NCBI GenBank assembly: GCA_951812955.1
Contig: OX638340.1
Span: 864,001 to 928,000 of the forward strand
Direction of reading: 5' to 3'
Source: an uncultured Gemmatimonadota bacterium
GTDB taxonomy: Bacteria; JAAXHH01
DNA length: 64,000 nucleotides
Part shown: piece after piece, positions 1 to 64,000 of the stretch
Position numbering within the stretch: position 1 is the first letter of the stretch
Layout: the number at the start of each line of letters is the position of its first letter
Translations under genes and position numbers: made by a program
The notes under the pieces: model-generated
Databases searched by the model: none
What the model was told of the DNA's origin: nothing
Seen by the model: the letters and a program-made list of their open reading frames with translations, nothing else

Positions 1-308
1 CCCACCAGGAGGACTCCGTCCACCTGCAGCGAATCGCCGCCGAGGGTCAGGGCATCGGCGACCGTGGGATAGATCTTCATCTGAGGGAAACGGGCGGCGC
101 GGTCCCGGCTCAGATCGTTCTCGCCCACCTGGTCCACGTATAGGGAGACCAGGTCCATGGGCGGATGGTGGTGCCGGCCGCCCCAGCCATATCCCTCAAG
201 GAACCGGTCCACGATATGCTGAGTGTGGGCGTACGGATGGTAGACCGTCGTAATCGCGGAAATCTTGGGTCTGTTGGACATGGTATCGGAACGCTTCGGT
301 TGCTCCAT
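1..308 (-). CDS. Partial CDS running off the window edge (about 103 aa of the N-terminus); weak Gfo/Idh/MocA-like oxidoreductase resemblance
   Basis: Hand translation of the minus strand gives MEQPKRSDTMSNRPKISAITTVYHPYAHTQHIVDRFLEGYGWGG...KIYPTVADALTLGGDSLQVDGVLLVG with no stop through position 1. It is not in the ORF track because it is open at the edge. Confidence 0.3.
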   Translation of the reverse strand, partial: MEQPKRSDTMSNRPKISAITTVYHPYAHTQHIVDRFLEGYGWGGRHHHPPMDLVSLYVDQVGENDLSRDRAARFPQMKIYPTVADALTLGGDSLQVDGVLLV

Positions 309-450
309 GAAATAGTTGCGAGACCGGGACAAAGCCGGCAAGGGGCATGCGAGGCCGGACCTGGCTAAGCAAGGCCGGGCTGGACTAGGCTAAGCGAGTC
401 CGGGCCAGGCCAGGCGGAATAGACCGTGCCTGGCCTTGATTTGACGAGCG

Positions 451-1395
451 CTATACACGCTCCCGTGGACCGTCTTCGGCATTCCGGTCGTGTTTGATTA
501 CGGACATGGCCGACGCGATGATCGAACTGATATCGCTGAGATTGGAGGGAATGATCAGGCTGTTTCCCTGCTTGGCCAGATTGCCGAAGGTTTCGATGTA
601 CTGCTCGGCTACCCGCAGCTGGACAGCCTGGTCGCCACCATCCGTCTTGATCGCGCTGGCGATTGCCTTGACGCCCTCGGCCGTGGCGTTGGCCACGGTG
701 AGGATGGCCTGGCCTTCGCCTTCGGCCTCGTTGATTTGCTGCTGCTTGTTTGCCTCGGACTCCTTGATGACCTTCTGCTTCTCACCTTCGGCCTGGTTGA
801 TATTGGAGTCACGCATCCCTTCGGAATTCAGGATAGCCGCCCGCTTCTCCCGTTCCGCGCGCATCTGTTTTTCCATGGCTTCCAGGACGTCACGAGGTGG
901 ATTGATGTTCTTGATCTCGTATCGCAGGACCTTTACGCCCCAGGGATCGGAAGCCTTGTCCAGTTCACTCACGACGGCGAAATTGATGGCGGACCGTTCT
1001 TCGAAGGTCTTGTCCAGGTCGATCTTGCCGACTTCGCTTCTCAGGGTCGTCTGCGCAAGTTGGATTATGGCCATTTCATAGTCGGAAATGCCATAAGAAG
1101 CCCGTTCCGCGTCCAGAATCTGCATGTACAGTACTCCGTCCACGCCCACCTGGACGTTGTCCCGCGTGATACAAAGCTGTTCCGGGATGTCGATCGACTG
1201 TTCCTTCAACGTGTGCCGGTATGCCACCCGATCCACGAAGGGCATCAGGATATAGAATCCGGCGTTGAGCGTCCGGCTGTACTTCCCCAGTCTTTCGATC
1301 ACGCGGGCTTCCTGCTGCGGCACGACGATGACCAGCTTTCTCAAAAACAATATCGCCGCGACTGCGACGACTACGGTAACCAGTAGACTGTCCAT
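451..1395 (-). CDS. SPFH/band-7 (stomatin/HflC-like) membrane protein
   Basis: 314 aa with an N-terminal TM helix, then the SPFH core (VVPQQEARVIERLGKY...RDNV) and a long charged coiled-coil tail typical of slipins. Confidence 0.85.
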   Translation of the reverse strand: MDSLLVTVVVAVAAILFLRKLVIVVPQQEARVIERLGKYSRTLNAGFYILMPFVDRVAYRHTLKEQSIDIPEQLCITRDNVQVGVDGVLYMQILDAERASYGISDYEMAIIQLAQTTLRSEVGKIDLDKTFEERSAINFAVVSELDKASDPWGVKVLRYEIKNINPPRDVLEAMEKQMRAEREKRAAILNSEGMRDSNINQAEGEKQKVIKESEANKQQQINEAEGEGQAILTVANATAEGVKAIASAIKTDGGDQAVQLRVAEQYIETFGNLAKQGNSLIIPSNLSDISSIIASAMSVIKHDRNAEDGPRERV

Positions 1396-1468
1396 TAGAT
1401 GAATCCTTCCGGCGCGTAGAGGGATGGACGGTGGCAGGTTTCGACCGCCGACGGCATCCGGGTCGCGT

Positions 1469-1900
1469 TCACGCGCCCCTTACCCAGAGTGAAACACCTT
1501 CTATGCGTTCGACCATGCAGGTCTGTCCCTGCTCGATTTGGGAATCTCCCCGATTTACTGCGTTCCAACTCGAACCCCGCACCTCCACCTTTCCCGTCCC
1601 ATGGGCCGGAATGTCCTCCATGGCCGTTCCGGACTCGCCCTCCAGGGTGTGTATCTGCTCGTTGGATTGATCCAGATTCAAGCGCGAGGCCAGCGCACGG
1701 CGGAACAAGACGAGAGATACGATGGAGAATACGGAAAAAAGCAGGAACTGGATCCACGTAGCATCCACCAGGCCCGCCCACGCCAGCACGCCTACCACGA
1801 GCGAGGCGACGCCGAAGAACAACAGGTAGAAGGCGCCCGGCGTAGCCATCTCGGCCAGACAGAGCAACACGCCTCCGACGATCCAGATCCACCAGTCCAT
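1469..1900 (-). CDS. NfeD-family membrane protein (partner of the SPFH protein)
   Basis: 143 aa with hydrophobic N-terminal helices and a short C-terminal OB-like soluble domain, sitting immediately upstream of the SPFH gene on the same strand. This is the classic NfeD-SPFH operon. The overlapping 186-aa ORF in another frame was rejected. Confidence 0.7.
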   Translation of the reverse strand: MDWWIWIVGGVLLCLAEMATPGAFYLLFFGVASLVVGVLAWAGLVDATWIQFLLFSVFSIVSLVLFRRALASRLNLDQSNEQIHTLEGESGTAMEDIPAHGTGKVEVRGSSWNAVNRGDSQIEQGQTCMVERIEGVSLWVRGA

Positions 1901-1973
1901 TCAATCTCCTTGGATTCGGGCGAACGCGCCGGCAGATGACGGCAAAAACCGTCACGAGTACAGCGGCACGCGC

Positions 1974-3338
1974 TTAAACGTCGAGCAACAGTTCGGCGGG
2001 TACCTCGATCAGGGATTTGATCCTGCCCAGGAACTGCACGGCTTCCCTTCCGTCAATGATCCGGTGGTCGTAGGTCAGTGCCGCGTACATCATGGGCCGG
2101 ATCACGATCTCGCCGTCGACGGCAATGGGCCGGTCGTCGATTCGGTGCAGACCCAGAATCCCCACCTGGGGCGGGTTCAGGATAGGCGTGCTCAGCATGG
2201 ATCCGAAAACCCCGCCGTTCGTGATCGTAAAGGTCCCTCCCCTCAGGTCCTCCAAAGAAAGCTTGCCGTCCCCGGCCCTGGCCGCGTATTCGCGTATACC
2301 GCCTTCGATCTCGGCAAAAGTCATCCGATCCGCGTCCCGGAGGACGGGTACCACGAGCCCGTCTTCGGCACCGACCGCGATGCCGATGTCATAATAATGC
2401 TTCCTGACAATCGTATCCTCACGGATCTCGGCATTCAACTCTGGAAATTCCCTTAGCGCGCCGATCACGGCTTTTACGAAGAAGGACATGAATCCCAGCC
2501 GGACGCCGTGCCGCTTCTCGAAGGACTCCCGGTTTTTGCGTCGGATCGTCATCACCGCGCTCATGTCGATCTCGTTGAAGGTCGTCAGCATCGCGGCGGT
2601 CTGCTGCGCTTCCACGAGCCGACTGGCGATGGTGCGCCGCCGCCGGGACATGGGTATAACCTCCTCACGATGGTCACGGGATGCTTCGGAAGTATCGGCG
2701 GAAACGGCCGCGGCCGCCGCCTGCGCGGGAGCATCGGTCGCTGCGGAGTCACGGGATCGACTGGCTTGCCGCTCCGTCCTGCCAGAACCTCGTTCATCGG
2801 GCTCCCGCCCTGTTTCATCCGAAACGGCTTTCTCCTTCCTCGCTGCCACGGCCCGCTCTACGTCCTCCCTGCAGATCCGTCCTCCCATCCCGGTCCCTTC
2901 CAACCCGGCCAGGGAGATGCCCGCTTCGTCCGCCATACGGCGCGCCACGGGCGTTGCGCGATCGTCCGCAACCTCGTCTGCCTGGTTCGCCGCAGCCTGC
3001 TCGCCCGCAGCCGCAGCCTGCTCGCCCGCAGCCACAGCCTGCTCGCCCGCAGCCACAGCCTGCTCGCCCGCCGCCGCAGCCTGCTCGCCCGCCTTGACAC
3101 CGCCGTCTTCCAGCACACCGAGCAGATCGCCAATTTTTACATCCTCTCCCGCCGTGCGTTCGATGCGGGCCAGGACGCCGCTGTCGTTGGCGTTCACTTC
3201 GAGGGTAACTTTTTCGGTCTCCAACTCCAGCAGGGCCTCACCGGTCGTGACCGTATCGCCTTCCACTTTGAACCACTGGACGACCGTTGCTTCGACAATG
3301 GATTCACCGAGTTGCGGTACGGTGATGTCGATTGCCAT
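1974..3338 (-). CDS. sucB: 2-oxoglutarate dehydrogenase E2 (dihydrolipoyl succinyltransferase)
   Basis: Lipoyl domain at the N-terminus ([17 protein letters not shown]...ELETEKV). An Ala/Glu-rich linker carries tandem AGEQAVAA repeats. The catalytic domain has the DHRIIDG motif. It sits directly downstream of sucA. Confidence 0.88.
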
Positions 3339-3468
3339 ATAGCGCTCCCTGGTTAAACTGTAGTAGCCACGGTTCCCGTCAAGTGTCGGGACTCCGTCTA
3401 ATCCACGAACTGGAATTCCTGAACACGCGTACTCGAATCGAACAAAATGCGCAGGACGGCGCGATCTG

Positions 3469-6327
3469 TCAATTCATCTCGATGTTTCCCGATGCGCCCA
3501 TTGCAAAGGCCATCTTCACCAGGTTATGCTGATTTCGATTGTGAATGGCGGTCGAACCCTCGGAAGGACTCGCACTCGGCGGCCGGGAAACCAGAAATAA
3601 CGGGCAGCGTCCGTCGAGCGCACTTTCCAGCACCTTGCGCACGTAGTCCCAGGCGCCCATGTTTTCCGGCTCTTCCTGAAGCCAGGCGACTTCCTTCAGG
3701 TTGGGATACCTGTCGGTGATCTGTCTTACCTGGTCCAACGCGATAGGATAAAGCTGCTCTATACGGACAATCGCGGCGTGTGTCGCGTTCTCCCGGGCTT
3801 CATCGTTCATCAGATCGACGAATACCTTGCCGCTGCAGAATACCAGTCTACGGATTTTATCGGGATCTTCGAACGATCGCTCATCTTCAATGATCGGCTG
3901 CCATTTGCCTTCCGCGAGCTCACGGGCCGAGGATGCCACATCCGGATGGCGGAGCAGGCTCTTCGGCGTCATAACGATCAGGGGCAGCGGGTCGGATTCA
4001 AGCAACCTTGACTGCCTCCGCAACAAATGGAAATACTGGGCCGCCGTGGTGCAGTTGGCGATGCGGATGTTGAAATCGGCGCCGAAGGACAGGAATCGTT
4101 CCATCAGGCCGCTGGAGTGATCCGGTCCCTGCCCCTCGAATCCGTGAGGCAGCAGGATGGTCAGCGACGAGGTCTGCCCCCACTTGGCGCGGCCGGAAAC
4201 GAGGAACTCGTCGATGATGATCTGGGCTCCGTCAACGAAATCGCCGTACTGGGCCTCCCAGAGCACGAAACGTTCGGGCGCCTGTATGCTGTACCCGTAC
4301 TCGAATCCCAGGGCGGCGTATTCCGTGAGCGGCGTGTTCCGCGTTTCGAAGGACGCGTTCGCCTGGGGCAGGCGGCGAAGCGGATTCCATGCCAGGTCGG
4401 TCTCGAAGTCATGCAACACGTTGTGCCGCTGGCTGAAGGTCCCTCTTTCCACGTCCTGACCCGTCAGTCTGACTGGAACGCCGTCCTCGATGATCGTTGC
4501 GAATGCGAGGATCTCCGCCTGGGCCCAGTCGATTTTCCGTGCGTCCACATCGTCCAGCGCCCGCCGCCTGCGTTCGATAACTCTTCTGAGCCTGGGATGA
4601 AGGGTGAAGTCATCCGGGAATGTCCAGAGCGACTTGTTGAGATGCTTGAGCCGTCTCATGGAAACGGAAGAACGCACGCGTTTCGCAGTACCGGATCTCG
4701 GTGGACTGGCATAGGGCTCCACAAGTACTTCCTCGGGTTTCAGTTCATCAAGCATCTTCTGCATACCGTTCATGCGTTCGTCGACCATTTCCTCCGGTTT
4801 TCCTGTTTCGATCCTACCCTCCGACACGAGACGGTCCGCCCACAGCTTCCTCACCGTCGGATGGGATCCGATCCGCCGATAGAGACTGGGTTGGGTCAGC
4901 GACGGATCATCCCCCTCGTTGTGGCCGTGACGGCGGTACCCTATCAGATCGATCAGGAAATCCTTGCGGAATTTGACTCGGTAGCCGTAGGCGATCCGCG
5001 CGGCTTCCAGACAGGCCACCGGGTCATCGGCGTTGACGTGAATGATGGGTATTTCGAATCCCCGCGCTATATCGCTGGCATAGAGGGTGCTCCGGGATTG
5101 TTCCGAAGGCGTGGTGTATCCGAGCTGGTTGTTGGTGATCAGGTGGATGGTCCCGCCTGTTCGAAATCCGGGGACACGATAGAGCGTCAGGGTTTCCGCC
5201 ACGACGCCCTGGCCGGCGAAAGCGGCGTCGCCGTGGATCAGGATGGGCAGGTTGCGTTCCGGCAGCGGACGAACGTCGCCCGGCAGATTGGCGACCGTCC
5301 CCGCGGCGCGGGCCATGCCTTCCAGCACGGGATTGACCGCTTCCAGGTGACTGGGGTTCGGCGCCAGGTGGATATGCAGGTCCACTTCCTTGCCCTCCTG
5401 GTCCAGGTATCTTCGCTTGGCGCCGCTGTGGTACTTCACGTCACCGGTCCATCCCGAATCGTTGCCCGTCTTGTTTACCCGCTGGACCGGATCCCTGAAT
5501 TCAGCCAGTATATGCTCGTATGGCTTGTTCAGAATGTGTGCGAGGACGTTCAGCCTTCCCCGGTGAGCCATACCGATCAGGATGTTGCAGGTATTCTTCT
5601 CCGCGGCTTCGCCGATCACCCCGTCCAGGATGAGGATCATGGCGTCCAGGCCTTCGATGGAAAACCGGGTCTTGCCCGGGAAGGTCCGGTGCAGAAATTG
5701 CTCGAAGACCTCCACCTGCGTGAGCCGGTCCAGTATGTCCACGGCGCTGTATTCCTCCTCCGAGGGCCTGAACCGCCCCGTTTCCGCCGCTTCCTGCAAC
5801 CATTCCCGCTCTCCCGGCACCTCGATGTGCATGTAGTCGTAACCGGTGGTCGAGGAATATACCCGCTTGAGTTTCTTGAGCGCTTCGGAGGCGTTGCCGC
5901 ACTGCTTGCCCACCGGACCGCCGATCAGCGAGGAAGGCAGATGGCGCATCGCGTCTTCCGTCACGCCTTGCGCCGCCAGTTCCAGTTCCGTCAGCGGGTC
6001 GCCCAGTGCGGCGTCGTCGTCGGTCGCGAAGACGGAATAGGGAAAGTACCTTGGATCGGCCAGGGGATCCAGGTGCGCCCCGAGATGACCGTATTCCCGG
6101 ACATTCTGGGCGAGATTGGCAATGAAGACGATCTGGTCGATATCAGCGGGACAAGCGGGGAAAACTGCCGGTGATTCCCCGGCGGATTCACCATCGAGAG
6201 AAGGGGTGAACCGGGTAAACAATTCACGGGTCGCCGCGTCGACGGAATCGGGGTCCTGAAGGTATTGTTCGTACAACGCGATCACGTAACCGGCGTTCGG
6301 ACCATGAAACTCGCGCAAGAGATCCAA
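3469..6327 (-). CDS. sucA: 2-oxoglutarate dehydrogenase E1 component
   Basis: 952 aa, with the characteristic N-terminus [29 protein letters not shown]-binding and transketolase-like regions, and sucB immediately downstream. Confidence 0.9.
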
Positions 6328-6530
6328 GCGTAATCCTCCGACTGGCGTCTGTCTCGACTTGGCGGGATGACCAAAAAATGTTGCCCGGTCCTGGACACGG
6401 CGCCTATGGTTCGTGCCATCACAGCCCGCCTGTGAAAATACCCACGGCCACCGGGAAAGGCAAATGAATTGTAGGGATTTGGGATGCGACGCAAAGCCTC
6501 GAAAGATGGGTTGGATTCCGGATTAGTACC

Positions 6531-6559
6531 TTGACTTTTGGCCTGCGGATACATTATTT
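6531..6559 (+). promoter_or_regulatory. Candidate sigma70-type promoter for argG (TTGACT - 16/17 nt - CATTAT/TTATTT)
   Basis: -35/-10-like hexamers at appropriate spacing about 55 nt upstream of the argG ATG, in the divergent sucA/argG intergenic region. Confidence 0.3.
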
Positions 6560-6613
6560 CGAGTTTTCGGTCGCATTCCGTGCCATCCGGCATTTCCAAG
6601 GGGTATTGTTATC

Positions 6614-7849
6614 ATGAATTTGAGCGGTCTGAAGGGCAGGACCGTCGGGGCGGCGGTATCCGGTGGACTGGACAGTTGCACGCTAACGCGCTGGCTCGCC
6701 GATCACGACGTTGACGTAGTGTGTGTCACGGCCGATCTCGGCCAGCCGGACGAAGAACGCATAGACTATGTCGCGGAACGAATGATGCGCTGTGGTGCGA
6801 AGGAAGCCGTGATTGTGGACGCAAAGGAGCAGTTGGCACAGGCCGGCGTCGAGGTCATCCAGTGCCAGGCGATGTACGAGGGGAACTACTGGAACACCAC
6901 GGGTATAGCCAGGCACGTCACCGTACGGACCTTGCTGCCCGAACTCGAGAAACGCGGCATCGATATCCTGTCCCACGGCGCCACCGGGCGCGGAAACGAC
7001 CAGGTCCGGTTTCAACTCGTCGCCAACATGATCGACCCCTCGGTAGAAGTCTACGCCCCCTGGCGCGACCAGGCTTTCCTGGACGAGTTTCCCGGCAGAA
7101 CAGAAATGATCGATTTCTGTGAAGCCCGTCAGTTGCCGGTACAGGCTTCCCATGAGAAACCCTATTCGACCGACGCGAATATCCTTGGATTGACCCACGA
7201 GGCCGGCCGTCTCGAATCACTCGATACGCCGGCGGGATTCATCACCCCCGGCATGGGAGTCCATCCCCGGGAAGCGCCGGATGCGCCCGAAACTTTTGCC
7301 GTCAGATTCGAAGAGGGCGTACCAGTTCGGATAAATGAGGATTTCGTCACCCCGCTGTCGGCCATCGAGACGGCCAACCGGATCGGCGGCAGGAACGGAA
7401 TCGGCATTGGGATCCACACCGTGGAGAACCGGTTCGTAGGCATCAAAAGCCGGGGGGTCTACGAATCACCGGCCATGACGCTCCTCGGGCAATGCTACGA
7501 GTTTCTGCTGCAGCTTATTCTAGACCGCCGCGCGCGCCGCAGCTTCGACCAGTTTTCTGCGTTGATAGCGGAACAGATCTACCAGGGCTACTGGTACGAC
7601 CCATCCACCCGTGCGCTCCGGGCTTCCGTGGACGTATTCAACCGGCTCGCCACAGGCACCATCCGGGTCGAACTTTACAAGGGCCAGGTTTCCTTCGTAT
7701 CGGCCGTTGACGTCCCACACTCGCTCTATTCCGAAACGACGGCGTCCATGGAAGGCGTGGGAGACTTCGACCACAAGGATTCCGAGGGTTTTCTCGGTGT
7801 GCTGGGCGTCAGCGCAAGGGCACTCAAATCATCCGGCCAGACGCAATAA
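6614..7849 (+). CDS. argG: Argininosuccinate synthase
   Basis: 411 aa with an N-terminal PP-loop AVSGGLDSCT, the conserved core, and the length of the ArgG family. Confidence 0.85.
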   Translation: MNLSGLKGRTVGAAVSGGLDSCTLTRWLADHDVDVVCVTADLGQPDEERIDYVAERMMRCGAKEAVIVDAKEQLAQAGVEVIQCQAMYEGNYWNTTGIARHVTVRTLLPELEKRGIDILSHGATGRGNDQVRFQLVANMIDPSVEVYAPWRDQAFLDEFPGRTEMIDFCEARQLPVQASHEKPYSTDANILGLTHEAGRLESLDTPAGFITPGMGVHPREAPDAPETFAVRFEEGVPVRINEDFVTPLSAIETANRIGGRNGIGIGIHTVENRFVGIKSRGVYESPAMTLLGQCYEFLLQLILDRRARRSFDQFSALIAEQIYQGYWYDPSTRALRASVDVFNRLATGTIRVELYKGQVSFVSAVDVPHSLYSETTASMEGVGDFDHKDSEGFLGVLGVSARALKSSGQTQ

Positions 7850-7850
7850 G

Positions 7851-7961
7851 CCGGCCTGGCGCCATAGACCGGCCTGGCACCATGAACCGGCCTGGCACCA
7901 TGAACCAGCCTGGCACCATAAAACCGGCCTGGCACCATTCACCGGTCTGACACCATAACGT
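7851..7961. repeat. Tandem array of about six 18-bp units (consensus CGGCCTGGCACCATGAAC) between the argG stop and the VOC gene start
   Basis: Read directly: gccggcctggcgccatagac / cggcctggcaccatgaac x2 / cagcctggcaccataaaac / cggcctggcaccattcac / cggtctgacaccataacg, with decaying identity toward the 3' end. Confidence 0.8.
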
Positions 7962-7989
7962 GGTAGGAAATACAAAGGGGGAAGCGTCG

Positions 7990-8412
7990 ATGCCCGTCGG
8001 ATCGAAAAACCAGGTGATTCCCGGTTGCGGTACGCATCATGTGGCCGTCCAGACCAGGGACTGGGACGCCTCGCTTCAGTTGTACCGGGACGTTCTGGGG
8101 ATGAAATCCGTGGCGGTATTCGGACCCGAGGACCGCAGGATCATGCTCCTCGACACCGGGGACGGCAGCCATATAGAACTGTTCCAGCCCACGGGCGATA
8201 CTCCGTCGCCGGGAAGCACGTCGCCCAACGATCCGGTTACACATATCGCACTGGCCACGACGGATGCGCGCACAGCCATCGAACATGTCCGTTCCCATGG
8301 ATATGAAGTGACGGTCGAGCCGAAAGACGTCAATCTCGGCGGGCTGGATGTAACCGTCGCGTTCTTCAAAGGCCCGAGTGGCGAAGTAGTGGAATTCTTC
8401 CAGTTGCACTGA
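7990..8412 (+). CDS. VOC-family (glyoxalase/bleomycin-resistance/dioxygenase) protein
   Basis: About 140 aa with a beta-alpha-beta-beta-beta VOC-like sequence (HHVAVQTRDWDASLQLYRDVLGM...HIAL...). The start was moved to the ATG at 7990, which is preceded by AAGGGGG. Confidence 0.65.
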   Translation: MPVGSKNQVIPGCGTHHVAVQTRDWDASLQLYRDVLGMKSVAVFGPEDRRIMLLDTGDGSHIELFQPTGDTPSPGSTSPNDPVTHIALATTDARTAIEHVRSHGYEVTVEPKDVNLGGLDVTVAFFKGPSGEVVEFFQLH

Positions 8413-8501
8413 TCCACTGCCGCTTCGGAAGCGAAATGCTGCCAGTGATTTTCGTAGCTTGTGAACGCACTTCCGCTCGTCCGCGAGCAGGATTCCGCCT
8501 C

Positions 8502-10088
8502 ATGTACCGATTCTTCATGACCCTTGCCTTCGTCCTGGCGGCCGCGTGTCCCGTCACCGCCCAGGACTACGATGTCTCCGATCTTCAAACCCGCGCCGAA
8601 TTATCCGATTTCGAAGAGACGACCAGGTACGAGGAGGTAATGTCCTTCCTACGGGCCACGGTACTCGCCTCCGACCGGCTTCATCTGACCGAATTCGGTT
8701 ACACGACCGAAGGCAGGGCGCTGCCCCTGCTTGTCTACGGCGACGTCTGGGACGCATCCGCGGCGGAAATCGCCCTTACCGGGAAAACGAGAGTATTCAT
8801 ACAGGCGAACATCCACGCAGGTGAGGTCTGCGGCAAGGAAGCCCTGCTCATGCTTATCCGGGAACTGGCCTCCGGAGCGTACACCGACTGGGCCGATTCG
8901 CTGGTGTTGCTCATGGCACCCATTTACAACGCCGACGGCAACGAGCGGATCAGTTTGTACAACCGTCCGCGCCAACACGGACCCGTGGGGGGCATGGGAC
9001 AGCGGCCCAATGCCCAGGGGTTCGACCTCAACCGCGACCACATGAAACTGGACTCCCCCGAGGCGCGATCCCTCGTCTGGCTCATGAACGAATACGATCC
9101 CCACGTGCTTATCGACCTCCACACCACGAACGGAACCGTTCATGGTTACCACCTTACCTACTCGCCGCCGCTGAACCCCAACACCGCAGGTCCGATCTTC
9201 GAAATGCTTCGTGGGCGTTGGCTGCCTGAAGTGCGCAGCGCCGTCAGGGAAGCCTATGGATGGGAATTCTACTATTACGGAAATGTACCCAGAGAAGGAT
9301 CGAACCGCGCCCCCGGATGGTACACCTTCGATCACCGACCACGGTTCAACAACAATTATGTGGGACTTCGAAACCGTATAGCCATTCTGAGCGAAGCCTA
9401 TTCCTACGCAACCTTCGAAGAACGCATCCTGGCCACCCTGGCCTTCGTGCGGGAGAATCTACACTACGCCCACCGGAACGCGTCTTCGATACGCGAAACC
9501 CTCGAATCCGTGGACCTGGAACCGGTCGTGGGACAGGACATGGCCGTACGTTCCGACTTTGCCCGGTCCGGGGACCCGGTCGAAATCCTGTTAGGTGAAG
9601 TCGAGGAGACGCGAAACCCCTACACCGGCGAAGTCATGTACCTCAGAAAGGAAGCCAGGAATCCGACTTCGATGTACGAATATGGACAATTCTCCGCTGT
9701 AGAGACGGAGCGTGCGCCCAGGACGTATTTCGTTCCCCCCTCCATGACAATCGTAATCGAACGGCTCACGGCCCACGGCATCTGGTTCGAGGAACTCTCC
9801 AGTCCACGCGAACTGGCGCTGGAGCGATTCAGGATAGCATCGTCGCAGGCCGCCGAGCGCCCCTTCCAGGGCAGACACGAGCGGACGCTGACGGGCGCGT
9901 ACGAGCCGGTGGTCCGGACGCTGGAAGCCGGCACGCTGGTCGTACCGGTGGATCAGCAACTGGGCAGACTGGTATTCTACCTGTTGGAACCCCGGTCCGA
10001 CGACGGTCTGGTTGCATGGGCGCTGATGGACGATGTCCTCTCGGGCGCGGAGTACTACCCCATTCTGCGTGAACCCGCTGACCGGTAA
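8502..10088 (+). CDS. Secreted M14-family zinc carboxypeptidase
   Basis: Signal peptide MYRFFMTLAFVLAAACPVTAQ, an HxxE zinc motif (IHAGEVCGKEA) and a downstream His ligand region. The start was refined from the track's 8436. Confidence 0.75.
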   Translation: MYRFFMTLAFVLAAACPVTAQDYDVSDLQTRAELSDFEETTRYEEVMSFLRATVLASDRLHLTEFGYTTEGRALPLLVYGDVWDASAAEIALTGKTRVFIQANIHAGEVCGKEALLMLIRELASGAYTDWADSLVLLMAPIYNADGNERISLYNRPRQHGPVGGMGQRPNAQGFDLNRDHMKLDSPEARSLVWLMNEYDPHVLIDLHTTNGTVHGYHLTYSPPLNPNTAGPIFEMLRGRWLPEVRSAVREAYGWEFYYYGNVPREGSNRAPGWYTFDHRPRFNNNYVGLRNRIAILSEAYSYATFEERILATLAFVRENLHYAHRNASSIRETLESVDLEPVVGQDMAVRSDFARSGDPVEILLGEVEETRNPYTGEVMYLRKEARNPTSMYEYGQFSAVETERAPRTYFVPPSMTIVIERLTAHGIWFEELSSPRELALERFRIASSQAAERPFQGRHERTLTGAYEPVVRTLEAGTLVVPVDQQLGRLVFYLLEPRSDDGLVAWALMDDVLSGAEYYPILREPADR

Positions 10089-10119
10089 CCACCCTGAATC
10101 CATTCACCATGGAGCCCGC

Positions 10120-11082
10120 ATGCCCGGACGCGTCATCCTGGACACCGATACGGGAGTCGACGACGCCCTGGCCATTCTGTTGGCCATGCGGTCCCCCGAA
10201 CTCGGTATCGACGCGATCACGGGCGTCTGCGGAAACACGCCCCTCGACCACTGCATGCGGAACATACTCATCACGCTGGACGTCCTCGATGCCGGGCAAA
10301 AGCCGGTTGTAGCCCGTGGCGAGGCCAGACCGCTGGTCCGTGAACTGTCCTTTGCGGGGGACATACACGGAGACGACGGACTGGGCGAGGTGACCCGGCT
10401 GGTGGATTCGGAAGGCACACGCGTCTATCCGGATCCGGTGCAACTGGAAAGTCCCATCCACGCCGTCGACCTGATCCTCGAAAGCGCGGACCGGCACCCG
10501 GATGAACTGACCCTGGTCGCCGTCGGTCCGCTTACCAACGTCGCGCGAGCCATCATGAAGGATCCGGAACGCATGCGCGGACTCCGGGAGATCATCATCA
10601 TGGGCGGCGCTTTCGAGACCGGTGGGAATGTTTCACCGGTGGCGGAATTCAATATCCACGCCGACCCCCATGCCGCGCAGATCGTTTGCGATTCCGGGAT
10701 CCCCCTGGTCTTCGTCCCGCTCGACGTGACCAGGCAGGCCTTCCTGGACGCCGGTACGATAGGCCGATACGCCGGCGAGGGAAGCGCCAGGGCGACCTTC
10801 GTGCGGGACTGCACCGCCCGGTACGTCGCGTTTCACCGGCGCAACCGGGGAGTCAACGGCTGCTTTCTTCACGACCCACTTGCCGTGGCCGTCGCCATCC
10901 GGGAAGACCTCGTTACGAAGGTGCCGGCCCGGGTGGACGTGGAAACCGCCGGTGATCTCACATCGGGGATGACGGTGTCGGACCTCCGTTCAGCGCGATG
11001 GGGCGAACCGAACGCGAGGGTCTGCACCGCGTTGGACGTTCAAGCTTTCATCAGGCTGTTCGAGGAAAGGGTGCTCGCATGA
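10120..11082 (+). CDS. Nucleoside hydrolase (IU-preferring / RihA-like)
   Basis: The N-terminal DTDTGVDDALAI aspartate cluster is diagnostic of nucleoside hydrolases. About 320 aa. ATG at 10120. Confidence 0.85.
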   Translation: MPGRVILDTDTGVDDALAILLAMRSPELGIDAITGVCGNTPLDHCMRNILITLDVLDAGQKPVVARGEARPLVRELSFAGDIHGDDGLGEVTRLVDSEGTRVYPDPVQLESPIHAVDLILESADRHPDELTLVAVGPLTNVARAIMKDPERMRGLREIIIMGGAFETGGNVSPVAEFNIHADPHAAQIVCDSGIPLVFVPLDVTRQAFLDAGTIGRYAGEGSARATFVRDCTARYVAFHRRNRGVNGCFLHDPLAVAVAIREDLVTKVPARVDVETAGDLTSGMTVSDLRSARWGEPNARVCTALDVQAFIRLFEERVLA

Positions 11083-11813
11083 TCTTAAGAGACCGCACGG
11101 CCATCGTCACCGGCGGCGGACAGGGAATCGGCCGGGCCATATGCGGAATCTTCGCGGAAGAAGGCGCTACCGTCGTCGTCGTGGATATCGATGCAGACCG
11201 TGCAGGGGAGACGGCTCGCCAATTGAATGAGAAGGGCTACCCCGCAAGAGCCGTCCGGACGGACGTCTCCGTCGGGGCGGAGATCGACGCCCTGGTCGAC
11301 GGGGCCGTCAAGGACTACGGCCGCGTTGACATACTCGTGAACAACGCGGGACTCGCCCTGTTCAGGTCAGTGGAACTGTGCACGGAGGCAGAATGGGACC
11401 GTGTTATGGCAGTAAACCTCAAGGGACCGTTTCTGCTCGCAAAGGCCCTTTTGCCCGCGATGAAAGCGCAGCGGTCCGGGGCCGTGATCAACCTGGCCTC
11501 GGTGGCGGGGAAGACCGGCGGTGTGGTGTCCGGCGCGCCCTACTCGGTATCCAAGGCCGGAATCGAGTGCCTGACCAAGTCGCTGGCCCGGGAACTGGCG
11601 CCGTTCGGGGTACGGGTCAACGCCATCGCGCCCGGAATAATCGATACCGCCTTGACCGCCAATCACGATCCATCGTTCGTCGAAGCAATCCCCCTGGGAG
11701 GGAAGGGTGAACCCCGGGACGTGGCCGAGGCGGCGCTGTTTCTGGCATCGGACAGGTCGCGGCACATCACCGGCGAGATCCTGGACGTCAACGGCGGCCT
11801 GCTGATGGACTGA
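11079..11813 (+). CDS. SDR-family oxidoreductase (FabG-like)
   Basis: TGGGQGIGRA Rossmann motif, NNAG, and the YSVSKAG (YxxxK) catalytic motif. Its start overlaps the upstream stop as ATGA. Confidence 0.85.
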   Translation: MILRDRTAIVTGGGQGIGRAICGIFAEEGATVVVVDIDADRAGETARQLNEKGYPARAVRTDVSVGAEIDALVDGAVKDYGRVDILVNNAGLALFRSVELCTEAEWDRVMAVNLKGPFLLAKALLPAMKAQRSGAVINLASVAGKTGGVVSGAPYSVSKAGIECLTKSLARELAPFGVRVNAIAPGIIDTALTANHDPSFVEAIPLGGKGEPRDVAEAALFLASDRSRHITGEILDVNGGLLMD

Positions 11814-11850
11814 CCGGGCCCCGGCACCGTATTGCTGATGGACTGACCGG
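11801..11850. repeat. Tandem duplication (about 17-bp core GCTGATGGACTGACCGG, twice) spanning the SDR stop codon
   Basis: Read directly at 11801-11817 and 11834-11850. The first copy contains the gene's TGA. Confidence 0.6.
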
Positions 11851-11886
11851 CACCCTGGCATTCATGTCGATCGTAAGGACGGGAAG

Positions 11887-12543
11887 TTGCCTGCCATGAC
11901 CGCAGCGGTTTCAAATTTCGCCGTGGATGTCGTTGACCGGTATGCGAAGGATCCCGGCAGGGTCGCCCTGCAATGGCAAAAAGCCGGCGCCGTGGCGACG
12001 GACGTCACCTTCCTGGATCTGAAAATACGTTCCGAAAAGGTCGCCCACGTGCTTCACCGTCACGGTGTGCGCCCGGGCCATCGGGTATTCATCCTGCTTC
12101 CTCCCTGCATGGCCTGGTGGGAGTCGATAGTTGGATGCATGCGGGCCGGCGCCGTGGCCGCGCTGGGGCAGGACGCATCCGATGCGCGGTTACTAAAGGA
12201 TCAGATCATTCAGTCCCGATCGACGCTCGTAATCGCGTCGGCCTCGCTTGCTGACCAGGTCGGCCGCATCATGGATGGCTGTACCGGGATCGCCCACTGG
12301 TTCTCCGTCGGCTGGGAGCGCGAGGGCTGGGTGGACTACGACCGCCGCGTCTCCCTCGCTCCGGCCGGGTTCAAGGCGGTTGAGACCCGGGAAACCGACC
12401 CCTGTATCGTCGTGTACGACCGGGGAACATCAGCCAGCGGAACAACACACCGGCACGGCGATGAAGGCTACGATCTGGAGCAGCTCGACGCGTGGCGCGA
12501 CGGGCTGGCCATCGCGGTGCACGACGCCTCCGAGCATCCATGA
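11887..12543 (+). CDS. AMP-binding (acyl-CoA synthetase-like) N-terminal domain only, with a degenerate P-loop; translationally coupled to the downstream CoA-transferase
   Basis: 218 aa resembling the first ~200 aa of adenylate-forming enzymes. The core TSGTTGxPKG motif is replaced by DRGTSASGTTHRHGD. The ORF ends in ATGA overlapping the next start. The C-terminal two-thirds of a normal ~500-aa synthetase is absent. Confidence 0.55.
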   Translation: MPAMTAAVSNFAVDVVDRYAKDPGRVALQWQKAGAVATDVTFLDLKIRSEKVAHVLHRHGVRPGHRVFILLPPCMAWWESIVGCMRAGAVAALGQDASDARLLKDQIIQSRSTLVIASASLADQVGRIMDGCTGIAHWFSVGWEREGWVDYDRRVSLAPAGFKAVETRETDPCIVVYDRGTSASGTTHRHGDEGYDLEQLDAWRDGLAIAVHDASEHP

Positions 12544-13700
12544 TACCCGCGCTGACCGACCACCTCGTCCTGGAGCTGACCACGCAGTTGCCGGGTCCCT
12601 ACTGCGCCATGCTGCTCGCAGATCTCGGCGCCAGTGTGATCAAGGTGGAGCCGCCCGGCGGAGATCCCCTGCGCCGTTTTCCCCCGGCTTTCGCCAGTGT
12701 CAACCGCGGCAAGCGGAATATCGTGATCGATTTAAAAAAGGAAGCGGGCGGGGAGGTCATGCGCCGCCTGGTCAGACGGGCGGACGTCGTGCTGGAGGGA
12801 TTCCGGCCTGGCGTGGCCGGACGGCTCGGCGTGGACTACCCCTCGGTAAAACACCTCAATCCCGCCATCGTGTATTGCTCCATTTCGGGGTTTGGCCAAG
12901 AAGGCCCCTACCGGAACCGCGCCGGTCATGACATCAACTATCTCGCGATCGGTGGTCTGCTGGGACGCGGCGATCCGCCCGCGGTCCCTCCCGTTCTGAT
13001 TTCGGACCTGTCCTCTGGCCTGTACGCCGCGCTGGCCGTTTCCGCCGCGCTGATGCACCGGACGGCCACGGGAGAGGGTCGCTTTATCGATCTGTCCATG
13101 ACCGACTGCATCCTGTCCTGGATGGCCCTGGATATCGCCACTGCCGCGCAGGAACCTAACGCGGCGCGACAGCAGTTTCTCGGAGATATCCCGCACTATG
13201 GTGTATTCGAGACTTCGGACGGCCGGCACATCAGCCTCGGGATCGTCCACGAGGATCATTTCTGGACCCGCCTCTGCGATGTCCTGGGACTGGAAGACTG
13301 GCGGGACTGGTCCTCGGGAAAACGGTTGAACAGGGCGGCCGCGATACAGGGAAAACTCCAGGCCGTTTTCGCCACGGATTCCTGCCACGAATGGGACCGA
13401 AGGCTGCGGGAAGCCGATGTGCCCTGTGCCCCCATTTACAACCTTGACGAGCTGACGGACGATCCTTATATACAGTACCGGAATCCGTTTTACAGTCTCG
13501 AAGCTTCCGATCAGTCGGCGAGCCGTCAGGTCAAAGCGCCATACCGAACAGATGCGCCGGAGGCCGAAGCACCGCTCCCGCCTCCTGTCCTGGGCGAAAA
13601 TACACGGCAGGTACTCTCGCAGTCCGGGTACGACGACGGTGAAATCGACCGCTTGATACAACAGGGTGCAGTACACGAATCCCATAACGGGGAGAAGTAA
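12540..13700 (+). CDS. Family III CoA-transferase (CaiB/BaiF/alpha-methylacyl-CoA racemase family)
   Basis: The N-terminus LELTTQLPGPYCAMLLADLGASVIKVEPPGGDP is characteristic of the family. About 386 aa. Confidence 0.85.
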   Translation: MIPALTDHLVLELTTQLPGPYCAMLLADLGASVIKVEPPGGDPLRRFPPAFASVNRGKRNIVIDLKKEAGGEVMRRLVRRADVVLEGFRPGVAGRLGVDYPSVKHLNPAIVYCSISGFGQEGPYRNRAGHDINYLAIGGLLGRGDPPAVPPVLISDLSSGLYAALAVSAALMHRTATGEGRFIDLSMTDCILSWMALDIATAAQEPNAARQQFLGDIPHYGVFETSDGRHISLGIVHEDHFWTRLCDVLGLEDWRDWSSGKRLNRAAAIQGKLQAVFATDSCHEWDRRLREADVPCAPIYNLDELTDDPYIQYRNPFYSLEASDQSASRQVKAPYRTDAPEAEAPLPPPVLGENTRQVLSQSGYDDGEIDRLIQQGAVHESHNGEK

Positions 13701-13721
13701 CCGAATCCTAAAGGAGATATC

Positions 13722-15455
13722 ATGAGCATCCGCGTGAGAAACTGGCGCGACCAGGCACCTTACGTCGGGCATATCAGCGCGTTGGTCTGGACGCTGTACC
13801 AGTCCCATGACAAAGACGAAACGTCTCCGCCGGACGTAAACCGGCTGCATGGGATCAACAGCTTCGTCAAGCACGGGCTGCAAGGCCACCAGCATTCGGA
13901 CCACCACAGTCACGACAGTATCGAGCAGTTGTACTTCATACTACGGGGGCGCGGCCAGCTCACCATCGGCGACGACAAGGTGGATGTCCGGGACGGTACG
14001 GCCGTCTACATGCCCGTAAACGTGCCTCACCAGGCCTTCAACGACGGAGATGGCTGGATGGAGCATCTTATCGTCAGTTGCCCGCTGGACGAAATCCGGG
14101 AGGGCACGTCCGCGGTCCGGGACTGGCGCGACGTCCATCCGGTGGTGCTGGGAGACGGGACCGTATCCTGGCCCCTGTTGCTGCGCGAAGAGGAGGCCCC
14201 GGCCGGCGAAGGCGGCGTTCTCCAACGCGTCCATAGCGTGACCCGCTACGCCGTCCAAGGACGCCGGGAGACCGACTGGCAAGAGCTGGACGGGATTGAG
14301 CTGGTCCACTACGTGATCAGCGGATATGGGACCATCGAAGAGCTGGACGATAACCAGCAGTTGGTCACGGAAGGCTCCGCGGTCCACGTACTTCCAGGCG
14401 AAGCACACAGATTCATAAACCAGGGCGAAGGATGGTTCGAATACGTCACGTTCGCGGTCGAAGTAGGAGAAATCGAGGTGCCGGATGAATCCGACCAGGA
14501 CGAGGACTCCGATGAAACGGCCGTGCAAGCCGGCGAGGCGGAAGCCGCCGCCGCTACGGTATTGACGGATGTCGATTGGGATGAAGCCGACGCTGTGGAA
14601 ACCGAAGAAGAAATCGAGGAATCGGTGACTTCCGACGCGACCGAAGAGGATGTGGACGAGGCCGAGGCTGCAGTCGAATTGGAAGATGACGACTCCGGCG
14701 AAATCGAAGCTGCAGCCGATGAAACTGACGAGGATGCGGGGGACGAGGATGCGGGGGACGAGGATGCAGGAGACGCGGAGGAAGATGACGACTCCGGCGA
14801 AATCGAAGCTGCAGCCGATGAAGCAGACGAGGATGCGGGGGACGAGGATGCAGGAGACGCGGAGGAAGATGACGCGGAGGAAGATGACGACTCCGGCGAA
14901 ATCGAAGCTGCAGCCGATGAAGCTGACTCGGTAGAAGATGATGATGCCGAAGAAGATTCTGACGCGGTAGATGACGATGACGCGGAAGTCCAGGATCTGA
15001 CCGATATCGGCGAGGATCAGGAAGAAGACGGTGACGTCGACGACGCTGGAGTCGCCGAAATAGACGATGACGCCGAAGTAGACGATGACGCGGAAGTCGA
15101 GGATCTGACCGATACCGGCGAGGATCAGGAAGACGCGGAAGACTACGATGACGCCGAAATAGGCGATGACGCGGTAGAAGACGATAACCTGGAAGAAGAT
15201 ACTGACCCGGACGACGATGACGCGGAAGTAAACGACCTGGCAGATACTGGCGAGGATCAGGAAGACGCGGAGAACGCCTCGATCGAAGCAGAGGAAGAAG
15301 ACGGGACAGACGATTCATCAGGGGACGAGGAAGAGGAAGATTTCGACCTGGAAGACGATGACGCGGAGTTCGATGTCGAAGCCGAAGATGAAACCGCCGT
15401 GGAGGACGAAGCGGGGGATGAGGACGAGGATTCCCCTGATGCGGACAGACGGTAA
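13722..15455 (+). CDS. Bicupin-domain protein with a ~330-aa polyacidic, internally repetitive C-terminal tail
   Basis: Two cupin-like segments sit in residues 1-250 (HQHSDHHSHDSIEQLYFILRGRG...; VHYVISGYGTIEEL...AHRFINQGEGWFEY). The tail is composed almost only of D/E/A/G with repeated DDDSGEIEAAADE(A/T)DEDAGDEDAGD and AEV(Q/E/N)DL(T/A)D(I/T)GEDQED modules. Confidence 0.65.
   Translation: MSIRVRNWRDQAPYVGHISALVWTLYQSHDKDETSPPDVNRLHGINSFVKHGLQGHQHSDHHSHDSIEQLYFILRGRGQLTIGDDKVDVRDGTAVYMPVNVPHQAFNDGDGWMEHLIVSCPLDEIREGTSAVRDWRDVHPVVLGDGTVSWPLLLREEEAPAGEGGVLQRVHSVTRYAVQGRRETDWQELDGIELVHYVISGYGTIEELDDNQQLVTEGSAVHVLPGEAHRFINQGEGWFEYVTFAVEVGEIEVPDESDQDEDSDETAVQAGEAEAAAATVLTDVDWDEADAVETEEEIEESVTSDATEEDVDEAEAAVELEDDDSGEIEAAADETDEDAGDEDAGDEDAGDAEEDDDSGEIEAAADEADEDAGDEDAGDAEEDDAEEDDDSGEIEAAADEADSVEDDDAEEDSDAVDDDDAEVQDLTDIGEDQEEDGDVDDAGVAEIDDDAEVDDDAEVEDLTDTGEDQEDAEDYDDAEIGDDAVEDDNLEEDTDPDDDDAEVNDLADTGEDQEDAENASIEAEEEDGTDDSSGDEEEEDFDLEDDDAEFDVEAEDETAVEDEAGDEDEDSPDADRR
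14682..15260. repeat. In-frame tandem DNA repeats (about 99-114-bp units x3, then further about 60-bp units) encoding the acidic tail
   Basis: Units beginning gaagatgacgactccggcgaaatcgaagctgcagccgatgaa sit at about 14682, 14780 and 14880. A second repeat type (gaagt..aggatctgaccgata..ggcgaggatcaggaaga) recurs at about 14985, 15095 and 15225. Confidence 0.7.
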
Positions 15456-15467
15456 ACGAAAGCGTAC

Positions 15468-16370
15468 GTGAACAACCTACCCGCCCGATCGTTCGGGCGA
15501 ACCGGCATGCGTCCGGCGGCATTGGCCATGGGAGCCGCCTTTCTGCACGAGAGCCCCGAGGCAGTCGAAGCCATCCAGACCGCCCTGTCGCTGGGCATCA
15601 ACTATTTCGATACCTATCCGGGCCACCACGAGGAAAAGTGGGGAGAGGCGCTCTCCGGCGTACCCCGTTCCTCCTACTACCTCCAGGCCAAGATCGGCAC
15701 CCATCCCGATCGAAAAAAGGATTTCTCGGGGGACGGCGCCAGGTGGAGCCTGGACCGCAGCCTGCGGGACCTTAAGACAGACTATCTCGACTCCGTTCTC
15801 GTACACGATCCGACCGATGTGGATGAATTGCTGCACGAAGGTGCGGTATTCGACGTGCTGCGCCAATTGAAAGCGCAGGGCGTGGTGAGGAACATCGGGC
15901 TCGGCGCCCGGTCCCATGACTGGCACGTCCGGCTGATCGACGAAGGCATTTGCGACGTCTCCCTGACCTTCCTGGACTACACCCTGGTCAACCAGTCTGC
16001 CGCCGCAACCATCTTTCCATCGGCCAGAAAGCACGAAACCGGAGTAATCCTGGCCAGTGTGCAGGGCATGGGACTGCTGACCGGATCGGAACCCGATCCC
16101 GAGCGGGAGCGGGGCATGCATCCCGGATCCGAGCCGAGGGCGCACGGGATCTGGACCTGGTGCCGTGAGCACGGCGTCAACATTCGTCACCTGGCCATCC
16201 AATTCTGTCTGGCTGCGCCGGTGGACAGCGTGGTCATGTTCGGCCCGGCTTCTATCCGGCACGTGTACGATGCTTACGAGGCCGCCACGGAAACCATTCC
16301 ACCCGATATGTGGGAGAAACTCGAGCACGACTTCGGCATCCGGCTCGGGATGAGTGACGGGCCGTCGTAA
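15468..16370 (+). CDS. Aldo/keto reductase family oxidoreductase
   Basis: 300 aa of the AKR fold with the motifs INYFDTY, LQAKIG and DSVLVHDP. The true start may be the internal Met at about 15510. Confidence 0.7.
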   Translation: MNNLPARSFGRTGMRPAALAMGAAFLHESPEAVEAIQTALSLGINYFDTYPGHHEEKWGEALSGVPRSSYYLQAKIGTHPDRKKDFSGDGARWSLDRSLRDLKTDYLDSVLVHDPTDVDELLHEGAVFDVLRQLKAQGVVRNIGLGARSHDWHVRLIDEGICDVSLTFLDYTLVNQSAAATIFPSARKHETGVILASVQGMGLLTGSEPDPERERGMHPGSEPRAHGIWTWCREHGVNIRHLAIQFCLAAPVDSVVMFGPASIRHVYDAYEAATETIPPDMWEKLEHDFGIRLGMSDGPS

Positions 16371-16432
16371 CTACTGCAGCGTTCTTCAATGGAAACCCGC
16401 TCATCATGAGGCAATCTCGACCTCGTCCATTC

Positions 16433-16520
16433 CTGACGCCAGCATCACACGGAACCCGGTCCGCATGTCCTCCAATCCTGGCGCCAGCATCTCACGGAAC
16501 CCTATCCCCATGTCCTCACT
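16433..16520. repeat. About 45-bp tandem duplication that duplicates the amidohydrolase start region (two ATGTCCTC starts)
   Basis: gacgccagcatcacacggaacccggtccgcATGTCCTCC and ggcgccagcatctcacggaaccctatccccATGTCCTCA are read directly. Confidence 0.65.
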
Positions 16521-17271
16521 GACCTTCTCGCCCCGCGTACCCGTCATCGACGCGAATGTATGCGTGGGCAATCACCATACCGGACCATCGCCCTGCCAAA
16601 GTCCCGCGCATCTACTCGGCGAAATGGATTTTCACGGCGTCCGGCGCGCCGTGATCTATCACGCCCAGGGAGAACAGATAAGTCCGACCGACGGCAACAT
16701 GCACCTGGAGGACTGGCTCGACGCGGATGAAAGGCTCATCCCTCAATGGTCGGTCGCCCCGGTGGAAACATCCATGCGGCAGATCGCCGAACTACACCGA
16801 CGGGGCCGGGTGAAATCCGCCCGCCTGCACGATTGCCAATCCGCCGGCCTTCCGTTTCTCCCATGGGGTTACGACGACCTGCTGTCCTTACTCTCGAGCG
16901 AGAGGATTCCGCTCTGGATCCCGTTGATGGACGTGGAAGCGGATCACCTGGTCACGACGCTGAAGGCTTATCCGGACCTGTGCACGGTGCTCATCGGTGC
17001 GCATTACACCCACGCGCTGGTCGTACGGGGGCTGCTGGAAGCAAATTCCAATACCATGCTGGAACTCAGCCGCTACGAACCCATCGGAGAAGTGGAGGCG
17101 CTCGTGGATCGTTTCGGTGCGGATCGATTCGTATACGGGTCCTGGTATCCAAGGTACGCCATGGGTCCAATCCTGTTCTATCTGCATCACACGCGCATCA
17201 GCGAGGATGATCTCGCCCGGATCTGCGCCGGAAACGTCGAGCGGCTGCTCGGACTCACGGAGGGGTCATGA
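16510..17271 (+). CDS. Amidohydrolase-2 family (PF04909-like TIM-barrel metal-dependent hydrolase/decarboxylase)
   Basis: VIDANVCVGNHH at the N-terminus, a YGSWYP motif near the C-terminus, and about 254 aa. Start chosen at the second MSS (16510); the duplicated upstream MSS (16465) is an alternative start. Confidence 0.65.
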   Translation: MSSLTFSPRVPVIDANVCVGNHHTGPSPCQSPAHLLGEMDFHGVRRAVIYHAQGEQISPTDGNMHLEDWLDADERLIPQWSVAPVETSMRQIAELHRRGRVKSARLHDCQSAGLPFLPWGYDDLLSLLSSERIPLWIPLMDVEADHLVTTLKAYPDLCTVLIGAHYTHALVVRGLLEANSNTMLELSRYEPIGEVEALVDRFGADRFVYGSWYPRYAMGPILFYLHHTRISEDDLARICAGNVERLLGLTEGS

Positions 17272-18017
17272 TAGACGGCACGAGGGTGATCGATTACCAC
17301 GGGCACGTGGGCAGATGGGAACGTTACGGCATGGTGGACGACCCGGAACTCATCCTGGGTGCCATGGATGCCGTCGGAATCGATATTGCGTGCCTGTTCC
17401 ACATATTCCATCCGGACGGCACGACGGGCAACGATCTGACCGCGCAATTCGTCGCCCGGAACCCGGACCGCTTCGTGGGCTTCGCATACGTTTCCCCTAC
17501 CATGCCCGACCGCATGGTGCCCGAACTGGAAAGGGCGATCGACAAGCTCGGGTTTCCGGCCATCAAGCTCTACCCGCCCTATACGCCCTGGCCCTTCAAC
17601 GAGGAACCATGGCATCCGATCTATGAATTCGCCCAGGACCGGGGCCTGGCCATCATCTTCCATACAGACCATTTCATCAACAGCCGTCCCCGTTACTTTG
17701 AAGACCTCGCGCCGGCCTACCCACGGGTGAATTTCGTTTCCGCGCACTGCGGCAACGTGCCTGAAGCACGCGCGGAAGCCATCGCCGCCGCGCAGAAATT
17801 CCCGAATGTCTACCTGGAGACCTGTTCGACCTACCGGACGCCCGGCGTGATCGAAGAACTGGTGGAAAAGGGCGGAGCCGACCGCGTGCTGTACGGATCG
17901 GACATGCCCCTGATGGATCCAAGGCCGCAGATCGGAAAGATCATCACTGCCCGGATCTCAAACGAGGCGAAACGCATGGCGCTGGGTGAGAACGCGGCCC
18001 GGCTGCTGGGCATATAG
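17268..18017 (+). CDS. Amidohydrolase-2 family protein (paralog of the upstream gene)
   Basis: VIDYHGHVG, HTDH and YGSDMP motifs. ATGA overlap with the upstream paralog. Confidence 0.75.
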   Translation: MIDGTRVIDYHGHVGRWERYGMVDDPELILGAMDAVGIDIACLFHIFHPDGTTGNDLTAQFVARNPDRFVGFAYVSPTMPDRMVPELERAIDKLGFPAIKLYPPYTPWPFNEEPWHPIYEFAQDRGLAIIFHTDHFINSRPRYFEDLAPAYPRVNFVSAHCGNVPEARAEAIAAAQKFPNVYLETCSTYRTPGVIEELVEKGGADRVLYGSDMPLMDPRPQIGKIITARISNEAKRMALGENAARLLGI

Positions 18018-18072
18018 GACATCTGACGTATCCTTCTGATTCTGATCGACCACCCTCGACCTGGAGGTTTGC

Positions 18073-19065
18073 GTGATTCTCGGCCAAGCTGAACTGCACA
18101 ACGTACACGAATTGCTGGACGATCCCGGAGGACAGGGCAGCATCTGTTGCCGCGTACCGAATGACCTGCGCGTGACTTTAAACGAATCGGCGAAAAACAA
18201 CGCGCTGCAGGCAACGGGGTGCGAAATCCGATTCAACCTGGAGGGGTCACGGGCGGTCATCACGCTCCAAAGCCCCGAAGGTCCGACACTTGCGGAAGTA
18301 TACCAGGGCGATTTCTTCAGCGCCCTGCACATCGTCGACGCAACGCCGACGCGGATTGTCGTGGAACGTCCGGAGTCCGAGCCGGATATGCGCAAGGTAA
18401 CTCCGTCCAACGCGCGCTTCGACACCGGCCTTACCCGCGTAGTCCTGCCGTGGCGTCCCGCCGTCCGGCTGATCTCCATCGAGGGCGAGACATCGCTACC
18501 GGGACCTGAGCAGTCGCCGGACACCCGCTACCTCGCCTACGGTTCGTCGATCACCCACGGCAGCACGGCCGTGCGGCCCACGGGCACGTACCCCGCCCGC
18601 ACCGCCGAACTGCTCGGCACCGACCTGTTCAACCTGGGCTTCGGCGGAGGCGCCCACATGGAAGCGGGCATGGCGGATTACATCGCCGGGCGAGAGGATT
18701 GGCACGTCGCGACGCTCGAGATGGGCATCAACGTAGTCCAGTCCTTCGAAGTGGACGAGTTTCATCGGCGCGTGGAGTACTTCGTAACGACAATTGCTGA
18801 CGCCCATCCCGATGACTGGATCTTCTGCATTGACATCTTCCCGTGCCGATATGATTTTACGGGCGTCGAAAAGTGCGAGACTTTCCGGTCCATCGTGGCG
18901 GAGCGGGTCCGGCAACTGGACCGGCCGAAGCTGGTGCACGTTCCGGGAGATGCCATGCTTCGGTCAATCAACGGTCTTACGGTGGATCTCGTGCACCCGG
19001 CCCCCGGTGGGTTCGAAGAGATGGCGCGGAACCTGTCGGATATCATCAGTACACATCGAAAATAG
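18073..19065 (+). CDS. SGNH/GDSL-type hydrolase with an N-terminal extra domain
   Basis: The C-terminal half has a GSSITHG block-I serine motif, a GG block and a DLVHP block. The 150-aa N-terminal domain is of unknown function. Confidence 0.6.
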   Translation: MILGQAELHNVHELLDDPGGQGSICCRVPNDLRVTLNESAKNNALQATGCEIRFNLEGSRAVITLQSPEGPTLAEVYQGDFFSALHIVDATPTRIVVERPESEPDMRKVTPSNARFDTGLTRVVLPWRPAVRLISIEGETSLPGPEQSPDTRYLAYGSSITHGSTAVRPTGTYPARTAELLGTDLFNLGFGGGAHMEAGMADYIAGREDWHVATLEMGINVVQSFEVDEFHRRVEYFVTTIADAHPDDWIFCIDIFPCRYDFTGVEKCETFRSIVAERVRQLDRPKLVHVPGDAMLRSINGLTVDLVHPAPGGFEEMARNLSDIISTHRK

Positions 19066-19127
19066 ACGGTATCAGCACGTAACCGGCAAAGATCCTTTCA
19101 TCATCCAGCATACCAAAGGGGAAACAA

Positions 19128-20159
19128 ATGGAAACCATCCGGGTAGGCGTGGTCGGCGCAGGCACCAATACCGTGGCCATGCATATACCGAAACTCCAGG
19201 CGATCGAAGGGGTGGAGATCGTCAGCGTCTGCAACCGCAGTCGCGCATCCTCGGAACGCGTGGCCGCGCAGTTCGGCATACCGACCGTCTACGAGACGTG
19301 GACCGAACTGATCGAGGCCGACGATACCGATGCCATTGTCGTCGGCACCTGGCCCTACCTCCACTGCGCCACCACCTTGGCGGCCCTGGCAAACGGCAAG
19401 CACATCCTGACCGAGGCGCGCATGGCCATGAATCTCGAAGAGGCCCAGCTCATGCACGACGCCGCGCAGAGCAACCCGGATCTCGTCGCCCAGATCGTGC
19501 CTTCCCCCATGACGCTCTGGGCCGACAAGACCATCCAGCGCCTGATCGCGGAAGGCTACGTGGGCGACATACTCAGCGTGGAACTCCGCTCCTCCGGCAG
19601 CGACTTCATCGACCGCGACGGCCCCATGCACTGGCGGCAGAACGTCGATTTCAGCGGAATGAACATCATGACCATGGGCATCTGGTACGAGGCCATGCGA
19701 CGCTGGGTAGGGGATCCGCTGTCGGTGTATGCCCAGGGCAAGACCTTCACGAAAATGCGCCGTGATGCCGAAACGGGCGTAATGCGCGCCGTTAAGGTGC
19801 CGGAGCATATAGACATCGTGATGGACTTGATTTGCGGCGCGTCGGCCTATGTCAAGATTTCAACGGTCCAGGGACTCGCCGACGAAAGCGACGCCACGAT
19901 CTATGGCAGCGAAGGAACGATCCGCATGGGCGACGGGAAAATCTACGGGGCGCAACGTGGAGACGACGCCCTGGCCGAGATTGAAATACGTCCCGAAGAC
20001 CACGCGGAATGGCGTGTGGAAGAGGAATTCGTCAATGCCATCCGCGGCCTCGAAAAGGTTTCCCACACGCCTTTCGACGTAGGCGTCAAGTACATGGAAT
20101 TCACCGAGGCAGTGACCCGCAGCATGGCGGAAGGCAAGGCCATAGCCCTGCCGCTCTAG
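19128..20159 (+). CDS. Gfo/Idh/MocA family oxidoreductase
   Basis: VGVVGAGTNTVAMHIPKL Rossmann N-terminus, and the EARMAMNLEEAQ motif. Confidence 0.8.
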   Translation: METIRVGVVGAGTNTVAMHIPKLQAIEGVEIVSVCNRSRASSERVAAQFGIPTVYETWTELIEADDTDAIVVGTWPYLHCATTLAALANGKHILTEARMAMNLEEAQLMHDAAQSNPDLVAQIVPSPMTLWADKTIQRLIAEGYVGDILSVELRSSGSDFIDRDGPMHWRQNVDFSGMNIMTMGIWYEAMRRWVGDPLSVYAQGKTFTKMRRDAETGVMRAVKVPEHIDIVMDLICGASAYVKISTVQGLADESDATIYGSEGTIRMGDGKIYGAQRGDDALAEIEIRPEDHAEWRVEEEFVNAIRGLEKVSHTPFDVGVKYMEFTEAVTRSMAEGKAIALPL

Positions 20160-20244
20160 GCGGTAAATGACCAGGAGCCGGGAAACTGCACGCGGAAGTT
20201 TTGTTTTTAACTGAATTGCGGCTTACTTGACCGGGCAAGCGGGG

Positions 20245-20826
20245 TTACGGTGAAGTGACGCGGTCTGCGTAGGCCAGGACCGCGTCGATCATGTCCTGCG
20301 AGGCCGATTCGTTCACGACGGTGAAATCCGCCATGGCGATGGGACCGCCCTTCTCGATGTTTTCGATCTCGGCGTGGTCCCGCATCCGCGCCTCGTTCGC
20401 CGTGAGAGGCCGCATGCGGAAATGGGGGTCGGTCCGTGCGTCGTGCACGCGGTTTTCGAGGCGGGCGTAACGGATCTTCGGCGCGGAGGCGACGGCCACC
20501 ACGTGGACCCGGTCGCCGTAGGCTTCTTTCAGGATCTTGTGCTCCGACCAGGAATAGAGTCCGTCGATCACCACGTGGCCTTGTTTCAGGCCTTCTTCGA
20601 TGGCGGGCAGCGAAAGCGTCGCGAATGCGCCCATCCCGTGGTCGCGTCGCAAGCGTTCCCGCATCTCCTTTTCGTTCTCCGGATTCACTTCACGGCCTTC
20701 TTCCCTGAGCCGGTCTATCGTCACCTGGCCGAAACGGATATGGCGCCAGCCCCGGTCTACCAGGCATTCGGCGGCCGTCGACTTGCCCGATCCGGTCATG
20801 CCTACAATGGCGACGATGAAGTGCAT
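20245..20826 (-). CDS. P-loop nucleotide kinase-like protein (dephospho-CoA/adenylate-kinase-related)
   Basis: Walker A IVAIVGMTGSGKST at the N-terminus, about 193 aa. Start refined to MHFIVAIVG. Confidence 0.55.
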   Translation of the reverse strand: MHFIVAIVGMTGSGKSTAAECLVDRGWRHIRFGQVTIDRLREEGREVNPENEKEMRERLRRDHGMGAFATLSLPAIEEGLKQGHVVIDGLYSWSEHKILKEAYGDRVHVVAVASAPKIRYARLENRVHDARTDPHFRMRPLTANEARMRDHAEIENIEKGGPIAMADFTVVNESASQDMIDAVLAYADRVTSP

Positions 20827-21064
20827 TTCGAGTCCGGCCGTTTTCAGTGAAGGAGTCGGAAGCCGAGGAGTCCCGGGGATCGATCTTCCTCCCCGGTCCA
20901 TGTCAAAACCGGGCTGAATATACAGTTTTCTCGAGGTCCTGTCAAAGTGGATGTGCACGGGGTATATTGTCCTTGACGATGTACTCGCGGCCGGTTTGTA
21001 TTAAGACGCTTCTCTTCTTCTAATACACCGAAATTCCAGTGCATGGTGGCAACGGAGGAACAGC

Positions 21065-22465
21065 ATGGCTGAACAAGTACCGGAGCGCGTCGGAAGTCGA
21101 TTCCAGCTCGAGACCGAACTGTCTCGGGATCTCGGTCTGGTAGCGGCCACGACGATCATCGTCGGCGGCATCATCGGATCTGGTATATTCGGCGCGCCTG
21201 CGGGCATCGCGGCCGTGCTGGGATCACCGTCGCTGTTCCTCCTCGTCTGGGTGATCGGCGGCCTGCTCTGCTTCTCAGGCGCCCTGTGTTTCGCCGAACT
21301 GGGCGCAATGATGCCCCGCACGGGCGGGATCATCGTGTACCTGCGCGAGTCCTACCCGCCTTTCGTACCCTTCCTTTATGGTTGGACGGAGACCGCCGTG
21401 ATCTGTCCCGGCGCCCTGGCCGCCGTCTCCATGATCTGCACTTCGTACGTCGGTTACTTCATCCCGGAAATCTCGCTCGAGAACGTCCTTATTCAGGCCG
21501 GACCGCTCATGGTCTCGACGCAGCACCTGGCCATTTTCGCCGTCCTGGGGCTGCTGTGCGCCATAAACTGTGTAGGCGTGCGTTTCGGCGGCATCATTTC
21601 CAACCTTTCCACCTTCGCCAAGGTCGCGGCACTACTCGCACTGGTGTGCCTGGCCATGATTGTCGGTGGATCCGCGGAGAATTTCTCTACGCCGTCGGCC
21701 ACAGGCAGGGAAATGAGCCTCTTCGGCGCGCTGGGTACGGCCATGGTCGGCATCCTGTTCTCGTATAACGGCTGGTACAATACCAACAACGTCGCGGGCG
21801 AGGTGAAGGATCCGCGTCGGGTACTTCCACTGGCCATCATCATCGGCCTGAGCCTGTGCATGCTGGTCTACCTGGCGGTCAACTGGGCGTACCTTTACGT
21901 CATGAATATCGACGAAATCGCCCTGTCGAACCAGATTGCGGCCGAGGTTGCGGAAAGGCTGATCGGTCCGGTGGGCGGGTCGCTTACCTCGCTTGCGGTC
22001 ATCGTGGCCACCTTCGGAACGCTCAATGCCAACATCATCTACATGCCGCGTATCGCCTATGGCATGGCTCGCGAGCGCCTGTTCTTCAGCTGGTTCACCC
22101 GCGTCCATCCCAGGTTCCGCACGCCTTCGAGATCGATAACGACTTTGACCGTCCTTGGAATGGTCTGGAGCCTCGTCGGGAACTTCATGGAAATCGTCCT
22201 GGCCGTGATGTACGTGCTGTTCGTTTTCTACGTGCTGACCGTAATCGCCGTGTTCATCCTGCGCCGCAAGTATCCCGACGAGCCCCGGCCTTTCAAGGTG
22301 TGGGGCTATCCCGTCACGCCGCTGTTCTTTATCGTCGTATCCCTCGGATACATCGCATCGACGGTTCTTTTCAGTTTCAGCGAAGCGCTTCCGGGGATCA
22401 TCGTACTGCTCCTCGGAGTGCCTGTTTACCTGCTCTGGTTCCGCAGGCAGGTGATTCATGAATAG
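21065..22465 (+). CDS. APC-superfamily amino acid permease
   Basis: 466 aa with 12 predicted TM segments, a GSGIFGAP motif and a typical C-terminal PxxYRRxxP-like region. Confidence 0.85.
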   Translation: MAEQVPERVGSRFQLETELSRDLGLVAATTIIVGGIIGSGIFGAPAGIAAVLGSPSLFLLVWVIGGLLCFSGALCFAELGAMMPRTGGIIVYLRESYPPFVPFLYGWTETAVICPGALAAVSMICTSYVGYFIPEISLENVLIQAGPLMVSTQHLAIFAVLGLLCAINCVGVRFGGIISNLSTFAKVAALLALVCLAMIVGGSAENFSTPSATGREMSLFGALGTAMVGILFSYNGWYNTNNVAGEVKDPRRVLPLAIIIGLSLCMLVYLAVNWAYLYVMNIDEIALSNQIAAEVAERLIGPVGGSLTSLAVIVATFGTLNANIIYMPRIAYGMARERLFFSWFTRVHPRFRTPSRSITTLTVLGMVWSLVGNFMEIVLAVMYVLFVFYVLTVIAVFILRRKYPDEPRPFKVWGYPVTPLFFIVVSLGYIASTVLFSFSEALPGIIVLLLGVPVYLLWFRRQVIHE

Positions 22466-22495
22466 CCATCAGATTCAGGAGTAGAGGAGTTTCAG

Positions 22496-24073
22496 ATGCC
22501 CAGTATGAACGGCGGCGAAGCACTGGTCAGGTCGCTGCATTCACATGGCGTGGAAGTCGTTTTCGGCCTTCCGGGCGCCGGTCAGTATGAAGCCATCGAC
22601 GCGATCTACAGGCAGGAAGGCATGCGGTACATCACGACACGCAACGAACAGGCGATCAGCTACATGGCCGACGGATACGCGCGCGTGAGCGGCAAGCCGG
22701 GCGTGGGTATCGCGGTTGAAGGGCCCGGGTTCTTTAACACGACGGCCGGACTGGCCACCGCCTTTGCGCAGTCGTCGCCCGTTCTGCTCATCACGGGAGA
22801 CCATCACGGCGTGTCCGTACCCGGCCGTTCCAGTCACGACAGCCTGGGAGAGTATGGAGCCTATTCGAAATGGGCGGGGCGGGCCGACACCCCGGCGGAC
22901 ATCCCCGGCCTGGTGCGGGAAGCATTCAGGCACCTGAACACGCCGCGTAAGCGCCCGGTCATCCTCGAGATAGGCCCCAATGTATTCCGGGCCGAAGCGG
23001 CGGTGGACTTTCCGGAAGCCGAGACCCATTCACCCGCGGCGGGCGATTCGGGACAATTGGATCGCGCGGCCAGGCTGCTTGCGGAATCGAAACGGCCGCT
23101 GATCTGGGTCGGCGCCGGAGCGTCCGAAGGCGCGCCGCTGGTCAGGAAGATCGCGGAACACCTGGGCAGTCCGGTCGTCAGCAGCCGCAGCGGCAAGGGC
23201 ATCCTTTCGGCGCGGCATCCCCTTTCGCTTGGGATGTTCGAGGCGCGCTTCAAGCCGCTTAAAGACCGCGTGGACGAATGCGACGTGATCCTGGCCGTGG
23301 GCACGGCGACCGACATGAGCGGACGCCTGGGTGCGCAGACGGTGATCCGGATCGATGACGATCCCGACGAAATCGGCCGGGACGGTGCCCATACGCTCGG
23401 TATCCAGGGTGACGCCACGATGAGCATGGAGGTCCTGTACCATAGCCTGTCGGGCCTGTGCGATCCCAGGGCCAACGTCACCGAGGACATCCAGGCGGTC
23501 AATACCCACCGGTTCGGTCCCGGGGAACAGCTCCAGCCCCAGGGCGCTTTCATGGACGCCATGCGGGCGGCCATCCCGGACGACGGGATCCTCGTGGGCG
23601 GGATGAACCAGATGGGGTATTACAGCCGGAATTACTACCACTCCTATTCGCCCCGTGGATACCAGACTTCCTCGCATCACGGCACGCTGGGCAGCGTGTT
23701 TCCCGTGGGCATCGGTCTCAAGATCGGGCGGCCCGACCGCGCGGTCGTCGTAGTTTCCGGCGACGGGGGCATCCTATACAACCTCCAGGAACTCGCCACG
23801 GCCGTGAAATACGGCGTAAACGTCGTGACCATCGTCTTCAACGACAACGCCTACGGCAACGTATGGCGGGCCCAGGTAGAGGAATTCGATGGCCATGTCA
23901 TCGGCACCGAACTCCACAATCCCGATTTCGTCAAACTGGCCGAAGCCTATGGGGCAAGTGGCGTGCTCGCGGAGGACGCCGCGCAGTTGGAAGCGGCAGT
24001 CAGCGAAGCCGTATCGGCGGACACCCCCACGGTGATCGAGGTGCCGGTCGGCCCCTGGGAGAGAAGGTACTAG
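22496..24073 (+). CDS. Thiamine-pyrophosphate enzyme (acetolactate-synthase-like / 2-ketoacid decarboxylase family)
   Basis: 525 aa. N-terminal Pyr domain (FGLPGAGQYEAIDA), and a C-terminal GDGG-like TPP-binding motif (VVSGDGGILYNLQELATA...NNAYGN). Confidence 0.85.
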   Translation: MPSMNGGEALVRSLHSHGVEVVFGLPGAGQYEAIDAIYRQEGMRYITTRNEQAISYMADGYARVSGKPGVGIAVEGPGFFNTTAGLATAFAQSSPVLLITGDHHGVSVPGRSSHDSLGEYGAYSKWAGRADTPADIPGLVREAFRHLNTPRKRPVILEIGPNVFRAEAAVDFPEAETHSPAAGDSGQLDRAARLLAESKRPLIWVGAGASEGAPLVRKIAEHLGSPVVSSRSGKGILSARHPLSLGMFEARFKPLKDRVDECDVILAVGTATDMSGRLGAQTVIRIDDDPDEIGRDGAHTLGIQGDATMSMEVLYHSLSGLCDPRANVTEDIQAVNTHRFGPGEQLQPQGAFMDAMRAAIPDDGILVGGMNQMGYYSRNYYHSYSPRGYQTSSHHGTLGSVFPVGIGLKIGRPDRAVVVVSGDGGILYNLQELATAVKYGVNVVTIVFNDNAYGNVWRAQVEEFDGHVIGTELHNPDFVKLAEAYGASGVLAEDAAQLEAAVSEAVSADTPTVIEVPVGPWERRY

Positions 24074-24097
24074 CCGGGGCTGCCGTGTACGTCGAGA

Positions 24098-24157
24098 ATT
24101 GCCGGATCAGGACCGGGAGATCGGGAATAGCCGGATCAGGACCGGGAGATCGGTGGA
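24098..24157. repeat. 30-bp x2 tandem repeat (AT(T/A)GCCGGATCAGGACCGGGAGATCGG) between convergent genes
   Basis: Two near-identical adjacent copies at 24098-24127 and 24127-24157. Confidence 0.65.
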
Positions 24158-24259
24158 AAGCATCTGCCGTACTGCCGGGCGTTGCAATCGGCTGGACGGG
24201 ACGGGGCAGGCGGCCTGATCCCGTTCGCGGGGTTAACTCCGGACAACTCATAGCGCCCC

Positions 24260-25102
24260 TCAGCCGGGACACTTCCAATTCAGGTCGCATCCCGCTTTTT
24301 CCAGGATACGAACGCCTTCATTCCGGAACTGGTCTATGTTGCCTACGCCGTGCGAGTCGTCTCCGGGCACCACGGCGATACCCATTTTCAAGGCCTGCTC
24401 GAGTACCGGTCCGGAAATGTAGGGTTCGGACTGGCCTTTTTTAAGTGCGGCCAGGTTGAAGTCCATGATTGACCCGAGATCCCGGATCGCTTCCAGGTTG
24501 CGTACGACCCGGTCCCACACGAAGGGTTTGACGAGGCGCGTCCTGTAATCGGGGTCGAAGATGCGAACCAGGTCGAAGTGGCCTATAACCTCGGGCGAGA
24601 GTGTCGCGATCACTTCGTACTGCCGGTCGAAATAGGCGCAGTACAACTCGTCCACGCCCCCTGCAACTTCGGCGGCGGCCCGGTACCATTCCGGCGAACC
24701 ATCGAACAACTCGTCGTTGACATGATGGACGGAGCCCACGATGTAGTCGGGCTCGAACTTCTTCCTCGCCTCGGGCACCCAGTGCTCGTACCCGCTGTAC
24801 GCCTCCGTTTCGAAAGCCACCAGGATCCTGATTTCCGAAGCATACTTGTCCCTGAGACTGCGGCAGACCGACATGTAGTCGTTAAACCTCGCCTGTTGAT
24901 CGGCGGCGTTCAACCCGGCGGCAAGCTCATCGGGGTAGCTCTGTTCATCCCGCTCCGGCGGCATGTGTTCGGTAATGCCCACCCAGGTGTATCCATGGGC
25001 TATGTACGCCTGGATAATGGCATCCAGCGAGTCTTCGGCGTGACAGCAGAACTGCCCGCTGTGGCCGCCGTGGACCGAGACGCGTTCAGGAGATGCGTCC
25101 AT
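24260..25102 (-). CDS. Histidinol-phosphatase, HisJ/PHP-domain family
   Basis: SVHGGHSGQFCCHAEDSLDAI PHP motif, about 280 aa. Start at MDASPERV, which has an AAAGGA Shine-Dalgarno. Confidence 0.75.
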   Translation of the reverse strand: MDASPERVSVHGGHSGQFCCHAEDSLDAIIQAYIAHGYTWVGITEHMPPERDEQSYPDELAAGLNAADQQARFNDYMSVCRSLRDKYASEIRILVAFETEAYSGYEHWVPEARKKFEPDYIVGSVHHVNDELFDGSPEWYRAAAEVAGGVDELYCAYFDRQYEVIATLSPEVIGHFDLVRIFDPDYRTRLVKPFVWDRVVRNLEAIRDLGSIMDFNLAALKKGQSEPYISGPVLEQALKMGIAVVPGDDSHGVGNIDQFRNEGVRILEKAGCDLNWKCPG

Positions 25103-25168
25103 GCCCGTCCTTTCTTCGATGTCAAAGTTGATCAATACAGTGGCCGGCAGCCGGGTTGCGTGGGAGAA

Positions 25169-26023
25169 CTATGCGATCCCCGCGGAGGTCCATGCCCGGT
25201 GCATGGCTTCCGAAGTCACCCTCAGGGCATCCTGCGGGGGCAGGGCGTTCACCCGAGCGCTGAAGGGTTCCGCCGTGACCGGTCCATCATACGCCATGTC
25301 GCGCAGCACCCCGAGGAACCGGGATATGTCGAGGACGCCGGTCTCGCCGGGCAGGCACCGTTCGTGGTCGATCTGCTCGTCGATGGGGATCCCGGCCGGC
25401 GCGTCGTTGACATGTACGTTGACCACGTCGTGATTGCCCAGTTTCGCCAGGTCTTCCCAGGTCCCGTGAGACGTATACCAGTGCCACAGGTCCAGCAGAA
25501 GCCCCACATTCGGCCCCAGGTCCCGGCATAGCGCCAACATGCCGTCCATGGTGCATATGAACTCGTGCTTCCTGTTCCTGCGCAGCGTTGCTGGGCCGAT
25601 AAATTCCAGCCCGAACCGGCAATCGTGCTCCCCGAGGATCTCGGCCACGGGTTTCAGCCGTTCGACATGGAAGGCGTAGTTCGAGTCGAAATCCCGTTCA
25701 TCCGAATACGGCATCACCACGGTGGTCGTCCGAAAGGCGCCGATCTCCCTTGCCATGGAGGCGTAAGTCCGTAGCGCGGACAGTTCTTCCGTCCACTTGC
25801 TCCGCGCGCCGTGCCATTCGATCGGCAATCCCCAGTTCCCGGGTCGCTGGCCAGCCCCATCGAAGCGTTCCTTTACCTCCTCGAGCGAGGAACGCCGGAC
25901 CAGTTCGGCCACACCCGGCATGTCCAGATCGACGCCGTCGAAGCCGTACCGCACCGCCATTCCCTGCGTTTCGGAAAGGGAAGCGCGTATGCCAATCATG
26001 GCTGGATTCAGGTTCTTGAACAT
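25169..26023 (-). CDS. Sugar phosphate isomerase/epimerase (xylose-isomerase-like TIM barrel)
   Basis: About 284 aa with the EFIGP...DLWHW...VHVND motifs of the AP-endonuclease-2/XI-like TIM-barrel family. Confidence 0.65.
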   Translation of the reverse strand: MFKNLNPAMIGIRASLSETQGMAVRYGFDGVDLDMPGVAELVRRSSLEEVKERFDGAGQRPGNWGLPIEWHGARSKWTEELSALRTYASMAREIGAFRTTTVVMPYSDERDFDSNYAFHVERLKPVAEILGEHDCRFGLEFIGPATLRRNRKHEFICTMDGMLALCRDLGPNVGLLLDLWHWYTSHGTWEDLAKLGNHDVVNVHVNDAPAGIPIDEQIDHERCLPGETGVLDISRFLGVLRDMAYDGPVTAEPFSARVNALPPQDALRVTSEAMHRAWTSAGIA

Positions 26024-26125
26024 AAGAAAACCCGCACGAGGCGGGAATGGTAACGGGGTAAAGGGTGTGGTCTGGAGGCGTACTCCCTGTCGCGGTCTCG
26101 CGTTCGAGGCGGCCCGCACCGGGTC

Positions 26126-27358
26126 TCATCCGGTCTTGACGCGCTGAAATCGCTTCTTGCCGGCTCTCAGTAGCAGGACGCCTTCCTCGTCGAGATCACC
26201 AGTCCCGAGCATACGGTCGATTGCTGCCACCCGCTCGCCGTTGACGGACGCGCCGCCCTGCTCGATCAGCCTGCGCACTTCACTCTTGCTCCTGCCCAAC
26301 TCGGCTTCCACGAACAGATCGACCACGTTGATGCCGGCTTCCAGCCGTCCCCGGCCGATCTCCACGGTGGGTACATCCTCTCCCCCTGCCTGTGCGCCGC
26401 CGAATACGTTCCTTGCGCCGCGCTCCGCCTGGACCGCCGCTTCCTCGCCGTGGGTGGTCTTCGTCGCTTCGAAGGCCAGGACGGACTTGGCATGGCGGAT
26501 CTTCTCGCCCTTCAGGCCGCCGAGTTCCCGCACCTGATCCATGGGCAGGAAGGTAAAATGGCCCAGGAGTCCTTCCACGTCCCGGTCGTCCACGTTGATC
26601 CAGAACTGGTAGAAGTCGTAGGGCGAGGTCATACCGGGATCGAGCCACACGGCACCTTCGGCCGTCTTCCCCATCTTCTTGCCGTCCGAAAGGGTCAACA
26701 GGGGCGTGGTAACCGCCTGGGCAGCCTCCCGCTCTTTGCGCCGGATCAGGTCCACGCCGGCCACGATGTTCCCCCACTGGTCGTCGCCCCCGAACTGCAT
26801 CGTGCAGCCGTACTCGCGGAACAGCATGAGGAAGTCGTAGGCCTGGAGGATCTGGTAATTGAATTCCAGGAAGGTCAGTCCCGTTTCCATGCGGGTCTTG
26901 TAGGCTTCGGCCGTCAGCATGCGGTTCACGCTGAAATGCTCGCCGATCTCCCGCAGAAACGTGATGTAGTTCAATCTGCGCAGCCAGTCGGCGTTATTCA
27001 CCATCAACGCCCGGCCGCCGTCAAAGTCGAGGTAGCTGCTTAGTTGCTTCTTGATCCGGGTGATGTTCTGATCGATGGCGCCGGTCGTGAGTTGAGGACG
27101 GAGGGCGTCCTTGCCGCTCGGGTCGGGAATCATCGCCGTACCGCCACCCACGAGGGCGATGGGTCTGTGTCCACCGCGCTGCACGTGGGCCAGCATCATA
27201 ATCTGTACCAGGTTGCCGATGTGCAGGCTTTTCCCCGTAGGATCGAAACCGATATAGCAGGTGACGGGTCCTTCGTCGAAAGCCCTGGCCACGGCCTCTT
27301 CGTTCGTGACCTGCGAGACGAATCCCCGTTCTTTCAATACCTCGAATGCGCTGGGCAT
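26126..27358 (-). CDS. tyrS: Tyrosine--tRNA ligase
   Basis: A HIGH-type motif (SLHIGNL), a KMSKS-type motif (KKMGKTA), and a C-terminal S4-like domain. 410 aa. Confidence 0.9.
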   Translation of the reverse strand: MPSAFEVLKERGFVSQVTNEEAVARAFDEGPVTCYIGFDPTGKSLHIGNLVQIMMLAHVQRGGHRPIALVGGGTAMIPDPSGKDALRPQLTTGAIDQNITRIKKQLSSYLDFDGGRALMVNNADWLRRLNYITFLREIGEHFSVNRMLTAEAYKTRMETGLTFLEFNYQILQAYDFLMLFREYGCTMQFGGDDQWGNIVAGVDLIRRKEREAAQAVTTPLLTLSDGKKMGKTAEGAVWLDPGMTSPYDFYQFWINVDDRDVEGLLGHFTFLPMDQVRELGGLKGEKIRHAKSVLAFEATKTTHGEEAAVQAERGARNVFGGAQAGGEDVPTVEIGRGRLEAGINVVDLFVEAELGRSKSEVRRLIEQGGASVNGERVAAIDRMLGTGDLDEEGVLLLRAGKKRFQRVKTG

Positions 27359-27374
27359 GCTGGGTTCTTCCGGA

Positions 27375-28349
27375 TTACAGGGACACGGACCGTCCCGTCC
27401 TCGATGATTCGTAGATGGCGAGGATCAGCGCGAGAGACTTCTTGGCCTCCTCGCCCGTTATGCGGGGCGTACCGCCGTGGCGGACCAGCCGGATCATATC
27501 CTCGATCACGTTTGCGGGCCCGTCGTAGGAAAAGGGATCGTCGATGGATTCGTCCGGTATGTGCCAGGTAGCCAGCTTGTTGCCGGCAGTGATGACCAAT
27601 CCATCGGTGCCATGCAGTTCCACGCCGGCCGGGATGGTAACCGGACAGGTCGTCGTCCCAAGGATGGTTCCGACGGCTCCGCTCTTAAAGCGGATCATGG
27701 CCATGCCGAGGTCCTCGGACTCGATGTCGTGGTTGAACACCCCGATCTGTCCCTGGACGCTTTCGATCGGCCCCATGTACCAGACCAGCAGATCGATCTG
27801 GTGGACGGACTGGTTGATCAGCGAGCCGCCGCCGTCCAGTTTCCAGGTCCCGTGCCAGCCCTTGTAGTAATCGTCGTTCCGGAACCACTTGAGCCGGACC
27901 TCGCCCAGGATCATTCTGCCGAGACGGCCCTCGTCCACGGCCCGCTTGACCCGGACGTTATCGGCCATGTACCGCGCTTCGAAGTCTATGGAGAGGATTA
28001 CGCCGGCGTCCCGGCAGGCCTCGATCATACGGTCCGCACGTTCCAGGTTCACATCGATCGGCTTCGTGGTAATCACGTGCTTGCCGGCCTGCGCGGCCTC
28101 CAGGGCGAAATCGGCGTGCGTACCGCTCGGGGTCATGACGTTGATGACGTCGATGTCGTCGCGATCGAGCAGGCGCCTGTAGTCCTCGTACCAGTCGACG
28201 CCATAGTCTGAAGCCGCCTTCCGACCTCTTTCTTCGTCCAGTTCGGCCACCGCCACGAGCCTGGCGCCGTCCGTCTCATGAATGCAACGGGCGCGCACGT
28301 TGCCCATACCAAGTCCAATCACGCCGAACCCGACGGTATCGGTGCTCAA
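27375..28349 (-). CDS. Gfo/Idh/MocA family oxidoreductase
   Basis: FGVIGLGMGNVRAR Rossmann N-terminus, 324 aa. Confidence 0.8.
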   Translation of the reverse strand: MSTDTVGFGVIGLGMGNVRARCIHETDGARLVAVAELDEERGRKAASDYGVDWYEDYRRLLDRDDIDVINVMTPSGTHADFALEAAQAGKHVITTKPIDVNLERADRMIEACRDAGVILSIDFEARYMADNVRVKRAVDEGRLGRMILGEVRLKWFRNDDYYKGWHGTWKLDGGGSLINQSVHQIDLLVWYMGPIESVQGQIGVFNHDIESEDLGMAMIRFKSGAVGTILGTTTCPVTIPAGVELHGTDGLVITAGNKLATWHIPDESIDDPFSYDGPANVIEDMIRLVRHGGTPRITGEEAKKSLALILAIYESSRTGRSVSL

Positions 28350-28437
28350 GTAGATCTCCTCATCATTTTATTGGGAAATTCAGGTTCGATTCGGACCGGA
28401 ATCAGGCCCACCGGACCGTCGTGCGATGCAACGCCAC

Positions 28438-28785
28438 TCATTCTTCGAACCGGCCCGATCCTACGGTCAGGAACTCGCCCGCCAGCAATTCGCGAAGGAT
28501 CTCAACCTTGTCTCCCGTGCGCCGGTGCAGGTCCGACAGGACCTCCTCCCCGGCAAGCTCGTCGACGCAGCCGACGTGCTCCACGTATTCTGCCACGAGA
28601 TCCTCGTTCCATTCTCCATCGATATTGGCGGTAACATAGACCGAAAAGGTTTTGATCGGCATGGGATACTCATCCGGGATCATCACCTGTACATCACGAA
28701 TCACTTCATTCACTCGAATCGACTGAACGCTTTTGTCCTTCAACTCACTAATCATATCGTTGAGATCGGTGAATGTAAGCTTCAT
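28438..28785 (-). CDS. Small acidic hypothetical protein (116 aa) with lower GC than its neighbours
   Basis: Good GAGGAG Shine-Dalgarno before the ATG at 28785. No recognizable motif. GC is visibly lower (about 50%) than the flanks. Confidence 0.4.
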   Translation of the reverse strand: MKLTFTDLNDMISELKDKSVQSIRVNEVIRDVQVMIPDEYPMPIKTFSVYVTANIDGEWNEDLVAEYVEHVGCVDELAGEEVLSDLHRRTGDKVEILRELLAGEFLTVGSGRFEE

Positions 28786-29186
28786 GGGTAGGCTCCTCTC
28801 CGGCCACGGGCCGTATACCTGCAGATCGGTATGACAGCACAAGAATGAAGGTCGCTACGCGGGCGGTCCCGCTCAACGAATTGCGGCCCGAAAATTCGGG
28901 AATTCCTTTCGTGGCATTTATCTGTTCTAAGGCTACGCCGAGGGGGCGGGGATGTCAAGCGGTTTTTGGCTGGTATACGCACGGATTTCCACGGCCCCGC
29001 ACACCCTCCGGACAGCCTCCCCGATCCGTTCGCGAAACAATGAATTGCGACGAGTCCGTCCTTGACACGGCCGCCGGGGTTTCCTACTTTGGCTACGGTT
29101 GTATACTGGAGTAACTGGCGTAAGTTAGCGCACGCACAATGACTGTTTTAGACAATCCGAGGGCACGTAGCGGAAGGGAGAACTCC

Positions 29187-29774
29187 ATGCTGGATGAAAT
29201 CCTCGCCCAGGAATATCCGAAGACAGAAAAGCTGAAAAACGGCGCGAAGGTTACGATCCGCCCGCTGGAGTCGAACGACGTGGAAGCGCTCTATGTGTTT
29301 TTTCAGTCGATTCCGCGCAAGGATCGGATCTTCCTGAAGGACGATATACGGGACAAAAGCATCATCGAGGGCTGGTGCAGTTCAATTGACTGGGACATTG
29401 TCATACCGATCGTGGCGATCGTGGACGGTGAAATCGTTGCCGAGGTTTCGCTGCATCGCGAGCGCCGCGGCTGGAAGAGCCATATCGGGAAACTGCGCCT
29501 GGTCGTTCACCCCGAATACCGCCGCCAGGGCCTGGCGGTCGAGATGGTAAACGAGGTGATCTCCGTCGCCCTTCACACCGGTTCCATCGAGCAGCTCAAT
29601 GCCGAATGCATGGTGGATGCCCAACGTGGCGCGATCCTGCTGCTGCAACTGGTCGGTTTCGTGCAGCGCGCCCTCCTGCCCGACCAGGTCCGCGACATCG
29701 AGGGCAGCCTGCATGACCTGGCCCTGCTGTCCTATACCCTCCGAGATCAGGAAGACTTCCCGGCGCTCGACTAG
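29187..29774 (+). CDS. GNAT-family N-acetyltransferase
   Basis: About 195 aa with the acetyl-CoA-binding motif RRQGLAVEMVNEV (Q/RxxGxA/G). Start at MLDEIL, preceded by GGAAGGGAG. Confidence 0.75.
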   Translation: MLDEILAQEYPKTEKLKNGAKVTIRPLESNDVEALYVFFQSIPRKDRIFLKDDIRDKSIIEGWCSSIDWDIVIPIVAIVDGEIVAEVSLHRERRGWKSHIGKLRLVVHPEYRRQGLAVEMVNEVISVALHTGSIEQLNAECMVDAQRGAILLLQLVGFVQRALLPDQVRDIEGSLHDLALLSYTLRDQEDFPALD

Positions 29775-29818
29775 CGCTCTTCCGGCTCTGGACCGGCGCC
29801 GGCCGATTCCCGTACATC

Positions 29819-30638
29819 TCAGAACAGACTCAACTGCCGTTCGAAATCGGGGACTACGGTGTCCAGTCCGAGCAGCCGCTTCATCCGGTTGCAGTCGGTG
29901 GGCGAATGTCCCGAATAGTAGTTGTTGAAAAACCCGTAGAGCGTGTCCACCCTGGGAAGGATGTCCCTCTTCAGCCGCTCGGCCCACTTGATGAGATCCT
30001 GGGTGCGGTCGACGACGGATTCTCCTGTAGTGGCGGATTCGCGGGTCCTCCGTGTCCCCCATCCAGCGGATATAGGTGAAGTCGGCGGTGATCTCGGGCA
30101 CGATCGGCATGACTTTGGGATAGTCCTGCATGGTCCACGCCATGCCGTGCGTCCTGAGGAGATCGAATACCTCAGCCTTGACCCAGGATGGGTTCCGGAA
30201 TTCGAAGGCGAACCGGAAGTCCCTGGCAGACAACAGGCCTAGAAATGTCTCCACGCGGTTGAAGGTTTGCGGATTACACTGAAAAGCAGGTGGAAGTTGA
30301 ACCAGCAGGCAACCCAGGCGGTCGCCCAGGAGCGCCATGCTGGCCAGGAAGGAATCAAGAAGTTCCTCCGTTTCCACCAGCCCCCGTTCGTGGGTGATCG
30401 CGCCCGGCATCTTGGCCGTGAAATGGAAGCCAGCCGGTGTGCGGTCGCGCCAGCCGACAACCACTTCCGGTTTGGGGATGAAATGGAATGTACTGTCTAT
30501 TTCGAGGGCGTCGAAAACACGGGCATAGTACCGCAGGAGGTCTTTGCGGTCGGCGTCTCGGGCGTAGAAGGTTCCGGACCAGTCCCGGTAGGTCCAGCCC
30601 ATCGTGCCGATATGCAGGGAACCGGGTTTAAGGGGCAT
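29819..30638 (-). pseudogene. DUF72-family protein gene carrying an apparent 1-nt frameshift near 30010-30060
   Basis: The N-terminal 200 aa (GTMGWTYRDW...FEFRNPSW...YIRWMG) are in one frame. The conserved C-terminus (...DLIKWAERL...LYGFFNNYYSGHSPTDCNRMKRLLGL*) is in the -1 frame and ends at 29819. The combined length of about 273 aa equals the normal DUF72 size. The track's long ORF running to 29382 is read-through into antisense of the GNAT gene. Confidence 0.7.
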
Positions 30639-30751
30639 TTCCGCTCCATGCGGCCCAGCCGGACTCGCCAGAACGAGCCTTCACCCGTCCTGAGCTGCCG
30701 GACTCGCCTGGATTCACTCTTGCGAGCGGGAGGGACGGATCCGTTACAAGG

Positions 30752-32053
30752 TCAGACTCCGACCCGGTCAGTGTCGAAAGTCTCCAGGTTGCGCGTGATG
30801 TCCCGGATGAACCGGGCGGCGTTGAGACCGTCGATGAAGCGGTGGTCGAAGGACAGGCTCAGAAACATCATGGAACGGATGGCCAGGGAGTCATCCGCCT
30901 GCACGACAACCTGCTTCTTGACGCTCCCCGTGGCGAGGATGCCCGCCTCGGGCTGGTTGATGATCGGCGTGCCAAAAAGGGTGTCCCACATGCCCGGGTT
31001 CGTCAGAGTGAACGTACTGCCCTTCAGGTCGTCAGGAGACAACTTGCGGTCATGGGCACGCTTGGCCAGGTCGTGAGCCGCCTGGGCAATCTCCGAGAAA
31101 TCCATCTCGTCCGCGTGGCGGATTACCGGCACCACGACCCCCTTTTCCAGGCCCACCGCCAGCCCCAGGTTTACGTGCTTCCACTGGAGGACCCGGTCGT
31201 CGTCCATGGTGGCGTTCAGCATGGGGTTGGCGCGTAACGCGTCGACGATGGCGGTGATGAAGAAGGGGGTCAGCGTCAGCTTGATGCCGGTTTTCTGTTG
31301 GAACCGTTCCCTGGCCTCTTCGCGGTACCGGACGACGTGCGTCATGTCGACTTCCGAGACGGAGGTCACGTGGGGGGACACCTGCTTGCTGAGGACCATG
31401 TGCTTTGCGATGGTCTTGCGCAGGGTGTCCATATTCACGACGCGGGCTTCTTCGGTGCCTGCCGGCCGGGATACAGAAACGAACTCGGAATCCTCGTCCT
31501 GCTCCGCCGCCGGTTCAGGAATCCGGGACGCGCGCCGTTCCAGGTAGGTAAGCAGATCGTCCCGGGTTACCCGGCCACCCTTGCCGGTTCCTTCCAGGGA
31601 TTCCAGCATAGCCATGTCGATGCGTTCTTCCCGGGCGATGCGCAATACGAGGGGAGAGTAGAACCGTTCGGCCCGCCTTCGCCTCAGCGGCCCCCCGTCA
31701 ACGGCCTCCGCGGCCGGCGTCAATTCATCCGCATCGATCGTCTCCGGCGCTTCCCCGGCACCGTCCGGCTGCTCCTCCGAATCGGCCGCGCTGGAATCGA
31801 CGTCTTCTTCGTCCCCCGTGTCGATGACGCCGATGATTTCTCCAATGGCCACCGTCGTCCCTTCGTCCACGCGAATCTCGCTCAACACGCCGCCCGCGAT
31901 GGCGGGTATGTCCGTGTCGATCTTGTCGGTGGTGATCTCAACCACGGACTCGTCGCGCTCGATCGGATCGCCCACCTTCTTCAACCAGCGGATGACCGTT
32001 CCTTCCTCGACGCTTTCGCCCAGTCTCGGCATGGTGATGTTCACGTTGCACAT
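30752..32053 (-). CDS. 2-oxoacid dehydrogenase E2 (dihydrolipoyl acyltransferase; BCKDH/PDH/acetoin-type)
   Basis: Lipoyl domain (MPRLGESVEEGTV...TDKIDT), an acidic linker, a peripheral-subunit-binding domain, and the DHRFIDG catalytic motif. Confidence 0.85.
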   Translation of the reverse strand: MCNVNITMPRLGESVEEGTVIRWLKKVGDPIERDESVVEITTDKIDTDIPAIAGGVLSEIRVDEGTTVAIGEIIGVIDTGDEEDVDSSAADSEEQPDGAGEAPETIDADELTPAAEAVDGGPLRRRRAERFYSPLVLRIAREERIDMAMLESLEGTGKGGRVTRDDLLTYLERRASRIPEPAAEQDEDSEFVSVSRPAGTEEARVVNMDTLRKTIAKHMVLSKQVSPHVTSVSEVDMTHVVRYREEARERFQQKTGIKLTLTPFFITAIVDALRANPMLNATMDDDRVLQWKHVNLGLAVGLEKGVVVPVIRHADEMDFSEIAQAAHDLAKRAHDRKLSPDDLKGSTFTLTNPGMWDTLFGTPIINQPEAGILATGSVKKQVVVQADDSLAIRSMMFLSLSFDHRFIDGLNAARFIRDITRNLETFDTDRVGV

Positions 32054-32082
32054 CCTCTTGGTGCTTTACGATCGACAGGCAA

Positions 32083-33063
32083 TCAGTAGGCCAGGAGATC
32101 CCGTAGGGCCGCGGTTACTTTCTCCGTGTTCGGCAGGAAATAGTGCTCCAGCGGCGGACTGAAGGGTACGGGCGTGTCGATGGCCGCCAGCCTGCGGACG
32201 GGCGCGTCGAGATGCTCGAAGGCCTCTTCGGCCACGACGGCGGCGATTTCACCGCCGAAACCGCCGGTCAGCGTGTCCTCATGTACGATCAGTAGCCGGT
32301 TCGTCTTCCGAACGGATTCGAGGATCGCCTGCTTGTCATACGGCAGCAGGGACCGCAGGTCGATCACCTCAGTCTCTATCCCCTCGCCGGCCAGGGTCTC
32401 GGCGGCGTCCAGGCTGTGAAAGACCATCTTGCCGTAGGTGACGATCGTCGCATCGATGCCCTCCCGCCGGATCGCCGCCTCACCGATGGGTACGGTGTAA
32501 TCGTCTTCAGGGATCTCTTCCCGGATCCGGGGAAAACGGTACAGGCCCTTGTGTTCAAAATACAGCACCGGGTTGTTGTCCCGGATTGACGACTTGAGCA
32601 GGCCCTTCGCGTCGTAGGTCGTTGCCGGCGCCACGACCTTGAGACCGGGGACCTTGCAGAACCAGGCCTCGGGATTCTGGGAGTGGAAGGGGCCGGCGTT
32701 GCCGATGGCGCCGGAAGGGCACCGCACCACGAGGGGCACGGCGGCGCCCCAGCGGTAGTGCGCCTTGGCCGCGTTGTTGACCAGTTGATTGAAACCGCAG
32801 GTAATGAAATCGGCGAACTGCATTTCAGCCACCGGCCGCATGCCCATGATCGCCGCGCCCATGGCCGCGCCGATGATGACCGATTCCGCCACGGGAGCGT
32901 CGATCACCCGGTTTTCCCCGAAATCGTCCAGGAATCCCTTCGTGATCTTGAACGCCCCGCCGTAGACGCCGATGTCCTCGCCCAGGCAGAAGACGCTCTC
33001 ATCCCGTTCCATCTCTTCTCGGAGTCCGGCCGATATGGCTTCCAGGTAGGTTACGGGCGGCAT
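32083..33063 (-). CDS. 2-oxoacid dehydrogenase E1 beta subunit
   Basis: Transketolase-like Pyr and C-terminal domains. Start refined to MPPVTYLEAI, 23 nt after the E1alpha stop. Confidence 0.85.
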   Translation of the reverse strand: MPPVTYLEAISAGLREEMERDESVFCLGEDIGVYGGAFKITKGFLDDFGENRVIDAPVAESVIIGAAMGAAIMGMRPVAEMQFADFITCGFNQLVNNAAKAHYRWGAAVPLVVRCPSGAIGNAGPFHSQNPEAWFCKVPGLKVVAPATTYDAKGLLKSSIRDNNPVLYFEHKGLYRFPRIREEIPEDDYTVPIGEAAIRREGIDATIVTYGKMVFHSLDAAETLAGEGIETEVIDLRSLLPYDKQAILESVRKTNRLLIVHEDTLTGGFGGEIAAVVAEEAFEHLDAPVRRLAAIDTPVPFSPPLEHYFLPNTEKVTAALRDLLAY

Positions 33064-33085
33064 AGTCTGGTTCCGATTGGGGACA

Positions 33086-34111
33086 TCAGTCCGCGTAGAC
33101 CCCGTCGAGCGCTTCTTCGGGTTCGGGAAGGGGGCTTTGTTCCGCGTAATCGACCGCGTCATCGACGATGCCCTTGACTTCTTCCTTGATCCCGTCGAGC
33201 TCTTCGCGGGTAAAGTACTGCCGTTCCAACAGGAGGTTTTCAGTTTTCGTGACCGGATCGTTGTTCCAACCGTCCTCAATAATATCCTTGGGAACATAAA
33301 AAGCGTCGTCGTGCTGGGCGTGACCCAGCAACCGGGTACAACGGGCCTCGATGAGCGTCGGACCGCCGCCCTCCCGGGCGAGCTCCACGGCGGTCCGCGT
33401 CGCCTTGTACATGGCGCGCACGTCCGTGCCGTCCACCAGCGAACCCGCGATGCCGTAACCCTGCGCGCGGTCCACGATGTGCTCGCAGGCGTACTCGTAC
33501 CGGGTCGGGGTGGAGTAGGCGAACTTGTTGTTCTCCACGATCAGCACCATGGGCAACCTGTGTACGGCCGCGAAGTTGAGTCCTTCGTGAAAGTCGCCGA
33601 TACTAGAGCCGCCCTCGCCGATGTAGGTGAGGGAGACCGCGCCGTCGCCGCGGATCTTGCTGGCCAGCGCGACGCCCGCGGTCACGGGAATGTTCGCGCC
33701 GAGATGACTGATCATCCCGACGATGTGGTGATCCCAGTTCCCGCAGTGCATGTTGCCGTCTTTACCCGCCGACGGTCCATTGGCCCGGCCGAGGTACTGG
33801 CACATCATGTCCCGGGCGGTATGGCCGCGAAGAAAATGGGCGCCGATCACCCGGTGCATGGGGACCAGGACGTCCGCATCGCCCAGTGCGTGGGCGCTGC
33901 CCGCGGCAATCGCCTCGTGTCCCGCGCCCGCGTAGGCCGCGCCCACGAGCCGGCCCTGCCGGAAGAGCCGGTAAATGCGCTCCTCGAATTCCCGCTGCAG
34001 GCGCATGGTAAGAAACAGTATTCGATAGTCGTCCCGACCGAGGCCGAGATCGTCGAGGCCGGACTCGTTAAGGTCGGGATCGGACAGGGCGGGGGCGGTC
34101 TCAACGTTCAT
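33086..34111 (-). CDS. 2-oxoacid dehydrogenase E1 alpha subunit (TPP-binding)
   Basis: GEGGSSIGDFHEGLNFAA...ENNKFA TPP-binding motif. 341 aa. Confidence 0.85.
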   Translation of the reverse strand: MNVETAPALSDPDLNESGLDDLGLGRDDYRILFLTMRLQREFEERIYRLFRQGRLVGAAYAGAGHEAIAAGSAHALGDADVLVPMHRVIGAHFLRGHTARDMMCQYLGRANGPSAGKDGNMHCGNWDHHIVGMISHLGANIPVTAGVALASKIRGDGAVSLTYIGEGGSSIGDFHEGLNFAAVHRLPMVLIVENNKFAYSTPTRYEYACEHIVDRAQGYGIAGSLVDGTDVRAMYKATRTAVELAREGGGPTLIEARCTRLLGHAQHDDAFYVPKDIIEDGWNNDPVTKTENLLLERQYFTREELDGIKEEVKGIVDDAVDYAEQSPLPEPEEALDGVYAD

Positions 34112-34144
34112 GGCGCCTCCTGGGTGCGAAATGGCGTATTTTGT

Positions 34145-34825
34145 TCATATTCTTTGTTTCAATTCAGGCAGGCTCATCTCTTCAAAAGCCATACCAAAAA
34201 CGTCGCCCAGGTTTCGGAGGAGGCTGTTTTCGACATCCTCCATCGTAACCGGCCGGCCGAGTATCCGCTCCATCGAGCTGACCTCGCGGTCGGCGATGCC
34301 GCAAGGGACGATCCCTTCATACAGGGACAGATCGGGATGGACGTTCACGGAAAACCCGTGCATGGCAATCCACCAGCTGACCCGAATACCCAGGGCTGCG
34401 ACTTTACTGTTTTCTACCCAGACTCCGGTAATCCCCTCCAGGCGGCGGGCCGCGATACCGAAATCTCCCAGCAGTCCAATGATCACCCTTTCGAGATCGC
34501 GCAGGAACCGGTAGACGTCCTGGTACCACGCCGCGATATCGAAGATGGTGTAGCCCACCAGTTGGCCGGGACCGTGGCAGGTAATGTCTCCTCCGCGGTC
34601 CGTTTCGTAGACCTGGATGCCGTGGGCCTGGAGCGATTCTTCCCCGTAGAGCAGGTGATCGCCTGCCCTCAGCCTACGTCCGATCGTGTACGTGGGGGGA
34701 TGTTCGAGAATCAGGAGCACATTGTCGATCAGGCCGGAACGACGCGCCGCGAGCAGTTGTCGCTGAAGAGAAAGCGCCACGCCGTAATCCATCGTGCCGG
34801 CCCGAACAACCCAGCAAGGCAGCAC
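34145..34825 (-). CDS. lipB: Lipoyl(octanoyl) transferase
   Basis: Motifs LLILEHPPTYTIGRR and ACHGPGQLVGY, with the catalytic Cys and Lys regions. The start may be the internal MDYG at 34792. Confidence 0.75.
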   Translation of the reverse strand: MLPCWVVRAGTMDYGVALSLQRQLLAARRSGLIDNVLLILEHPPTYTIGRRLRAGDHLLYGEESLQAHGIQVYETDRGGDITCHGPGQLVGYTIFDIAAWYQDVYRFLRDLERVIIGLLGDFGIAARRLEGITGVWVENSKVAALGIRVSWWIAMHGFSVNVHPDLSLYEGIVPCGIADREVSSMERILGRPVTMEDVENSLLRNLGDVFGMAFEEMSLPELKQRI

Positions 34826-34904
34826 CTGCCCTCCTCATACACGGCGACCTCGTATACCACAGGCCATATACCCCGCGTAAGCTATGGTTTCGCGGGCTGT
34901 CGTG

Positions 34905-35747
34905 TCAAGGTTTTTCTCCCTCGACAATGGCCCCGTAGAACTCCACTCTGCGGTCCTCCAGGCGGTCGAGCTCATAGGCCTTGGCCACGTTCACGATGTG
35001 CTTTTCCCGTGCGCCGGCCAGGTCCACGTCGGCAAAGATGATCTCTTCGGTGGACCGGTCCCCTTCCGCCAGCGTCCGCCCGGTATAATCGACGATTTTG
35101 CTCTGTCCGATGAAGTTGGTGCCCCGTTCTCTTCCGACCCGGTTCACGGCGACGTAATTGATACGATTCTCGAAGGCGCGGGTATTCACCACGAATTCGG
35201 TGTTGCAGTCGGCGCCTACCGGCCAGTTGGTGGGCAGGGCGATCAGCTCCGCGTCGCGTAGCATCATCACCCGGGCGCTTTCGGGGAACGCCGCGTCGTA
35301 ACAGATATTCAGGCCGATTCGGCCGACTTCCGAATCGTACACGCGGAAGGGGCGGTCACCGGGGGACAGGAACCGGTCGATTCCGAGAAAGGGGAGGTGG
35401 ATCTTGCGGTAGTGTCCGATCAACCCGTTGGGAGCGATGAGGACCGCCGTATTGTAGATACTCGATCCATCGGCCTCCAACAGGCCGACGATGACGTGGA
35501 TGTCCAGTTCGCTGCACCGCCGTTCGATGCGTTCGGTGAAAGGACCGGGAACGGGCTGGGCGGACGCCCGGGCTTCGTCCAGGTCGTAAAAGCAGTAGCC
35601 GGTCAGCGCGCACTCGGGAAACACGGCCAGGTCGGCGCCTTCCCGTGAGGCAGACTGCATCGCGTCGAATACCTTGATCAGGTTCTGTTCGGTCTCGGCG
35701 AGTTTCAGATCCATCTGCACGCCGGCGACCCGGATGGTGTCTCGCAT
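34905..35747 (-). CDS. Carbon-nitrogen hydrolase (nitrilase-superfamily amidase)
   Basis: The E-K-C triad contexts FPECALTGY, RKIHLP and NICYDAAFPE are present. Confidence 0.85.
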   Translation of the reverse strand: MRDTIRVAGVQMDLKLAETEQNLIKVFDAMQSASREGADLAVFPECALTGYCFYDLDEARASAQPVPGPFTERIERRCSELDIHVIVGLLEADGSSIYNTAVLIAPNGLIGHYRKIHLPFLGIDRFLSPGDRPFRVYDSEVGRIGLNICYDAAFPESARVMMLRDAELIALPTNWPVGADCNTEFVVNTRAFENRINYVAVNRVGRERGTNFIGQSKIVDYTGRTLAEGDRSTEEIIFADVDLAGAREKHIVNVAKAYELDRLEDRRVEFYGAIVEGEKP

Positions 35748-35757
35748 ATATCCCTTT

Positions 35758-36912
35758 CTAGCTTTTTCTATACGCTGGCATGGCGCTCAATCCGGTCGAG
35801 GAAGGATGGAAAAGCCGGGTCAGGTGGGCTTCGATGACGCCCCGGTTGAGATCGGGACGCTCCATGCAGGCGACGACCAGTTCATGGTCCACCTGTTCCG
35901 TCATTTCAGCGATGGCCTTCATGCGGTCGATGGAATTGATCAGGGCCTGCCGGATGGGGATGCGTTCCGGAAAGATGTCGATGCCCATGTAACCGCTGTA
36001 GCCATACATCTTCAGCGCGTACATGCCGGCGAAGATCTGCTCCGGTGAAACGATGCCGACCTGCAGGTCCTGGTCGTAATTTCCCAGGGGCTGGCTGTTC
36101 CAGTGCGTGTGGGCCAGCCTTCCCTGGCGAAGAATGCGGCTCAGGGCATAGGGGAAATCCTCGAACCCCATGAGGACGTGGCCGAGTTCGGGATTCAAGC
36201 CCACGATGGCGTGACCCTCATCAAGAAGCGCTCGATTTTGGGGGGCCTGGAGCCGCTCGTCCACGTTCTGGGCCATGAGTATGCCGTCCGTCGTGTTCCG
36301 GTAGATGTTATTGCCCCGGGGCTCGTAAGGCTTCGGTTCGATGGCCGTTCGAACCCCCGGCACGGCGTCCAGCGCCTCGGCAAGTCCCGATTCGAAGAGG
36401 TCCCACATGGCAAAGAAATCGGTCCCGAAATTCAGTTCGTAGCCGTCGCCTCCAGGCCACACGACCATGAAGTCCGTGTCCAGTTCCCGGTTCATCCGCA
36501 GCGTCTCGATCACCCGGTCTATGGCGGCGCGGCGCGCTTCGGGCACGGGAGAGGACAGAGAACCGAATTCGAACCGGGCGTCCCAGAAGAGATTGGGAAT
36601 CACTGTAACCAGCCGCACGCCTGTATCCTTCTCCAGTTGCTGGTAAAGATGGGCGTTGTCTTCGTTGATCTCGTTGGGATAGTGGGCCTCGATCCCGCAC
36701 AGCCCGAATTCCGCCAGTTCGCCGGCAATGGCTAGGCGCTCTTCGATGGAATAAGGATCCATGTAGGCTTCGTGAAACCGGATCTGTGACGGCGAGAAGA
36801 ACCAGACGCCGGCGGTGATCTTCAGTTCCAGCGTATGGCTTCCGAGATGACGCACAAGGTCATCGCCACTGCGCTTCGTCGCCTGGTCCCGCAAGTCTGC
36901 GAACATAGCCAT
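35758..36912 (-). CDS. Xylose-isomerase-family (XylA-like) TIM-barrel sugar isomerase, divergent
   Basis: 384 aa. VVWPGGDGYE is like WGGREGYE, IEPKPYEP is like IEPKPKEP, and NPELGHVLMG is like NxExNHAxLAG, in the canonical XylA order. Confidence 0.55.
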   Translation of the reverse strand: MAMFADLRDQATKRSGDDLVRHLGSHTLELKITAGVWFFSPSQIRFHEAYMDPYSIEERLAIAGELAEFGLCGIEAHYPNEINEDNAHLYQQLEKDTGVRLVTVIPNLFWDARFEFGSLSSPVPEARRAAIDRVIETLRMNRELDTDFMVVWPGGDGYELNFGTDFFAMWDLFESGLAEALDAVPGVRTAIEPKPYEPRGNNIYRNTTDGILMAQNVDERLQAPQNRALLDEGHAIVGLNPELGHVLMGFEDFPYALSRILRQGRLAHTHWNSQPLGNYDQDLQVGIVSPEQIFAGMYALKMYGYSGYMGIDIFPERIPIRQALINSIDRMKAIAEMTEQVDHELVVACMERPDLNRGVIEAHLTRLFHPSSTGLSAMPAYRKS

Positions 36913-37048
36913 CTCCTGAGGTTACGCGGTGTTGGTTCAGATGGGTTCTGGTTCGGATGATCAGCGTTTCGATTCGGTAGGTTCCTGTGAAAAATAATAG
37001 GAGGCTCTTCGGGTACTGTCAACTGGTATATCCCTTTCAAAAGAGCGC

Positions 37049-38071
37049 TTGACACCTGATACCAAATCGCCGTATTTACCCCTTCATCCCGTTAATAACA
37101 ATGGCCTTGCACGGCCCGGAAAGGAACTGCTTTTGCGCGTTGTCGTTACCGGCGGTGCGGGATTCCTGGGATCCCATCTATGCGACCGTTTGCTGTCCGA
37201 CGGCCACCAGGTAGTCGCCGTCGACAATCTGATTACGGGCCGGACCGTAAATATCGCCCACAACATGGACCGCGACGGGTTCTCCTACATCCGGCAGGAC
37301 GTATCCGAGTACCTGGACATCGACGGCGACGTGGACTTCATCATGCACTTCGCCAGTCCCGCCAGTCCGGTGGATTTCGAGCGTGTGCCGATCCAGATCC
37401 TGAAAGTAGGCGCTCTGGGCACGCACAACGCGCTCGGTCTGGCCAGGGCGAAGGGCGCGGGGTTCTTCCTGGCATCCACCTCCGAGGTTTACGGCGACCC
37501 GCAGGTCAACCCGCAGCCGGAAAGCTACTGGGGCAACGTCAACCCGATCGGAGTGCGGGGCGTCTACGACGAGGCCAAGCGCTTCGCGGAGGCGCTGACC
37601 ATGGCCTACCACCGAAAGCACGGCATCGACACGCGGATCGTCAGGATCTTCAACACTTACGGTCCGCGAATGAGGCCTGCGGATGGACGGGTCGCGCCTT
37701 CTTTCATCACCAAGGCGCTCAGGGGCGAACCGCTGACTATCTTCGGAGAGGGGCGGCAGACCCGTAGTTTCTGCTATTACGAGGATCTCATGGAAGGCAT
37801 CGTGCGGCTCATGCATTCCGGCGAGCACGGACCGGTAAACATCGGAAACGAAAACGAAATTACCATACTTGAACTCGCGCGCACCATCCTCCGGCTATGC
37901 GATTCAGACAGCGAGATCGTCTTCCGGCCGCTTCCCCAGGACGATCCACAGCTTAGGCGGCCGGATACGACAAGGGCCCGGGAGATCCTGGACTGGGAAG
38001 CCCGCGTGACTCTGGATGAGGGGATGGGGAAGACCATCGAGTATTTCAGATCCAACGACGCGTCCGGCTGA
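37049..38071 (+). CDS. NAD-dependent epimerase/dehydratase, UDP-glucuronate decarboxylase (UXS)-like
   Basis: [24 protein letters not shown] and YDEAKR (YxxxK) motifs; a TTGACA-N18-TATTTA promoter lies upstream. The true start may be an internal GTG/TTG. Confidence 0.8.
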
Positions 38072-38100
38072 GCCGGAATACGGGGAAAGGACCCTGGCCG

Positions 38101-39138
38101 ATGACAACGACCGACGCCACGCGACCCGCCGCGGAGGAAGGACCGGGGCAAGTACGCATCGAAGCCTTCCGGGAAGGACGGGAGAAGATCCTGGCCGAAG
38201 TGCGCAAGGTAATCACCGGCCAGGAAGAGGTCCTGGAGCAGGTGCTGATCGCCCTGTTCGCGGGAGGCCACTGCCTCGTGACCGGCATGCCCGGGCTCGC
38301 AAAGACGCTGCTCATCAAGACCTTCGCACAGGTATTGGACCTGGAATTCCGGCGAATCCAGTTCACGCCCGATCTCATGCCCGCAGACATCACCGGTACC
38401 GAGATCCTGGAGGAGGACAAGGCCACCGGCCAACGTCGGCTGAATTTCATCAAGGGCCCGATATTCGGCAATATCGTGCTGGCCGATGAAATCAACCGCA
38501 CACCGCCCAAGACCCAGGCCGCCCTGCTCGAGGCCATGCAGGAGCACCGCGTGACCGCGGGCGGCACGACTTTCCAGCTGGATGAACCCTTCTTCGTCCT
38601 CGCCACCCAGAACCCCATCGAACTGGAAGGTACCTATCCCCTGCCCGAGGCCCAGCTCGACCGGTTCATGTTCAACATCCACATCGACTATCTGAAGGAA
38701 GACGACGAGGTGGCGGTAGCCCGCTCGACGACCTCCGCCGAAACGGCCTCAGTCGACACCGTACTGTCGGGCAAGGTAGTCGGGGAGTACCAGCGGCTTG
38801 TCAGGGAAGTCCTTGTCTCCGAGCAGGTTGCGCGGTACGCCGTACGCCTGGCATCCTCGAGCAGACCCTCCAGAGGGGAAGCGCCGGATTTCGTCGAAAA
38901 CTGGGTTTCGTGGGGGGCCGGCCTGCGCGCCTCCCAGTACCTGATCCTGGGCGCCAAGGCCAGGGCGCTGCTCGACGGCCGGGGACACGTTTCCTGCGAC
39001 GACATCCGATCACTCGCCCATCCGGTCCTGCGCCATCGCATCCTGACGAATTTCTACGCAGAGGCGGAGAAGATAACGCCCGAACACATCGTAGATCGGC
39101 TGCTCGGCACCGTTCCGGCGCCGCAGTCCGGCATGTAA
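38101..39138 (+). CDS. MoxR-family AAA+ ATPase
   Basis: LVTGMPGLAKT Walker A, VLADEINR Walker B/sensor, about 345 aa. Confidence 0.9.
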   Translation: MTTTDATRPAAEEGPGQVRIEAFREGREKILAEVRKVITGQEEVLEQVLIALFAGGHCLVTGMPGLAKTLLIKTFAQVLDLEFRRIQFTPDLMPADITGTEILEEDKATGQRRLNFIKGPIFGNIVLADEINRTPPKTQAALLEAMQEHRVTAGGTTFQLDEPFFVLATQNPIELEGTYPLPEAQLDRFMFNIHIDYLKEDDEVAVARSTTSAETASVDTVLSGKVVGEYQRLVREVLVSEQVARYAVRLASSSRPSRGEAPDFVENWVSWGAGLRASQYLILGAKARALLDGRGHVSCDDIRSLAHPVLRHRILTNFYAEAEKITPEHIVDRLLGTVPAPQSGM

Positions 39139-39166
39139 TCAAGCACTCAAGCGCAACGGCACTGCC

Positions 39167-40096
39167 ATGGCTGAAATCCCGCGGTTTTTGGATCCGAATA
39201 CCCTTTCCCGCCTGTCCTCGATGGAGATGCGCGCCCGCATCGTGGTCGAAGGATTCGTGTCTGGTCTCCACAAGAGCCCATACCGGGGTTTCGGCGTTGA
39301 GTTCGTGGAATACAGGCAGTATACGCCGGGCGACGACGTCCGGCACGTGGATTGGAAAACCGTGGCGCGGTCGGACCGGTACTATGTCAAGGAATACGAG
39401 GACGAAACCAACCTGCAGTGCGTGCTATTGCTCGATTGCAGCGCGTCCATGGGTTATCGCTCCGGGCAGTCCGGGCGGTCAGGGCAGTCCGGGCCGTCAG
39501 GCGGATTGGACAAGCTCGAATACGGTTCGTACCTGGCGGCGTCCCTGGCGCATCTGATCATGCGGCAGGGAGACGGCGTGGGCCTCGTCACCTTCGACCA
39601 GGCCGTCCGGGATTATCTTCCGCCCAGTTCGAAGAACACCCAGCTGCCGGCCATTCACACCATGCTCGATGGACTGCGCGCCTCCGAAGGGACCGATATC
39701 GGCAAACCCCTGCATGAACTTGCCGAATCGATATCCAGGCGGGGACTGGTCATCCTGATTTCCGATCTGATCGATGACGTCGATGAAATGATGAATGCCC
39801 TGATGCACTTCCGTTTCAAGGGACACGAGGTGCTGGTGTTCCATATCGTCGACCGGGAAGAACTCGACTTCTCCTTCACGGAGACGGCAAGATTCGACGA
39901 TCCAGAGACCGGCGAGCGAATCACGGTCACGCCTTCGGCCATTCGCGAAGACTATATGGATGCCGTTCAGACGTTCATGGAGTCGATCAGGACCGGTTGC
40001 GCGAAGATCAAGGTCGACTACGAGCGCATGGAAACCGAAAGACCGCTGGATTACGCGCTGTTCTCCTATCTGAGCAGGCGCACGGTGAAGCAATAG
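39167..40096 (+). CDS. DUF58 protein (vWA-like, MoxR partner)
   Basis: GxEFxxxRxY-type N-terminal motif (YRGFGVEFVEYRQYTPGDDVRHVDW), about 309 aa. It carries an in-frame SGQSGRSGQSGPSG mini-repeat. Confidence 0.8.
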   Translation: MAEIPRFLDPNTLSRLSSMEMRARIVVEGFVSGLHKSPYRGFGVEFVEYRQYTPGDDVRHVDWKTVARSDRYYVKEYEDETNLQCVLLLDCSASMGYRSGQSGRSGQSGPSGGLDKLEYGSYLAASLAHLIMRQGDGVGLVTFDQAVRDYLPPSSKNTQLPAIHTMLDGLRASEGTDIGKPLHELAESISRRGLVILISDLIDDVDEMMNALMHFRFKGHEVLVFHIVDREELDFSFTETARFDDPETGERITVTPSAIREDYMDAVQTFMESIRTGCAKIKVDYERMETERPLDYALFSYLSRRTVKQ

Positions 40097-40122
40097 GGTA
40101 AGCTCCCGCATCGGGTTACGTC

Positions 40123-42195
40123 ATGGATCTGGCCTTCCTCAACGTTACTTTTCTCTTTGCGGCCCTGGGCGCGGCGATACCGCTGATCCTGCATCTGGTC
40201 AGAAGACAGCGGGCCGGGATCCATGTCTTCAGCATGGTCCGTTTCCTCGTCTCGACCCAGCGGGCCGTCGTTCGCCAGCAGAAAATCCGGCGACTGCTGC
40301 TGCTGCTGCTTCGCATGGCGGCCTGCGCGCTCCTGGCCGTGATATTCGCACGGCCCTTCGTCCGGGATCAGAACGAATCCTTCTTTACGGGCACCCAGCC
40401 TGAAGCCGTGGCGATACTGGTCGATACTTCCTACAGCATGGGATACGGGAATCGCCTCGCCCTGGCCAGGCGCAGGGCCGCGGAAGTCGTGAACACGTTG
40501 CAAACCGGCGACCAGGTCGCCCTGCTGACCTTCGCCGTTCAGGCCAGGGTCGTGCGGGAACTCGGGCCGGACCATTCCGGATTGCCCGCCCTGTTGGACA
40601 CCGGGATCAATTCGACTTTCGAAGGAACGGACTACGTTGAAGCGCTGCGCGCCGCCGACGATCAACTGAGCGGGGCGGACTTCGACAAACGCACCCTCTA
40701 CCTGGTGTCCGATTTTCAGCAGTCCGGCTGGAATCCGCGGTCGGCCGGATGGAAACTCAGTCCGGGCGTTCAGCTCAGGCTGATCGACGTCGGGGACGAG
40801 CAGGATGGCAATACGGCCGTCACCGGGGTGGAAATACCGGCCGCGCTCTCGGGCGAGAACCGGACGCTCGACGTGGTCGTCCGGGTCCGGAACTACGGGC
40901 AGGCGCCTGTCCGGGACGAACTCACGCTTCGGGTCAACGGGAACGCAGTCGAGAAGCGGCTGGTCGATATTGCTCCGCACTCAGGCCGGTTGGAGAACTT
41001 CAGGCACACTTTTGAACCGGCAACGAATACGGGCGAGGTGATCCTGGGAGATGACGAGCTTCCGGTGGACAACCGGTTTTACTTCACCGTGAATGCGCCT
41101 TCTCCCGTGCGTGTTCTCTGCCTGGAGGAGCGCAGGCGCCCGAACCGGCTGTCGGAAGCCGCATACTACCTGTCCCAGGCCCTGTCGCTGCGCCAGGATC
41201 CGCCGGTCGTGGTAGATGTACGATCCCCCCGTGCGATGCCCGAAGTCGATCCCGCGCAATACGACGTGGTCATTTCGTCCAACCTTTCCGTCCTGCCACG
41301 TAGCGCGAAGACCAGGCTGACCGACTATGTACGTTCGGGCGGAAGCTTGATTATCGCCTTGAATTCCGCCGTTTCTCCCGATATATTCCATTCGTCTTTC
41401 GGCGAACTGCTGCCTGGACGCATCGAGTCTTTGTCATCCCCCGACGCCCCACGCGACCGGTACCGGCTGTTGACCGGCGTGAACTACCAGCACCCGGTCT
41501 TTCAACCCTTCTCCGGTCCCCGGCATGGTGATTTCGGCACGGTACGGTTTTACAGGACGGCTCGGTTCGATCCAGACTCCTCGTCGTCGGTTCCGGCACG
41601 GTTCGACGACGGCAGCGCCGCGGTAGCGGAGAAGTCCCTGGGAAACGGCCGCACGTTCCTGGTCCTGACTACCTTCGATCTTTCGTGGACCGACTTTCCC
41701 ATACGCGAGGTATTCGTACCTTTTCTATACGAGAGTATCGACTACCTGGCTTCCCGCGGGTCCATGCACGGACGCGGGACCGATTTGTACCGGCTGACGG
41801 GGGAGGCGGTCAGACTGCCGGAAGATGCACGGCACGTTGAAGTTCCATCCGGCGAGCGGATCCCGGCGGAAGCGTCGCAGTCGGGAACGAAGCTGTTTAC
41901 GCGGACGGAGAGACCGGGGTTGTACCAGGTACAGTCGGAAGGAGCCCAACACGCGTTCGCGGTCAACCTCGACACCCGTGAATCCGACTTTACGAGGTTG
42001 GACGTGGAATCCTTCGCGTCTGCGCTGATCAATCCCGTGGCCCGGAGCCCGGAGTCGCGGGAAACGGAGACGCTGGCCAGGCTGGCCCTGGACTCCGAAG
42101 TGGAGCGCCGCCAGCGACTCTGGTGGTTTCTCGGATTCACGCTGATCGCACTGGTCCTCGGAGAAACTTTCCTGGCAAATCGAACGCACAGGTGA
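40123..42195 (+). CDS. BatA-like protein: N-terminal double-TM anchor plus a vWA domain plus a 400-aa C-terminal extension
   Basis: Two N-terminal TM helices with a RRLLLLLLR motif, and a MIDAS DTSYSMG motif. 690 aa. Confidence 0.7.
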   Translation: MDLAFLNVTFLFAALGAAIPLILHLVRRQRAGIHVFSMVRFLVSTQRAVVRQQKIRRLLLLLLRMAACALLAVIFARPFVRDQNESFFTGTQPEAVAILVDTSYSMGYGNRLALARRRAAEVVNTLQTGDQVALLTFAVQARVVRELGPDHSGLPALLDTGINSTFEGTDYVEALRAADDQLSGADFDKRTLYLVSDFQQSGWNPRSAGWKLSPGVQLRLIDVGDEQDGNTAVTGVEIPAALSGENRTLDVVVRVRNYGQAPVRDELTLRVNGNAVEKRLVDIAPHSGRLENFRHTFEPATNTGEVILGDDELPVDNRFYFTVNAPSPVRVLCLEERRRPNRLSEAAYYLSQALSLRQDPPVVVDVRSPRAMPEVDPAQYDVVISSNLSVLPRSAKTRLTDYVRSGGSLIIALNSAVSPDIFHSSFGELLPGRIESLSSPDAPRDRYRLLTGVNYQHPVFQPFSGPRHGDFGTVRFYRTARFDPDSSSSVPARFDDGSAAVAEKSLGNGRTFLVLTTFDLSWTDFPIREVFVPFLYESIDYLASRGSMHGRGTDLYRLTGEAVRLPEDARHVEVPSGERIPAEASQSGTKLFTRTERPGLYQVQSEGAQHAFAVNLDTRESDFTRLDVESFASALINPVARSPESRETETLARLALDSEVERRQRLWWFLGFTLIALVLGETFLANRTHR

Positions 42196-42198
42196 CCC

Positions 42199-45100
42199 AT
42201 GACATCTGAACGTTCCATCCTGCAATCCTGCCTGCGCAGCGTCCTTCGCCGCTGGCGTCTCATGTTTGTCTTCCGAGGCGTCTCGGTGCTCGCGATCGCC
42301 GGAGTGATGCTATTCATTTGCGGCGTGGCGGCCCTGCATTTGTTTGACCCCGGAGTATTCGCCCGCATCCTGTTCCTGGCCGGCGCCACGGGAGCCCTCG
42401 GTTGGCTCGCATACCGGTTCCTGCTCGTTCCGCTTCGCCGAACGCCTACGGACCTGCAGGTCGCCCGTTACATCGAAGAACGGCATCCCGCCTTGAACGA
42501 CGCCTTAGTCAGCGCCGTGGAATACGGCCATGGTCATCTTCGAAGACCGCAGAAGGTCCTCATGGACCAACTTATGGCGCACGTCGCCGACTACACCGAG
42601 CAGATCGACTTCAAAAAGATCGTAGACCGGAAGCGCTACTTTACCCTCCAGGCGGCCGCTGTCGGAGCCGCCCTCGTCCTTGCCGGCCTTGTCTTCCTGG
42701 AACCCGGGTTTTTCGGCCGTTCCGCCCTTCGCCTGGTGTCGTGGACCCATGCGGAACCGGCCGTTCCCGGAGGCATCAGGGTAGAGCCCGGCGACACGCG
42801 GGTCAGGCGAGGGGAAAGCCTGGACGTTACCGCCGTACTGGGCAGCGGTCTGACCCCGGACCCGAACCTGTTCGTCCGATTCGGAAATGACGAAAACTGG
42901 TCGACGCTGGATCTATACGAGACGGATGGCGAACGGACCTTCTCGAACCGCATCCACGGCATCAGCGAGGACGCCCTGTATTACGTCGCCGTGACCGGAA
43001 CCCGGTCGAAAGAATTCCACATTGCAGCGATCGATCCGCCCTATGTCGAACGGATCGACGCCCGGTATGTCTTCCCGGCATACACGGAGCTGGCCGCGAA
43101 GGTCGAGGAAGACCGCGGGGACATTACGGCGCCGGTGGACACGCGGGTCGCCCTGCGCATCACTGCGAGCAAGGCGGTGCGTTCCGCCGAGATGCGCTTC
43201 AGCAACGGTCGCGCGTTGGAACTCGCGGTTACCGGGTCAGACCTCGAGGGATCATTCGTCGTGCGAGAGGATCTCTCCTATTCCATACACCTGGTGGACT
43301 CGGACGACTTCGCAAATGACGACCCGGTGGAATACTACGTCCGGGCGCTGCAGGACCGGGCGCCCCGGGTGACCATCCTCGAACCGAAGCGGGATACACG
43401 GGTATCCCCTGTCGATGAGGTGACCATTCGCGCCGAGGCCGTGGATGATTTCGGCCTATCGACCTTCTCTCTCAATTACGCGGTGAACGGCGGCGAGGAA
43501 GTCCTGGTGGACCTGGGTGCGCTGCAGGACGAATCGAGCGGCACGGTCTGGGAAGGGGAACATGTGGTCTACCTGGAGAATCTTTCGGTCCAGCCGGGCG
43601 ATTTCGTCGCCTATTACGCGGAGGCGGGTGATCGCCGGAGCGAGGGCGGCACGTCCGCGACGGACATTTACTTTATCGAAATCACGCCTTTCGATGCGTC
43701 CTACCGGCAGGGCGAGGGCGGAAGCGGTGGCGGAGGAGGAGGTGCCGGGAACGACGTGATGCAGACGAGACAGCTTTCTCGCAAGCAGAAGGAGATCATC
43801 TCGGCCACGTGGCGCGTAAAGAGAACGCTCGCGTCAGTCCCCGGGACGGAGGTAGCGGAAGACCTCGAAGCGATCGCCGAGGTCCAGGACGCACTTAGGA
43901 GCCAGGCGGATGAAGCGCTCGCGTTCATGCGGTTCACGGTCGGGATTTCGAGCGAGTCCATGGAAATGGTCGAAATGCTGGAGCTGGCGCTGGAACCGAT
44001 GTCGGCCGCCTCCGAAGCACTGCGGTCCGGTTCGGTCGACGATGCCCTGGTCCACGAGCGTTTAGCGCTTATGTACCTCACGAGGCTCGATGCGCTGATG
44101 CGGGATTTTACTGTGAACAGGGCACGCGGCATGGCGGGCAGGGCTCCGCTGGACTTCTCCGACACCTCCGAACTCGAGCTGGAGGATGAAAGGAACAGGT
44201 ACGAGGTACCCGATCAGCCGGCCCTGGATCGCCAGAGGGAGCGGAGCATCGAAGAGCACCATCAACGTGTCCAGGACCTGGCCCGGCGCCAACAACAACT
44301 GAATAACCAGCTCCGGGAGCTGACGGAGGTGGAAGATCGCCAGGAAGCCGAACGCCGCAGGGAATTGGACCGCCTGACCAGGACGCAGCGTGAGCTCAGG
44401 GAAGAGACGGAGGAAATCGCGCGATCGCTCTCCGGGAACCGGACCGATCCGGCCAATCGGGACCCGCGATCGGGCTCCCCCGGTCCCATGCTGGAGCAAG
44501 CGAACCAGGATCTGCGTGACAGTTCCGAGTCGATGGGCGAAACGATCGAGCAACTGCGCAGGAACCAGCTGCGGCCAGCAGCGGAAGACGGCGCTCAGAC
44601 CGCACAGCATCTGGCCGACGCGTCCAGACAACTGAAGCGTGCGCAGGGGGAGTCGCTGGAGCGGCTGGCGAGGGAAGCGGCTAGACAGGCGGATCAGCTG
44701 GCTGTCCGGCAGGAACAACTCGAACGGAACGTCAACGCGTTGAAAGAGGAGAAGGATAACGGCTTCGAGGGCATCATCAACCGTTTGGACGCGATCGAAT
44801 CGCGGCGCGGCGGCCTGGACCTGGAGTCGGATACGCGGCGCCTGGACCGGTTTGTGCGCGAACGGTTGAGGGGGGTCGAAGCGGCAAAGGACGAAATCCG
44901 TTCCGATCTCGAACGGCTAGAGAGCGACCTGGACCACCTCGCCCGGAGTTCGTCCCGTGCGCAGGCCGGGACGGCGGCAGCCGCGGATCGGGCCAGCGAG
45001 ATGATCGATGACGAGCGGTTGAAAGAACAGATCGAGCAATCGAAGCGCCTTTTGAGACGGGACACCCTGGACCAGTCCGCCCTCAGGGAGTCGGAAATCT

Positions 45101-45624
45101 CCGAAGCAATGGACCGGCTGGCGGAACAGGTCCGTACCGCGCGGGACAAGCTGATTACCCGGGACATGGATCATCTGTCCCGTACGCAGGAAAGCGCTCG
45201 GGATGCCATGTCCGAATGGCAGAACCTCCAACGGCAGCTATTCAGATTGAACCGCGGCATTCCCAATTCCGAGACCCTGGACCAGATTTCCCGGGATTAC
45301 CAGCGTCAGTTGCAGCGTCTGCGGGATCTTTCGGGTCAGGTTCCGCAGATGTCCGGAGAAACGCGGCAGTTGCAGAACGACCTGGACCGAGCGCTCGCCC
45401 TCGGCAATGAACCGTGGAAGATCGACCGGGGCCAATGGAACGAACTCCATCTCAACCTGGCCCGCAGTCTCGGTGATTTCTACGACGGGCTGCGCGCGGA
45501 GGTACGGGATATGCGCCGCAAGGAGCGTCTCTACCTGGCCAGGGAAGAGGATGTACCCCCGGGATACAGGGACCTCGTGAATGACTATTTCGAGAAGCTC
45601 TCAAAAAACGGGGACAGCAACTGA
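42199..45624 (+). CDS. Large (1141 aa) membrane-anchored protein, DUF4175-like: 2 TM, a beta-rich region, a Gly-rich hinge and a ~600-aa charged coiled coil
   Basis: TM helices at residues about 20-75. Gly run GEGGSGGGGGGAGND at about 43711-43752. The C-terminal half is dominated by R/E/Q/L/D heptad-like sequence. It is the last gene of the MoxR-DUF58-vWA module. Confidence 0.5.
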   Translation: MTSERSILQSCLRSVLRRWRLMFVFRGVSVLAIAGVMLFICGVAALHLFDPGVFARILFLAGATGALGWLAYRFLLVPLRRTPTDLQVARYIEERHPALNDALVSAVEYGHGHLRRPQKVLMDQLMAHVADYTEQIDFKKIVDRKRYFTLQAAAVGAALVLAGLVFLEPGFFGRSALRLVSWTHAEPAVPGGIRVEPGDTRVRRGESLDVTAVLGSGLTPDPNLFVRFGNDENWSTLDLYETDGERTFSNRIHGISEDALYYVAVTGTRSKEFHIAAIDPPYVERIDARYVFPAYTELAAKVEEDRGDITAPVDTRVALRITASKAVRSAEMRFSNGRALELAVTGSDLEGSFVVREDLSYSIHLVDSDDFANDDPVEYYVRALQDRAPRVTILEPKRDTRVSPVDEVTIRAEAVDDFGLSTFSLNYAVNGGEEVLVDLGALQDESSGTVWEGEHVVYLENLSVQPGDFVAYYAEAGDRRSEGGTSATDIYFIEITPFDASYRQGEGGSGGGGGGAGNDVMQTRQLSRKQKEIISATWRVKRTLASVPGTEVAEDLEAIAEVQDALRSQADEALAFMRFTVGISSESMEMVEMLELALEPMSAASEALRSGSVDDALVHERLALMYLTRLDALMRDFTVNRARGMAGRAPLDFSDTSELELEDERNRYEVPDQPALDRQRERSIEEHHQRVQDLARRQQQLNNQLRELTEVEDRQEAERRRELDRLTRTQRELREETEEIARSLSGNRTDPANRDPRSGSPGPMLEQANQDLRDSSESMGETIEQLRRNQLRPAAEDGAQTAQHLADASRQLKRAQGESLERLAREAARQADQLAVRQEQLERNVNALKEEKDNGFEGIINRLDAIESRRGGLDLESDTRRLDRFVRERLRGVEAAKDEIRSDLERLESDLDHLARSSSRAQAGTAAAADRASEMIDDERLKEQIEQSKRLLRRDTLDQSALRESEISEAMDRLAEQVRTARDKLITRDMDHLSRTQESARDAMSEWQNLQRQLFRLNRGIPNSETLDQISRDYQRQLQRLRDLSGQVPQMSGETRQLQNDLDRALALGNEPWKIDRGQWNELHLNLARSLGDFYDGLRAEVRDMRRKERLYLAREEDVPPGYRDLVNDYFEKLSKNGDSN

Positions 45625-45675
45625 AGGCATCGGCCGGCGGTCCCTTAAGACCGCGGCCGCCTGTATCTCCACACC

Positions 45676-46656
45676 ATGCCCACCGCATTGATCAGCCATC
45701 CCGATCTCCTGCTGCACGACACAGGCTCCTTCCATCCCGAACGGCCGGAGCGCATTACGTCCGTTCTTTCCCACCTCGGCGTGTCCGGCGACGAATCCAG
45801 CAACGAATCCGGCGACGAATCCCCCGGCACGAACCGGACCGGCCTGGTGCGCCTGTCGCCGTCCGCAGCCGATGAAGCCCGGATCAAGGCCGTCCACGAT
45901 GCGTCGTATGTCGACGCGGTAGCGGCGTGGTGCGCGGAAGGGTACCGGATTCTGCCCACCGGGGACACGACCCTTTCTTCCGCATCCGAGACCGTGGCCC
46001 GAATGGCTGCCGGCGCGGCAATACGAGCCGTCGACGCGGTACTGTCCAGGGAAGCGGACCGGGCATTCTGTGCCATCCGTCCTCCCGGGCATCATGCCGA
46101 ATCCGACCGGGGGATGGGCTTCTGCATCTACAACAACGCCGCCGTCGCGGCCCGTTACGCCCAGTCCCGCTTCGGGGTGGAACGGGTGGTCATCCTGGAC
46201 TGGGATGTCCACCACGGTAACGGGACCCAGGAGATTTTCGAGGACGACCCGTCCGTGTACTATATCAGCGTTCACCAGTCACCGCTCTATCCCTTTACCG
46301 GTGCTATGTGGGAAAAGGGCAGGGGAGAAGGGACGGGGTACACGATGAACGTCCCGGTTGCCGCGGGGTCCGGCGACGCGGTTTTCGTCGACGTGCTGCG
46401 CGGGCAGGTCATCCCGGCCATGAAGTCCTACCAACCGGATCTCCTCATTCTATCGGCGGGATTCGACGCCCACGTGGACGACCCGCTGTCCGGTACCCTG
46501 GTCACCGACGCGGGATTCCAGACCATGTCGCGCATCCTGATGGACTTCGTGGACGACGCCTGCGGGGGCCGCCTCGTATCCCTGCTGGAGGGCGGTTATG
46601 ATCTTGAAGTCCTGGGCCGGTGCGTCGCGGACCACGTAGGCATGATGGCGTCCTGA
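45676..46656 (+). CDS. Histone-deacetylase-family (AcuC/HDAC-like) deacetylase
   Basis: Motifs GFCIYNNAA, DWDVHHGNGTQ and GGGY. It has a small SGDESSNESGDES repeat insert. Confidence 0.85.
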   Translation: MPTALISHPDLLLHDTGSFHPERPERITSVLSHLGVSGDESSNESGDESPGTNRTGLVRLSPSAADEARIKAVHDASYVDAVAAWCAEGYRILPTGDTTLSSASETVARMAAGAAIRAVDAVLSREADRAFCAIRPPGHHAESDRGMGFCIYNNAAVAARYAQSRFGVERVVILDWDVHHGNGTQEIFEDDPSVYYISVHQSPLYPFTGAMWEKGRGEGTGYTMNVPVAAGSGDAVFVDVLRGQVIPAMKSYQPDLLILSAGFDAHVDDPLSGTLVTDAGFQTMSRILMDFVDDACGGRLVSLLEGGYDLEVLGRCVADHVGMMAS

Positions 46657-46726
46657 CACCCACTGTTAAACACGATGCCAGGCTGCATTTCCCGGAAAGT
46701 AGCGCACAACCTGTGACCATCTGCCA

Positions 46727-48152
46727 ATGAGACGAGAAGACTACCTGCAATGGGCCGAACGCGCGGCCCAATGGGGCGCCAGTTACCTGGCTACGCTCGA
46801 AGACCGTCCCGTCCGGGCGCAGACCGAACCGGGCGAAATCGCCGCGATGCTGCCGGTTATGCCACCGGAAGAGCCGGTGGACATGGAGACGATCTTCGAC
46901 GATTTCGAGCGCATCGTGCCGGACGGTATGACCCACTGGCAACACCGCCGTTTTTTCGCGTACTTCAGCGCCAACGCCGCGCCGGCTTCGATGATCGCCG
47001 AACACTTGACGGCCGTCATGGCGGCCCAATGCATGCTCTGGCAGACCTCGCCCGCGGCTACGGAGATCGAGACCCGCATGGTCGACTGGATGCGACAGGC
47101 ACTCGGTCTGCCGGAGGGGTTTCGCGGGGTTATCCAGGAGTCGGGCACCTCGGCGAATATCTGCGCCGTACTGACCATGCGAGAGCGCGCACTCGACTGG
47201 CGTGGGAACGACACCGGATTGGCGGGAGAGCATCAGCTCCGAATCTACGCCTCGCCGGAGGGCCATTCGTCGATCGACAAGGCGATCCGGATCACCGGTA
47301 TCGGCCAACAGCATCTCGTCAAAATCCCGACAGATGGTTCCTGGGCACTCGACCCTGATGCCCTTGGCCGTTCAATCGAAGCGGACCTCGCGGCGGGCTT
47401 CCGGCCGGCCGGTGTCATCCTCTGCGTCGGAGGCACGTCGATCGGCGCCTCTGACCACGTGCGCAAGACAATCGAAGTATCACGGGCATACGGGGCTCTA
47501 CGTCCATGTGGATGCGGCGTGGGCCGGTTCCGCGATGATCTGTCCCGAACTGCGGGCATTGTGGACGGGCGTCGAAGGCGCAGACAGCATCGTCTTCAAT
47601 CCGCACAAGTGGCTTGGCGCACAGTTCGACTGCTCGATCCAGTTTCTTGCAGACCCCGAACCGCAGGTACATACGCTGGGAATCCGACCGGATTATCTCG
47701 AAACCCTGGACCAGCGCGATATAACCAATTACAGCGAATGGACGATCCCTCTGGGGCGGCGCTTCCGCGCCCTGAAGCTATGGTTTCTGCTCCGTGCCCA
47801 CGGTCTGGAGGACCTCCGCAACCGTATCCGGAACCATATCGCCTGGGCAGGGGAGGCCGCGGACGCTATCGCATCGCTGGACGGATTTCGCCTGGCGACG
47901 GAACGCCATTTGGCACTCTTCACGTTCCAGTATGCTCCTGATGGTGTGCATGCCGACGACGCCACCGAACGCCTGCTTCGCGCCGTCAACGATGACGGTC
48001 GGATCTATTTGACGCACACAGTTCACGAGGGACGGTTCGTCATCCGCTTCCAGATCGGACAGTTCGATTGCCGGCGGGAGGACGTGCTCTTCGCAGTCGA
48101 GGTGCTGCGTGAGCTGGCCACTAAAGTAAACGTGAGCTGGCCACCAAATTGA
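46727..48152 (+). pseudogene. Aromatic-L-amino-acid / group-II PLP decarboxylase split by a +1 frameshift in a GGGG run at about 47492-47495
   Basis: Frame A covers the N-terminal 255 aa (...GTSIGASDHVRKTIEVSRAYG). Frame B continues LYVHVDAAWAGS...NPHKWL (PLP-lysine motif) to 48152. Removing one G restores YGLYVHVDAAWAG, and the total of about 475 aa equals the family length. Confidence 0.75.
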
Positions 48153-48241
48153 AAATGTAATGGCGCGTCTGCGTGACCGGGGATCGGTGTATACCGGATC
48201 GGCACAAGTCCACACAACGCTACATCAAAGGAGATCAGGCC

Positions 48242-49195
48242 GTGCAGTACAGAATTCTGGGCCGGACCGGCTTAAGCGTTTCCGAAGTTTCCCTCGGAAC
48301 AGTAGAACTGGGTATGGAGTACGGGCTGAAGGAAGACGGCGAATCCAGCGTACCAGCGGAGACCGTTGCCAGGAACCTGCTGAACCGGGCAATCGATTCG
48401 GGCGTGAACTTCATCGACACCGCGGCCCAGTACGGCAACAGCGAGGAGATCATCGGCCGGGCGCTCAAAGACCGACGGTCCGAATACGTGCTCGCCACCA
48501 AGTGCATGCACCGGCTCGATGAAGGACTCGATTACCCCGGATCGAGACGGAGCATCTCCGAGTCGATAGACCAGAGCCTGTCCAGGCTCCAGACGGGCCA
48601 CATCGACCTGCTCCAGATACATGGCCGGGACAGCATTGAGCTGGAACAGCGGATGATCAGGGACGGCGAGGTGATGGATGAGCTCGAGAAGGCCCGAAAG
48701 GCGGGCAAGGTGCGCTACTTAGGTTATTCGTCCTACAGCAAAGAGGCCGCGCTGGCAGCCATCGAGGACGGCCGGTGGGACACGCTTCAGATCGCGTGCA
48801 ACATCCTGGACCGGCGTAACCTGAAACGCGTCATTCCCGAGGCACGCAGGCGCGGCGTGGGGGTCATCGTGCGATCCGCACTGCTGAAAGGCGCCTTGAC
48901 CGAGAAAATCAGGTTCATGCCGGAAAAGCTGAAGCCCCTCAGCGAGCACATCGACCGGCTGGTCGAAATCCAGTCAGCGACCCCTTACAGTCTGCCTGAA
49001 CTGGCCCTTCGCTTCGTGCTTTCCATCCCGGACATCTCCACCATCATCGTGGGCGTCGACAGGATGAAATACCTGGAAGAAGCCGTTTCCACGTCGGATG
49101 GCCTGGGGCTGAGCGTGGAGTTGCGCTTGAAGCTGGACGACATGTCGCTGGACGACCCGTTCCTGCTCAATCCAGGCAACTGGGGCATTCCCTGA
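48242..49195 (+). CDS. Aldo/keto reductase family oxidoreductase
   Basis: GTVELGMEYG, IDTAAQYGNSEE and LLQIHGRD motifs. Start placed at the GTG at 48242, 7 nt after an AAAGGAGA Shine-Dalgarno; the track's ATG at 48173 has none. Confidence 0.75.
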   Translation: MQYRILGRTGLSVSEVSLGTVELGMEYGLKEDGESSVPAETVARNLLNRAIDSGVNFIDTAAQYGNSEEIIGRALKDRRSEYVLATKCMHRLDEGLDYPGSRRSISESIDQSLSRLQTGHIDLLQIHGRDSIELEQRMIRDGEVMDELEKARKAGKVRYLGYSSYSKEAALAAIEDGRWDTLQIACNILDRRNLKRVIPEARRRGVGVIVRSALLKGALTEKIRFMPEKLKPLSEHIDRLVEIQSATPYSLPELALRFVLSIPDISTIIVGVDRMKYLEEAVSTSDGLGLSVELRLKLDDMSLDDPFLLNPGNWGIP

Positions 49196-49233
49196 AAGCC
49201 GCCTCGCGGCCAGTACCGCCGAAAGCCCTGGAT

Positions 49234-49851
49234 TCAATCCATTTTGCGGTACACCCCGACCACCTTCCCCACGATGGACACCTCATCGGCAATTATGGGT
49301 TCCATGGTCGGATGGGCGGGCACGAGCTCGAAGCGGTTGTTGCGGCGATAGAATCTCTTGACCGTGGCCTCGTCGTCCAGCATCGCGACGACCGTTTCAC
49401 CCGTCTCGGCCACGGGCTGCTCGCGGACCAGGACGTAATCGCCGTCCATGATGCCGTCTTGAATCATGCTGTCCCCATGTACCTCCAGGGCAAATACATT
49501 GCCGTCCTGCTTCACCATGCCGACTGGAAAAGTCATGTACTCTTCGATGTTCTCTTCGGCAAGAATCGGCAGTCCCGCGGCTACGCGGCCGAGGAGGGGA
49601 ACCCGAACTACGTCTTCTGCGCCCGGTGCCCCGGTATCCCTTGAACCCACGATTTCTATCGCACGGGGCTTCATGGGGTCGCGCCGGATATGGCCTTTTT
49701 TCTCGATCGCCCGAAGGTGATCGTACGCCGCGCGGGTACTAATTCCGAAATGCTGTGCGATCTCCCTGACACTGGGTGGATACCCTATCCGGCCGACATT
49801 TTTGCGTATATACTCGTATACGTTCTGCTGCTTGGCCGTTAGCGCTTTCAT
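49234..49851 (-). CDS. lexA: LexA repressor (S24 peptidase)
   Basis: N-terminal wHTH (LTAKQQNVYEYI...REIAQHFG), a cleavage-site region (AAGLP), a catalytic Ser in GDSM and a Lys in TVKRF. Start at MKALTAKQ, which has an AGGAG Shine-Dalgarno. Confidence 0.88.
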   Translation of the reverse strand: MKALTAKQQNVYEYIRKNVGRIGYPPSVREIAQHFGISTRAAYDHLRAIEKKGHIRRDPMKPRAIEIVGSRDTGAPGAEDVVRVPLLGRVAAGLPILAEENIEEYMTFPVGMVKQDGNVFALEVHGDSMIQDGIMDGDYVLVREQPVAETGETVVAMLDDEATVKRFYRRNNRFELVPAHPTMEPIIADEVSIVGKVVGVYRKMD

Positions 49852-49912
49852 GAGGATGAACTCCTGAGCTTCAAGCAGACGATATTGCGCTCCTGAGGGA
49901 ATATGACCGAGA

Positions 49913-49941
49913 AATATACACAACATACGGTTAGTCGTCAA
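49913..49941 (-). promoter_or_regulatory. Candidate sigma70-type promoter for lexA (TTGACG - 17 nt - TATATT in gene orientation)
   Basis: Reverse complement of 49913-49941 reads TTGACGACTAACCGTATGTTGTGTATATT, about 60 nt upstream of the lexA ATG. Confidence 0.4.
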
Positions 49942-50086
49942 GCGATTATTTTCGATTCCGTCACCGGTCCGCATTGATCACGCGATTGGATTTATGCTCA
50001 GGCCGGCGCTAAAAATCCATGTGCATGGACCGGCGGCGGGCTTATATTGAGTCGACCCTTAAGAGCCAGGAAAACAGGAGACCGCC

Positions 50087-50434
50087 ATGCCCGTCAACGA
50101 GATGATCCATACCATGCTGGAGGAATTGCGGCAGATCGCCGACACGGAGGTTCACGTGGGCAAACCCCTACATATCGGGGATTCCTATGTGGTTCCGGTT
50201 TCCAGGCTGTCCCTGGGGTTCGGTGCCGGGGGGTTTGGCGGCGAGGCCGATCAGAAGAGGGGGGCGGGGGGCGGTGTATCGGTCGAACCGGTCGCGTTTC
50301 TGGTCATCCAACAGGATCGCGCGCAACTGCTGCATATGAATTCGCCCAGCAGTCCCATGGGCAAGCTGCTGGATATCATGCCGGACGTCATCGAGGAACT
50401 GAAGAAGTATACCAGAAAAGACGGCGATCAGTAG
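50087..50434 (+). CDS. YtfJ/GerW-family (sporulation-protein-YtfJ-like) protein
   Basis: 115 aa. VVPVSRLSLGFGAGGFGGE...GGGVSVEPVAFLVI matches the glycine-rich GerW/YtfJ signature. Confidence 0.6.
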   Translation: MPVNEMIHTMLEELRQIADTEVHVGKPLHIGDSYVVPVSRLSLGFGAGGFGGEADQKRGAGGGVSVEPVAFLVIQQDRAQLLHMNSPSSPMGKLLDIMPDVIEELKKYTRKDGDQ

Positions 50435-52422
50435 ACCAGAGGCGCTACGGTCTTCGAAATCAGCGCGACGGCTACCGTGGCCATGCCGACCAATCCCGTG
50501 CCACAGGCATATCCGGCCGCGAGCACGGGCGTGTACCGCATCCATCTTTGCCTGCCGAACTTCCTTTCCATGTAGAACCTGCCCAGCAGTGCGCCGAAAA
50601 ACTGGGGAATGAAGGCGTGGGGCACCGTTCCCACGCTGGCGATCATACCGAAAATAAGCATGACAGGTAGATTGAAGGCTGCCAGGACGGCGTAGGCCAA
50701 TACGCCGAAAGCTGCGCCGCCTATCATGTAGGGGATTTTCAGCGCTTCGATCAGGTAGCTGGACTCGAATCCCGACCCGGCCGTGCTGGAATACCACAGC
50801 GCCTGCATCGTGGCCTGCTGCTGCCAGAACTTCTGCGCGTAGGGATAGGCCTGAGACGGAATAGGCGCGAGCCCCCAGACGAAGTGCCAGAACAGGAGAC
50901 TGCAGACCAGCAAAACGGGGATCATGACCAGCTCGGCCTTCAGCACGCTCGTGAACCGTGTTCCGGTGAGCTCGACTTCTCTAAAGGCCTGGGCCTGCCC
51001 CCCGTAGTTGAAAATCGGAATGGGCGCGAACCAGATGTCCACCCCCTTGTAGCCGCTGAGGATAAACGTGGCTTCCTTAATGAGGGGGAACTGCAGGTCG
51101 GCGCCCGTGATCGCGCGCAGGCGGGCGCTCGCGTACGAACTGATTGGCGTGTAAACGAACCCGTAGAACACGAAAAAGAGGATGGGGAACCCGGGCACCA
51201 GGCGCCAGCTCAGTACGACGTACCCAACTGTCAGAAGCAGAAAAGCGCCTAGAATCAGGGAGAAGGGAAAATCCCCCCTGCCGGTCGGCGTGGCGTTCCC
51301 GCTTGCAGATCCGCCCTTCGACTCTTCGCGCCCTTTTCCGCTCTTCCTTTTCCTGAGCCCGGCCAAAATGCTCCACCCGCCGATCAGCGCGACGGCTAAG
51401 CCCGTGCCGATGCGTACGCTCATCCAGAAATCGATATCGTTGACCAGCGTGGTCTGGATGGCGTCCATGCCCGGCGACCACGTACGCAGTATATTCAGAT
51501 CGTAGAGCAGCGGGTTGAGGACCACGGTAAGCAAAGCCCCGATGGCGGAACCGACCACGATCCAGAATGGCAGGACAAACCCCGTCAGCACTGGTCCCAG
51601 TCCCAGCTCGACCGCCATGGCCGCGGCCGGCAGAATGTTCTCGGTATTGCGCGTCAGGTCTGCAAAGGGAATGGGAATCAGTGTGATCGGTTCGGCCAGC
51701 AGCGCGCCCGTGACTGCCGGTATGCCGATATAGAACGCCCCGAATACGAGTCCCAGCATGGCCCCGATGCTGAATGCGCGCCAGCGCCATGATTCCTGTC
51801 CCGCCGAACTCTCCGCCAGGGCCGTGGCGCCTTCCGCCTGGATAGGAGCCAGGGGAAAGGGAAGGCGTTCCACGTCGGCCGTAACGCGGAATAATCCGTA
51901 ACCCAGCGTAAAGGCGCTCGCCCGGTTGAAGATGTGGAGCACGGCGACGAGCAGTATCGGCACGAGCCATTCCCCGTGCAGCAGCGTGCGGAGCACGATG
52001 GCTTCGGAGTCTCCACCGGGAGAGATCCACGAGGGAATCTGTTCGTCGATGCCGAAAGCCCGGGCTCCGGGGGACTGGACGAAGTACTGGTACCAGATCA
52101 GCTGGGCAAAGGGGCCCCCTGAAAGGGCCAGGCCCACGCCGGCGGTGAGGCTGGCCGCCACGTAGTACAGCATGTAAATTTCCTGGCGGCTGAGCTTGGT
52201 GAAGGACCGGCGCGCGACCTCGATAAACAGGATGATCGTGGTCCACTCCGCCGCGGGCCCCAGGCTCTGTCCGGCGATCAGGTTCAGGTAGATCGAACCG
52301 GGGATCATGAACAGCCCGAGAAAGACGATCCCAATGACCGTCTTTACGTTGAATCCTTCCTCGTAGACCTGGGGATGGTCGGAAAAGGCGGAGGTTGGCA
52401 GGTCGTCCTTAACTAGGGTCAT
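50428..52422 (-). CDS. Polytopic membrane transporter, OPT (oligopeptide transporter) family-like
   Basis: 664 aa with at least 14 hydrophobic segments. The N-terminal pattern (TVIGIVFLGLFMIPGSIYLNLIAGQSLGPAAEWTTIILF) resembles bacterial OPT proteins. Overlaps the ytfJ-like stop by 7 bp. Confidence 0.45.
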   Translation of the reverse strand: MTLVKDDLPTSAFSDHPQVYEEGFNVKTVIGIVFLGLFMIPGSIYLNLIAGQSLGPAAEWTTIILFIEVARRSFTKLSRQEIYMLYYVAASLTAGVGLALSGGPFAQLIWYQYFVQSPGARAFGIDEQIPSWISPGGDSEAIVLRTLLHGEWLVPILLVAVLHIFNRASAFTLGYGLFRVTADVERLPFPLAPIQAEGATALAESSAGQESWRWRAFSIGAMLGLVFGAFYIGIPAVTGALLAEPITLIPIPFADLTRNTENILPAAAMAVELGLGPVLTGFVLPFWIVVGSAIGALLTVVLNPLLYDLNILRTWSPGMDAIQTTLVNDIDFWMSVRIGTGLAVALIGGWSILAGLRKRKSGKGREESKGGSASGNATPTGRGDFPFSLILGAFLLLTVGYVVLSWRLVPGFPILFFVFYGFVYTPISSYASARLRAITGADLQFPLIKEATFILSGYKGVDIWFAPIPIFNYGGQAQAFREVELTGTRFTSVLKAELVMIPVLLVCSLLFWHFVWGLAPIPSQAYPYAQKFWQQQATMQALWYSSTAGSGFESSYLIEALKIPYMIGGAAFGVLAYAVLAAFNLPVMLIFGMIASVGTVPHAFIPQFFGALLGRFYMERKFGRQRWMRYTPVLAAGYACGTGLVGMATVAVALISKTVAPLVY

Positions 52423-52443
52423 GCCCTGGTTCTTTCGGAGGCG

Positions 52444-52980
52444 TTATGGATCCGGTGAGGTTTCGCCGGGGGCCTGCTTCAGCCAGACGTCCTCAACGTT
52501 GAACTGTCTTCCCGAGGAGTGTCGGATTACCATGGAGGTGCGAACCAGCCTCAGACCGTCGAAAGTGAAGCGGTCCTCGAACTGCTGGTTATCATCGGTT
52601 ATGAAGTAGAAGAAACTGTCCAGAACGCTCCACCGTCCGTTCTGGATACGGACGACCGTGGAATCCGATACAGCGGTCGTATCGACCTGGCCATATCGGC
52701 CGTTGACACTGAGGCGGAGCAGGCCCCGTACCTGGGGAGGAACCAGCACGGTTTGTTCCAGCACGCTTTCGGAATCGGTCTGCGGGGCAAAGTTGACCGT
52801 GCGGCTTTCAAGATCGTAGATTCCGACGAGGGGGCGGGCGATATTGCCGGGACCGACATTGTTTTCGGCGCACCCGGCGATCAACGCGCTCAAGAGCAAA
52901 CCGTAAGAAAGGATCTGCTTGATCAAGGTTTTCTCCGGCGGGTTGACCACGAAATCGCGCAATGCCCCTGGGCGTTCCAT
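52444..52980 (-). CDS. Hypothetical lipoprotein
   Basis: Hydrophobic signal region ending in a lipobox-like LIAGC. No recognizable domain. The true start may be internal. Confidence 0.4.
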   Translation of the reverse strand: MERPGALRDFVVNPPEKTLIKQILSYGLLLSALIAGCAENNVGPGNIARPLVGIYDLESRTVNFAPQTDSESVLEQTVLVPPQVRGLLRLSVNGRYGQVDTTAVSDSTVVRIQNGRWSVLDSFFYFITDDNQQFEDRFTFDGLRLVRTSMVIRHSSGRQFNVEDVWLKQAPGETSPDP

Positions 52981-53257
52981 CAGCGATCCGGACGATTTTA
53001 GATCAGGGCCGGCACGCCGGTCGGGGAACGCTTGAGATAATAGGCAAGCTCCACGGGGACGTCAAGCGATTACAGGTCCGTCCAACGGCATATTTCGCTT
53101 GACGTGCGCGGCCCGTCGGGTTAGAAGTGATGGGGTTTATCCGGCGGGATTCGCGTCGCCGGGTGGTGAATACGCTCCACGAAGGCGACGCCCGTTTCGT
53201 AACGAATTAAAGCGACGCCGGGCAATCCGTGCGCGTTTTCCGGTATCCTTTATTGCA

Positions 53258-54379
53258 ATGGAGAAACGAAATCCCATGTCAGCGTTCAGAGCGGGTATCA
53301 TCGGATGCGGCAACATCAGTAGTGTGTACTTCGAGGCGGGGCGTAAGTTCGAGGCTTTCGACGTGGTCGCATGTGCCGACATGGTCCCGGAACGGTCGCG
53401 GGCCAGGGCCGCCGAATTCGAGGGCGTGGAAGCCCGCACGGCCGAGGCCCTGCTAAACGATCCCGCCATAGAGATCGTCATCAACCTTACCATACCCGCC
53501 GCACATGCCGGAATCGCCCGGGCTGCTTTGGAGCACGGAAAATCGGTTTATACAGAAAAACCCATGGCGATCCGGAAAGAGGATGGGCGGGCCTTGCTCG
53601 ATCTCGCACGGAGATCGGGAAAACTGGTGGGCGGAGCGCCGGACACCTTCATGGGGGCCGGCATTCAGACCTGCCGAAAGCTCATCGACGACGGTTGGAT
53701 CGGCGAACCGGTGGCCGCCACGGCCTTTATGCTGAGTCCGGGACACGAGAGGTGGCATCCCGACCCCGGTTTCTTCTACAAGCCCGGCGCCGGTCCCATG
53801 CTGGACATGGGTCCGTACTACGTCACGGCGCTGGTCAATCTGCTGGGACCGGTCGCCCGGCTTACGGGCGCCACACGCATCACCCGTTCCGAGCGCACGA
53901 TAACGAGCGAACCTTTGTACGGAGAGAAAATAGAGGTCGAAGTGCCCACGCACCTGGCGGGCGTGATCGAATTCGAAAGCGGACCCATCGGGACGATCGT
54001 GACCAGTTTCGACGTGTGGCACCATGAACTGCCCCGCATCGAGATATACGGTACGGAGGGATCCCTGAGCGTACCCGATCCCAATTCGTTCGGCGGACCC
54101 GTGAAACTGCGCCGCGCCGGAGCCGAAACCTGGACGGAAATGCCCCTGAGCCACGGTTACGAGGAACAAAGCCGCGGGTTGGGCGTGGCGGACATGGTCT
54201 ATGCCCTGCGCTCGGGACGCCCGCACCGGGCCAGCGGCGAACTGACCTTTCACGTGCTTGACGTCATGCTGTCCATCGAGGAATCATCGGAGTCGGGACG
54301 GCATATTAACCTGGAAAGCACCTGTACCAGGCCGGCGCCCCTTCCGCTAGAACTGGCGCCTTACACCCTGGACCCATGA
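53258..54379 (+). CDS. Gfo/Idh/MocA family oxidoreductase
   Basis: [14 protein letters not shown] Rossmann motif and EKPMA motif. Start at MEKRN. Confidence 0.8.
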
Positions 54380-54410
54380 AGGAACACGGAAGCGGACCGG
54401 AAACGTAACC

Positions 54411-55319
54411 ATGCCCGATCATCCCGTAAGAAACCTGACCGATCTCCTGCCACGACTCGAACGGCTGATGGACCGCATCGAATCGCTCCTCTCCGCTTAT
54501 ACCGGAGGGTCGGGCAGCGAGTCCGGCGACGTCTATGCCGATTCGGTCGCATTCCAATGGCGGAAAAAGGGCGGAAAGGGATTCCTCGAACCGATCGTAC
54601 ACCCCGACCTGGCGGACCTGGGCGATCTCTTCGGCCTCGACCGCGAGATCGGGATCCTTGTCCGGAATACCCGCCAGTTCGTCCGGGGAATGCCCGCGAA
54701 CAACACGCTGATCTGGGGAGAACGCGGAACCGGCAAGTCCTCGGTGGTAAAGGGACTGCTGGCCCGTTTCGCCGGCGAGGGACTGCGCATGATCGAAGTC
54801 CGCAAGCAGGATCTGACGGATCTGCCCGAGATCGTTGAGATCCTGTGGGACCGCCCCGAGCGTTTCGTCCTGTTCTGCGACGACCTGTCCTTTTTGGATG
54901 ACGAATCCGTCTACCTCGAGCTCAAAGCGCTCCTCGAAGGCAGTCTTTCCGCCCGTCCCGACAACGTGCTCGTCTACGCCACGTCCAACCGCAGACACCT
55001 GATGTCGGAGAAGTTCGCCGACAACACGCCGCGATTCAGTCTGGACGACGACGAAATCCATCCACAGGAGACCGTGGAGGAGAAGGTTTCGTTGAGCGAC
55101 CGTTTCGGCCTCTCCATCGGATTCTATCGGATCACCCAGGACACCTATTTCGAAATCGTTCGCCATCTCGTCGATCAACGCGGAATCCATATCGACGGGG
55201 ACCTGCTGCGGCGGGAGTCCCTCCGGTGGGTGCAGCGCGCCAGCGGCCGTTCGGGCAGGGTCGCGCGGCAGTTCGTGGACGATCTGGAGGGGCGGCTCAA
55301 ACTGGGCGAATTGCCGTAG
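54411..55319 (+). CDS. DUF815-family AAA-like ATP-binding protein
   Basis: P-loop WGERGTGKSS and Walker-B-like FVLFCDDLSF. About 302 aa, a typical DUF815 layout. Confidence 0.7.
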   Translation: MPDHPVRNLTDLLPRLERLMDRIESLLSAYTGGSGSESGDVYADSVAFQWRKKGGKGFLEPIVHPDLADLGDLFGLDREIGILVRNTRQFVRGMPANNTLIWGERGTGKSSVVKGLLARFAGEGLRMIEVRKQDLTDLPEIVEILWDRPERFVLFCDDLSFLDDESVYLELKALLEGSLSARPDNVLVYATSNRRHLMSEKFADNTPRFSLDDDEIHPQETVEEKVSLSDRFGLSIGFYRITQDTYFEIVRHLVDQRGIHIDGDLLRRESLRWVQRASGRSGRVARQFVDDLEGRLKLGELP

Positions 55320-55364
55320 ATTCCGGTGCGCCTCAGCAATTCGGGAAGTGGTTTTCTTTCCCAC

Positions 55365-55438
55365 TTGACACCGTATTTGACACAGCCTAATTATGTAGAT
55401 CGTATTTTTGTATATGCGCGGATTGAACTCGCGCATAT
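55365..55438 (+). promoter_or_regulatory. AT-rich promoter region (two TTGACA boxes, TAATTA -10) followed by a perfect inverted repeat ATATGCGCG-N9-CGCGCATAT (candidate operator)
   Basis: TTGACA at 55365-55370 and 55377-55382. Palindrome arms at 55412-55420 and 55430-55438. This is a locally AT-rich stretch in a GC-rich genome, about 65 nt upstream of the coxM-like TTG start. Confidence 0.45.
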
Positions 55439-55503
55439 CCTGTACCTGATTTTCAGAATGATCACGCAGTTATCAGTTAAGGTCAACAGCAAAGGAGTGT
55501 GTC

Positions 55504-56376
55504 TTGCACGCATTCGACTATGCCACGCCGGAAAGCGTGGCCGATGCGGTGGTAATGCTCAGCGATCACGGGGAAAACGCCTGTGTGCTCGCGGGCGGAA
55601 CGGACCTGATCGTTCAGCTTCGGGAGAACCGGCGGCGTACCGACCTAGTGGTGGACGTCAAGAAAATCGCCGAACTGAACGCGTTGTCCTACAACGTCGC
55701 GACCGGTCTCACGATCGGAGCGGCCGTGCCCTGTTACCGGATCTACGGAGACGCGGAAATCGCAGCGGCCTATCCGGGACTCATGGACGCGGCGAAACTG
55801 GTAGGAGGCACGGGGATCCAGGGCAGGGCCAGCCTGGGTGGGAACCTGTGCAACGCATCCCCGGCGGGCGATACGATTCCCCCCATGATTGTCCTGGGCG
55901 GCGAGGCGGAAATCGCCGGTCCCGCCGGAACCCGGAACGTGGCGGTGGAAGACTTCTGTACGGCGCCCGGCCGCACCGTGCTGGCGGACGGCGAGTTCCT
56001 GGTGTCGCTCCGTTTCCCCGCGCCCGCGCCGAATTCCGGTGCGTTCTACCGGAGGTTCATCCCCCGCAACGAAATGGATATCGCCGTGGTGGGCGTCGGC
56101 GCGTCGGTGGTTCTCAGTGGCGACGGTTCTTCCTTCGTCTCCGCACGCATCGCCATAGGCGCCGTGGCCCCGACGCCGTTATTTGTAAGTGAAGCCGGAG
56201 CGGCCCTGGCCGGACAGCCCGTGTCCGACGAGTCGATCCAACGGGCTGCCGATATAGCCCGCGACGCGGCCCGGCCCATCAGCGACATGCGGGGTACCGC
56301 GGAATACCGAAAACATCTGACCAGCGTATTGACGCGCCGGGTTCTGCAGGGCGCGGTACAACGAGCCAAGGAGTAG
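55504..56376 (+). CDS. Molybdenum hydroxylase FAD-binding (medium) subunit, CoxM/XdhB-like
   Basis: FAD-binding domain with AGGTDL, C-terminal CO-dehydrogenase-flavoprotein-like domain. TTG start preceded by AAGGAG. Confidence 0.8.
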   Translation: MHAFDYATPESVADAVVMLSDHGENACVLAGGTDLIVQLRENRRRTDLVVDVKKIAELNALSYNVATGLTIGAAVPCYRIYGDAEIAAAYPGLMDAAKLVGGTGIQGRASLGGNLCNASPAGDTIPPMIVLGGEAEIAGPAGTRNVAVEDFCTAPGRTVLADGEFLVSLRFPAPAPNSGAFYRRFIPRNEMDIAVVGVGASVVLSGDGSSFVSARIAIGAVAPTPLFVSEAGAALAGQPVSDESIQRAADIARDAARPISDMRGTAEYRKHLTSVLTRRVLQGAVQRAKE

Positions 56377-56382
56377 CCGTCG

Positions 56383-56853
56383 ATGTCGAAAAAAGTACAC
56401 GTACAGACGAACATAAACGGAGAATCCGTCGATTTTCTTTGTGAACCGCGCAACAGCCTGCTCGAAGTACTGCGCGACGAGCTGGATCTCACCGGCGCGA
56501 AGGAAGGGTGCAACAACGGCAATTGCGGCGCCTGCAACGTGATCATGGACGGCAGGCTGGTCAATTCCTGCTGCGTGCTGGGCGTAGAAGCCGACGGTTG
56601 CGAGTTAACGACCATCGAAGGGGTCGGGTCGGCCGCTAACCTGCATCCGTTGCAGCAGAAGTTCCTGGAACACGCGGCGCTGCAGTGCGGCATATGCACG
56701 CCCGGGTTCATCGTTTCCGCCAAGGCCCTGCTGGACCGTAATCCGAACCCCTCCGAGGACGAGGTTCGCTACTGGCTGGCCGGCAATCTCTGCCGCTGCA
56801 CCGGATACGACAAAATCGTCCGCGCGGTCCTGGACGCCAGGAACGGCGCCTGA
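56383..56853 (+). CDS. Molybdenum hydroxylase (2Fe-2S)-binding small subunit, CoxS-like
   Basis: Two [2Fe-2S] clusters: CNNGNCGAC(x)C and CGICTPG...CRCTGY. Confidence 0.88.
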   Translation: MSKKVHVQTNINGESVDFLCEPRNSLLEVLRDELDLTGAKEGCNNGNCGACNVIMDGRLVNSCCVLGVEADGCELTTIEGVGSAANLHPLQQKFLEHAALQCGICTPGFIVSAKALLDRNPNPSEDEVRYWLAGNLCRCTGYDKIVRAVLDARNGA

Positions 56854-56946
56854 CCCGTCGCCTGACCCGTAACGATCGGCGCGCGTCTGCTCAGGGAACG
56901 CGGCCGGAAATGGCCAAATTGGAATGACTAAACGGAGGTAAGAAAC

Positions 56947-59223
56947 GTGTCACAAAACGGACATAAAGTCATCGGCACCCGTCCAATACGCCATGACGGG
57001 GTGGATAAGGTTACCGGCCGGGCGATCTACGGCGCCGATATACAGCTGACGGGCCTGCTTTATGGCGCAATAAAGCGCAGTCCCCACCCGCATGCGCGGA
57101 TCAAGCATATCGACACGAGCCGGGCGGAGGCCCATCCTGGGGTCCGGGCGGTAGTCACAGCCCACGACCTTCCTCAGATCGCCGACAAGATCGCCGATCT
57201 GGGCGAAGCGATCGTCAACCTGCGCGATTCCAGCAATAACGTGCTGGCCTATGGCAAGGTGCTTTACAAGGGCCATGCCGTCGCCGGCGTCGCGGCAATC
57301 AACCTGCACGTCGCCCAGGAAGCGGTGGAACTGATCGACGTGGAATACGAACTGCTGCCCCACGTGACGGGCGTACTGGAGGCCATGGAAGACGGCGCCC
57401 CGATCTTGCACGAGGACATGAAGACCACGTCCATGGGCGAGGAAACGGACAAGGTCAGCAATATCGCCAACCACTTCCAGCACAAGATGGGCGAGCCGGA
57501 CGACGGTTTTGCCGAAGCCGACGTGGTGATCGAGCGCGAATTCACGACGCAGACCGTCCACCAGGGCTATATCGAGTCTCATAACGCCACGGCGCTCTGG
57601 AACGAAGAAGGCCAGCTCACCGTCTGGACGAGTACGCAGGGCGCTTTTGCCGTACGGGATCAACTGGCCGAGATCCTCCAGATGCCCGTTTCGAAGGTCA
57701 AGATCGTACCCCTGGAGATCGGCGGCGGATTCGGAGGCAAGATTTCAGTTTACCTGGACCCGGTCGCCGCGCTGCTTTCGAAGAAGACGGGGCATCCCGT
57801 AAAGATGACGATGACCCGCGACGAGGTATTCGAAGCAACGGGCCCGACGCCGGGTTCCTACCTGAAGGTCAAGATGGGCGCCACCAGCGACGGACGGCTT
57901 ACGGCCGCCACGGCGTACATGGCCTACGAGGCCGGTGCCTATCCCGGCTCACCGGTCGGCGCGGGCGCGGGCTGCATATTCACGCCCTACGACATACCCA
58001 ATGTGCAGATCGACGGGTACGACGTGTGCGTAAACAAGCCCAAGACGAACGCCTACCGCGCGCCCGGGGCCACCAATGCGGCCTATGCGTCCGAAACGGT
58101 CGTGGACGAAATATGCGAGAAAATCGGCATGGACCCACTCGAGTTCCGGGTGAAGAACGGCGCGAAGGAAGGTGGTCGCCGGGCCGACGGTCCCGTGCAT
58201 CCGCGCATCGGCTGCATCGAGACCACCCAAGCCGCGCTCAACAGCGAACACTACCAATCCACGCTCGAGAAGACGGCGAACGGCAAGGTACGCGGACGGG
58301 GCGTAGCATCCGGTTACTGGTTCAACTTCAACGGCGGAAGGTCGGCCATCTCGGTAAGCATCAATCCCGACGGCACCATCAACATGCTCGAGGGTTCTAC
58401 CGATATCGGCGGGTCACGGGCATCCATCGCCATGCAGCTGGCCGAGACCATCGGTCTTGAAGCAACCGACATCAAGCCCTACGTGGTGGATACGGACTCG
58501 ATCGGCTACACCGACGTGACCGGCGGCAGCCGCACCACCTTCGGAACGGGCTACGCCGCCCACGCCACGGGCCTGGCCCTCATACGCGAAATCAAGGAGA
58601 GGGCGTCGAAGCTCTGGGACGTGCCTGCCGACGCCATCGACTTCGCCGACGGGGTCTTCTCCTACAAGGACGACGCGGAAAAGCGGGGCACCTTCAAGGA
58701 GGTTGCCAGCCAGGCCGGCGACGCCGGCGGTCCCGTGGTCGCCCAGGTCAGCACGAATCCCGACGGCAGCGGCGGCGGCGCCTTCGCCACCCACGTCGTC
58801 GACGTGGAAGTCGACAGGGAAACGGGCAAGGTGGACATACTCCGCTATACCGCGGTCCAGGACGCCGGAACGGCCATTCACCCAAGCTACGTGGAAGGCC
58901 AGATGCAGGGCGGCGTGGTGCAAGGCATCGGCTGGGGTCTCAACGAGGAGTACATCTACAACGACGAAGGCTCCATGACCAACGCCAGTTTCCTGGATTA
59001 CCGTATGCCCACGACGCTCGACCTGCCCATGATCGAGACGATCATCGTGGAAGTGCCCAACGAGTCCCATCCCTACGGCGTGCGGGGCGTCGGTGAAGTG
59101 CCGATCGTACCGCCTCCGGCCGCTCTCTCCAACGCGATCTACGACGCGACGGGCGTAAGGCTGCGTGACCTGCCCATGTCCCCGCCCCGGGTACAGAAGG
59201 CCGTAGCGGAGAACGGCGGGTAA
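56947..59223 (+). CDS. Molybdenum hydroxylase molybdopterin-binding large subunit (xanthine dehydrogenase/aldehyde oxidase family; not form-I CODH)
   Basis: 758 aa. The active-site loop reads KTNAYRAPGATN rather than VAYRCSFR (form I CODH) or AYRGAGR (form II). GTG start after GGAGGT. Confidence 0.8.
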   Translation: MSQNGHKVIGTRPIRHDGVDKVTGRAIYGADIQLTGLLYGAIKRSPHPHARIKHIDTSRAEAHPGVRAVVTAHDLPQIADKIADLGEAIVNLRDSSNNVLAYGKVLYKGHAVAGVAAINLHVAQEAVELIDVEYELLPHVTGVLEAMEDGAPILHEDMKTTSMGEETDKVSNIANHFQHKMGEPDDGFAEADVVIEREFTTQTVHQGYIESHNATALWNEEGQLTVWTSTQGAFAVRDQLAEILQMPVSKVKIVPLEIGGGFGGKISVYLDPVAALLSKKTGHPVKMTMTRDEVFEATGPTPGSYLKVKMGATSDGRLTAATAYMAYEAGAYPGSPVGAGAGCIFTPYDIPNVQIDGYDVCVNKPKTNAYRAPGATNAAYASETVVDEICEKIGMDPLEFRVKNGAKEGGRRADGPVHPRIGCIETTQAALNSEHYQSTLEKTANGKVRGRGVASGYWFNFNGGRSAISVSINPDGTINMLEGSTDIGGSRASIAMQLAETIGLEATDIKPYVVDTDSIGYTDVTGGSRTTFGTGYAAHATGLALIREIKERASKLWDVPADAIDFADGVFSYKDDAEKRGTFKEVASQAGDAGGPVVAQVSTNPDGSGGGAFATHVVDVEVDRETGKVDILRYTAVQDAGTAIHPSYVEGQMQGGVVQGIGWGLNEEYIYNDEGSMTNASFLDYRMPTTLDLPMIETIIVEVPNESHPYGVRGVGEVPIVPPPAALSNAIYDATGVRLRDLPMSPPRVQKAVAENGG

Positions 59224-59271
59224 GTGCTGGGAGCAGGGTGAAGGAAAGCGTTTCAGATGTGAAATATGAAA

Positions 59272-59301
59272 GGGCGGGAGAGTCATCTTCCCGCCCTTTC
59301 G
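59272..59301 (+). terminator. Rho-independent terminator hairpin after the large subunit (GGGCGGGA-N9-TCCCGCCC followed by TTT)
   Basis: Perfect 8-bp GC-rich stem read directly, flanked by an A-tract upstream and a short T-tract downstream. Confidence 0.5.
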
Positions 59302-59379
59302 CATTGACGGTAAATGAAGCCCGGTCTTTTGGTAGACCCTCAATTATCCGACGATTTCGGAACTGCGGAAAGAAAACCC

Positions 59380-59652
59380 ATGGCGACCATCTACATCCCG
59401 TCCCTCATGCGCGATCTGACCGGCGGCATGGAGGTCATCCAGATTGAAGGGGCCGATATGCGGCAGATCATCGCCAACCTGGAGGCGGCCTACCCCGGAT
59501 TTAAGCAACGCCTGCTGGAGGAAGGTACGCAACGCATCAAACCCAACATCGCCGTCATGATAGACGGCCGGAACGCCCGCCGCATCCTGATCGACAAGGT
59601 GAACGAAAACAGCGAGATACACTTCCTGCCTGCGATCAGCGGGGGAAGTTGA
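59380..59652 (+). CDS. MoaD/ThiS-family ubiquitin-like sulfur-carrier protein ending ...GGS
   Basis: About 90 aa beta-grasp-like sequence ending AISGGS*. Start at MATIYIP. Confidence 0.55.
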   Translation: MATIYIPSLMRDLTGGMEVIQIEGADMRQIIANLEAAYPGFKQRLLEEGTQRIKPNIAVMIDGRNARRILIDKVNENSEIHFLPAISGGS

Positions 59653-59653
59653 T

Positions 59654-59920
59654 ATGCGTCTTCCCGTTCGCGTATATCCCAGGGCAGGACGTAACGAAGT
59701 GGCGCGGAACGACGACAGCAGCCTTTCCGTCCGGGTCACGGCCGTGCCGGAGGACGGTAAGGCCAACGCCGCATTGCTGGAGTTGCTGGCGGATCGGCTG
59801 AAAATCCCCCGGTCCAGCATCCGCATTGTCAGGGGACGACGGACACGCGACAAGGTCGTGCAGTTGGATGGTCTGACCAGTGAGGATCTTACGCGTCTGG
59901 CAGGATCGGCGGGTCGATAA
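59654..59920 (+). CDS. DUF167 (YggU-like) protein
   Basis: 88 aa. RVTAVPEDGKANAALLELLADRLKIPRSSIRIVRG matches the DUF167 core. Confidence 0.65.
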   Translation: MRLPVRVYPRAGRNEVARNDDSSLSVRVTAVPEDGKANAALLELLADRLKIPRSSIRIVRGRRTRDKVVQLDGLTSEDLTRLAGSAGR

Positions 59921-59966
59921 GGGCTGCGGATGGTTTACGGGCCGTGTCGGATACACGGTCGTGCAG

Positions 59967-62378
59967 CTACAATTTCCGGTTCAGCTTGCGGAGGTGATCG
60001 ACCGTAAGGACTCTTTCCCGGGCCGGGGCGCCGGCGGGACCGGCCGCTTTGTTTCGGGGCTTCCTGTTCCGTCGTTTCTTCTGTGAATCCACCTTTGCAG
60101 ACGCCTCCGGCTCGCTCGCCGCGACCGGTTGTTCGGACTTATCCGTTTTGCCGCCGACGGCCTGTGCTGCCTGCATGTTCTTCGCCGGCCTCCGCCTTCT
60201 TCGGCGATCCGGCTTCCCGTTCTGCTGACCCTGCTCTTCCCGCATGGACAGCGAAATCCGGTTTCTCTCCTGGTCTACACCGAGCACACGCACCTCTACC
60301 TGCTGCCCCACCTTGACCGCTTCGCCCGCATGCTTGACATACCGGTCCACGAGCTGGCTGATATGCACGAGCCCATCGAGGTGGACCCCGACATCCACGA
60401 AGGCGCCGAAGTTCGTGACGTTGGTGACGACACCGTTGAGCCGCATCCCTTCCTTGACTTCATCGATGGTATGGATCCCTTCGGTGTATTCAACCGGCTT
60501 GAACGCGTCGCGCGGGTCGCGCCCCGGCCGTGCCAGTTCCACCATGATGTCCTCGAGGGTAGGCAGTCCCACGGTGTCGTTGACGTAGGAATCGAGCGCG
60601 ATTCGGCTCCGTAACTCAGCATCGTCCATGAGATCCTTCACCCCGCACTTCTGGTCGCTGGCCATCCGGTCCACGATACCGTAGCTTTCAGGATGGACGG
60701 CACTGGCATCCAGGGGGTTCTCGCCGTTTCCTATTCTCAGGAAGCCCGCGGCCTGTTCGAAGGCCCGGGGGCCCAGGTTCGGAACCTGCTGCAGATCCGT
60801 CCTCGCTGAGAAAGGTCCCGCCGACTCGCGGTGGGCAACGATGTGCTTCGCCAGTGCGGGTCCGATGCCGGACACGTAGGACAGGAGCTGGGCGCTGGCC
60901 GTATTCACTTCGACACCCACGTTGTTCACGCAACTCATCACCACGTCGTCCAGACTCTTCTTCAGAGACCCCTGGTCGACGTCGTGCTGGTATTGCCCGA
61001 CGCCTATCGATTTAGGATCGATCTTAACCAGTTCGGCAAGGGGATCCATAAGCCGCCGACCGATCGAAATCGCTCCGCGTACGGTGACATCCAACCTGGG
61101 GAATTCCTCCCGTGCCACGGCCGACGCCGAATAGACCGAAGCGCCGCTTTCGTTCACGAGCACGATGGACGGATCTCCGGCAAACTCGACCGTACGAAGG
61201 AACTGGGTCGTCTCCCGTCCGGCCGTCCCGTTGCCGACGGCGATGGCATCGAACTCGTACTGCTCGTGCAGGGACCGTAAGATCCGCGCCGCCCTTTCCT
61301 TCTTCTTCTCCCCCGAGTGGGGAAAGATGCTCGCTCTGTCCAGCAGTTTACCCTGTTCGTCCAGGCAGACGATCTTGCAACCCGTGCGGAAACCCGGGTC
61401 GATCGCCATGATGCGGCGGCGGCCCATGGGAGGCGCCATCAGCAGTTCCCGCAGGTTCCGCGCAAATACGAGGGTCGCCTCTTCTTCGGCCTTCTGGCGG
61501 ACATGGGACCTCAATTCCGTTTCGAGAGACAGCGAAAGCAGGCGGCGGTAACTGTCGGAGACGGCCAGGCGTACCTGCTCGGACGCGGGGCCTTCACCCT
61601 TGACGAACTGTTTCTCGAGACCCGCGATCGCCTCTCCTTCCGGCGGGGCGATGGTCAAGCGCAACACGTCCTCTTTCTCACCGCGCCGAATGGCGAGCAC
61701 GCGGTGCGAAGGCGCTTTCACAGCCGGCTCGGACCAATCGAAATAATCCCGGAACTTGATCCCCGATGATTCCTTTTCCGCTACCACTGTAGACCGGATT
61801 ACCGCCTTTTCGTGGAACAGCCGGCGCAAAGTAGACCTCGCCGTCGGATCTTCGTTAATCCATTCGGCGATGATGTCGCGAGCGCCGGACAGGGCATCTT
61901 CCGCGGTGGCGACTTCCTTTTCCGGATCGACGAATGCCGCGGCTTCCGCTTCCAGGTCCACGTCCTCCTGCCCGAATATGCGCTCCGCCAGGGGTTCCAG
62001 GCCCTTCTCCCGGGCCGCCGTGGCCCTTGTGCGACGCTTCGGACGAAATGGAAGGTAGATATCTTCCAGCGCGGTCAGAGTTTCCGCGGCGCGTACTTTC
62101 GATTCCAGCTCGTCGGTGAGCAGGGAGCGGTCTTTCAGGGAGGCAAGGATCGAAGTCCTGCGCTTTTCGAGTTCGCGGAGTTGGACGATCCGGTCTCGGA
62201 TCGCCGTGACGGCCACTTCGTCAAGCGACCCCGTTCGCTCTTTGCGATAGCGCGCGATAAAGGGTACCGTGGCTTCTTCATCCAGCAGCCGCGCTACGGC
62301 TTCCACCTGCTCGGGCCGGATGCCCAGTTCATTGGATATCTGCGTGATATGCGTGGTGATATGCGTGTCTTCACTCAT
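59967..62378 (-). CDS. tex: Transcription accessory protein Tex (S1 domain)
   Basis: 803 aa: N-terminal HTH, YqgF-like, HhH and C-terminal S1 domains, followed by a basic tail. Confidence 0.85.
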   Translation of the reverse strand: MSEDTHITTHITQISNELGIRPEQVEAVARLLDEEATVPFIARYRKERTGSLDEVAVTAIRDRIVQLRELEKRRTSILASLKDRSLLTDELESKVRAAETLTALEDIYLPFRPKRRTRATAAREKGLEPLAERIFGQEDVDLEAEAAAFVDPEKEVATAEDALSGARDIIAEWINEDPTARSTLRRLFHEKAVIRSTVVAEKESSGIKFRDYFDWSEPAVKAPSHRVLAIRRGEKEDVLRLTIAPPEGEAIAGLEKQFVKGEGPASEQVRLAVSDSYRRLLSLSLETELRSHVRQKAEEEATLVFARNLRELLMAPPMGRRRIMAIDPGFRTGCKIVCLDEQGKLLDRASIFPHSGEKKKERAARILRSLHEQYEFDAIAVGNGTAGRETTQFLRTVEFAGDPSIVLVNESGASVYSASAVAREEFPRLDVTVRGAISIGRRLMDPLAELVKIDPKSIGVGQYQHDVDQGSLKKSLDDVVMSCVNNVGVEVNTASAQLLSYVSGIGPALAKHIVAHRESAGPFSARTDLQQVPNLGPRAFEQAAGFLRIGNGENPLDASAVHPESYGIVDRMASDQKCGVKDLMDDAELRSRIALDSYVNDTVGLPTLEDIMVELARPGRDPRDAFKPVEYTEGIHTIDEVKEGMRLNGVVTNVTNFGAFVDVGVHLDGLVHISQLVDRYVKHAGEAVKVGQQVEVRVLGVDQERNRISLSMREEQGQQNGKPDRRRRRRPAKNMQAAQAVGGKTDKSEQPVAASEPEASAKVDSQKKRRNRKPRNKAAGPAGAPARERVLTVDHLRKLNRKL

Positions 62379-63609
62379 GATGTTCAGTGGCCTCGCTTGT
62401 CGATCGGCCGCCCAGGATCGTCCTCAGACGCAGGGCTACCCGTTCCGGTTCACCGGGCTTCAGGCAGACCGGTCCGAAAAGCACGATCCCTTCCGAAATC
62501 CTTGCGGAATTGGCCTGGATGGGGGGACTGCCCTGTTGCAGTTCAAGGATCACGTCCAGGGCGGTTTTGCCCAATGCGGATTCGTCCAGTTTCAACTCTG
62601 TCATCGGTACCTCGCTGGGCCTGCTTTCGGTATCTATCGCGAACCGGCATCCCGGAATATCCCCGGCGGCGGCCACGAGTTCATCCATGCGATCCCGCCA
62701 CGCCGCGGCGCGTTCTTCAAGCTCCACTCCGGCAAAACGCCCAAGAGCGGTCAACAGGCCGACGATCTGTTCCTTCCCTACCTTGCAGGGCCTCCCGATT
62801 CCGTGGTGAGGCGCCCCGGGCAGAATCGACTTGTCGATGAGGGATTCGGGTGGATTCCACTGCTGCTTAAGTACGTCCATGTCAAGGTGCTGAAGCGCTA
62901 CGCACATGATGAGGTCCCGGCGGCCGCAGAGGATGCCCGAACCCTGGGGACCGCCGATCGCCTTGCCGCCGCTGAAGGCCACGAGATCGGCCCCCTGGGC
63001 AATGAAAGTCTGCAGGTTCGACCTTGGAGGCAATTGTCCCGCGGCATCGACGATTACCGGAACGCCGCGAGCGTGGGCGACTTCGACGACTTCCTCCAGG
63101 GGCGGCAGGGAGCGGGGATGGGCGACATAGCATATGGCCGCCGTTCGATCCGTGACGGCATCGGCGATCTCCCAGGCTTCGGTGTCCCGCACGCCGGCCC
63201 CGCTGTACCGGTCCGCAATCCCCACCTCGACGAGCTTTACGCCGACGGAACGGATCGCGTGGTCGTAGAAGTTACGCTGGCTGCGGGATATGATGACTTC
63301 GTTCTTCATGCCTTCGGTGTCCGGCAGCCGGTTCATCTTGCCGGGATCCGGTCCGGTGACGCATGCCGCCGTACCTAGAAGGAGACCCGCGGCCGCGCCG
63401 GACGTAACGTATCCTGCTTCGGCTCCGGTGATCTTCGCGATGATCCCGCTCGCCCGGGCCTGGAGTTCGGCGATGTCGACGCAGTACTGCGATGCCTCGC
63501 GCATGGCGTCCGCCACTTCGGGATCCATGATACCGCCGCTTAGTCGTGTCGTGGGTCCCGATGCGTTGATGATCGGACGTATGCCGATCTGCTCGTAGAT
63601 GTTGGGCAT
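62371..63609 (-). CDS. SelA-like PLP-dependent enzyme (L-seryl-tRNA(Sec) selenium-transferase / DgaE-like family)
   Basis: MPNIYEQIGIRPIINASGPTTRLSGG N-terminus typical of SelA-like proteins. FSGGKAIGGPQ PLP-lysine region. Confidence 0.6.
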   Translation of the reverse strand: MPNIYEQIGIRPIINASGPTTRLSGGIMDPEVADAMREASQYCVDIAELQARASGIIAKITGAEAGYVTSGAAAGLLLGTAACVTGPDPGKMNRLPDTEGMKNEVIISRSQRNFYDHAIRSVGVKLVEVGIADRYSGAGVRDTEAWEIADAVTDRTAAICYVAHPRSLPPLEEVVEVAHARGVPVIVDAAGQLPPRSNLQTFIAQGADLVAFSGGKAIGGPQGSGILCGRRDLIMCVALQHLDMDVLKQQWNPPESLIDKSILPGAPHHGIGRPCKVGKEQIVGLLTALGRFAGVELEERAAAWRDRMDELVAAAGDIPGCRFAIDTESRPSEVPMTELKLDESALGKTALDVILELQQGSPPIQANSARISEGIVLFGPVCLKPGEPERVALRLRTILGGRSTSEATEHHE

Positions 63610-63942
63610 GTATGACCCTGGCGTGAATCGAAGGTGGTGCCTAGAAAGCAGCACTAATCCTATTACATCGGACCCTGGTATGCAACCTGTTTTTTTCGCG
63701 TGGGCGGGAGACGGTGGGGTTGCCCGCCGGATCGCATTCCGCGCATGACGCGGAAATACAGGTTTCGATCACGCAGGGAAGGGCGCTCTAGCCGGCGTGG
63801 AACGGCGACCGGCCCGCTGCGTCGACCCACGAGTATTGAATTGACGCGGCGTTACGTTAAGGCTATTTTAGACCGTGGAAAAACCGTCGCGAGAAGGCAC
63901 TGAACGTCGTGTCAACCCAGAATCCAGGTAAGCAGTAGCCCA

Positions 63943-64000
63943 ATGGCCCACAGAGATTTACAATCGTTCGTCGACCTGCTCCGGGACGAAGGCGAGTTAA
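63943..64000 (+). CDS. Start of a UbiD-family decarboxylase-like gene (partial, runs off the window)
   Basis: MAHRDLQSFVDLLRDEGEL matches the conserved UbiD N-terminus (M..DLR.F...L...GEL). Confidence 0.4.
   Translation, partial: MAHRDLQSFVDLLRDEGEL

What the first reader, a model, noticed from the sequence alone, without database searches (positions are those of the whole stretch)
11887..13700. Degenerate, truncated AMP-binding domain translationally coupled (ATGA) to a family-III CoA-transferase
The 218-aa product of 11887..12543 aligns to the N-terminal subdomain of acyl-CoA synthetases only. Its P-loop core is mutated (YDRGTSASGTTHRHGD in place of TSGTTGxPKG), and the whole C-terminal catalytic half is missing. 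Its stop overlaps the start of a CaiB/MCR-type CoA-transferase. Either this is a gene remnant, or it is a non-catalytic adaptor subunit that has become dedicated to the CoA-transferase. The ATGA coupling and the intact upstream reading frame favour the latter.
Basis: partly seen in the sequence, partly recalled or inferred. Interest (0 to 1): 0.5.

Follow-up and report, generated by a model that had tools for sequence, protein, structure and literature searches.

The report
Conserved stand-alone acyl-CoA synthetase fragment gene
This short gene is not a broken acyl-CoA synthetase: it encodes a catalytically dead first third of one, kept as its own small protein under selection in one operon of several uncultured bacterial lineages, but it is not an obligatory partner of the CoA-transferase next to it.

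Summary
Window 11896..12543 (+) encodes about 215 aa that match only the first about 170 of 384 Pfam AMP-binding positions. Its stop overlaps the start of a full-length family III CoA-transferase (ATGA, 12540-12543). No other synthetase remains occur in the window or in any relative.

It is not simple decay. More than 50 relatives (94 to 42% identity) from MAGs labelled Gemmatimonadota, Latescibacterota or Zixibacteria are all 208-231 aa. They sit in one operon: M14 peptidase, nucleoside hydrolase, SDR, short fragment, CoA-transferase, bicupin. dN/dS is 0.16-0.26. The AlphaFold2 model is compact (pLDDT 85.5) and superposes on the start of medium-chain acyl-CoA synthetases (TM 0.83-0.87). The P-loop region varies across the family, so adenylation is lost.

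The "dedicated CoA-transferase adaptor" reading is weakened.
- Zixibacteria-type loci have the fragment without the transferase.
- One lineage has the transferase without the fragment.
- ATGA overlaps also join other gene pairs in this operon.
- The fragment is the fastest-evolving operon member.

Best reading: a repurposed, non-catalytic, dispensable accessory protein of an uncharacterised, probably nucleoside/sugar-acid, pathway. Its molecular role is unknown. I rate it a new variant of a known kind, of moderate interest.

The parts
11896..12543 (+). Short ANL protein (sANL), 215 aa. It is a stand-alone first alpha/beta subdomain of a medium-chain acyl-CoA-synthetase-type N-terminal domain. 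An in-frame TTG at 11887 would give 218 aa.
   Evidence: Pfam AMP-binding positions 6-169/384. Best PDB relatives are 3etc and ACSM2A. More than 50 homologues are all 208-231 aa. dN/dS is 0.16-0.26. AF2 pLDDT 85.5, pTM 0.86.
12415..12462 (+). Degenerate P-loop (A3 motif) region, YDRGTSASGTTHRHGD. It is a variable loop in the family. Only His187 (which aligns with the His after PKG) and Gly188 are conserved.
   Evidence: Alignment A1. HMM alignment to 3etc/ACSM2A. Conservation table.
12307..12360 (+). Family-specific, near-invariant motif VGWEREGWVDYDRRVSLA (residues 138-155).
   Evidence: Invariant or at least 93% conserved in 52 family members and different in full-length synthetases. It is altered (VGWNHEGWVDYNRHVSLA) in L036, whose sister lineage lost the gene.
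12454..12504 (+). Family-specific C-terminal motif HGD..(F/Y)xL..LDAWRxG (residues 187-203). It lies in the strand-helix-strand stretch that ends the protein.
12540..12543 (+). ATGA stop/start overlap between sANL and the CoA-transferase.
   Evidence: It is conserved in the 23 close-clade loci whose junction was read, and close-clade L033/L034 show the same abutting coordinates. It is absent in distant clades.
12540..13700 (+). Family III (CaiB/Frc/MCR-type) CoA-transferase, 386 aa, apparently intact.
   Evidence: CoA_transf_3 profile 1-366/366, E 1.5e-98. PDB relatives are formyl-CoA transferase, SUGCT and MCR at E 1e-47 to 1e-53. An Asp in the ISDLSSG motif aligns with an Asp (MTD) of the best PDB hit. 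That this is the catalytic Asp is my recollection.
11079..11813 (+). SDR (FabG / glucose-1-dehydrogenase-like). It lies immediately upstream of sANL in every locus that has sANL.
10120..11082 (+). Inosine-uridine-type nucleoside hydrolase, overlapping the SDR start by ATGA.
8436..10088 (+). M14 zinc carboxypeptidase-like protein, the first conserved gene of the syntenic block.
13722..15455 (+). Bicupin (conserved core about 250 aa) with a clade-specific acidic repetitive tail. It is the conserved downstream neighbour.

Best explanation
Gene 11896..12543 encodes a stand-alone, catalytically dead derivative of a medium-chain acyl-CoA synthetase (MACS/ACSM/MbcS branch of the ANL superfamily). It keeps only the first alpha/beta subdomain plus a short new C-terminal cap.

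Shown:
- The truncation is old and fixed, not recent decay.
- The short form is conserved in length and sequence in several lineages labelled Gemmatimonadota, Latescibacterota or Zixibacteria.
- It always sits after the SDR gene of one operon: M14 peptidase, nucleoside hydrolase, SDR, sANL, family III CoA-transferase, bicupin.
- It evolves under purifying selection, and it is predicted to fold compactly on its own.

It follows from established knowledge of the ANL motifs that it cannot adenylate or thioesterify. The P-loop is lost, and everything carrying motifs A4-A10, including the C-terminal domain with its catalytic lysine, is absent.

Inferred:
- The protein was kept for a non-enzymatic accessory role in the operon's pathway, such as binding or scaffolding. 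Two family-specific charged patches (WEREGWVDYDRRVSLA and HGD...LDAWRxG) may mediate this.
- In the window's clade its translation is coupled to that of the CoA-transferase, so the two are made together.
- It is not an obligatory subunit of the transferase, because each gene occurs without the other in some lineages.
- It is the least constrained and most easily lost part of the operon.
For: - Partial domain and nearest relatives.
- Fold: the model has pLDDT 85.5 and pTM 0.86, and superposes on the first about 250 residues of 3etc and ACSM2A with TM 0.83-0.87.
- Family size: 50 homologues are 134-231 aa, and all that cover the query are 208-231 aa, at 94 to 42% identity. A further 23 genome loci have intact ORFs, plus more distant members L036, L046 and L048.
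- Distinctness: an exhaustive HMM search shows the true family is a small, separate group. Scores drop from above 300 to about 150 bits. Other roughly 217-aa hits are contig-end fragments of full-length enzymes with intact P-loops.
- Selection: dN/dS is 0.16-0.26 at dS 0.2-0.8. The codon-position GC profile matches the neighbours.
- No C-terminal synthetase remains anywhere.
- Synteny.
- The P-loop region is variable, and the family-specific invariant patches are defined.
- Independence from the transferase: Zixibacteria-type loci lack it. L038/L039 lack sANL.
- No terminator-like site on the + strand and no sigma-70-like promoter inside the block.
Against: - No partner, ligand or activity was demonstrated.
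- sANL is the fastest-evolving operon member: mean Kimura distance 0.53 against 0.25-0.35 for its neighbours, and the highest or near-highest dN/dS.
- It was cleanly lost in one lineage. In the sister lineage the 'invariant' motif is eroded.
- All this fits a marginal function.
- The rate correlation with the CoA-transferase (partial r 0.46) is no stronger than CoA-transferase with cupin (0.56), so it is uninformative.
Confidence: 0.6

Rival explanations
1. Dedicated non-catalytic adaptor. sANL is a regulatory or structural subunit that binds the family III CoA-transferase, and the ATGA coupling ensures stoichiometric co-production.
For: - Adjacent genes in most loci.
- The ATGA overlap is conserved in the 23 close-clade loci whose junction was read.
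- No obvious Shine-Dalgarno sequence lies before the transferase start, by my reading of the junction.
- Residual rate correlation between sANL and the CoA-transferase, r 0.46.
Against: - sANL occurs without the transferase in Zixibacteria-type loci from several samples.
- The transferase occurs without sANL in L038/L039, in two independent assemblies.
- The overlap is replaced by a gap of about 35-115 nt in distant clades.
- ATGA overlaps also join other gene pairs in the operon.
- The family III CoA-transferases I recall as characterised work as homodimers, or as heteromers of family III subunits, without accessory proteins (recalled knowledge, not tested here).
Confidence: 0.15
2. Functionless relic. 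The fragment is a leftover of a synthetase displaced by the CoA-transferase. It persists because its reading frame delivers ribosomes to the downstream gene, and because a misfolding fragment would be costly. On this view the protein itself does nothing.
For: - It is the fastest-evolving operon member.
- Clean loss in L038/L039 and motif erosion in L036.
- Translational coupling in the window's clade.
Against: - The short form is retained from 94 down to 42% identity across lineages given different phylum labels, with no frame disruption in any well-assembled locus.
- dN/dS is about 0.2.
- About 20 family-specific invariant, mostly charged, residues are not needed for the ancestral fold.
- It is kept in clades where it is not coupled to a downstream start.
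Confidence: 0.15
3. Neofunctionalised protein. The stand-alone subdomain, possibly as a homodimer mimicking the two similar alpha/beta subdomains of an ANL N-terminal domain, has gained a new ligand-binding or catalytic site. That site would be built from the family-specific Asp/Arg/His/Trp residues.
For: - A dense cluster of invariant polar residues is unique to the family: W140, E141, D147, D149, R150, R151, S153, G188, D198, W200, R201.
- Confident compact fold.
- Constant operon context with enzymes.
Against: - I found no precedent in the papers searched.
- The gene is dispensable in one lineage.
- The spatial arrangement of the residues could not be inspected with the tools available.
Confidence: 0.1

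Closest known systems
Medium-chain acyl-CoA synthetases of the ANL superfamily (Methanosarcina acetivorans MacS, PDB 3etc; human ACSM2A, PDB 3b7w/3c5e; NCBIfam MbcS NF047394)
   Same: Clear homology, with profile E about 1e-30 and a structural superposition of TM 0.83-0.87. Shared motifs of the first subdomain include NFAxDVxD, LP..WWE..G...G, GW.D/Y, DPC and the His after the P-loop.
   Different: - Only about the first 40% of the enzyme is present.
- The P-loop is degenerate and variable.
- Motifs A4-A10, the rest of the N-terminal domain and the C-terminal domain are all missing.
- It has new invariant patches (WEREGWVDYDRRVSLA, LDAWRxG).
- It therefore cannot be an adenylate-forming enzyme.
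Contig-end or laboratory truncations of ANL enzymes (for example database 'AMP-binding' fragments of about 217 aa, or FadD13 N-terminal domain constructs 3t5b)
   Same: Similar length or partial domain content. Databases annotate them identically as 'AMP-binding protein'.
   Different: Those fragments keep an intact TSGTTGxPKM P-loop and simply stop at a contig end or a construct boundary. sANL has a natural stop, a conserved length, its own C-terminal cap and a fixed operon position.
Non-catalytic accessory proteins of adenylating enzymes (MbtH-like proteins) and pseudoenzyme subunits in general
   Same: The concept is the same: a small non-catalytic protein encoded in an operon with the enzymes it assists. 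This comparison is my inference.
   Different: MbtH-like proteins have an unrelated fold and bind intact adenylation domains. Here there is no intact adenylation domain in the operon, and no partner has been identified.
Family III CoA-transferases (Frc, CaiB, SUGCT, MCR/AMACR), the downstream gene
   Same: Gene 12540..13700 is a full-length member.
   Different: I know of no family III enzyme that uses an ANL-derived subunit (recalled knowledge). The comparative data here show the pairing is facultative.

Membership tests
ANL superfamily adenylate-forming enzyme (functional acyl-CoA synthetase) | Complete N-terminal domain, about 400 aa (Pfam AMP-binding, 384 profile positions) | tested here: not met
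   Only profile positions 6-169 are matched. The protein ends about 40 residues later.
ANL superfamily adenylate-forming enzyme (functional acyl-CoA synthetase) | P-loop / A3 motif (T/S)SG(T/S)TGxPKG | tested here: not met
   The window has DRGTSASGTT without the Lys. The aligned stretch varies across the family, for example LPDAPGEEPRL and LSTEPNAPPST.
ANL superfamily adenylate-forming enzyme (functional acyl-CoA synthetase) | Motifs A5, A7 and A8 (hinge), and the C-terminal domain with the A10 catalytic Lys | tested here: not met
   No such sequence occurs in any frame of the window or in 31 related loci.
ANL superfamily (homology only), MACS/ACSM/MbcS branch | Significant sequence and fold similarity to the first subdomain | tested here: met
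   NCBIfam MbcS E 1.8e-21. PDB profile E 2e-30. Foldseek E 2e-16, TM 0.83-0.87.
Pseudogene / decaying remnant | Frame disruptions, variable truncation points and dN/dS near 1 among relatives | tested here: not met
   Lengths are uniform at 208-231 aa and ORFs are intact. dN/dS is 0.16-0.26. The one split copy is on a 3x-coverage contig where the neighbouring gene is also short.
Obligate two-subunit enzyme (sANL + CoA-transferase) | Strict co-occurrence of the two genes | tested here: not met
   sANL occurs without the CoA-transferase in L001-L003, L030 and L041. The CoA-transferase occurs without sANL in L038/L039.
Obligate two-subunit enzyme (sANL + CoA-transferase) | Physical interaction | not testable with these tools
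The mirror-tree signal is unspecific.
Family III CoA-transferase (downstream gene 12540..13700) | Full-length CoA_transf_3 domain with the catalytic Asp | tested here: met
   Profile 1-366/366, E 1.5e-98. An Asp in ISDLSSG aligns with an Asp (MTD) of a formyl-CoA transferase structure. Its identity as the catalytic Asp rests on my recollection. Substrate, and whether it is a transferase or a racemase, were not determined.

The most novel reading that the evidence does not exclude
sANL may be the first recognised free-living ANL subdomain: a domain fragment of an acyl-CoA synthetase that became an independent, selected protein. Its new binding function (ligand, CoA-ester or protein partner) would serve an uncharacterised nucleoside/sugar-acid pathway of FCB-group bacteria (Gemmatimonadota, Latescibacterota, Zixibacteria), many of the MAGs apparently sponge- or coral-derived. 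It would then be a natural example of how a catalytic domain is dismantled and one piece is repurposed.
Probability: 0.3. Interest if true: 0.55.

Novelty: new variant of a known kind. Interest (0 to 1): 0.4.

Why it matters
If the protein does have its own function, two things follow. First, the initial alpha/beta subdomain of the ANL fold would be an autonomous folding unit that evolution can reuse. That is relevant to the evolution and engineering of adenylation domains. Second, a family now annotated 'AMP-binding protein / acyl-CoA synthetase' in MAGs would be mis-annotated, and this inflates the predicted fatty-acid or acid-activation capacity of these bacteria. The finding also marks a well-conserved, uncharacterised operon (M14 peptidase, nucleoside hydrolase, SDR, CoA-transferase, bicupin) as a target for pathway discovery. 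Because the gene can be lost, the effect is probably modest.

Tried and rejected
- Frameshifted longer gene: rejected. tblastn with full-length synthetases P0065 and P0070 finds nothing beyond their residue about 226 in the window or in 31 loci. The off-frame ORF 12248..12931 has no Pfam hit.
- Split enzyme with the other half nearby: no second ANL piece in the 64-kb window or within 5-8 kb of the gene in the relatives. The rest of those genomes could not be searched.
- Other short ANL families: the roughly 217-aa hits of the exhaustive search (P0053, P0054, P0063...) are contig-end fragments of normal enzymes with intact P-loops.
- Foldseek against afdb50: library unavailable.
- Mirror-tree co-evolution: partial correlations were unspecific.
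- Literature searches for truncated or pseudoenzyme ANL proteins and for this operon returned nothing relevant.
- Programmed frameshift fusing the two ORFs: I saw no slippery heptamer at the junction (my reading of the sequence). Distant clades have a spacer between the two genes.
- P0038 as a decayed copy: it lies on a 3x-coverage contig where the CoA-transferase call is also short, so sequencing errors are more likely.
- The Planctomycetes cupin relative (37% identity) lies in an unrelated context and gives no information.

Full report
**1. What is in the sequence**

The ORF at 11887..12543 (+) is real. Relatives begin at the ATG at 11896 (MTAAVSNFAVDVVD...), which gives 215 aa.

- Pfam AMP-binding matches residues 20-177 to profile positions 6-169 of 384 (E 7e-17). 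NCBIfam's best model is the MbcS-type acyl-CoA synthetase, again only over its first about 190 positions.
- The stop TGA (12541-12543) overlaps the ATG (12540-12542) of a 386-aa gene that matches CoA_transf_3 end to end (E 1.5e-98).
- That gene has an Asp (ISDLSSG) aligned with an Asp (MTD) of a formyl-CoA transferase structure. I take this to be the catalytic Asp from memory of the family.
- tblastn with two full-length synthetases finds only their residues about 20-226, and nothing else at E<0.1 in the 64-kb window or in 31 related loci. The overlapping off-frame ORF has no Pfam hit.

**2. It is a conserved family, not a one-off remnant**

- A search of 5.8 billion proteins returned 50 homologues from 94% down to 42% identity. 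Every one that covers the query is 208-231 aa.
- A genome scan added 23 loci in MAGs labelled Gemmatimonadota, Latescibacterota or Zixibacteria. Several isolate names (for example APA_bin, IRC1_bin, Plut) suggest sponge or coral metagenomes.
- Cupin-anchored searches added more distant members, L036, L046 and L048.
- An exhaustive profile search of 1.8 billion representatives shows the true family is small and distinct. Scores fall from above 300 bits to about 150 bits.
- The roughly 217-aa proteins just below that drop are contig-end pieces of normal enzymes with intact TSGTTGxPKM loops.
- Pairwise dN/dS between the window and ten relatives is 0.16-0.26, at dS 0.18-0.77. The codon-position GC profile matches the neighbouring genes.

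**3. Fold and conserved residues**

- With the family alignment, AlphaFold2 gives a compact alpha/beta model (pLDDT 85.5, pTM 0.86).
- The model superposes on the first about 250 residues of M. acetivorans MacS (3etc) and human ACSM2A, with query-normalised TM 0.83-0.87.
- Many invariant residues are inherited from medium-chain synthetases: NFAxDVxD, LP..WWE..G, GW, DPC, and His187 after the P-loop.
- The P-loop stretch itself is a variable loop in the family.
- About 20 residues are invariant only in the short family. They cluster in WEREGWVDYDRRVSLA (138-155) and HGD...LDAWRxG (187-203).
- Everything carrying motifs A4-A10 is missing, including the C-terminal domain. From established knowledge of ANL enzymes, adenylation and thioester formation are therefore impossible for this protein alone.

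**4. Genomic context**

- In all loci the gene lies in one syntenic block: M14 peptidase, inosine-uridine-type nucleoside hydrolase, SDR, sANL, family III CoA-transferase, bicupin.
- This block is often preceded by argininosuccinate synthase.
- It is followed by DUF218, or by an AKR and two Amidohydro_2 genes. Some clades have GFO/IDH/MocA oxidoreductases inserted.
- Further neighbours in relatives are an HpcH/HpaI aldolase, MR_MLE, DHDPS and PhyH. These suggest oxidative catabolism of a nucleoside-derived sugar or sugar acid. That is my inference only.
- No terminator-like site on the + strand and no sigma-70-like promoter interrupts the block.

**5. Relation to the CoA-transferase**

- The ATGA overlap is conserved in the 23 close-clade loci whose junction was read (68-93% identity).
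- The more distant clades have a spacer of about 35-115 nt.
- Zixibacteria-type loci, recovered from several samples, have SDR, sANL, cupin with no transferase.
- Conversely, L038/L039 are two independent assemblies that match apart from a single mismatch across the operon genes. They have SDR and CoA-transferase 33 nt apart with no sANL.
- Their sister L036/L037 is 80-87% identical in the flanking proteins and keeps sANL, but with changes in the otherwise invariant motif (VGWNHEGWVDYNRHVSLA).
- ATGA overlaps also join IUNH/SDR and the two amidohydrolase genes in the window. The overlap is the operon's general packing style, not evidence of a complex.
- sANL is the fastest-evolving member: mean distance 0.53 against 0.25-0.35, and 42-53% identity where its neighbours are 52-72%.
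- A mirror-tree analysis gave no specific signal.

**6. Interpretation**

The 'simple decay' option is refuted. The 'non-catalytic protein' option is supported. The 'dedicated to the CoA-transferase' part is not supported.

The most likely history is inferred. An ancestral operon encoded a medium-chain acyl-CoA synthetase. CoA-ester formation was taken over, probably by the CoA-transferase. The first subdomain survived as an independent protein with a new C-terminal cap and new charged surface patches.

Its present role is most likely accessory and non-enzymatic, such as binding or scaffolding within the pathway. It is useful enough to be kept under selection in most lineages, yet it can be lost. 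I put this at about 0.6. The rivals are:
- dedicated transferase adaptor, 0.15;
- functionless relic kept by coupling or misfolding costs, 0.15;
- new ligand-binding or catalytic function, 0.10.

**7. Comparison with what is known**

The protein is homologous to the MACS/ACSM/MbcS branch of the ANL superfamily. It fails every functional membership criterion: complete N-terminal domain, P-loop, A5/A7/A8, and C-terminal Lys.

I found no description of a conserved free-standing ANL first subdomain in the literature searches. My recollection offers only laboratory constructs and MbtH-like accessory proteins, which have an unrelated fold.

I rate it a new variant of a known kind, with moderate interest (0.4). 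The practical point is that these proteins are annotated 'AMP-binding protein / acyl-CoA synthetase' in MAGs, although they cannot be synthetases.

**8. Limits**

- No interaction, ligand or expression data could be obtained.
- Whole genomes could not be scanned for a complementary C-terminal ANL piece.
- The taxonomic labels of the MAGs are those of the depositors.

Noticed in passing
window 11800-11822 and 11833-11855: A 23-nt direct repeat (91% identical, spacing 33 nt) duplicates the last codons and the stop of the SDR gene inside the SDR-sANL spacer. The spacer length varies from 2 to about 140 nt among close relatives, which suggests repeated small indels here.
   Followed up: partly
window 13722-15455 (tail about 14481-15455): The bicupin gene carries a roughly 325-aa extremely acidic, repetitive Asp/Glu-rich C-terminal tail (repeats such as DDSGEIEAAADE.DEDAGDEDAGD; GC1 0.86). 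Relatives' cupins range from 242 to 485 aa, so the tail is clade-specific and varies in length.
   Followed up: partly
window 11079-11082 and 17268-17271: ATGA stop/start overlaps also join the nucleoside hydrolase to the SDR and the two Amidohydro_2 genes. Translational coupling is therefore the general style of this gene string.
   Followed up: yes
window 8436-20159; L004, L046, L048: The conserved block and its variable neighbours look like an uncharacterised oxidative nucleoside/sugar-acid catabolic cluster shared by FCB-group MAGs. The genes are an M14 peptidase, IU-nucleoside hydrolase, SDR, CoA-transferase, bicupin, AKR, two Amidohydro_2, GDSL and GFO/IDH/MocA. In relatives they also include DUF218, PhyH, an HpcH/HpaI aldolase, MR_MLE and DHDPS.
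   Followed up: partly
L036 4037-4699 compared with L039 4723-4756: Two related marine-metagenome lineages (80-87% protein identity in the flanks) differ by the clean presence or absence of the whole sANL gene between the SDR and the CoA-transferase. The retained copy has substitutions at four otherwise invariant residues.
   Followed up: yes
L049 633-2284: On a 3x-coverage contig, sANL is split into two ORFs and the CoA-transferase call is short (243 aa). This is probably sequencing frameshifts rather than pseudogenes.
   Followed up: no
window 22496-24073 and 12540-13700: A TPP-dependent enzyme (525 aa) lies about 9 kb downstream of a CoA-transferase whose best solved relative is a formyl-CoA transferase, next to a bicupin. 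This superficially recalls oxalate metabolism (Frc, oxalyl-CoA decarboxylase, a bicupin oxalate decarboxylase). It was not examined.
   Followed up: no

Follow-up and report, generated by a model that had tools for sequence, protein, structure and literature searches.

Gene organization of the bicupin locus

The 64-kb window, by which we mean the whole stretch of DNA that was analysed, contains at 13722..15455 (+) an ORF of 577 aa encoding a bicupin. The gene lies in an operon with the order nucleoside hydrolase, SDR, acyl-CoA-synthetase fragment, CoA-transferase, bicupin, aldo-keto reductase and two amidohydrolases. The features discussed below are as follows:

12492..13700, + strand: family III CoA-transferase, the upstream neighbour (Pfam, E 1.7e-98)
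13710..13716, + strand: Shine-Dalgarno sequence AAAGGAG of the bicupin gene, read in the sequence and invariant in 19 related loci
13722..14096, + strand: cupin barrel 1, residues 1-125 (best Pfam Cupin_2 stretch 55-116; AlphaFold2 strands 3-121, pLDDT ~90)
13905..14030, + strand: codons of the putative metal ligands H62, H64, E68 and H103, in the HQHSDHHSH loop region
14112..14462, + strand: cupin barrel 2, residues 131-247 (second Cupin_2 stretch; AlphaFold2 strands 131-247)
14463..14546, + strand: acidic linker leaving the barrel, EVGEIEVPDESDQDEDSDETAVQAGEAE (tail alignment; pLDDT <50 from residue 252)
14547..14621, + strand: conserved proximal motif AAATVLTDVDWDEADAVETEEEIEE, residues 276-300, in 19 of 21 tail-bearing loci
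14622..15338, + strand: hypervariable polyacidic middle of in-frame repeats (Tandem Repeats Finder and repeat search)
15339..15452, + strand: conserved distal motif DFDLEDDDAEFDVEAEDETAVEDEAGDEDEDSPDADRR, residues 540-577, C-terminal and in frame in 18 of 21 loci
15444..15490, + strand: invariant junction in 19 species, comprising the last codons, TAA, a 12-nt spacer and the reductase GTG
15468..18017, + strand: aldo-keto reductase and two Amidohydro_2 proteins, downstream and translationally coupled (Pfam)

The AAAGGAG is positioned 6 nt 5' of the bicupin ATG. Synteny of the CoA-transferase extends to every tail-bearing locus and to L025, which lacks the tail. The downstream genes, too, are syntenic wherever the sequence of a tail-bearing locus extends to them, except that they were undetected in L009 and that only the reductase was detected in L017. 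The coordinates of the downstream ORFs show overlaps of 17 and 4 nt. We found no Shine-Dalgarno sequence for the aldo-keto reductase, and 19 species share the junction GACAGACGG TAA ACGAAAGCGTAC GTG AACAACCTACCCGCCCG almost unchanged. Judging from these sequences, the stop codon of the bicupin and the gene that follows are tightly coupled. The codons of the terminal RR were considered as the Shine-Dalgarno sequence of that gene and rejected, as AGA CGG is not AGGAGG and lies too far upstream. On the opposite strand, 14554-15522 holds an ORF of 322 aa with much R, P and L, which we discounted as a shadow cast by the GAN repeats.

A two-barrel core with a single canonical metal site

Pfam places two Cupin_2 stretches within residues 1-250 (E 2.3e-19), and the AlphaFold2 model of the core is a bicupin, confident over residues 1-247 with a mean pLDDT of 90.9. 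Foldseek aligns this core with solved bicupins at TM 0.70-0.79. The protein thus has the bicupin architecture of the cupin superfamily, with two consecutive double-stranded beta-helix barrels in one chain, and the fusion of a bicupin to a polyacidic repeat tail that the sequence-only reading had recognized is borne out.

That reading had also assigned His-rich putative metal sites to both barrels, which stands for barrel 1 and fails for barrel 2. Barrel 1 holds cupin motif 1, in general G(x)5HxH(x)3-4E(x)6G and here conserved as H62-x-H64-(x)3-E68, and cupin motif 2, in general G(x)5PxG(x)2H(x)3N and here conserved as G92(x)5P98xN(x)2H103(x)3N107. H62, H64, E68 and H103 are all invariant in an alignment of 18 sequences (A1); in one of 27 sequences (A3), H103 is invariant and the other three are at least 90% conserved. 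Barrel 2 has neither an HxH nor a conserved His pair in the 18-sequence alignment. By conservation, the canonical His/His/Glu/His metal site is confined to barrel 1, and barrel 2 probably does not bind metal.

Searches with the core pointed to no specific chemistry. The PDB sequence search returned generic cupin matches only (E >= 1e-4), and the fold search generic bicupins only. Against TIGR03214 (ura-cupin), the family of (S)-ureidoglycine aminohydrolase, the protein scores 21 bits (E 1.9e-4), far from the equivalog cut-off of 200 bits; its likeness to this enzyme is at the fold level only (4e2q, Foldseek). The bicupin is a cytoplasmic-type, probably metal-dependent enzyme in a conserved catabolic operon, and inositol or purine catabolism is a possible, unsupported, assignment for that operon.

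Composition and repeat structure of the tail

Residues 251-577 are 30% D, 24% E, 16% A, 6% V and 5.5% G, that is 54% D+E. With 177 D+E against 2 K+R (the terminal RR), the net charge of the tail is about -175; the earlier estimate of -150 had the strong negative charge right and was somewhat too small. Across species the net charge ranges from about -120 to -220. AlphaFold2 predicts the entire tail to be disordered, and in the full-length monomer neither of the two conserved tail motifs is structured, docked or touching the core. The tail gave no match to RTX, EF-hand or any other Ca-binding family in Pfam at E <= 10; nor did it reveal RTX nonapeptides (GGxGxDxUx), an EF-hand helix-loop-helix or, being predicted fully disordered, the thioredoxin-like fold of calsequestrin. 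A halophile-type hyperacidic proteome was considered and rejected. The neighbouring proteins are merely ordinarily acidic, and we found no comparable acidic stretch elsewhere in the 64-kb window or in 377 kb of related loci, so that this is the only tailed gene in the ~440 kb examined. The polyacidic tail is gene-specific, not proteome-wide.

The middle of the tail is highly repetitive. With Tandem Repeats Finder, 14681-14927 shows a 99-bp period (2.5 copies, 93% match), and the repeat search found three 99-nt units (14634-14930) and a family of 108-nt units (14916-15263); 15- and 18-nt sub-repeats are also present. All repeat periods (15, 18, 30, 99 and 108) are multiples of 3, and the repeat structure is far beyond chance. 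At the protein level, the three occurrences of AEVxDLxDxGEDQE noted earlier were confirmed. For the other proposed unit, DDDSGEIEAAADE followed by DEDAGDEDAGD, DDDSGEIEAAADE itself does occur three times, with the full extension in two copies only.

Copy number differs between relatives, as had been predicted: with the window's copy number taken as assembled, DDDSGEIEAAADE is present three times here, twice in L002 and L028 and once in L001, and AEVxDLxDTGEDQE three times here, once in L001 and seven times in L028. Compared with L001, L002 and L028, the tail shows block insertions or deletions of whole units, even at 96% core identity, and the tail alignment indicates that different lineages amplify unrelated repeat units. 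The middle has no sequence conservation between species, yet its composition is constant (D/E/A/V/G; ~53% D+E), K, R, N and H being nearly absent and long runs of D/E few. These comparisons show that the middle is remodelled rapidly, in sequence and in length, by in-frame tandem duplication and deletion.

Distribution of the tail

The same gene, in the same operon and with an acidic tail, occurs in 21 species-level relatives, several of them chromosome-level (records of 3.5-3.9 Mb). This long-tail clade consists, according to database records, of sponge- and coral-associated Latescibacterota-type MAGs, in which the C-terminus has become a tail of roughly 200-460 residues, 196-413 aa in the 21 relatives. 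In orthologues further removed, at the same place in the operon, the tail is short or absent, so that the core does exist without the tail in relatives, as in L023 and L025. Tails measure 0-9 aa at 48-60% core identity, ~50 aa at ~56%, ~70-145 aa at 68% and 196-413 aa at 85-96%. Shorter acidic tails are already present in planktonic relatives. This gradation suggests that the acidic tail arose gradually, by lengthening within one clade.

Selection on the tail

The tail, described earlier as essentially D/E/A/G, is not of low complexity throughout and holds two short motifs that are under purifying selection. The core pattern of the proximal motif is AEVDWDDADAVETEEEIEE; this motif is duplicated in L011 and missing from L009 and L017. 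The distal motif, which is acidic-aromatic, has the pattern DFDLEDDDADFDIEDEDET..SPDxDRR. The pN/pS is 0.19 for the proximal motif (at pS 0.47; 17 sequences) and 0.27 for the DFDL..DFDI core of the distal motif (at pS 0.37), compared with 0.13 for the bicupin core, which the motifs resemble in synonymous divergence. By these ratios, both motifs are under purifying selection at the protein level. In the last 12 codons of the gene, pS is 0.28 and pN/pS 0.59; what keeps the extreme end (DRR) conserved may be the RNA-level junction to the following gene, and not the protein.

Two composition-based tests, both of which treat related and internally repeated sequences as independent, suggest that the middle is also constrained: among 5343 pooled tail residues the products of first-position G-to-A changes are rare (K/E = 0.008, N/D = 0.024) compared with T/A = 0.23 and (I+M)/V = 0.25 in the same residues, and D/E runs of at least 7 number 7 against ~29 in shuffles. 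The depletion of charge-removing substitutions points to selection on charge. Acidic runs can make the bacterial ribosome abort translation, as do runs of 10 D/E in E. coli (PMC9718836). The depletion of D/E runs therefore suggests that full-length translation through to the end motif matters.

Possible functions of the tail

Our best reading, to which we give a probability of roughly 40%, is that the tail acts as a polyanionic disordered tether or brush presenting its conserved end motif to a partner. The middle would be a self-repelling polyelectrolyte spacer or brush that keeps the enzyme soluble, holds the end motif tens of nanometres out and could not fold back on the acidic core. Electrostatic fold-back is indeed unlikely because the core carries a net charge of -12 to -19 of its own and is not more basic than in tail-less relatives; a compensating basic surface was sought on these cores and none was found. 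The distal motif, and perhaps also the proximal one, would bind a probably basic partner, following the logic of a variable disordered linker with a conserved C-terminal peptide known from SSB and FtsZ, the linker being here an extreme polyanion. Both hallmarks of a tethered short linear motif, a variable linker and a conserved terminal peptide under purifying selection, are found. Moreover, the tail has been kept at 196 aa or more in 21 species-level genomes, as against the tail-less L023 and L025. Weighing against the tether are the lack of the proximal motif in L009 and L017, a stop codon within the tail in the assembly of L008, the AlphaFold2 model, which gives neither motif a structure or a contact with the core, and the possible RNA-level origin of the conservation of DRR. 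We found no basic partner encoded nearby, the operon proteins having pI values of 4.8-6.1.

Searches for the motifs elsewhere were little informative. Against 5.8 billion proteins, the distal-motif profile (A2) and the proximal-motif profile (A5) gave thousands of word candidates and none at E <= 10, known members included, such 44-aa acidic profiles being defeated in the protein search by compositional bias and database size. The metagenome scan gave no match with the distal motif and, with the proximal one, only another copy of the bicupin gene (L028). It is tempting, if doubtful, to go further and suggest that DFDLEDDDADFDIEDEDET on its polyanionic tether could be an unrecognised bacterial recognition or assembly signal, recruiting the enzyme to a basic partner or to an assembly or condensate that depends on polycations (a metabolon formed with the neighbouring operon proteins), and this in host-associated Latescibacterota specifically. 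If so, it would provide a rare natural extreme polyelectrolyte disordered region with a defined bacterial cellular role.

An artefact of assembly or annotation, through collapsed or expanded repeats or a wrong frame, can practically be set aside. Local faults do exist in the repeat region (a frameshift in P0001, an N run in L021, ambiguous bases in L028 and, in L008, a short out-of-frame patch), but the tail and its in-frame distal motif recur in 18-21 independent assemblies, the 18 with the motif in frame including chromosome-level ones, and every repeat period is divisible by 3. The frame is thus not lost, contrary to what an artefact would predict. Among the biological alternatives, the polyanion itself could be the function, as a sink for cations (Mg2+, Ca2+, polyamines or the metal of the cupin) or as a solubilising entropic bristle, the end motifs being incidental remnants of an ancestral short tail. 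We regard this as unlikely, although it would account for a middle that conserves composition and not sequence, with K, R and N nearly excluded. A net charge of -175 needs neutralisation by counter-ions, acid-rich disordered proteins such as coral AGARP are strongly sensitive to counter-ion valency (PMC12557392), and the tail is attached to what appears to be a metal-dependent active site. The pN/pS of 0.19-0.27 on two specific motifs would nevertheless be left unexplained, the tail matches no EF-hand, RTX or other Ca-binding family (Pfam E <= 10), and a single tailed gene in ~440 kb would be odd for a general buffer. Free Ca2+ is low in the cytoplasm, which we also count against such a sink. 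Equally doubtful to us is a tolerated runaway expansion of an ancestral short motif-bearing extension, by slippage or unequal recombination under the weak selection of host-associated lineages, in which length would be functionless and selection would purge only sticky or untranslatable variants. The repeats of GNN codons are prone to slippage, and lengths vary without pattern from 196 to at least 413 aa. Whole units are gained or lost between relatives with 96% identical cores, unrelated units have been amplified in different lineages, the 68%-identity clade has lengthened its tail independently, and one tail (L008) contains a stop codon. Such a process hardly explains why 0 of 21 species fall below 196 aa though deletions are evidently frequent, or why 18 of 21 keep the frame through the distal motif. 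The depletion of long D/E runs implies that full-length translation matters, and 330 additional D/E-rich codons are costly and risky for the ribosome (PMC9718836).

Two further proposals appear much weaker. The D/E-rich frame could act in translation as a Mg2+- or charge-sensitive zone of ribosome drop-off (intrinsic ribosome destabilisation) that sets reinitiation on the reductase and amidohydrolase genes. The invariant stop-12 nt-GTG junction, the reductase without a Shine-Dalgarno sequence and the overlap of the later genes would suit such a device, and in E. coli D/E-rich nascent chains do destabilise the ribosome, an effect relieved by Mg2+ (PMC9718836). This effect is established in E. 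coli, and the phylum here is another; mid-ORF D/E stretches are, besides, usually shielded by the preceding nascent chain (PMC9718836). D/E runs of at least 7 are depleted, not enriched, as if the sequence were tuned against drop-off, and a translation device needs no conserved peptide motifs; we consider it improbable. Slightly less probable still is export of the protein, through a C-terminal secretion signal, as a host-directed polyanion that mimics nucleic acid in the manner of a histone chaperone or interacts with mineral. Sponge- and coral-associated MAGs are, according to database records, the source of the long-tail clade, the conserved C-terminal motif could in principle be used as a signal, and acidic disordered regions with aromatics in eukaryotic chaperones bind histones (PMC10987829). 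On the other hand, the N-terminus, MSIRVRNWRDQAPYVGH, is polar by inspection with no Sec or Tat signal peptide, its residues 3-7 form a barrel strand, and the same sequence is conserved in tail-less relatives. The tail has no RTX repeats (Pfam E <= 10), and the window genes scanned include no ABC-transporter, membrane-fusion-protein, TolC or other secretion-system genes. The gene also lies mid-way in a translationally coupled catabolic operon common to free-living relatives, and planktonic relatives already carry shorter acidic tails. The role of secretion tag put forward in the sequence-only reading is thus unlikely, because signal peptide, RTX or EF-hand match and nearby transporter genes are all missing and the operon is catabolic.

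Eukaryotic nuclear and secretory proteins often contain long D/E-rich disordered regions, which are scarce in bacteria, and we found no description of the present bicupin in the literature on bacterial polyacidic tails. Its tail is a natural example from bacteria that lies at the far end of the charge scale, long kept in an animal-associated clade, and its anatomy is clear, with two conserved motifs, a composition-constrained middle and avoidance of long runs. It has no direct bearing on a long-standing open question; it does offer a tractable system for asking what extreme polyanionic tails do in the bacterial cytoplasm, how they are translated and how repeat turnover coexists with selection on composition. 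Should a partner exist for the end motif, the motif would represent a new interaction module; if not, the tail would be a clean example of selection on bulk physicochemical properties.

Comparison with known systems

The core shares its two-barrel fold (TM 0.70-0.79) with BacB, pirin, oxalate decarboxylase and bicupins of the YlbA / DR1152 / (S)-ureidoglycine aminohydrolase type. The small YlbA-type bicupins (~245 aa) likewise have a 3-His/1-Glu site in one barrel only. Identity to the proteins of this whole group is only 10-16%. To our knowledge, none of these proteins carries a long acidic tail. The plant 11S and 7S seed-storage proteins, which are among the Foldseek matches, also combine a bicupin scaffold with a D/E-rich, disordered and repeat-prone region, and their acidic insertions and extensions are hypervariable. 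They are, however, eukaryotic storage proteins without catalytic metal sites, with acidic regions much shorter than the bicupin tail, and the resemblance is probably convergent.

Nucleic acid is mimicked toward basic partners by the D/E-rich disordered tails of the Bacillus RNA polymerase delta subunit, Npm2, Nap1 and nucleoplasmin. These proteins combine, like the bicupin, a folded domain with such a tail (for the acidic disordered regions of the eukaryotic histone chaperones, see PMC10987829). Their tails are, however, much shorter (tens to ~100 residues) and belong to nucleic-acid-related proteins, and we found nothing linking the bicupin to nucleic-acid metabolism. D/E content and disorder are comparable in high-capacity Ca2+-binding acidic proteins, namely in the C-terminal tails of calsequestrin and calreticulin and in coral acid-rich proteins such as AGARP (PMC12557392), where counter-ion condensation dominates the behaviour. 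In contrast to these secretory-pathway or extracellular proteins, the bicupin lacks an export signal and is encoded in a catabolic operon.

SSB and FtsZ offer a parallel in organization. SSB ends in a linker and an acidic tip, DFDDDIPF, and FtsZ in a C-terminal linker and a conserved peptide. As in the bicupin, a folded domain is followed by a hypervariable linker and a short conserved terminal motif, and the SSB tip is also acidic-aromatic. The bicupin differs in being a metabolic enzyme, in having a linker 3-10 times longer that is an extreme polyanion, and in carrying its motif ~25 residues from the end and not at the carboxy-terminus. By analogy with SSB and FtsZ, binding of a partner by the terminal peptide is a candidate function for the tail.

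The bicupin core and its tail

The open reading frame at 13722-15455 (+ strand, 577 aa) is present as the sequence-only reading described it, a bicupin continued by a polyacidic tail. Two Cupin_2 stretches lie within the first 250 residues (Pfam, E 2.3e-19), and residues 251-577 hold 177 D+E against 2 K+R (the final RR), which makes them 54% acidic with a net charge of -175; no Pfam match falls in this tail. AlphaFold2, given an 18-sequence alignment, models the core (residues 1-247) as two beta-barrels with a mean pLDDT of 90.9. Foldseek matches this fold to two-domain bicupins of the PDB at TM 0.70-0.79 and only 10-16% identity, among them DR1152 (1sfn), EF2996 (1sef), Arabidopsis (S)-ureidoglycine aminohydrolase (4e2q), YlbA (1rc6), BacB, pirin and oxalate decarboxylase. 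A PDB sequence search with the core gave generic cupin matches only (E at least 1e-4), and identity as an (S)-ureidoglycine aminohydrolase was rejected, the NCBIfam model scoring the core at 21 bits against a cut-off of 200; the core is thus assigned by fold only. As modelled, its bicupin fold is certain, and it is a new member of the bicupin family. Its own circle of homologues is narrow: of 1.84 billion representatives, only 17 clusters (50% identity) score below 1e-30. The His-rich metal sites proposed for both barrels hold for the first alone, where H62, H64, E68 and H103 are conserved family-wide and match classical cupin motifs as putative metal ligands; the second barrel shows no HxH pair in family alignments.

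Features of the bicupin gene
AAAGGAG, + strand, 6 nt 5' of the bicupin ATG, read in the sequence
14634-14930, 99-nt repeat, three copies (second repeat search)
14681-14927, 99-bp tandem repeat, 2.5 copies, 93% match (Tandem Repeats Finder)
14916-15263, 108-nt repeat family (second repeat search)
15444-15490, + strand, junction GACAGACGG-TAA-ACGAAAGCGTAC-GTG-AACAACCTACCCGCCCG: bicupin stop, 12-nt spacer, aldo-keto reductase start

Besides 99 bp, Tandem Repeats Finder reports sub-periods of 15, 18 and 30 bp in the tail, and all tail repeat periods are multiples of three. Both anticipated repeat types were recovered, with one correction: AEVxDLxDxGEDQE occurs in three copies and so does DDDSGEIEAAADE, but the full DEDAGDEDAGD extension follows only two copies of the latter. 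No other ORF of the window carries a comparable acidic stretch. The second most acidic (16 D/E in 40 aa) belongs to a 2-oxoacid dehydrogenase E2 at 30752-32053 (- strand) with Biotin_lipoyl, E3_binding and catalytic domains, and appears to be an ordinary inter-domain linker unrelated to the bicupin tail. Opposite the tail runs an antisense ORF (14554-15522, - strand, 322 aa, rich in R/P/L/H), which is unlikely to be a gene and is rather a shadow of the GAN-codon repeats.

Side by side, the tails show a short acidic linker, a proximal motif directly 3' of it (residues 276-300 in the window; consensus AAAVVAEVDWDDADAVETEEEIEE), a middle that cannot be aligned between species, and a distal motif (residues 540-577; consensus DDFDLEDDDADFDIEDEDETxVEDETGExDDxSPDxDRR). 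Among the 21 tail-bearing loci the proximal motif is found in 19, doubled in L011 and absent from L009 and L017. In the middle, each lineage has amplified units of its own, such as DGDEDDEDGEEAE, DDVDDVDD or AAVEEEDEVEEAA. In the full-length AlphaFold2 model the core stays confident, almost all of residues 252-577, both motifs included, fall below pLDDT 50 essentially without secondary structure, and neither motif docks on the core. Profile searches with both motifs did not recover even known members, and metagenome scans with them returned the same gene only.

Distribution of the tail

One genome per species was scanned, and 27 loci were found. Total homologue length rises stepwise with core identity to the window.

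Homologue length by core identity (core identity; total length; tail; source where noted)
48-60%; 242-254 aa; 0-9 aa; Zixibacteria, groundwater/marine Latescibacteria, Gemmatimonadota MAGs
about 56%; 294 aa; about 50 aa
67-68%; 311-390 aa; about 70-145 aa
85-90%; up to 537 aa; long

All 21 loci of the tail clade (L001-L021) carry an acidic tail. Their complete ORFs have tails of 196-413 aa with at most 4 K+R and 41-62% D+E (at least 50% in all except L009). They are MAGs labelled Latescibacterota, 'Gemmatimonadetes' or plain 'bacterium', and several record titles (APA_, IRC1_, SB0665, Plut_) indicate a sponge or coral origin. Many are 3.5-3.9 Mb records labelled 'chromosome: 1', from whose matching format we infer that they correspond to the sponge-holobiont assemblies from PacBio HiFi reads in PMC12648040. 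The tail is absent from the five more distant loci (L023-L027), two of which, L023 and L025, keep the upstream operon genes. At about 68% core identity, the proteins P0010-P0018 and locus L022 bear a shorter acidic tail of their own, with one or two copies of the unit EEQESxVDEDIDLDVVEDGNDQIDDDEEDEQVVENED; it differs from the long-tail units, has a D[IF]DL[DE]-like element in common with the long-tail distal motif, and is an independent expansion. No description of a tailed bicupin was retrieved from the literature searched.

Repeat turnover and selection

L001 and L002 are the window's nearest relatives, with cores 96% identical, and their tails differ from the window tail mainly by indels of whole repeat units. 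DDDSGEIEAAADE is present in three copies in the window, two in L002, two in the metagenome allele L028 and one in L001, and AEVxDLxDTGEDQE in three copies in the window, one in L001 and seven in L028, a 635-aa JGI metagenome allele; the predicted copy-number instability thus holds when closely related lineages are compared.

Nei-Gojobori proportions, averaged over all sequence pairs, gave a pN/pS of 0.13 for the core (pS 0.41), 0.19 for the proximal motif (pS 0.47) and 0.27 for the DFDL..DFDI core of the distal motif (pS 0.37), so that the motifs are conserved at the protein level and not by DNA identity. The 5343 pooled tail residues comprise E 28%, D 25%, A 16%, V 8% and G 6%, with K at 0.22%, N at 0.6% and H at 0.1%. 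As an internal control, we compared charge-removing and charge-neutral products of a single first-position G-to-A transition. The former (K/E 0.008, N/D 0.024) are 10-30 times rarer than the latter (T/A 0.23, (I+M)/V 0.25), an argument for selection on charge density, with the caveat that the sequences share ancestry and contain internal repeats. Runs of seven or more D/E are depleted (7 observed versus about 29 in composition-matched shuffles), and the longest run is six or fewer in 15 of 19 tails. The depletion is relevant to translation: in E. coli, acidic residues in succession destabilise the translating ribosome, and ten D or E in a row lead to stochastic abortion, which Mg2+ and the preceding nascent chain counteract; long D/E runs are also rarer in bacteria than in eukaryotes (PMC9718836). 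From their run structure, the tails look tuned for translation to their end.

Operon context and the stop-start junction

The bicupin lies in a same-strand gene cluster whose order is kept throughout the clade apart from small gaps at a few loci.

5' side, in order: argininosuccinate synthase, M14 peptidase, nucleoside hydrolase, SDR
Directly before the bicupin: 218-aa acyl-CoA-synthetase N-terminal fragment, family III CoA-transferase
3' side, in order: aldo-keto reductase, two Amidohydro_2 proteins, GDSL esterase, GFO/IDH/MocA oxidoreductase
After the cluster: opposite-strand AAA-domain gene, amino-acid permease, TPP enzyme

The 218-aa ORF (11887-12543, + strand) corresponds to no more than the N-terminal third of an acyl-CoA synthetase of the AMP-binding type (Pfam positions 6-169 of 384) and reaches about 50 nt into the CoA-transferase gene. 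A short stand-alone ORF of this type is conserved at that place in 19 of the 21 loci with a tail, the available sequence of the other two lacking the region, and likewise in tail-less L023 and L025; a truncated adenylation domain kept beside a CoA-transferase is unusual. Elsewhere in the window, two large ORFs lack a Pfam match (42199-45624, + strand, 1141 aa, after a MoxR ATPase - DUF58 - BatA/VWA cluster; 50428-52422, - strand, 664 aa).

The junction at 15444-15490 includes the final codons of the tail and the opening codons of the reductase. Its nucleotide sequence hardly varies among 19 species, against a synonymous divergence of about 0.4 elsewhere. The reductase has no Shine-Dalgarno sequence, and the two genes after it start 17 and 4 nt before the preceding gene ends. 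From this arrangement, ribosomes finishing the tail likely supply reductase translation, and the junction is probably a conserved element for reinitiation or coupling. Because the last 12 tail codons have a pS of 0.28 and a pN/pS of 0.59, this element may constrain the terminal DRR at the RNA level.

Assembly reliability

Local faults do occur in the repeats. The ENA contig protein P0001 (392 aa) is frameshifted where the tail begins, into a K/R-rich alternative frame of the GAN repeats, and exemplifies how such genes get mis-annotated as basic proteins. The tail repeats of L021 contain an N run. The L028 allele (JGIcombinedJ30088_10044388, 413-2320; seven copies of AEVNDLTDTGEDQEEDD) has ambiguous bases within its repeats, which suggests that the sample is heterogeneous or that the repeat consensus was built wrongly. 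In the chromosome-level MAG of L008 (OZ245326.1, 9290-10130), an in-frame TGA and a 13-codon out-of-frame patch interrupt the tail, after which the frame returns for about 250 codons that include the conserved end motif and about nine perfect copies of DGDEDDEDGEEAE; the interruption reflects a recent truncating mutation or else an error in the local consensus. Such faults call for caution over exact copy numbers and leave the tail's existence unaffected.

Interpretation

Our analysis shows that the tail, a disordered polyanion specific to one lineage, extends the C-terminus of a cytoplasmic-type bicupin, a putative enzyme. It is generated and remodelled by in-frame repeat turnover, maintained at 196 aa or longer in every tail-clade species sampled, and constrained in composition and run structure, with two short motifs conserved. 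We would give a probability of about 0.4 to a reading in which self-repulsion makes the middle a spacer or brush and the conserved motifs serve as candidate interaction sites for a putative partner.

The polyanion might itself be the function, acting as a sink for cations or as an entropic bristle; selection on charge density could be read in this way, the conserved motifs less readily, and we hold it unlikely. Similar doubt attaches to a runaway expansion that was tolerated, starting from a short functional tail in an ancestor; this would suit the repeat turnover, and less so the depletion of long D/E runs and the lower limit of 196 aa. Electrostatic fold-back onto the core is implausible, since the core is itself acidic in tail-bearing species (net -12 to -19, with a separate count of -21 for the window core) and not more basic than in tail-less ones. 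The neighbouring proteins have ordinary pI values (4.8-6.1), with no strongly basic protein among them.

That the tail attenuates translation of the coupled downstream genes in a Mg2+-sensitive way would draw on the junction; with long acidic runs depleted, it seems very improbable. An exported, host-directed polyanion, which the sponge or coral titles might bring to mind, is more improbable still: the bicupin has by inspection no signal peptide, its N-terminal sequence is conserved in tail-less homologues, residues 3-7 form a strand of the barrel in the AlphaFold2 model, its tail has no RTX or EF-hand matches, and no secretion genes are among the window genes scanned. An assembly or annotation artefact, for which the local repeat faults might speak, has a negligible probability, the tail being present in 21/21 related loci and the distal motif C-terminal and in frame in 18/21.

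The tail is conserved, physically extreme for a bacterial enzyme and open to experiment, without direct bearing on a long-standing question. It belongs to none of the families tested for membership. In principle it is like tethered short linear motifs, the acidic tail of the Bacillus RNA polymerase delta subunit, the acidic disordered regions of histone chaperones, calsequestrin, coral acid-rich proteins and the acidic hypervariable regions of seed-storage bicupins. The tails of SSB and FtsZ combine a spacer with an interaction motif; the logic proposed here for the bicupin tail is alike, whereas its charge and length are pushed to an extreme.

Follow-up and report, generated by a model that had tools for sequence, protein, structure and literature searches.

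The four genes at positions 38101 to 45624 of the window, the 64,000 nucleotide stretch of DNA analysed here, are the core of a very widespread bacterial gene cluster, MoxR-DUF58-BatA/TIGR02226-DUF4175, and not a new system. With a probability of roughly 0.55, they would form a conserved envelope-associated module, in which a cytoplasmic MoxR/DUF58 pair acts on two inner-membrane proteins that are mainly periplasmic. The four ORFs (38101-39138, 39167-40096, 40123-42195, and 42199-45624, coordinates checked) are, like all of the features within them, on the + strand and are separated by 28, 26, and 3 nt, in exact agreement with the first-pass annotation of four co-directional, tightly spaced genes. 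The identities it proposed, a MoxR ATPase, a DUF58 protein, a BatA-type vWA protein, and a large membrane protein, are borne out by Pfam and TIGR02226 matches and by homologues. That homologues are found for each of the ORFs, at E = 0 down to 1e-100, and that the AF2 models have a mean pLDDT of 79-80, demonstrates that these are real genes and not chance ORFs.

An SDR gene (37049-38071), for which the likely true start, read from the sequence, is the TTG at 37133, lies 29 nt 5' of moxR on the same strand, and an HDAC-like gene is 51 nt 3' of the four-gene run, which would mean that the transcription unit may exceed four genes. There are no promoter or terminator signals above background at the locus.

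The first gene (38101..39138) encodes a MoxR-type (MRP-like) AAA+ ATPase of 345 aa, with matches to PF07726 AAA_3 (211.8 bits, cut-off 27) and AAA_lid_2 (56.9 bits) and 58-68% identity to the MoxR genes of distant loci. As read off the translation, both the Walker A (GMPGLAKT, residues 62-69, 38284..38307) and the Walker B (IVLADE, residues 125-130, 38473..38490) are intact. There is no notable transmembrane helix, and a cytoplasmic location is predicted. The DUF58 protein (39167..40096, 309 aa) is vWA-like, matching PF01882 (163.9 bits, cut-off 23.4) and VWA_2 (30.8 bits), and a regular-expression scan for the MIDAS-type motif DxSxS finds DCSAS at residues 90-94 (39434..39448). Since it has this motif and the vWA-type match, while a hydropathy scan finds neither a hydrophobic segment nor a transmembrane helix, it is likelier than the BatA-like protein to be the cytoplasmic adaptor of MoxR.

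The bpMoxR model PF20030 also matches the MoxR protein (40.7 bits, cut-off 27), as might be seen if the locus encoded a ternary MoxR-vWA system for NTP-dependent conflict or phage defence. This is scarcely credible, given that AAA_3 scores five times higher over the same region, that β-propeller and effector domains are lacking, and that none of the four proteins is matched by PADLOC. Indeed, over 20 related genomes have the locus in synteny and in housekeeping surroundings, and GC content is uniform over the region.

The third gene (40123..42195) encodes a membrane protein of 690 aa with anchors at both ends, and the earlier guess of a BatA/TIGR02226-type protein is confirmed by the BatA N-terminal domain (53.5 bits), TIGR02226 (61.5 bits), and VWA_2 (41.7 bits). 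The N-terminal double-transmembrane hairpin (residues 1-78, 40123..40356), recognised from PF07584, TIGR02226, hydropathy, and charge count, has between its two helices a loop (residues 25-57) with nine K/R and no D/E, which is predicted to be cytoplasmic. The vWA domain that follows (40399..40797) has a complete MIDAS (D101, S103, S105, T169, D197), with DTSYS at residues 101-105; these MIDAS residues are invariant in 22/22 sequences and the domain matches the solved BatA/BatB domains 4jdu and 3ibs.

The C-terminal extension of 400 aa, previously called unknown, is present, but its parts can be recognised. These are a CARDB-like β-sandwich domain (residues 226-325, 40798..41097; AF2 strands 231-323, with weak profile matches to 2l0d, 2kl6, and 3idu), a class-I glutamine-amidotransferase-like domain of the ThuA/STM3548 kind (residues 326-545, 41098..41757), a small β-domain in the AF2 secondary structure (residues 546-617, 41758..41973), and a C-terminal transmembrane anchor (residues 663-690, 42109..42192; hydropathy segment 666-684, AF2 helix 643-689), which is among the better-conserved blocks of the protein, behind TM2 and TM1. 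The GATase1-like domain is probably non-catalytic, since it has no conserved Cys; C333 is the sole Cys between the two anchors.

Hydropathy and the positive-inside charge rule, together with experiments on a homologue, would place the vWA domain of the BatA-like protein and most of the DUF4175 protein in the periplasm. For the vWA domain the prediction is based upon the basic hairpin loop and upon BB0173, the BatA homologue of Borrelia, where this domain is periplasmic by experiment (PMC5700661). The first-pass annotation had paired MoxR with the vWA protein; the genes and the MIDAS stand, but with the vWA domain predicted to be periplasmic this would not be a classical cytoplasmic MoxR-vWA pair, and any link between the two would be indirect.

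A classical MoxR-vWA maturase, which is how the first-pass annotation framed the module, providing metal or cofactor insertion or release from inhibition for a separate enzyme encoded elsewhere, with the large membrane proteins acting only as tethers, would operate in the way established for CbbQO, NorQD, CoxD/E, and BchI/D, which are related to MoxR (PMC8926400). Both vWA-type proteins keep MIDAS motifs and MoxR is weakly similar to chelatase D and I subunits, as this would lead one to expect. It is nonetheless unlikely, as matches to the models for chelatase, RavA, and GvpN fall far short of the cut-offs, and prediction puts MoxR and the MIDAS-bearing vWA domain of BatA on opposite sides of the membrane. 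No candidate client gene is conserved beside the module across phyla, the neighbours that are kept being exported proteins that are not enzyme-like and the membrane proteins themselves.

The fourth gene (42199..45624), with its start codon 3 nt past the BatA-like stop, encodes a divergent DUF4175-family membrane protein of 1141 aa (AF2 pLDDT 79). The protein itself is not matched at threshold by any family model, PF13779 included, but 17/17 of its aligned relatives match PF13779; the early guess of DUF4175 was right, though only via transitive homology. The part of the PF13779 profile that is matched in this family is at positions of about 200-330 and 620-760. The family has approximately 26,000 cluster representatives in a profile search. 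TIGR02302, which we take to be the NCBIfam model of such long membrane proteins in Alphaproteobacteria, matches 0/18 of the aligned family members.

The label of coiled-coil given to this protein was imprecise, as the AF2 model runs from three transmembrane helices through three β-sandwich domains to helical bundles in tandem, with inter-domain geometry that is unreliable (pTM 0.40). Between the TM1-TM2 hairpin (residues 28-74, 42280..42420, from hydropathy; AF2 helices 4-49 and 53-80) and TM3 (residues 149-168, 42643..42702, hydropathy score 2.12) is a conserved segment of about 75 aa (residues about 75-148, 42421..42642) with the motif D.QVARYIEE..P.L.D.L.SAVE in the alignment. Its 12 K/R are clustered at both membrane borders, A89 and E94 are invariant, and it is predicted to be cytoplasmic, making it a candidate docking site for MoxR/DUF58. 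The three Ig-like β-sandwich domains (42775..43689) are the best-conserved folded part of the protein and have many invariant Asp/Glu. The all-helical region (43762..45606) is made up of helices of 25-45 residues in tandem four-helix bundles, with a conserved terminal motif VPP.YR.LV..YF..LS.

At 44134..44214, pLDDT, block conservation, and alignment reveal a Gly-rich linker and, after it, an acidic motif that is conserved, LDFSDTSELELEDERNRYE (the consensus in the family being DLSDLFELELDK..N.YET); this is the most conserved block of the DUF4175 protein (block conservation 0.60). Residues 643-672 have pLDDT <50, and Y668 and E669 are invariant in the motif, which could act as a tethered ligand at a MIDAS site. 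The Ig-like domains, the GATase1-fold domain (GldG/IFT52-like, or GIFT), and the helical-bundle rod, which is talin-like, could also be read as an adhesion- or motility-type apparatus, forming a force-bearing link from the inner membrane to the wall or outer membrane. This is very doubtful, in that the four-helix-bundle matches are generic, with designed proteins scoring as well, and secretion, pilus, and gliding genes are not linked.

At the Blastocatellia locus L062, a full-length DUF4175 homologue is directly 3' of genes for a BchI-like AAA+ protein and a BchD-like AAA+-vWA protein, the latter with DASGS as its MIDAS motif and without a convincing transmembrane helix. MoxR, DUF58, and BatA genes were not found within 10 kb. 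That the DUF4175 gene is kept here without these three suggests, from a motor swap at a single locus, that its product is the partner that stays constant beside an AAA+/vWA motor and is what the motor acts on. The module was initially said to have no identified client, a statement that can now be sharpened, with the co-encoded DUF4175 protein being the best candidate for a client or effector.

The order MoxR-DUF58-BatA-DUF4175, on one strand and with short gaps, is present at 61 of the 63 informative loci, which are those with enough upstream sequence (the KSB1 loci L026 and L053, with short upstream sequence, are left out). These ordered loci span Gemmatimonadota, Acidobacteriota, and a Bacteroidetes-labelled MAG, and the same gene order emerges from an independent set of gene calls that came with Pfam hits already computed. 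Homologues of the third and fourth genes do, then, co-occur with MoxR and DUF58 elsewhere, as the proposed four-gene module required.

In most distant relatives there are four extra linked genes, TPR/peptidase-MA, DUF4159, GATase1-like, and C13-like. The DUF4159, TPR/peptidase-MA, and C13-like genes remain linked despite shifts from upstream to downstream, and their products have signal-peptide-like N-termini. All four are absent from the window and, within 10 kb, from the loci of its own clade (L001-L023), so that in this lineage the module may have a different mode of action or be in partial decay. Full-length homology to the eight-gene clusters is seen for each of the four core genes (27-68% identity), and the module in the window is the pared-down core of a bigger conserved gene set, with about eight members. 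The adjacent UDP-sugar decarboxylase, offered earlier as fitting an envelope function, is indeed next to the module, but only in this clade and not in other phyla, and does not serve as support. The envelope association is supported instead by the predicted topology and by the exported accessory proteins of the relatives.

In the envelope-associated module proposed here, a cytoplasmic MoxR AAA+ hexamer, with the vWA-like DUF58 protein as adaptor, would work at the cytoplasmic face on the two inner-membrane proteins of the same operon, both of which would be almost entirely periplasmic by mass. Anchored at its two ends, the BatA-like protein would present a MIDAS-competent vWA domain, a β-sandwich, and the probably non-catalytic GATase1-like domain, and the DUF4175 protein would present three Ig-like domains and a helical-bundle rod. 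ATP-driven remodelling may pass via DUF4175 residues about 75-148 and the basic BatA hairpin loop, and may assemble or switch a scaffold in the periplasm. There the MIDAS would have an acidic ligand, perhaps the disordered DUF4175 motif at residues about 650-670, which is the best internal candidate. The output would most likely be envelope maintenance or stress tolerance and not cofactor insertion into an unlinked enzyme.

Among known systems, RL3499-RL3502 of Rhizobium leguminosarum (Vanderlinde et al. 2011, J Bacteriol 193:2684, a paper cited in PMC5118466), in which two transmembrane proteins are reportedly encoded together with a DUF58 protein and an ATPase of the MoxR kind, is like this locus in its reported four-gene composition, its membrane proteins being putative counterparts of the BatA-like and DUF4175 proteins. 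Mutants are said to have cell-envelope and morphology defects, which would favour the envelope-associated module, and the operon is said to be broadly conserved.

The Bat operon of Bacteroides, with homologues in spirochaetes, Francisella, and Riemerella, has the same MoxR, then DUF58, then BatA with a double-transmembrane hairpin and MIDAS vWA domain. It has in addition BatB, BatC (TPR), BatD, and BatE, equivalents of which are absent from the window, whereas the BatA-like protein here is much longer, with its added β-sandwich, GATase1-like domain, and C-terminal anchor, and is followed by a DUF4175 protein that is not part of the Bat operon. The three shared proteins, the match of the vWA domain to solved BatA and BatB domains, and the stress phenotypes, including oxidative and heat, of Riemerella moxR and batA mutants (PMC11834572) could point to a Bat-type aerotolerance or oxidative-stress system, as proposed for Bacteroides fragilis and Riemerella, that supplies or manages periplasmic reducing power. 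The Riemerella stress phenotypes would also favour the envelope-associated module. Such a role is quite improbable, there being no redox domain or conserved Cys, with only C333 between the BatA-like anchors and none in DUF4175 residues 168-1141. When every bat gene of Leptospira biflexa was deleted, no phenotype, oxidative or otherwise, could be detected (PMC3557215), a result that counts against the envelope-associated module as well.

Mg-chelatase BchI/BchD, NorQD, CbbQO, and RavA-ViaA share the logic of an AAA+ motor with a vWA/MIDAS partner, but the window has no linked cofactor-bearing client, and prediction places its main MIDAS domain in the periplasm. AdvA of Acinetobacter baumannii, an essential division protein with a DUF4175 annotation and N-terminal transmembrane helices (PMC7481262), has these two features in common with the fourth protein, of which it may be a relative, and unlike it is not reported beside MoxR. 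In Acidobacteriota and other Gemmatimonadota, the eight-gene cluster (TPR/peptidase-MA, DUF4159, MoxR, DUF58, BatA, DUF4175, GATase1-like, C13-like) has the same core order, which in the window and its clade is flanked by the SDR and HDAC-like genes in place of the accessory genes, and it is present in the cultured Gemmatirosa kalamazoonensis KBS708, on plasmid 1.

The four genes lie on the + strand at 38101-39138 (345 aa), 39167-40096 (309 aa), 40123-42195 (690 aa), and 42199-45624 (1141 aa), separated by 28, 26, and 3 nt, exactly as placed in the first-pass annotation, and its labels of MoxR, DUF58, and BatA-type for the first three are confirmed by Pfam and NCBIfam. The MoxR protein matches AAA_3 at 211.8 bits and AAA_lid_2 at 56.9 bits (Pfam gathering scores 27 and 22.7, respectively), and in its translation the Walker A motif (GMPGLAKT, residues 62-69; pattern GxxGxxK[ST]) and the Walker B motif (IVLADE, residues 125-130; pattern hhhhDE) are both intact. 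The DUF58 protein matches PF01882 at 163.9 bits (cut-off 23.4), with VWA_2 as a secondary match, and carries the DxSxS motif DCSAS at residues 90-94. Both of these proteins lack transmembrane helices and signal peptides. Both of the large proteins that follow have full-length homologues, at identities from 97-98% down to 22-30%, which means that the four ORFs are not the product of chance. The closest records are MAGs labelled Gemmatimonadetes or Gemmatimonadota, and some 'Latescibacterota', with 96-99% identity across the locus in L001 (JAPOOT010000270) and L012 (OY762445.1), two of the loci of relatives; the isolate names suggest that the nearest MAGs come from sponge and coral metagenomes. 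Promoter and terminator signals are no more frequent than in shuffled sequence, none on the + strand being usable, and an Rfam scan of the window found no RNA family.

In the case of the 1141 aa protein, the sole match in Pfam and NCBIfam is a sub-threshold one to Big_7; there is no match to TIGR02302, and PF13779 (DUF4175) does not match it even at E <= 10. Its homologues, however, do carry PF13779, with identities of 27-33% across alignments that cover 61-100% of the protein (E 1e-100 and weaker), and in an 18-sequence alignment of the family that includes the window protein all 17 other members match PF13779 (best E = 7e-17). By this transitive homology it is a divergent member of the DUF4175 family, so that the earlier guess of DUF4175 holds by way of the homologues, without a direct Pfam match. 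With E limits of 1e-3, 1e-10, and 1e-30, a profile made from the alignment picks up 26,213, 19,739, and 9,620 representatives of 50% clusters, respectively, of which the weakest tier may be inflated by the helical, charge-rich half of the protein. The family is thus very large, and the DUF4175 branch of the MoxR-DUF58-BatA clusters alone has roughly 10,000-26,000 cluster representatives at 50% identity.

Scanning with the DUF4175 alignment, one genome per species, confirmed 570 relatives, and the best 80 loci were kept. Upstream sequence of 3.6 kb or more is available for 63 loci, and in 61 of them the genes for MoxR, DUF58, the BatA-like protein, and DUF4175 are in the same order, on one strand, and with short gaps, so that the adjacency of moxR to the DUF58 and vWA genes in the window is kept elsewhere and the products of 40123 and 42199 do co-occur with MoxR and DUF58 in other genomes. 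These 61 loci are from Gemmatimonadota, several classes of Acidobacteriota, and one MAG labelled Bacteroidetes. Truncated loci that retain some upstream sequence, including L053 from KSB1, have the BatA-like gene immediately upstream of the DUF4175 gene. A classical cofactor-insertion chaperone serving an unlinked enzyme would be one explanation for such a module, though an unlikely one: the neighbourhood holds no conserved client gene, and matches to the chelatase, RavA, and GvpN models fall well short of the respective cut-offs. That the module is a defence system is hardly credible, given the stable synteny, the even GC content, and the lack of any PADLOC match among the four proteins. A ternary conflict system of the MoxR-vWA-β-propeller type was also considered and rejected, there being no propeller domain and PADLOC being empty for all four proteins.

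The first-pass annotation had tentatively linked the module to the envelope through the neighbouring UDP-sugar decarboxylase gene. This upstream SDR gene (37049-38071) is UDP-glucuronate-decarboxylase-like, with every NCBIfam match below cut-off, and has a motif known from UXS enzymes. It is syntenic, like the downstream HDAC-like and aldo-keto-reductase genes, only within the clade of the window itself (L001-L023), and such clade-specific adjacency is uninformative on general function. The link is therefore unsupported, and the adjacency has been dropped as functional evidence. The listed TTG start of the SDR gene at 37049 is probably too early, as the Rossmann motif begins from residue 31; an alternative in-frame TTG, with GGAAAGGAA ahead of it, is at 37133. 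The SDR stop codon is 29 nt upstream of moxR. On the - strand at 36994-37022 is a near-consensus sigma-70-type promoter (TTGACA, 17 nt, TATTAT; 11 of 12 matches) in a divergent intergenic region, facing the xylose-isomerase-like TIM-barrel gene at 35758-36912; the module has nothing similar on the + strand.

On the other side, 51 nt 3' of the DUF4175 gene and on the same strand, is an HDAC-family gene (acetylpolyamine-amidohydrolase-like, 45676-46656), which could share a transcript with the module. Its synteny extends over the whole clade, including L020 and L021 at 42-48% identity, and does not hold in other phyla. The PLP-dependent decarboxylase gene (PF00282) at 46727-48152 is split over two reading frames, with profile positions 1-226 in the ORF at 46727-47941 and positions 227-374 in the ORF at 47202-48152, from its residue 97 on. 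This division of the profile implies a frameshift near 47490, and hence a pseudogene or, alternatively, an error of assembly. The gene is missing from most relatives in the clade, which go directly from the HDAC-like gene to that for the aldo-keto reductase, while L008 and L012 match its N-terminal part only. Two long ORFs are without Pfam matches, one of 664 aa on the - strand at 50428-52422 (at E <= 1e-5) and a TTG-initiated one of 654 aa on the + strand at 33077-35041. The latter overlaps the well supported minus-strand genes for a transketolase-like protein (32083-33297) and a CN-hydrolase (34905-35747), and is probably a spurious high-GC shadow ORF.

The BatA-like protein matches PF07584 at 53.5 bits (cut-off 25.9), TIGR02226 at 61.5 bits (23.05), and VWA_2 at 41.7 bits. 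In its N-terminal domain of ~80 aa, the hydrophobic segments 8-26 and 58-76 form two transmembrane helices, and the MIDAS motif DTSYS follows at residues 101-105. Residues D101, S103, S105, and D197 of the MIDAS are invariant in 22 of 22 homologues, with T169 present in 16. Further along are a CARDB-like β-sandwich (residues 226-325; AF2 strands and weak profile matches), a small β-domain (546-617; AF2), and a C-terminal transmembrane helix (663-690; hydropathy and AF2). In the GATase-like domain of this protein no Cys is conserved among the homologues, so that the nucleophile of the Cys-His-Glu triad is missing; the domain has the fold and probably lacks amidotransferase activity. The loop between the N-terminal helices counts 9 K/R against no D/E, positive charge is absent from the N-terminus, and the tail past the last helix is basic. 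By the positive-inside rule, residues ~77-662 are predicted to be periplasmic and anchored at both ends. The description of TIGR02226, which places the N-terminus outside with a cytosolic loop, agrees with this. So does BB0173, a BatA homologue of Borrelia: experiments have mapped its vWA domain to the periplasm (PMC5700661).

The DUF4175-like protein has a basic N-terminus, a short and uncharged loop between its first two transmembrane helices, and basic clusters on both sides of residues 75-148, from which a cytoplasmic segment of ~75 aa and a periplasmic portion of ~970 aa are predicted. In the AF2 model (pLDDT 79.4, pTM 0.40), three transmembrane-length helices reach from the N-terminus to residue 168 and are followed by three β-sandwich domains at 193-495 (pLDDT ~90), a Gly-rich linker at 500-521, and about twenty helices, mostly of 25-45 residues each, at 521-1136. 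A PDB profile search with the family alignment returned compositional matches only (designed coiled coils and ApoA-IV). A force-bearing rod like those of adhesion or motility systems, for which generic fold matches are the sole basis, is quite improbable.

Five motifs of the family are kept across the Gemmatimonadota and Acidobacteriota. The first, D.QVARYIEE..P.L.D.L.SAVE, is in the predicted cytoplasmic segment; SDIYF.E..PF closes the third β-domain; LS..QKEII.ATW is C-terminal of a Gly-rich linker; the acidic DLSDLFELELDK..N.YET is downstream of a second Gly-rich stretch; and VPP.YR.LV..YY..LS is at the extreme C-terminus. The region of the acidic motif is the only one that is both of low pLDDT (643-672) and the block with the highest conservation (majority fraction 0.60). 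Since this disordered, tethered peptide is invariant and would share a compartment with the invariant MIDAS of the BatA-like protein, it is an obvious candidate ligand for it.

There are two exceptions to the conserved gene order. In L055, the fourth gene encodes a protein of 1137 aa that has diverged almost past recognition, retaining the size, a weak PF13779 match, and a C-terminal VPP.YR..V..YF.KL. In L062, from Blastocatellia bacterium AA13 (QHVH01000011.1, 6879-13852), the DUF4175 homologue is full-length and shares the three-helix N-terminus and the cytoplasmic motif with the family, and it is preceded by a BchI-like AAA+ gene and a BchD-like AAA+-vWA fusion in place of MoxR, DUF58, and BatA. 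The fusion carries DASGS as its MIDAS motif and lacks a convincing transmembrane helix, and BatA, DUF58, and DUF4159 genes are all absent within 10 kb. A DUF7790 protein is encoded after the DUF4175 homologue. This is an apparent non-orthologous replacement, in which another AAA+/vWA motor has been recruited to the same membrane protein, and from this single locus comes a strong hint that DUF4175 is the component served by the motor, with the contact on the cytoplasmic side.

At distant loci (L025, L081, L082-L086, and many others) four further families are linked to the core, giving a set of eight genes: TPR/Peptidase_MA (~870 aa), DUF4159 (~260 aa), MoxR, DUF58, BatA, DUF4175, GATase1_like (~750 aa, with an MG2 match in L025), and C13-like (~340 aa, with weak similarity to peptidase C13). 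The accessory genes shift position yet stay linked to the core; a downstream position is seen for the GATase1-like and C13-like genes in some Vicinamibacterales, and for DUF4159 in Pyrinomonadaceae. The same eight-gene layout is seen in four further family members, from independent gene calls and precomputed Pfam matches. All eight genes are found in a cultured organism, Gemmatirosa kalamazoonensis KBS708, on plasmid 1 (1.1 Mb), and tblastn searches of plasmids gave matches only in an unannotated Gemmatirosa replicon and to one Planctomyces BatA protein. The DUF4159, C13-like, and TPR/MA proteins of the relatives have signal-peptide-like N-termini, which supports a periplasmic site of action independently. 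The 64-kb window has none of the four accessory genes (tblastn, best E = 0.34), nor do the clade loci L001-L023 have any within 10 kb on either side, and the DUF4159 profile, with 7,912 matches in the protein database, has only other lineages among the 120 listed. The distinctive trait of the window locus is this reduction, at the locus, to the four-gene core.

In the mechanism proposed here, MoxR and DUF58, the latter as a vWA-type adaptor, would work from the cytoplasmic side of the membrane, where their target would be the conserved segment of DUF4175 and possibly also the basic loop in the BatA hairpin. As ATP is hydrolysed, a scaffold in the periplasm, made of the BatA-like ectodomain and the DUF4175 rod of Ig domains and helical bundles, would change its assembly or its conformation, and in it the MIDAS would latch an acidic ligand, perhaps the acidic motif of DUF4175. 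The output would probably be envelope maintenance or stress tolerance. Mutants in RL3499-RL3502 of Rhizobium (Vanderlinde 2011) reportedly have defects in envelope and morphology. Stress phenotypes are seen in moxR and batA mutants of Riemerella (PMC11834572), and both these and the Rhizobium defects, with the exported accessory proteins of the relatives, argue for such an output; the lack of a phenotype in Leptospira biflexa with all bat genes deleted argues against it (PMC3557215).

A bolder reading, speculative and improbable as a whole, would make of the module an undescribed kind of device that uses ATP to drive signalling or assembly across the membrane. Its motor would be the cytoplasmic MoxR-DUF58 pair, interchangeable with a BchI/BchD-like pair, gripping the cytoplasmic segment of DUF4175 and so controlling a rod that spans the periplasm and consists of Ig-like domains and talin-like helical bundles. 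The tethered acidic peptide of this rod would dock in the periplasmic MIDAS of the BatA-like protein, and the whole would serve the cell envelope as an energised ruler or latch. Were this true, the device would have the four core parts only in the lineage of the window, apparently one associated with sponges and corals.

Three handles make the targets of Bat/MoxR-DUF58 systems somewhat easier to test: a minimal four-gene version in one lineage, the natural motor swap in L062 that points to DUF4175 as what the motor acts on, and the conserved cytoplasmic and acidic motifs as obvious targets for mutagenesis. G. kalamazoonensis is a cultured carrier suited to this. Few bacterial gene clusters that still lack a mechanism are as widespread as MoxR-DUF58-BatA, and the literature on DUF4175, DUF4159, and TIGR02226 yielded no mechanistic study of this one, the proteins of the DUF4175-containing cluster being named in the databases as 'BatA domain-containing protein', 'DUF4175 family protein', and 'DUF4159 domain-containing protein'.

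The canonical Bat operon, of the batI type of B. fragilis, differs in having BatB (a second vWA membrane protein), BatC (TPR), BatD, and BatE, all of which are absent here; TPR, BatD, and SH3 domains are found by Pfam in none of the four genes, and tblastn with TPR/peptidase-MA has no match in the window. With BatB-E and any redox feature missing, a Bat-type role in aerotolerance is decidedly improbable, and the locus is not a canonical Bat operon. It is a further case of a known, uncharacterised cluster and not a new kind of system: a member of the MoxR(MRP)-DUF58-BatA cluster class that works as that class does, for which kinship to the Rhizobium RL3499-RL3502 operon is plausible.
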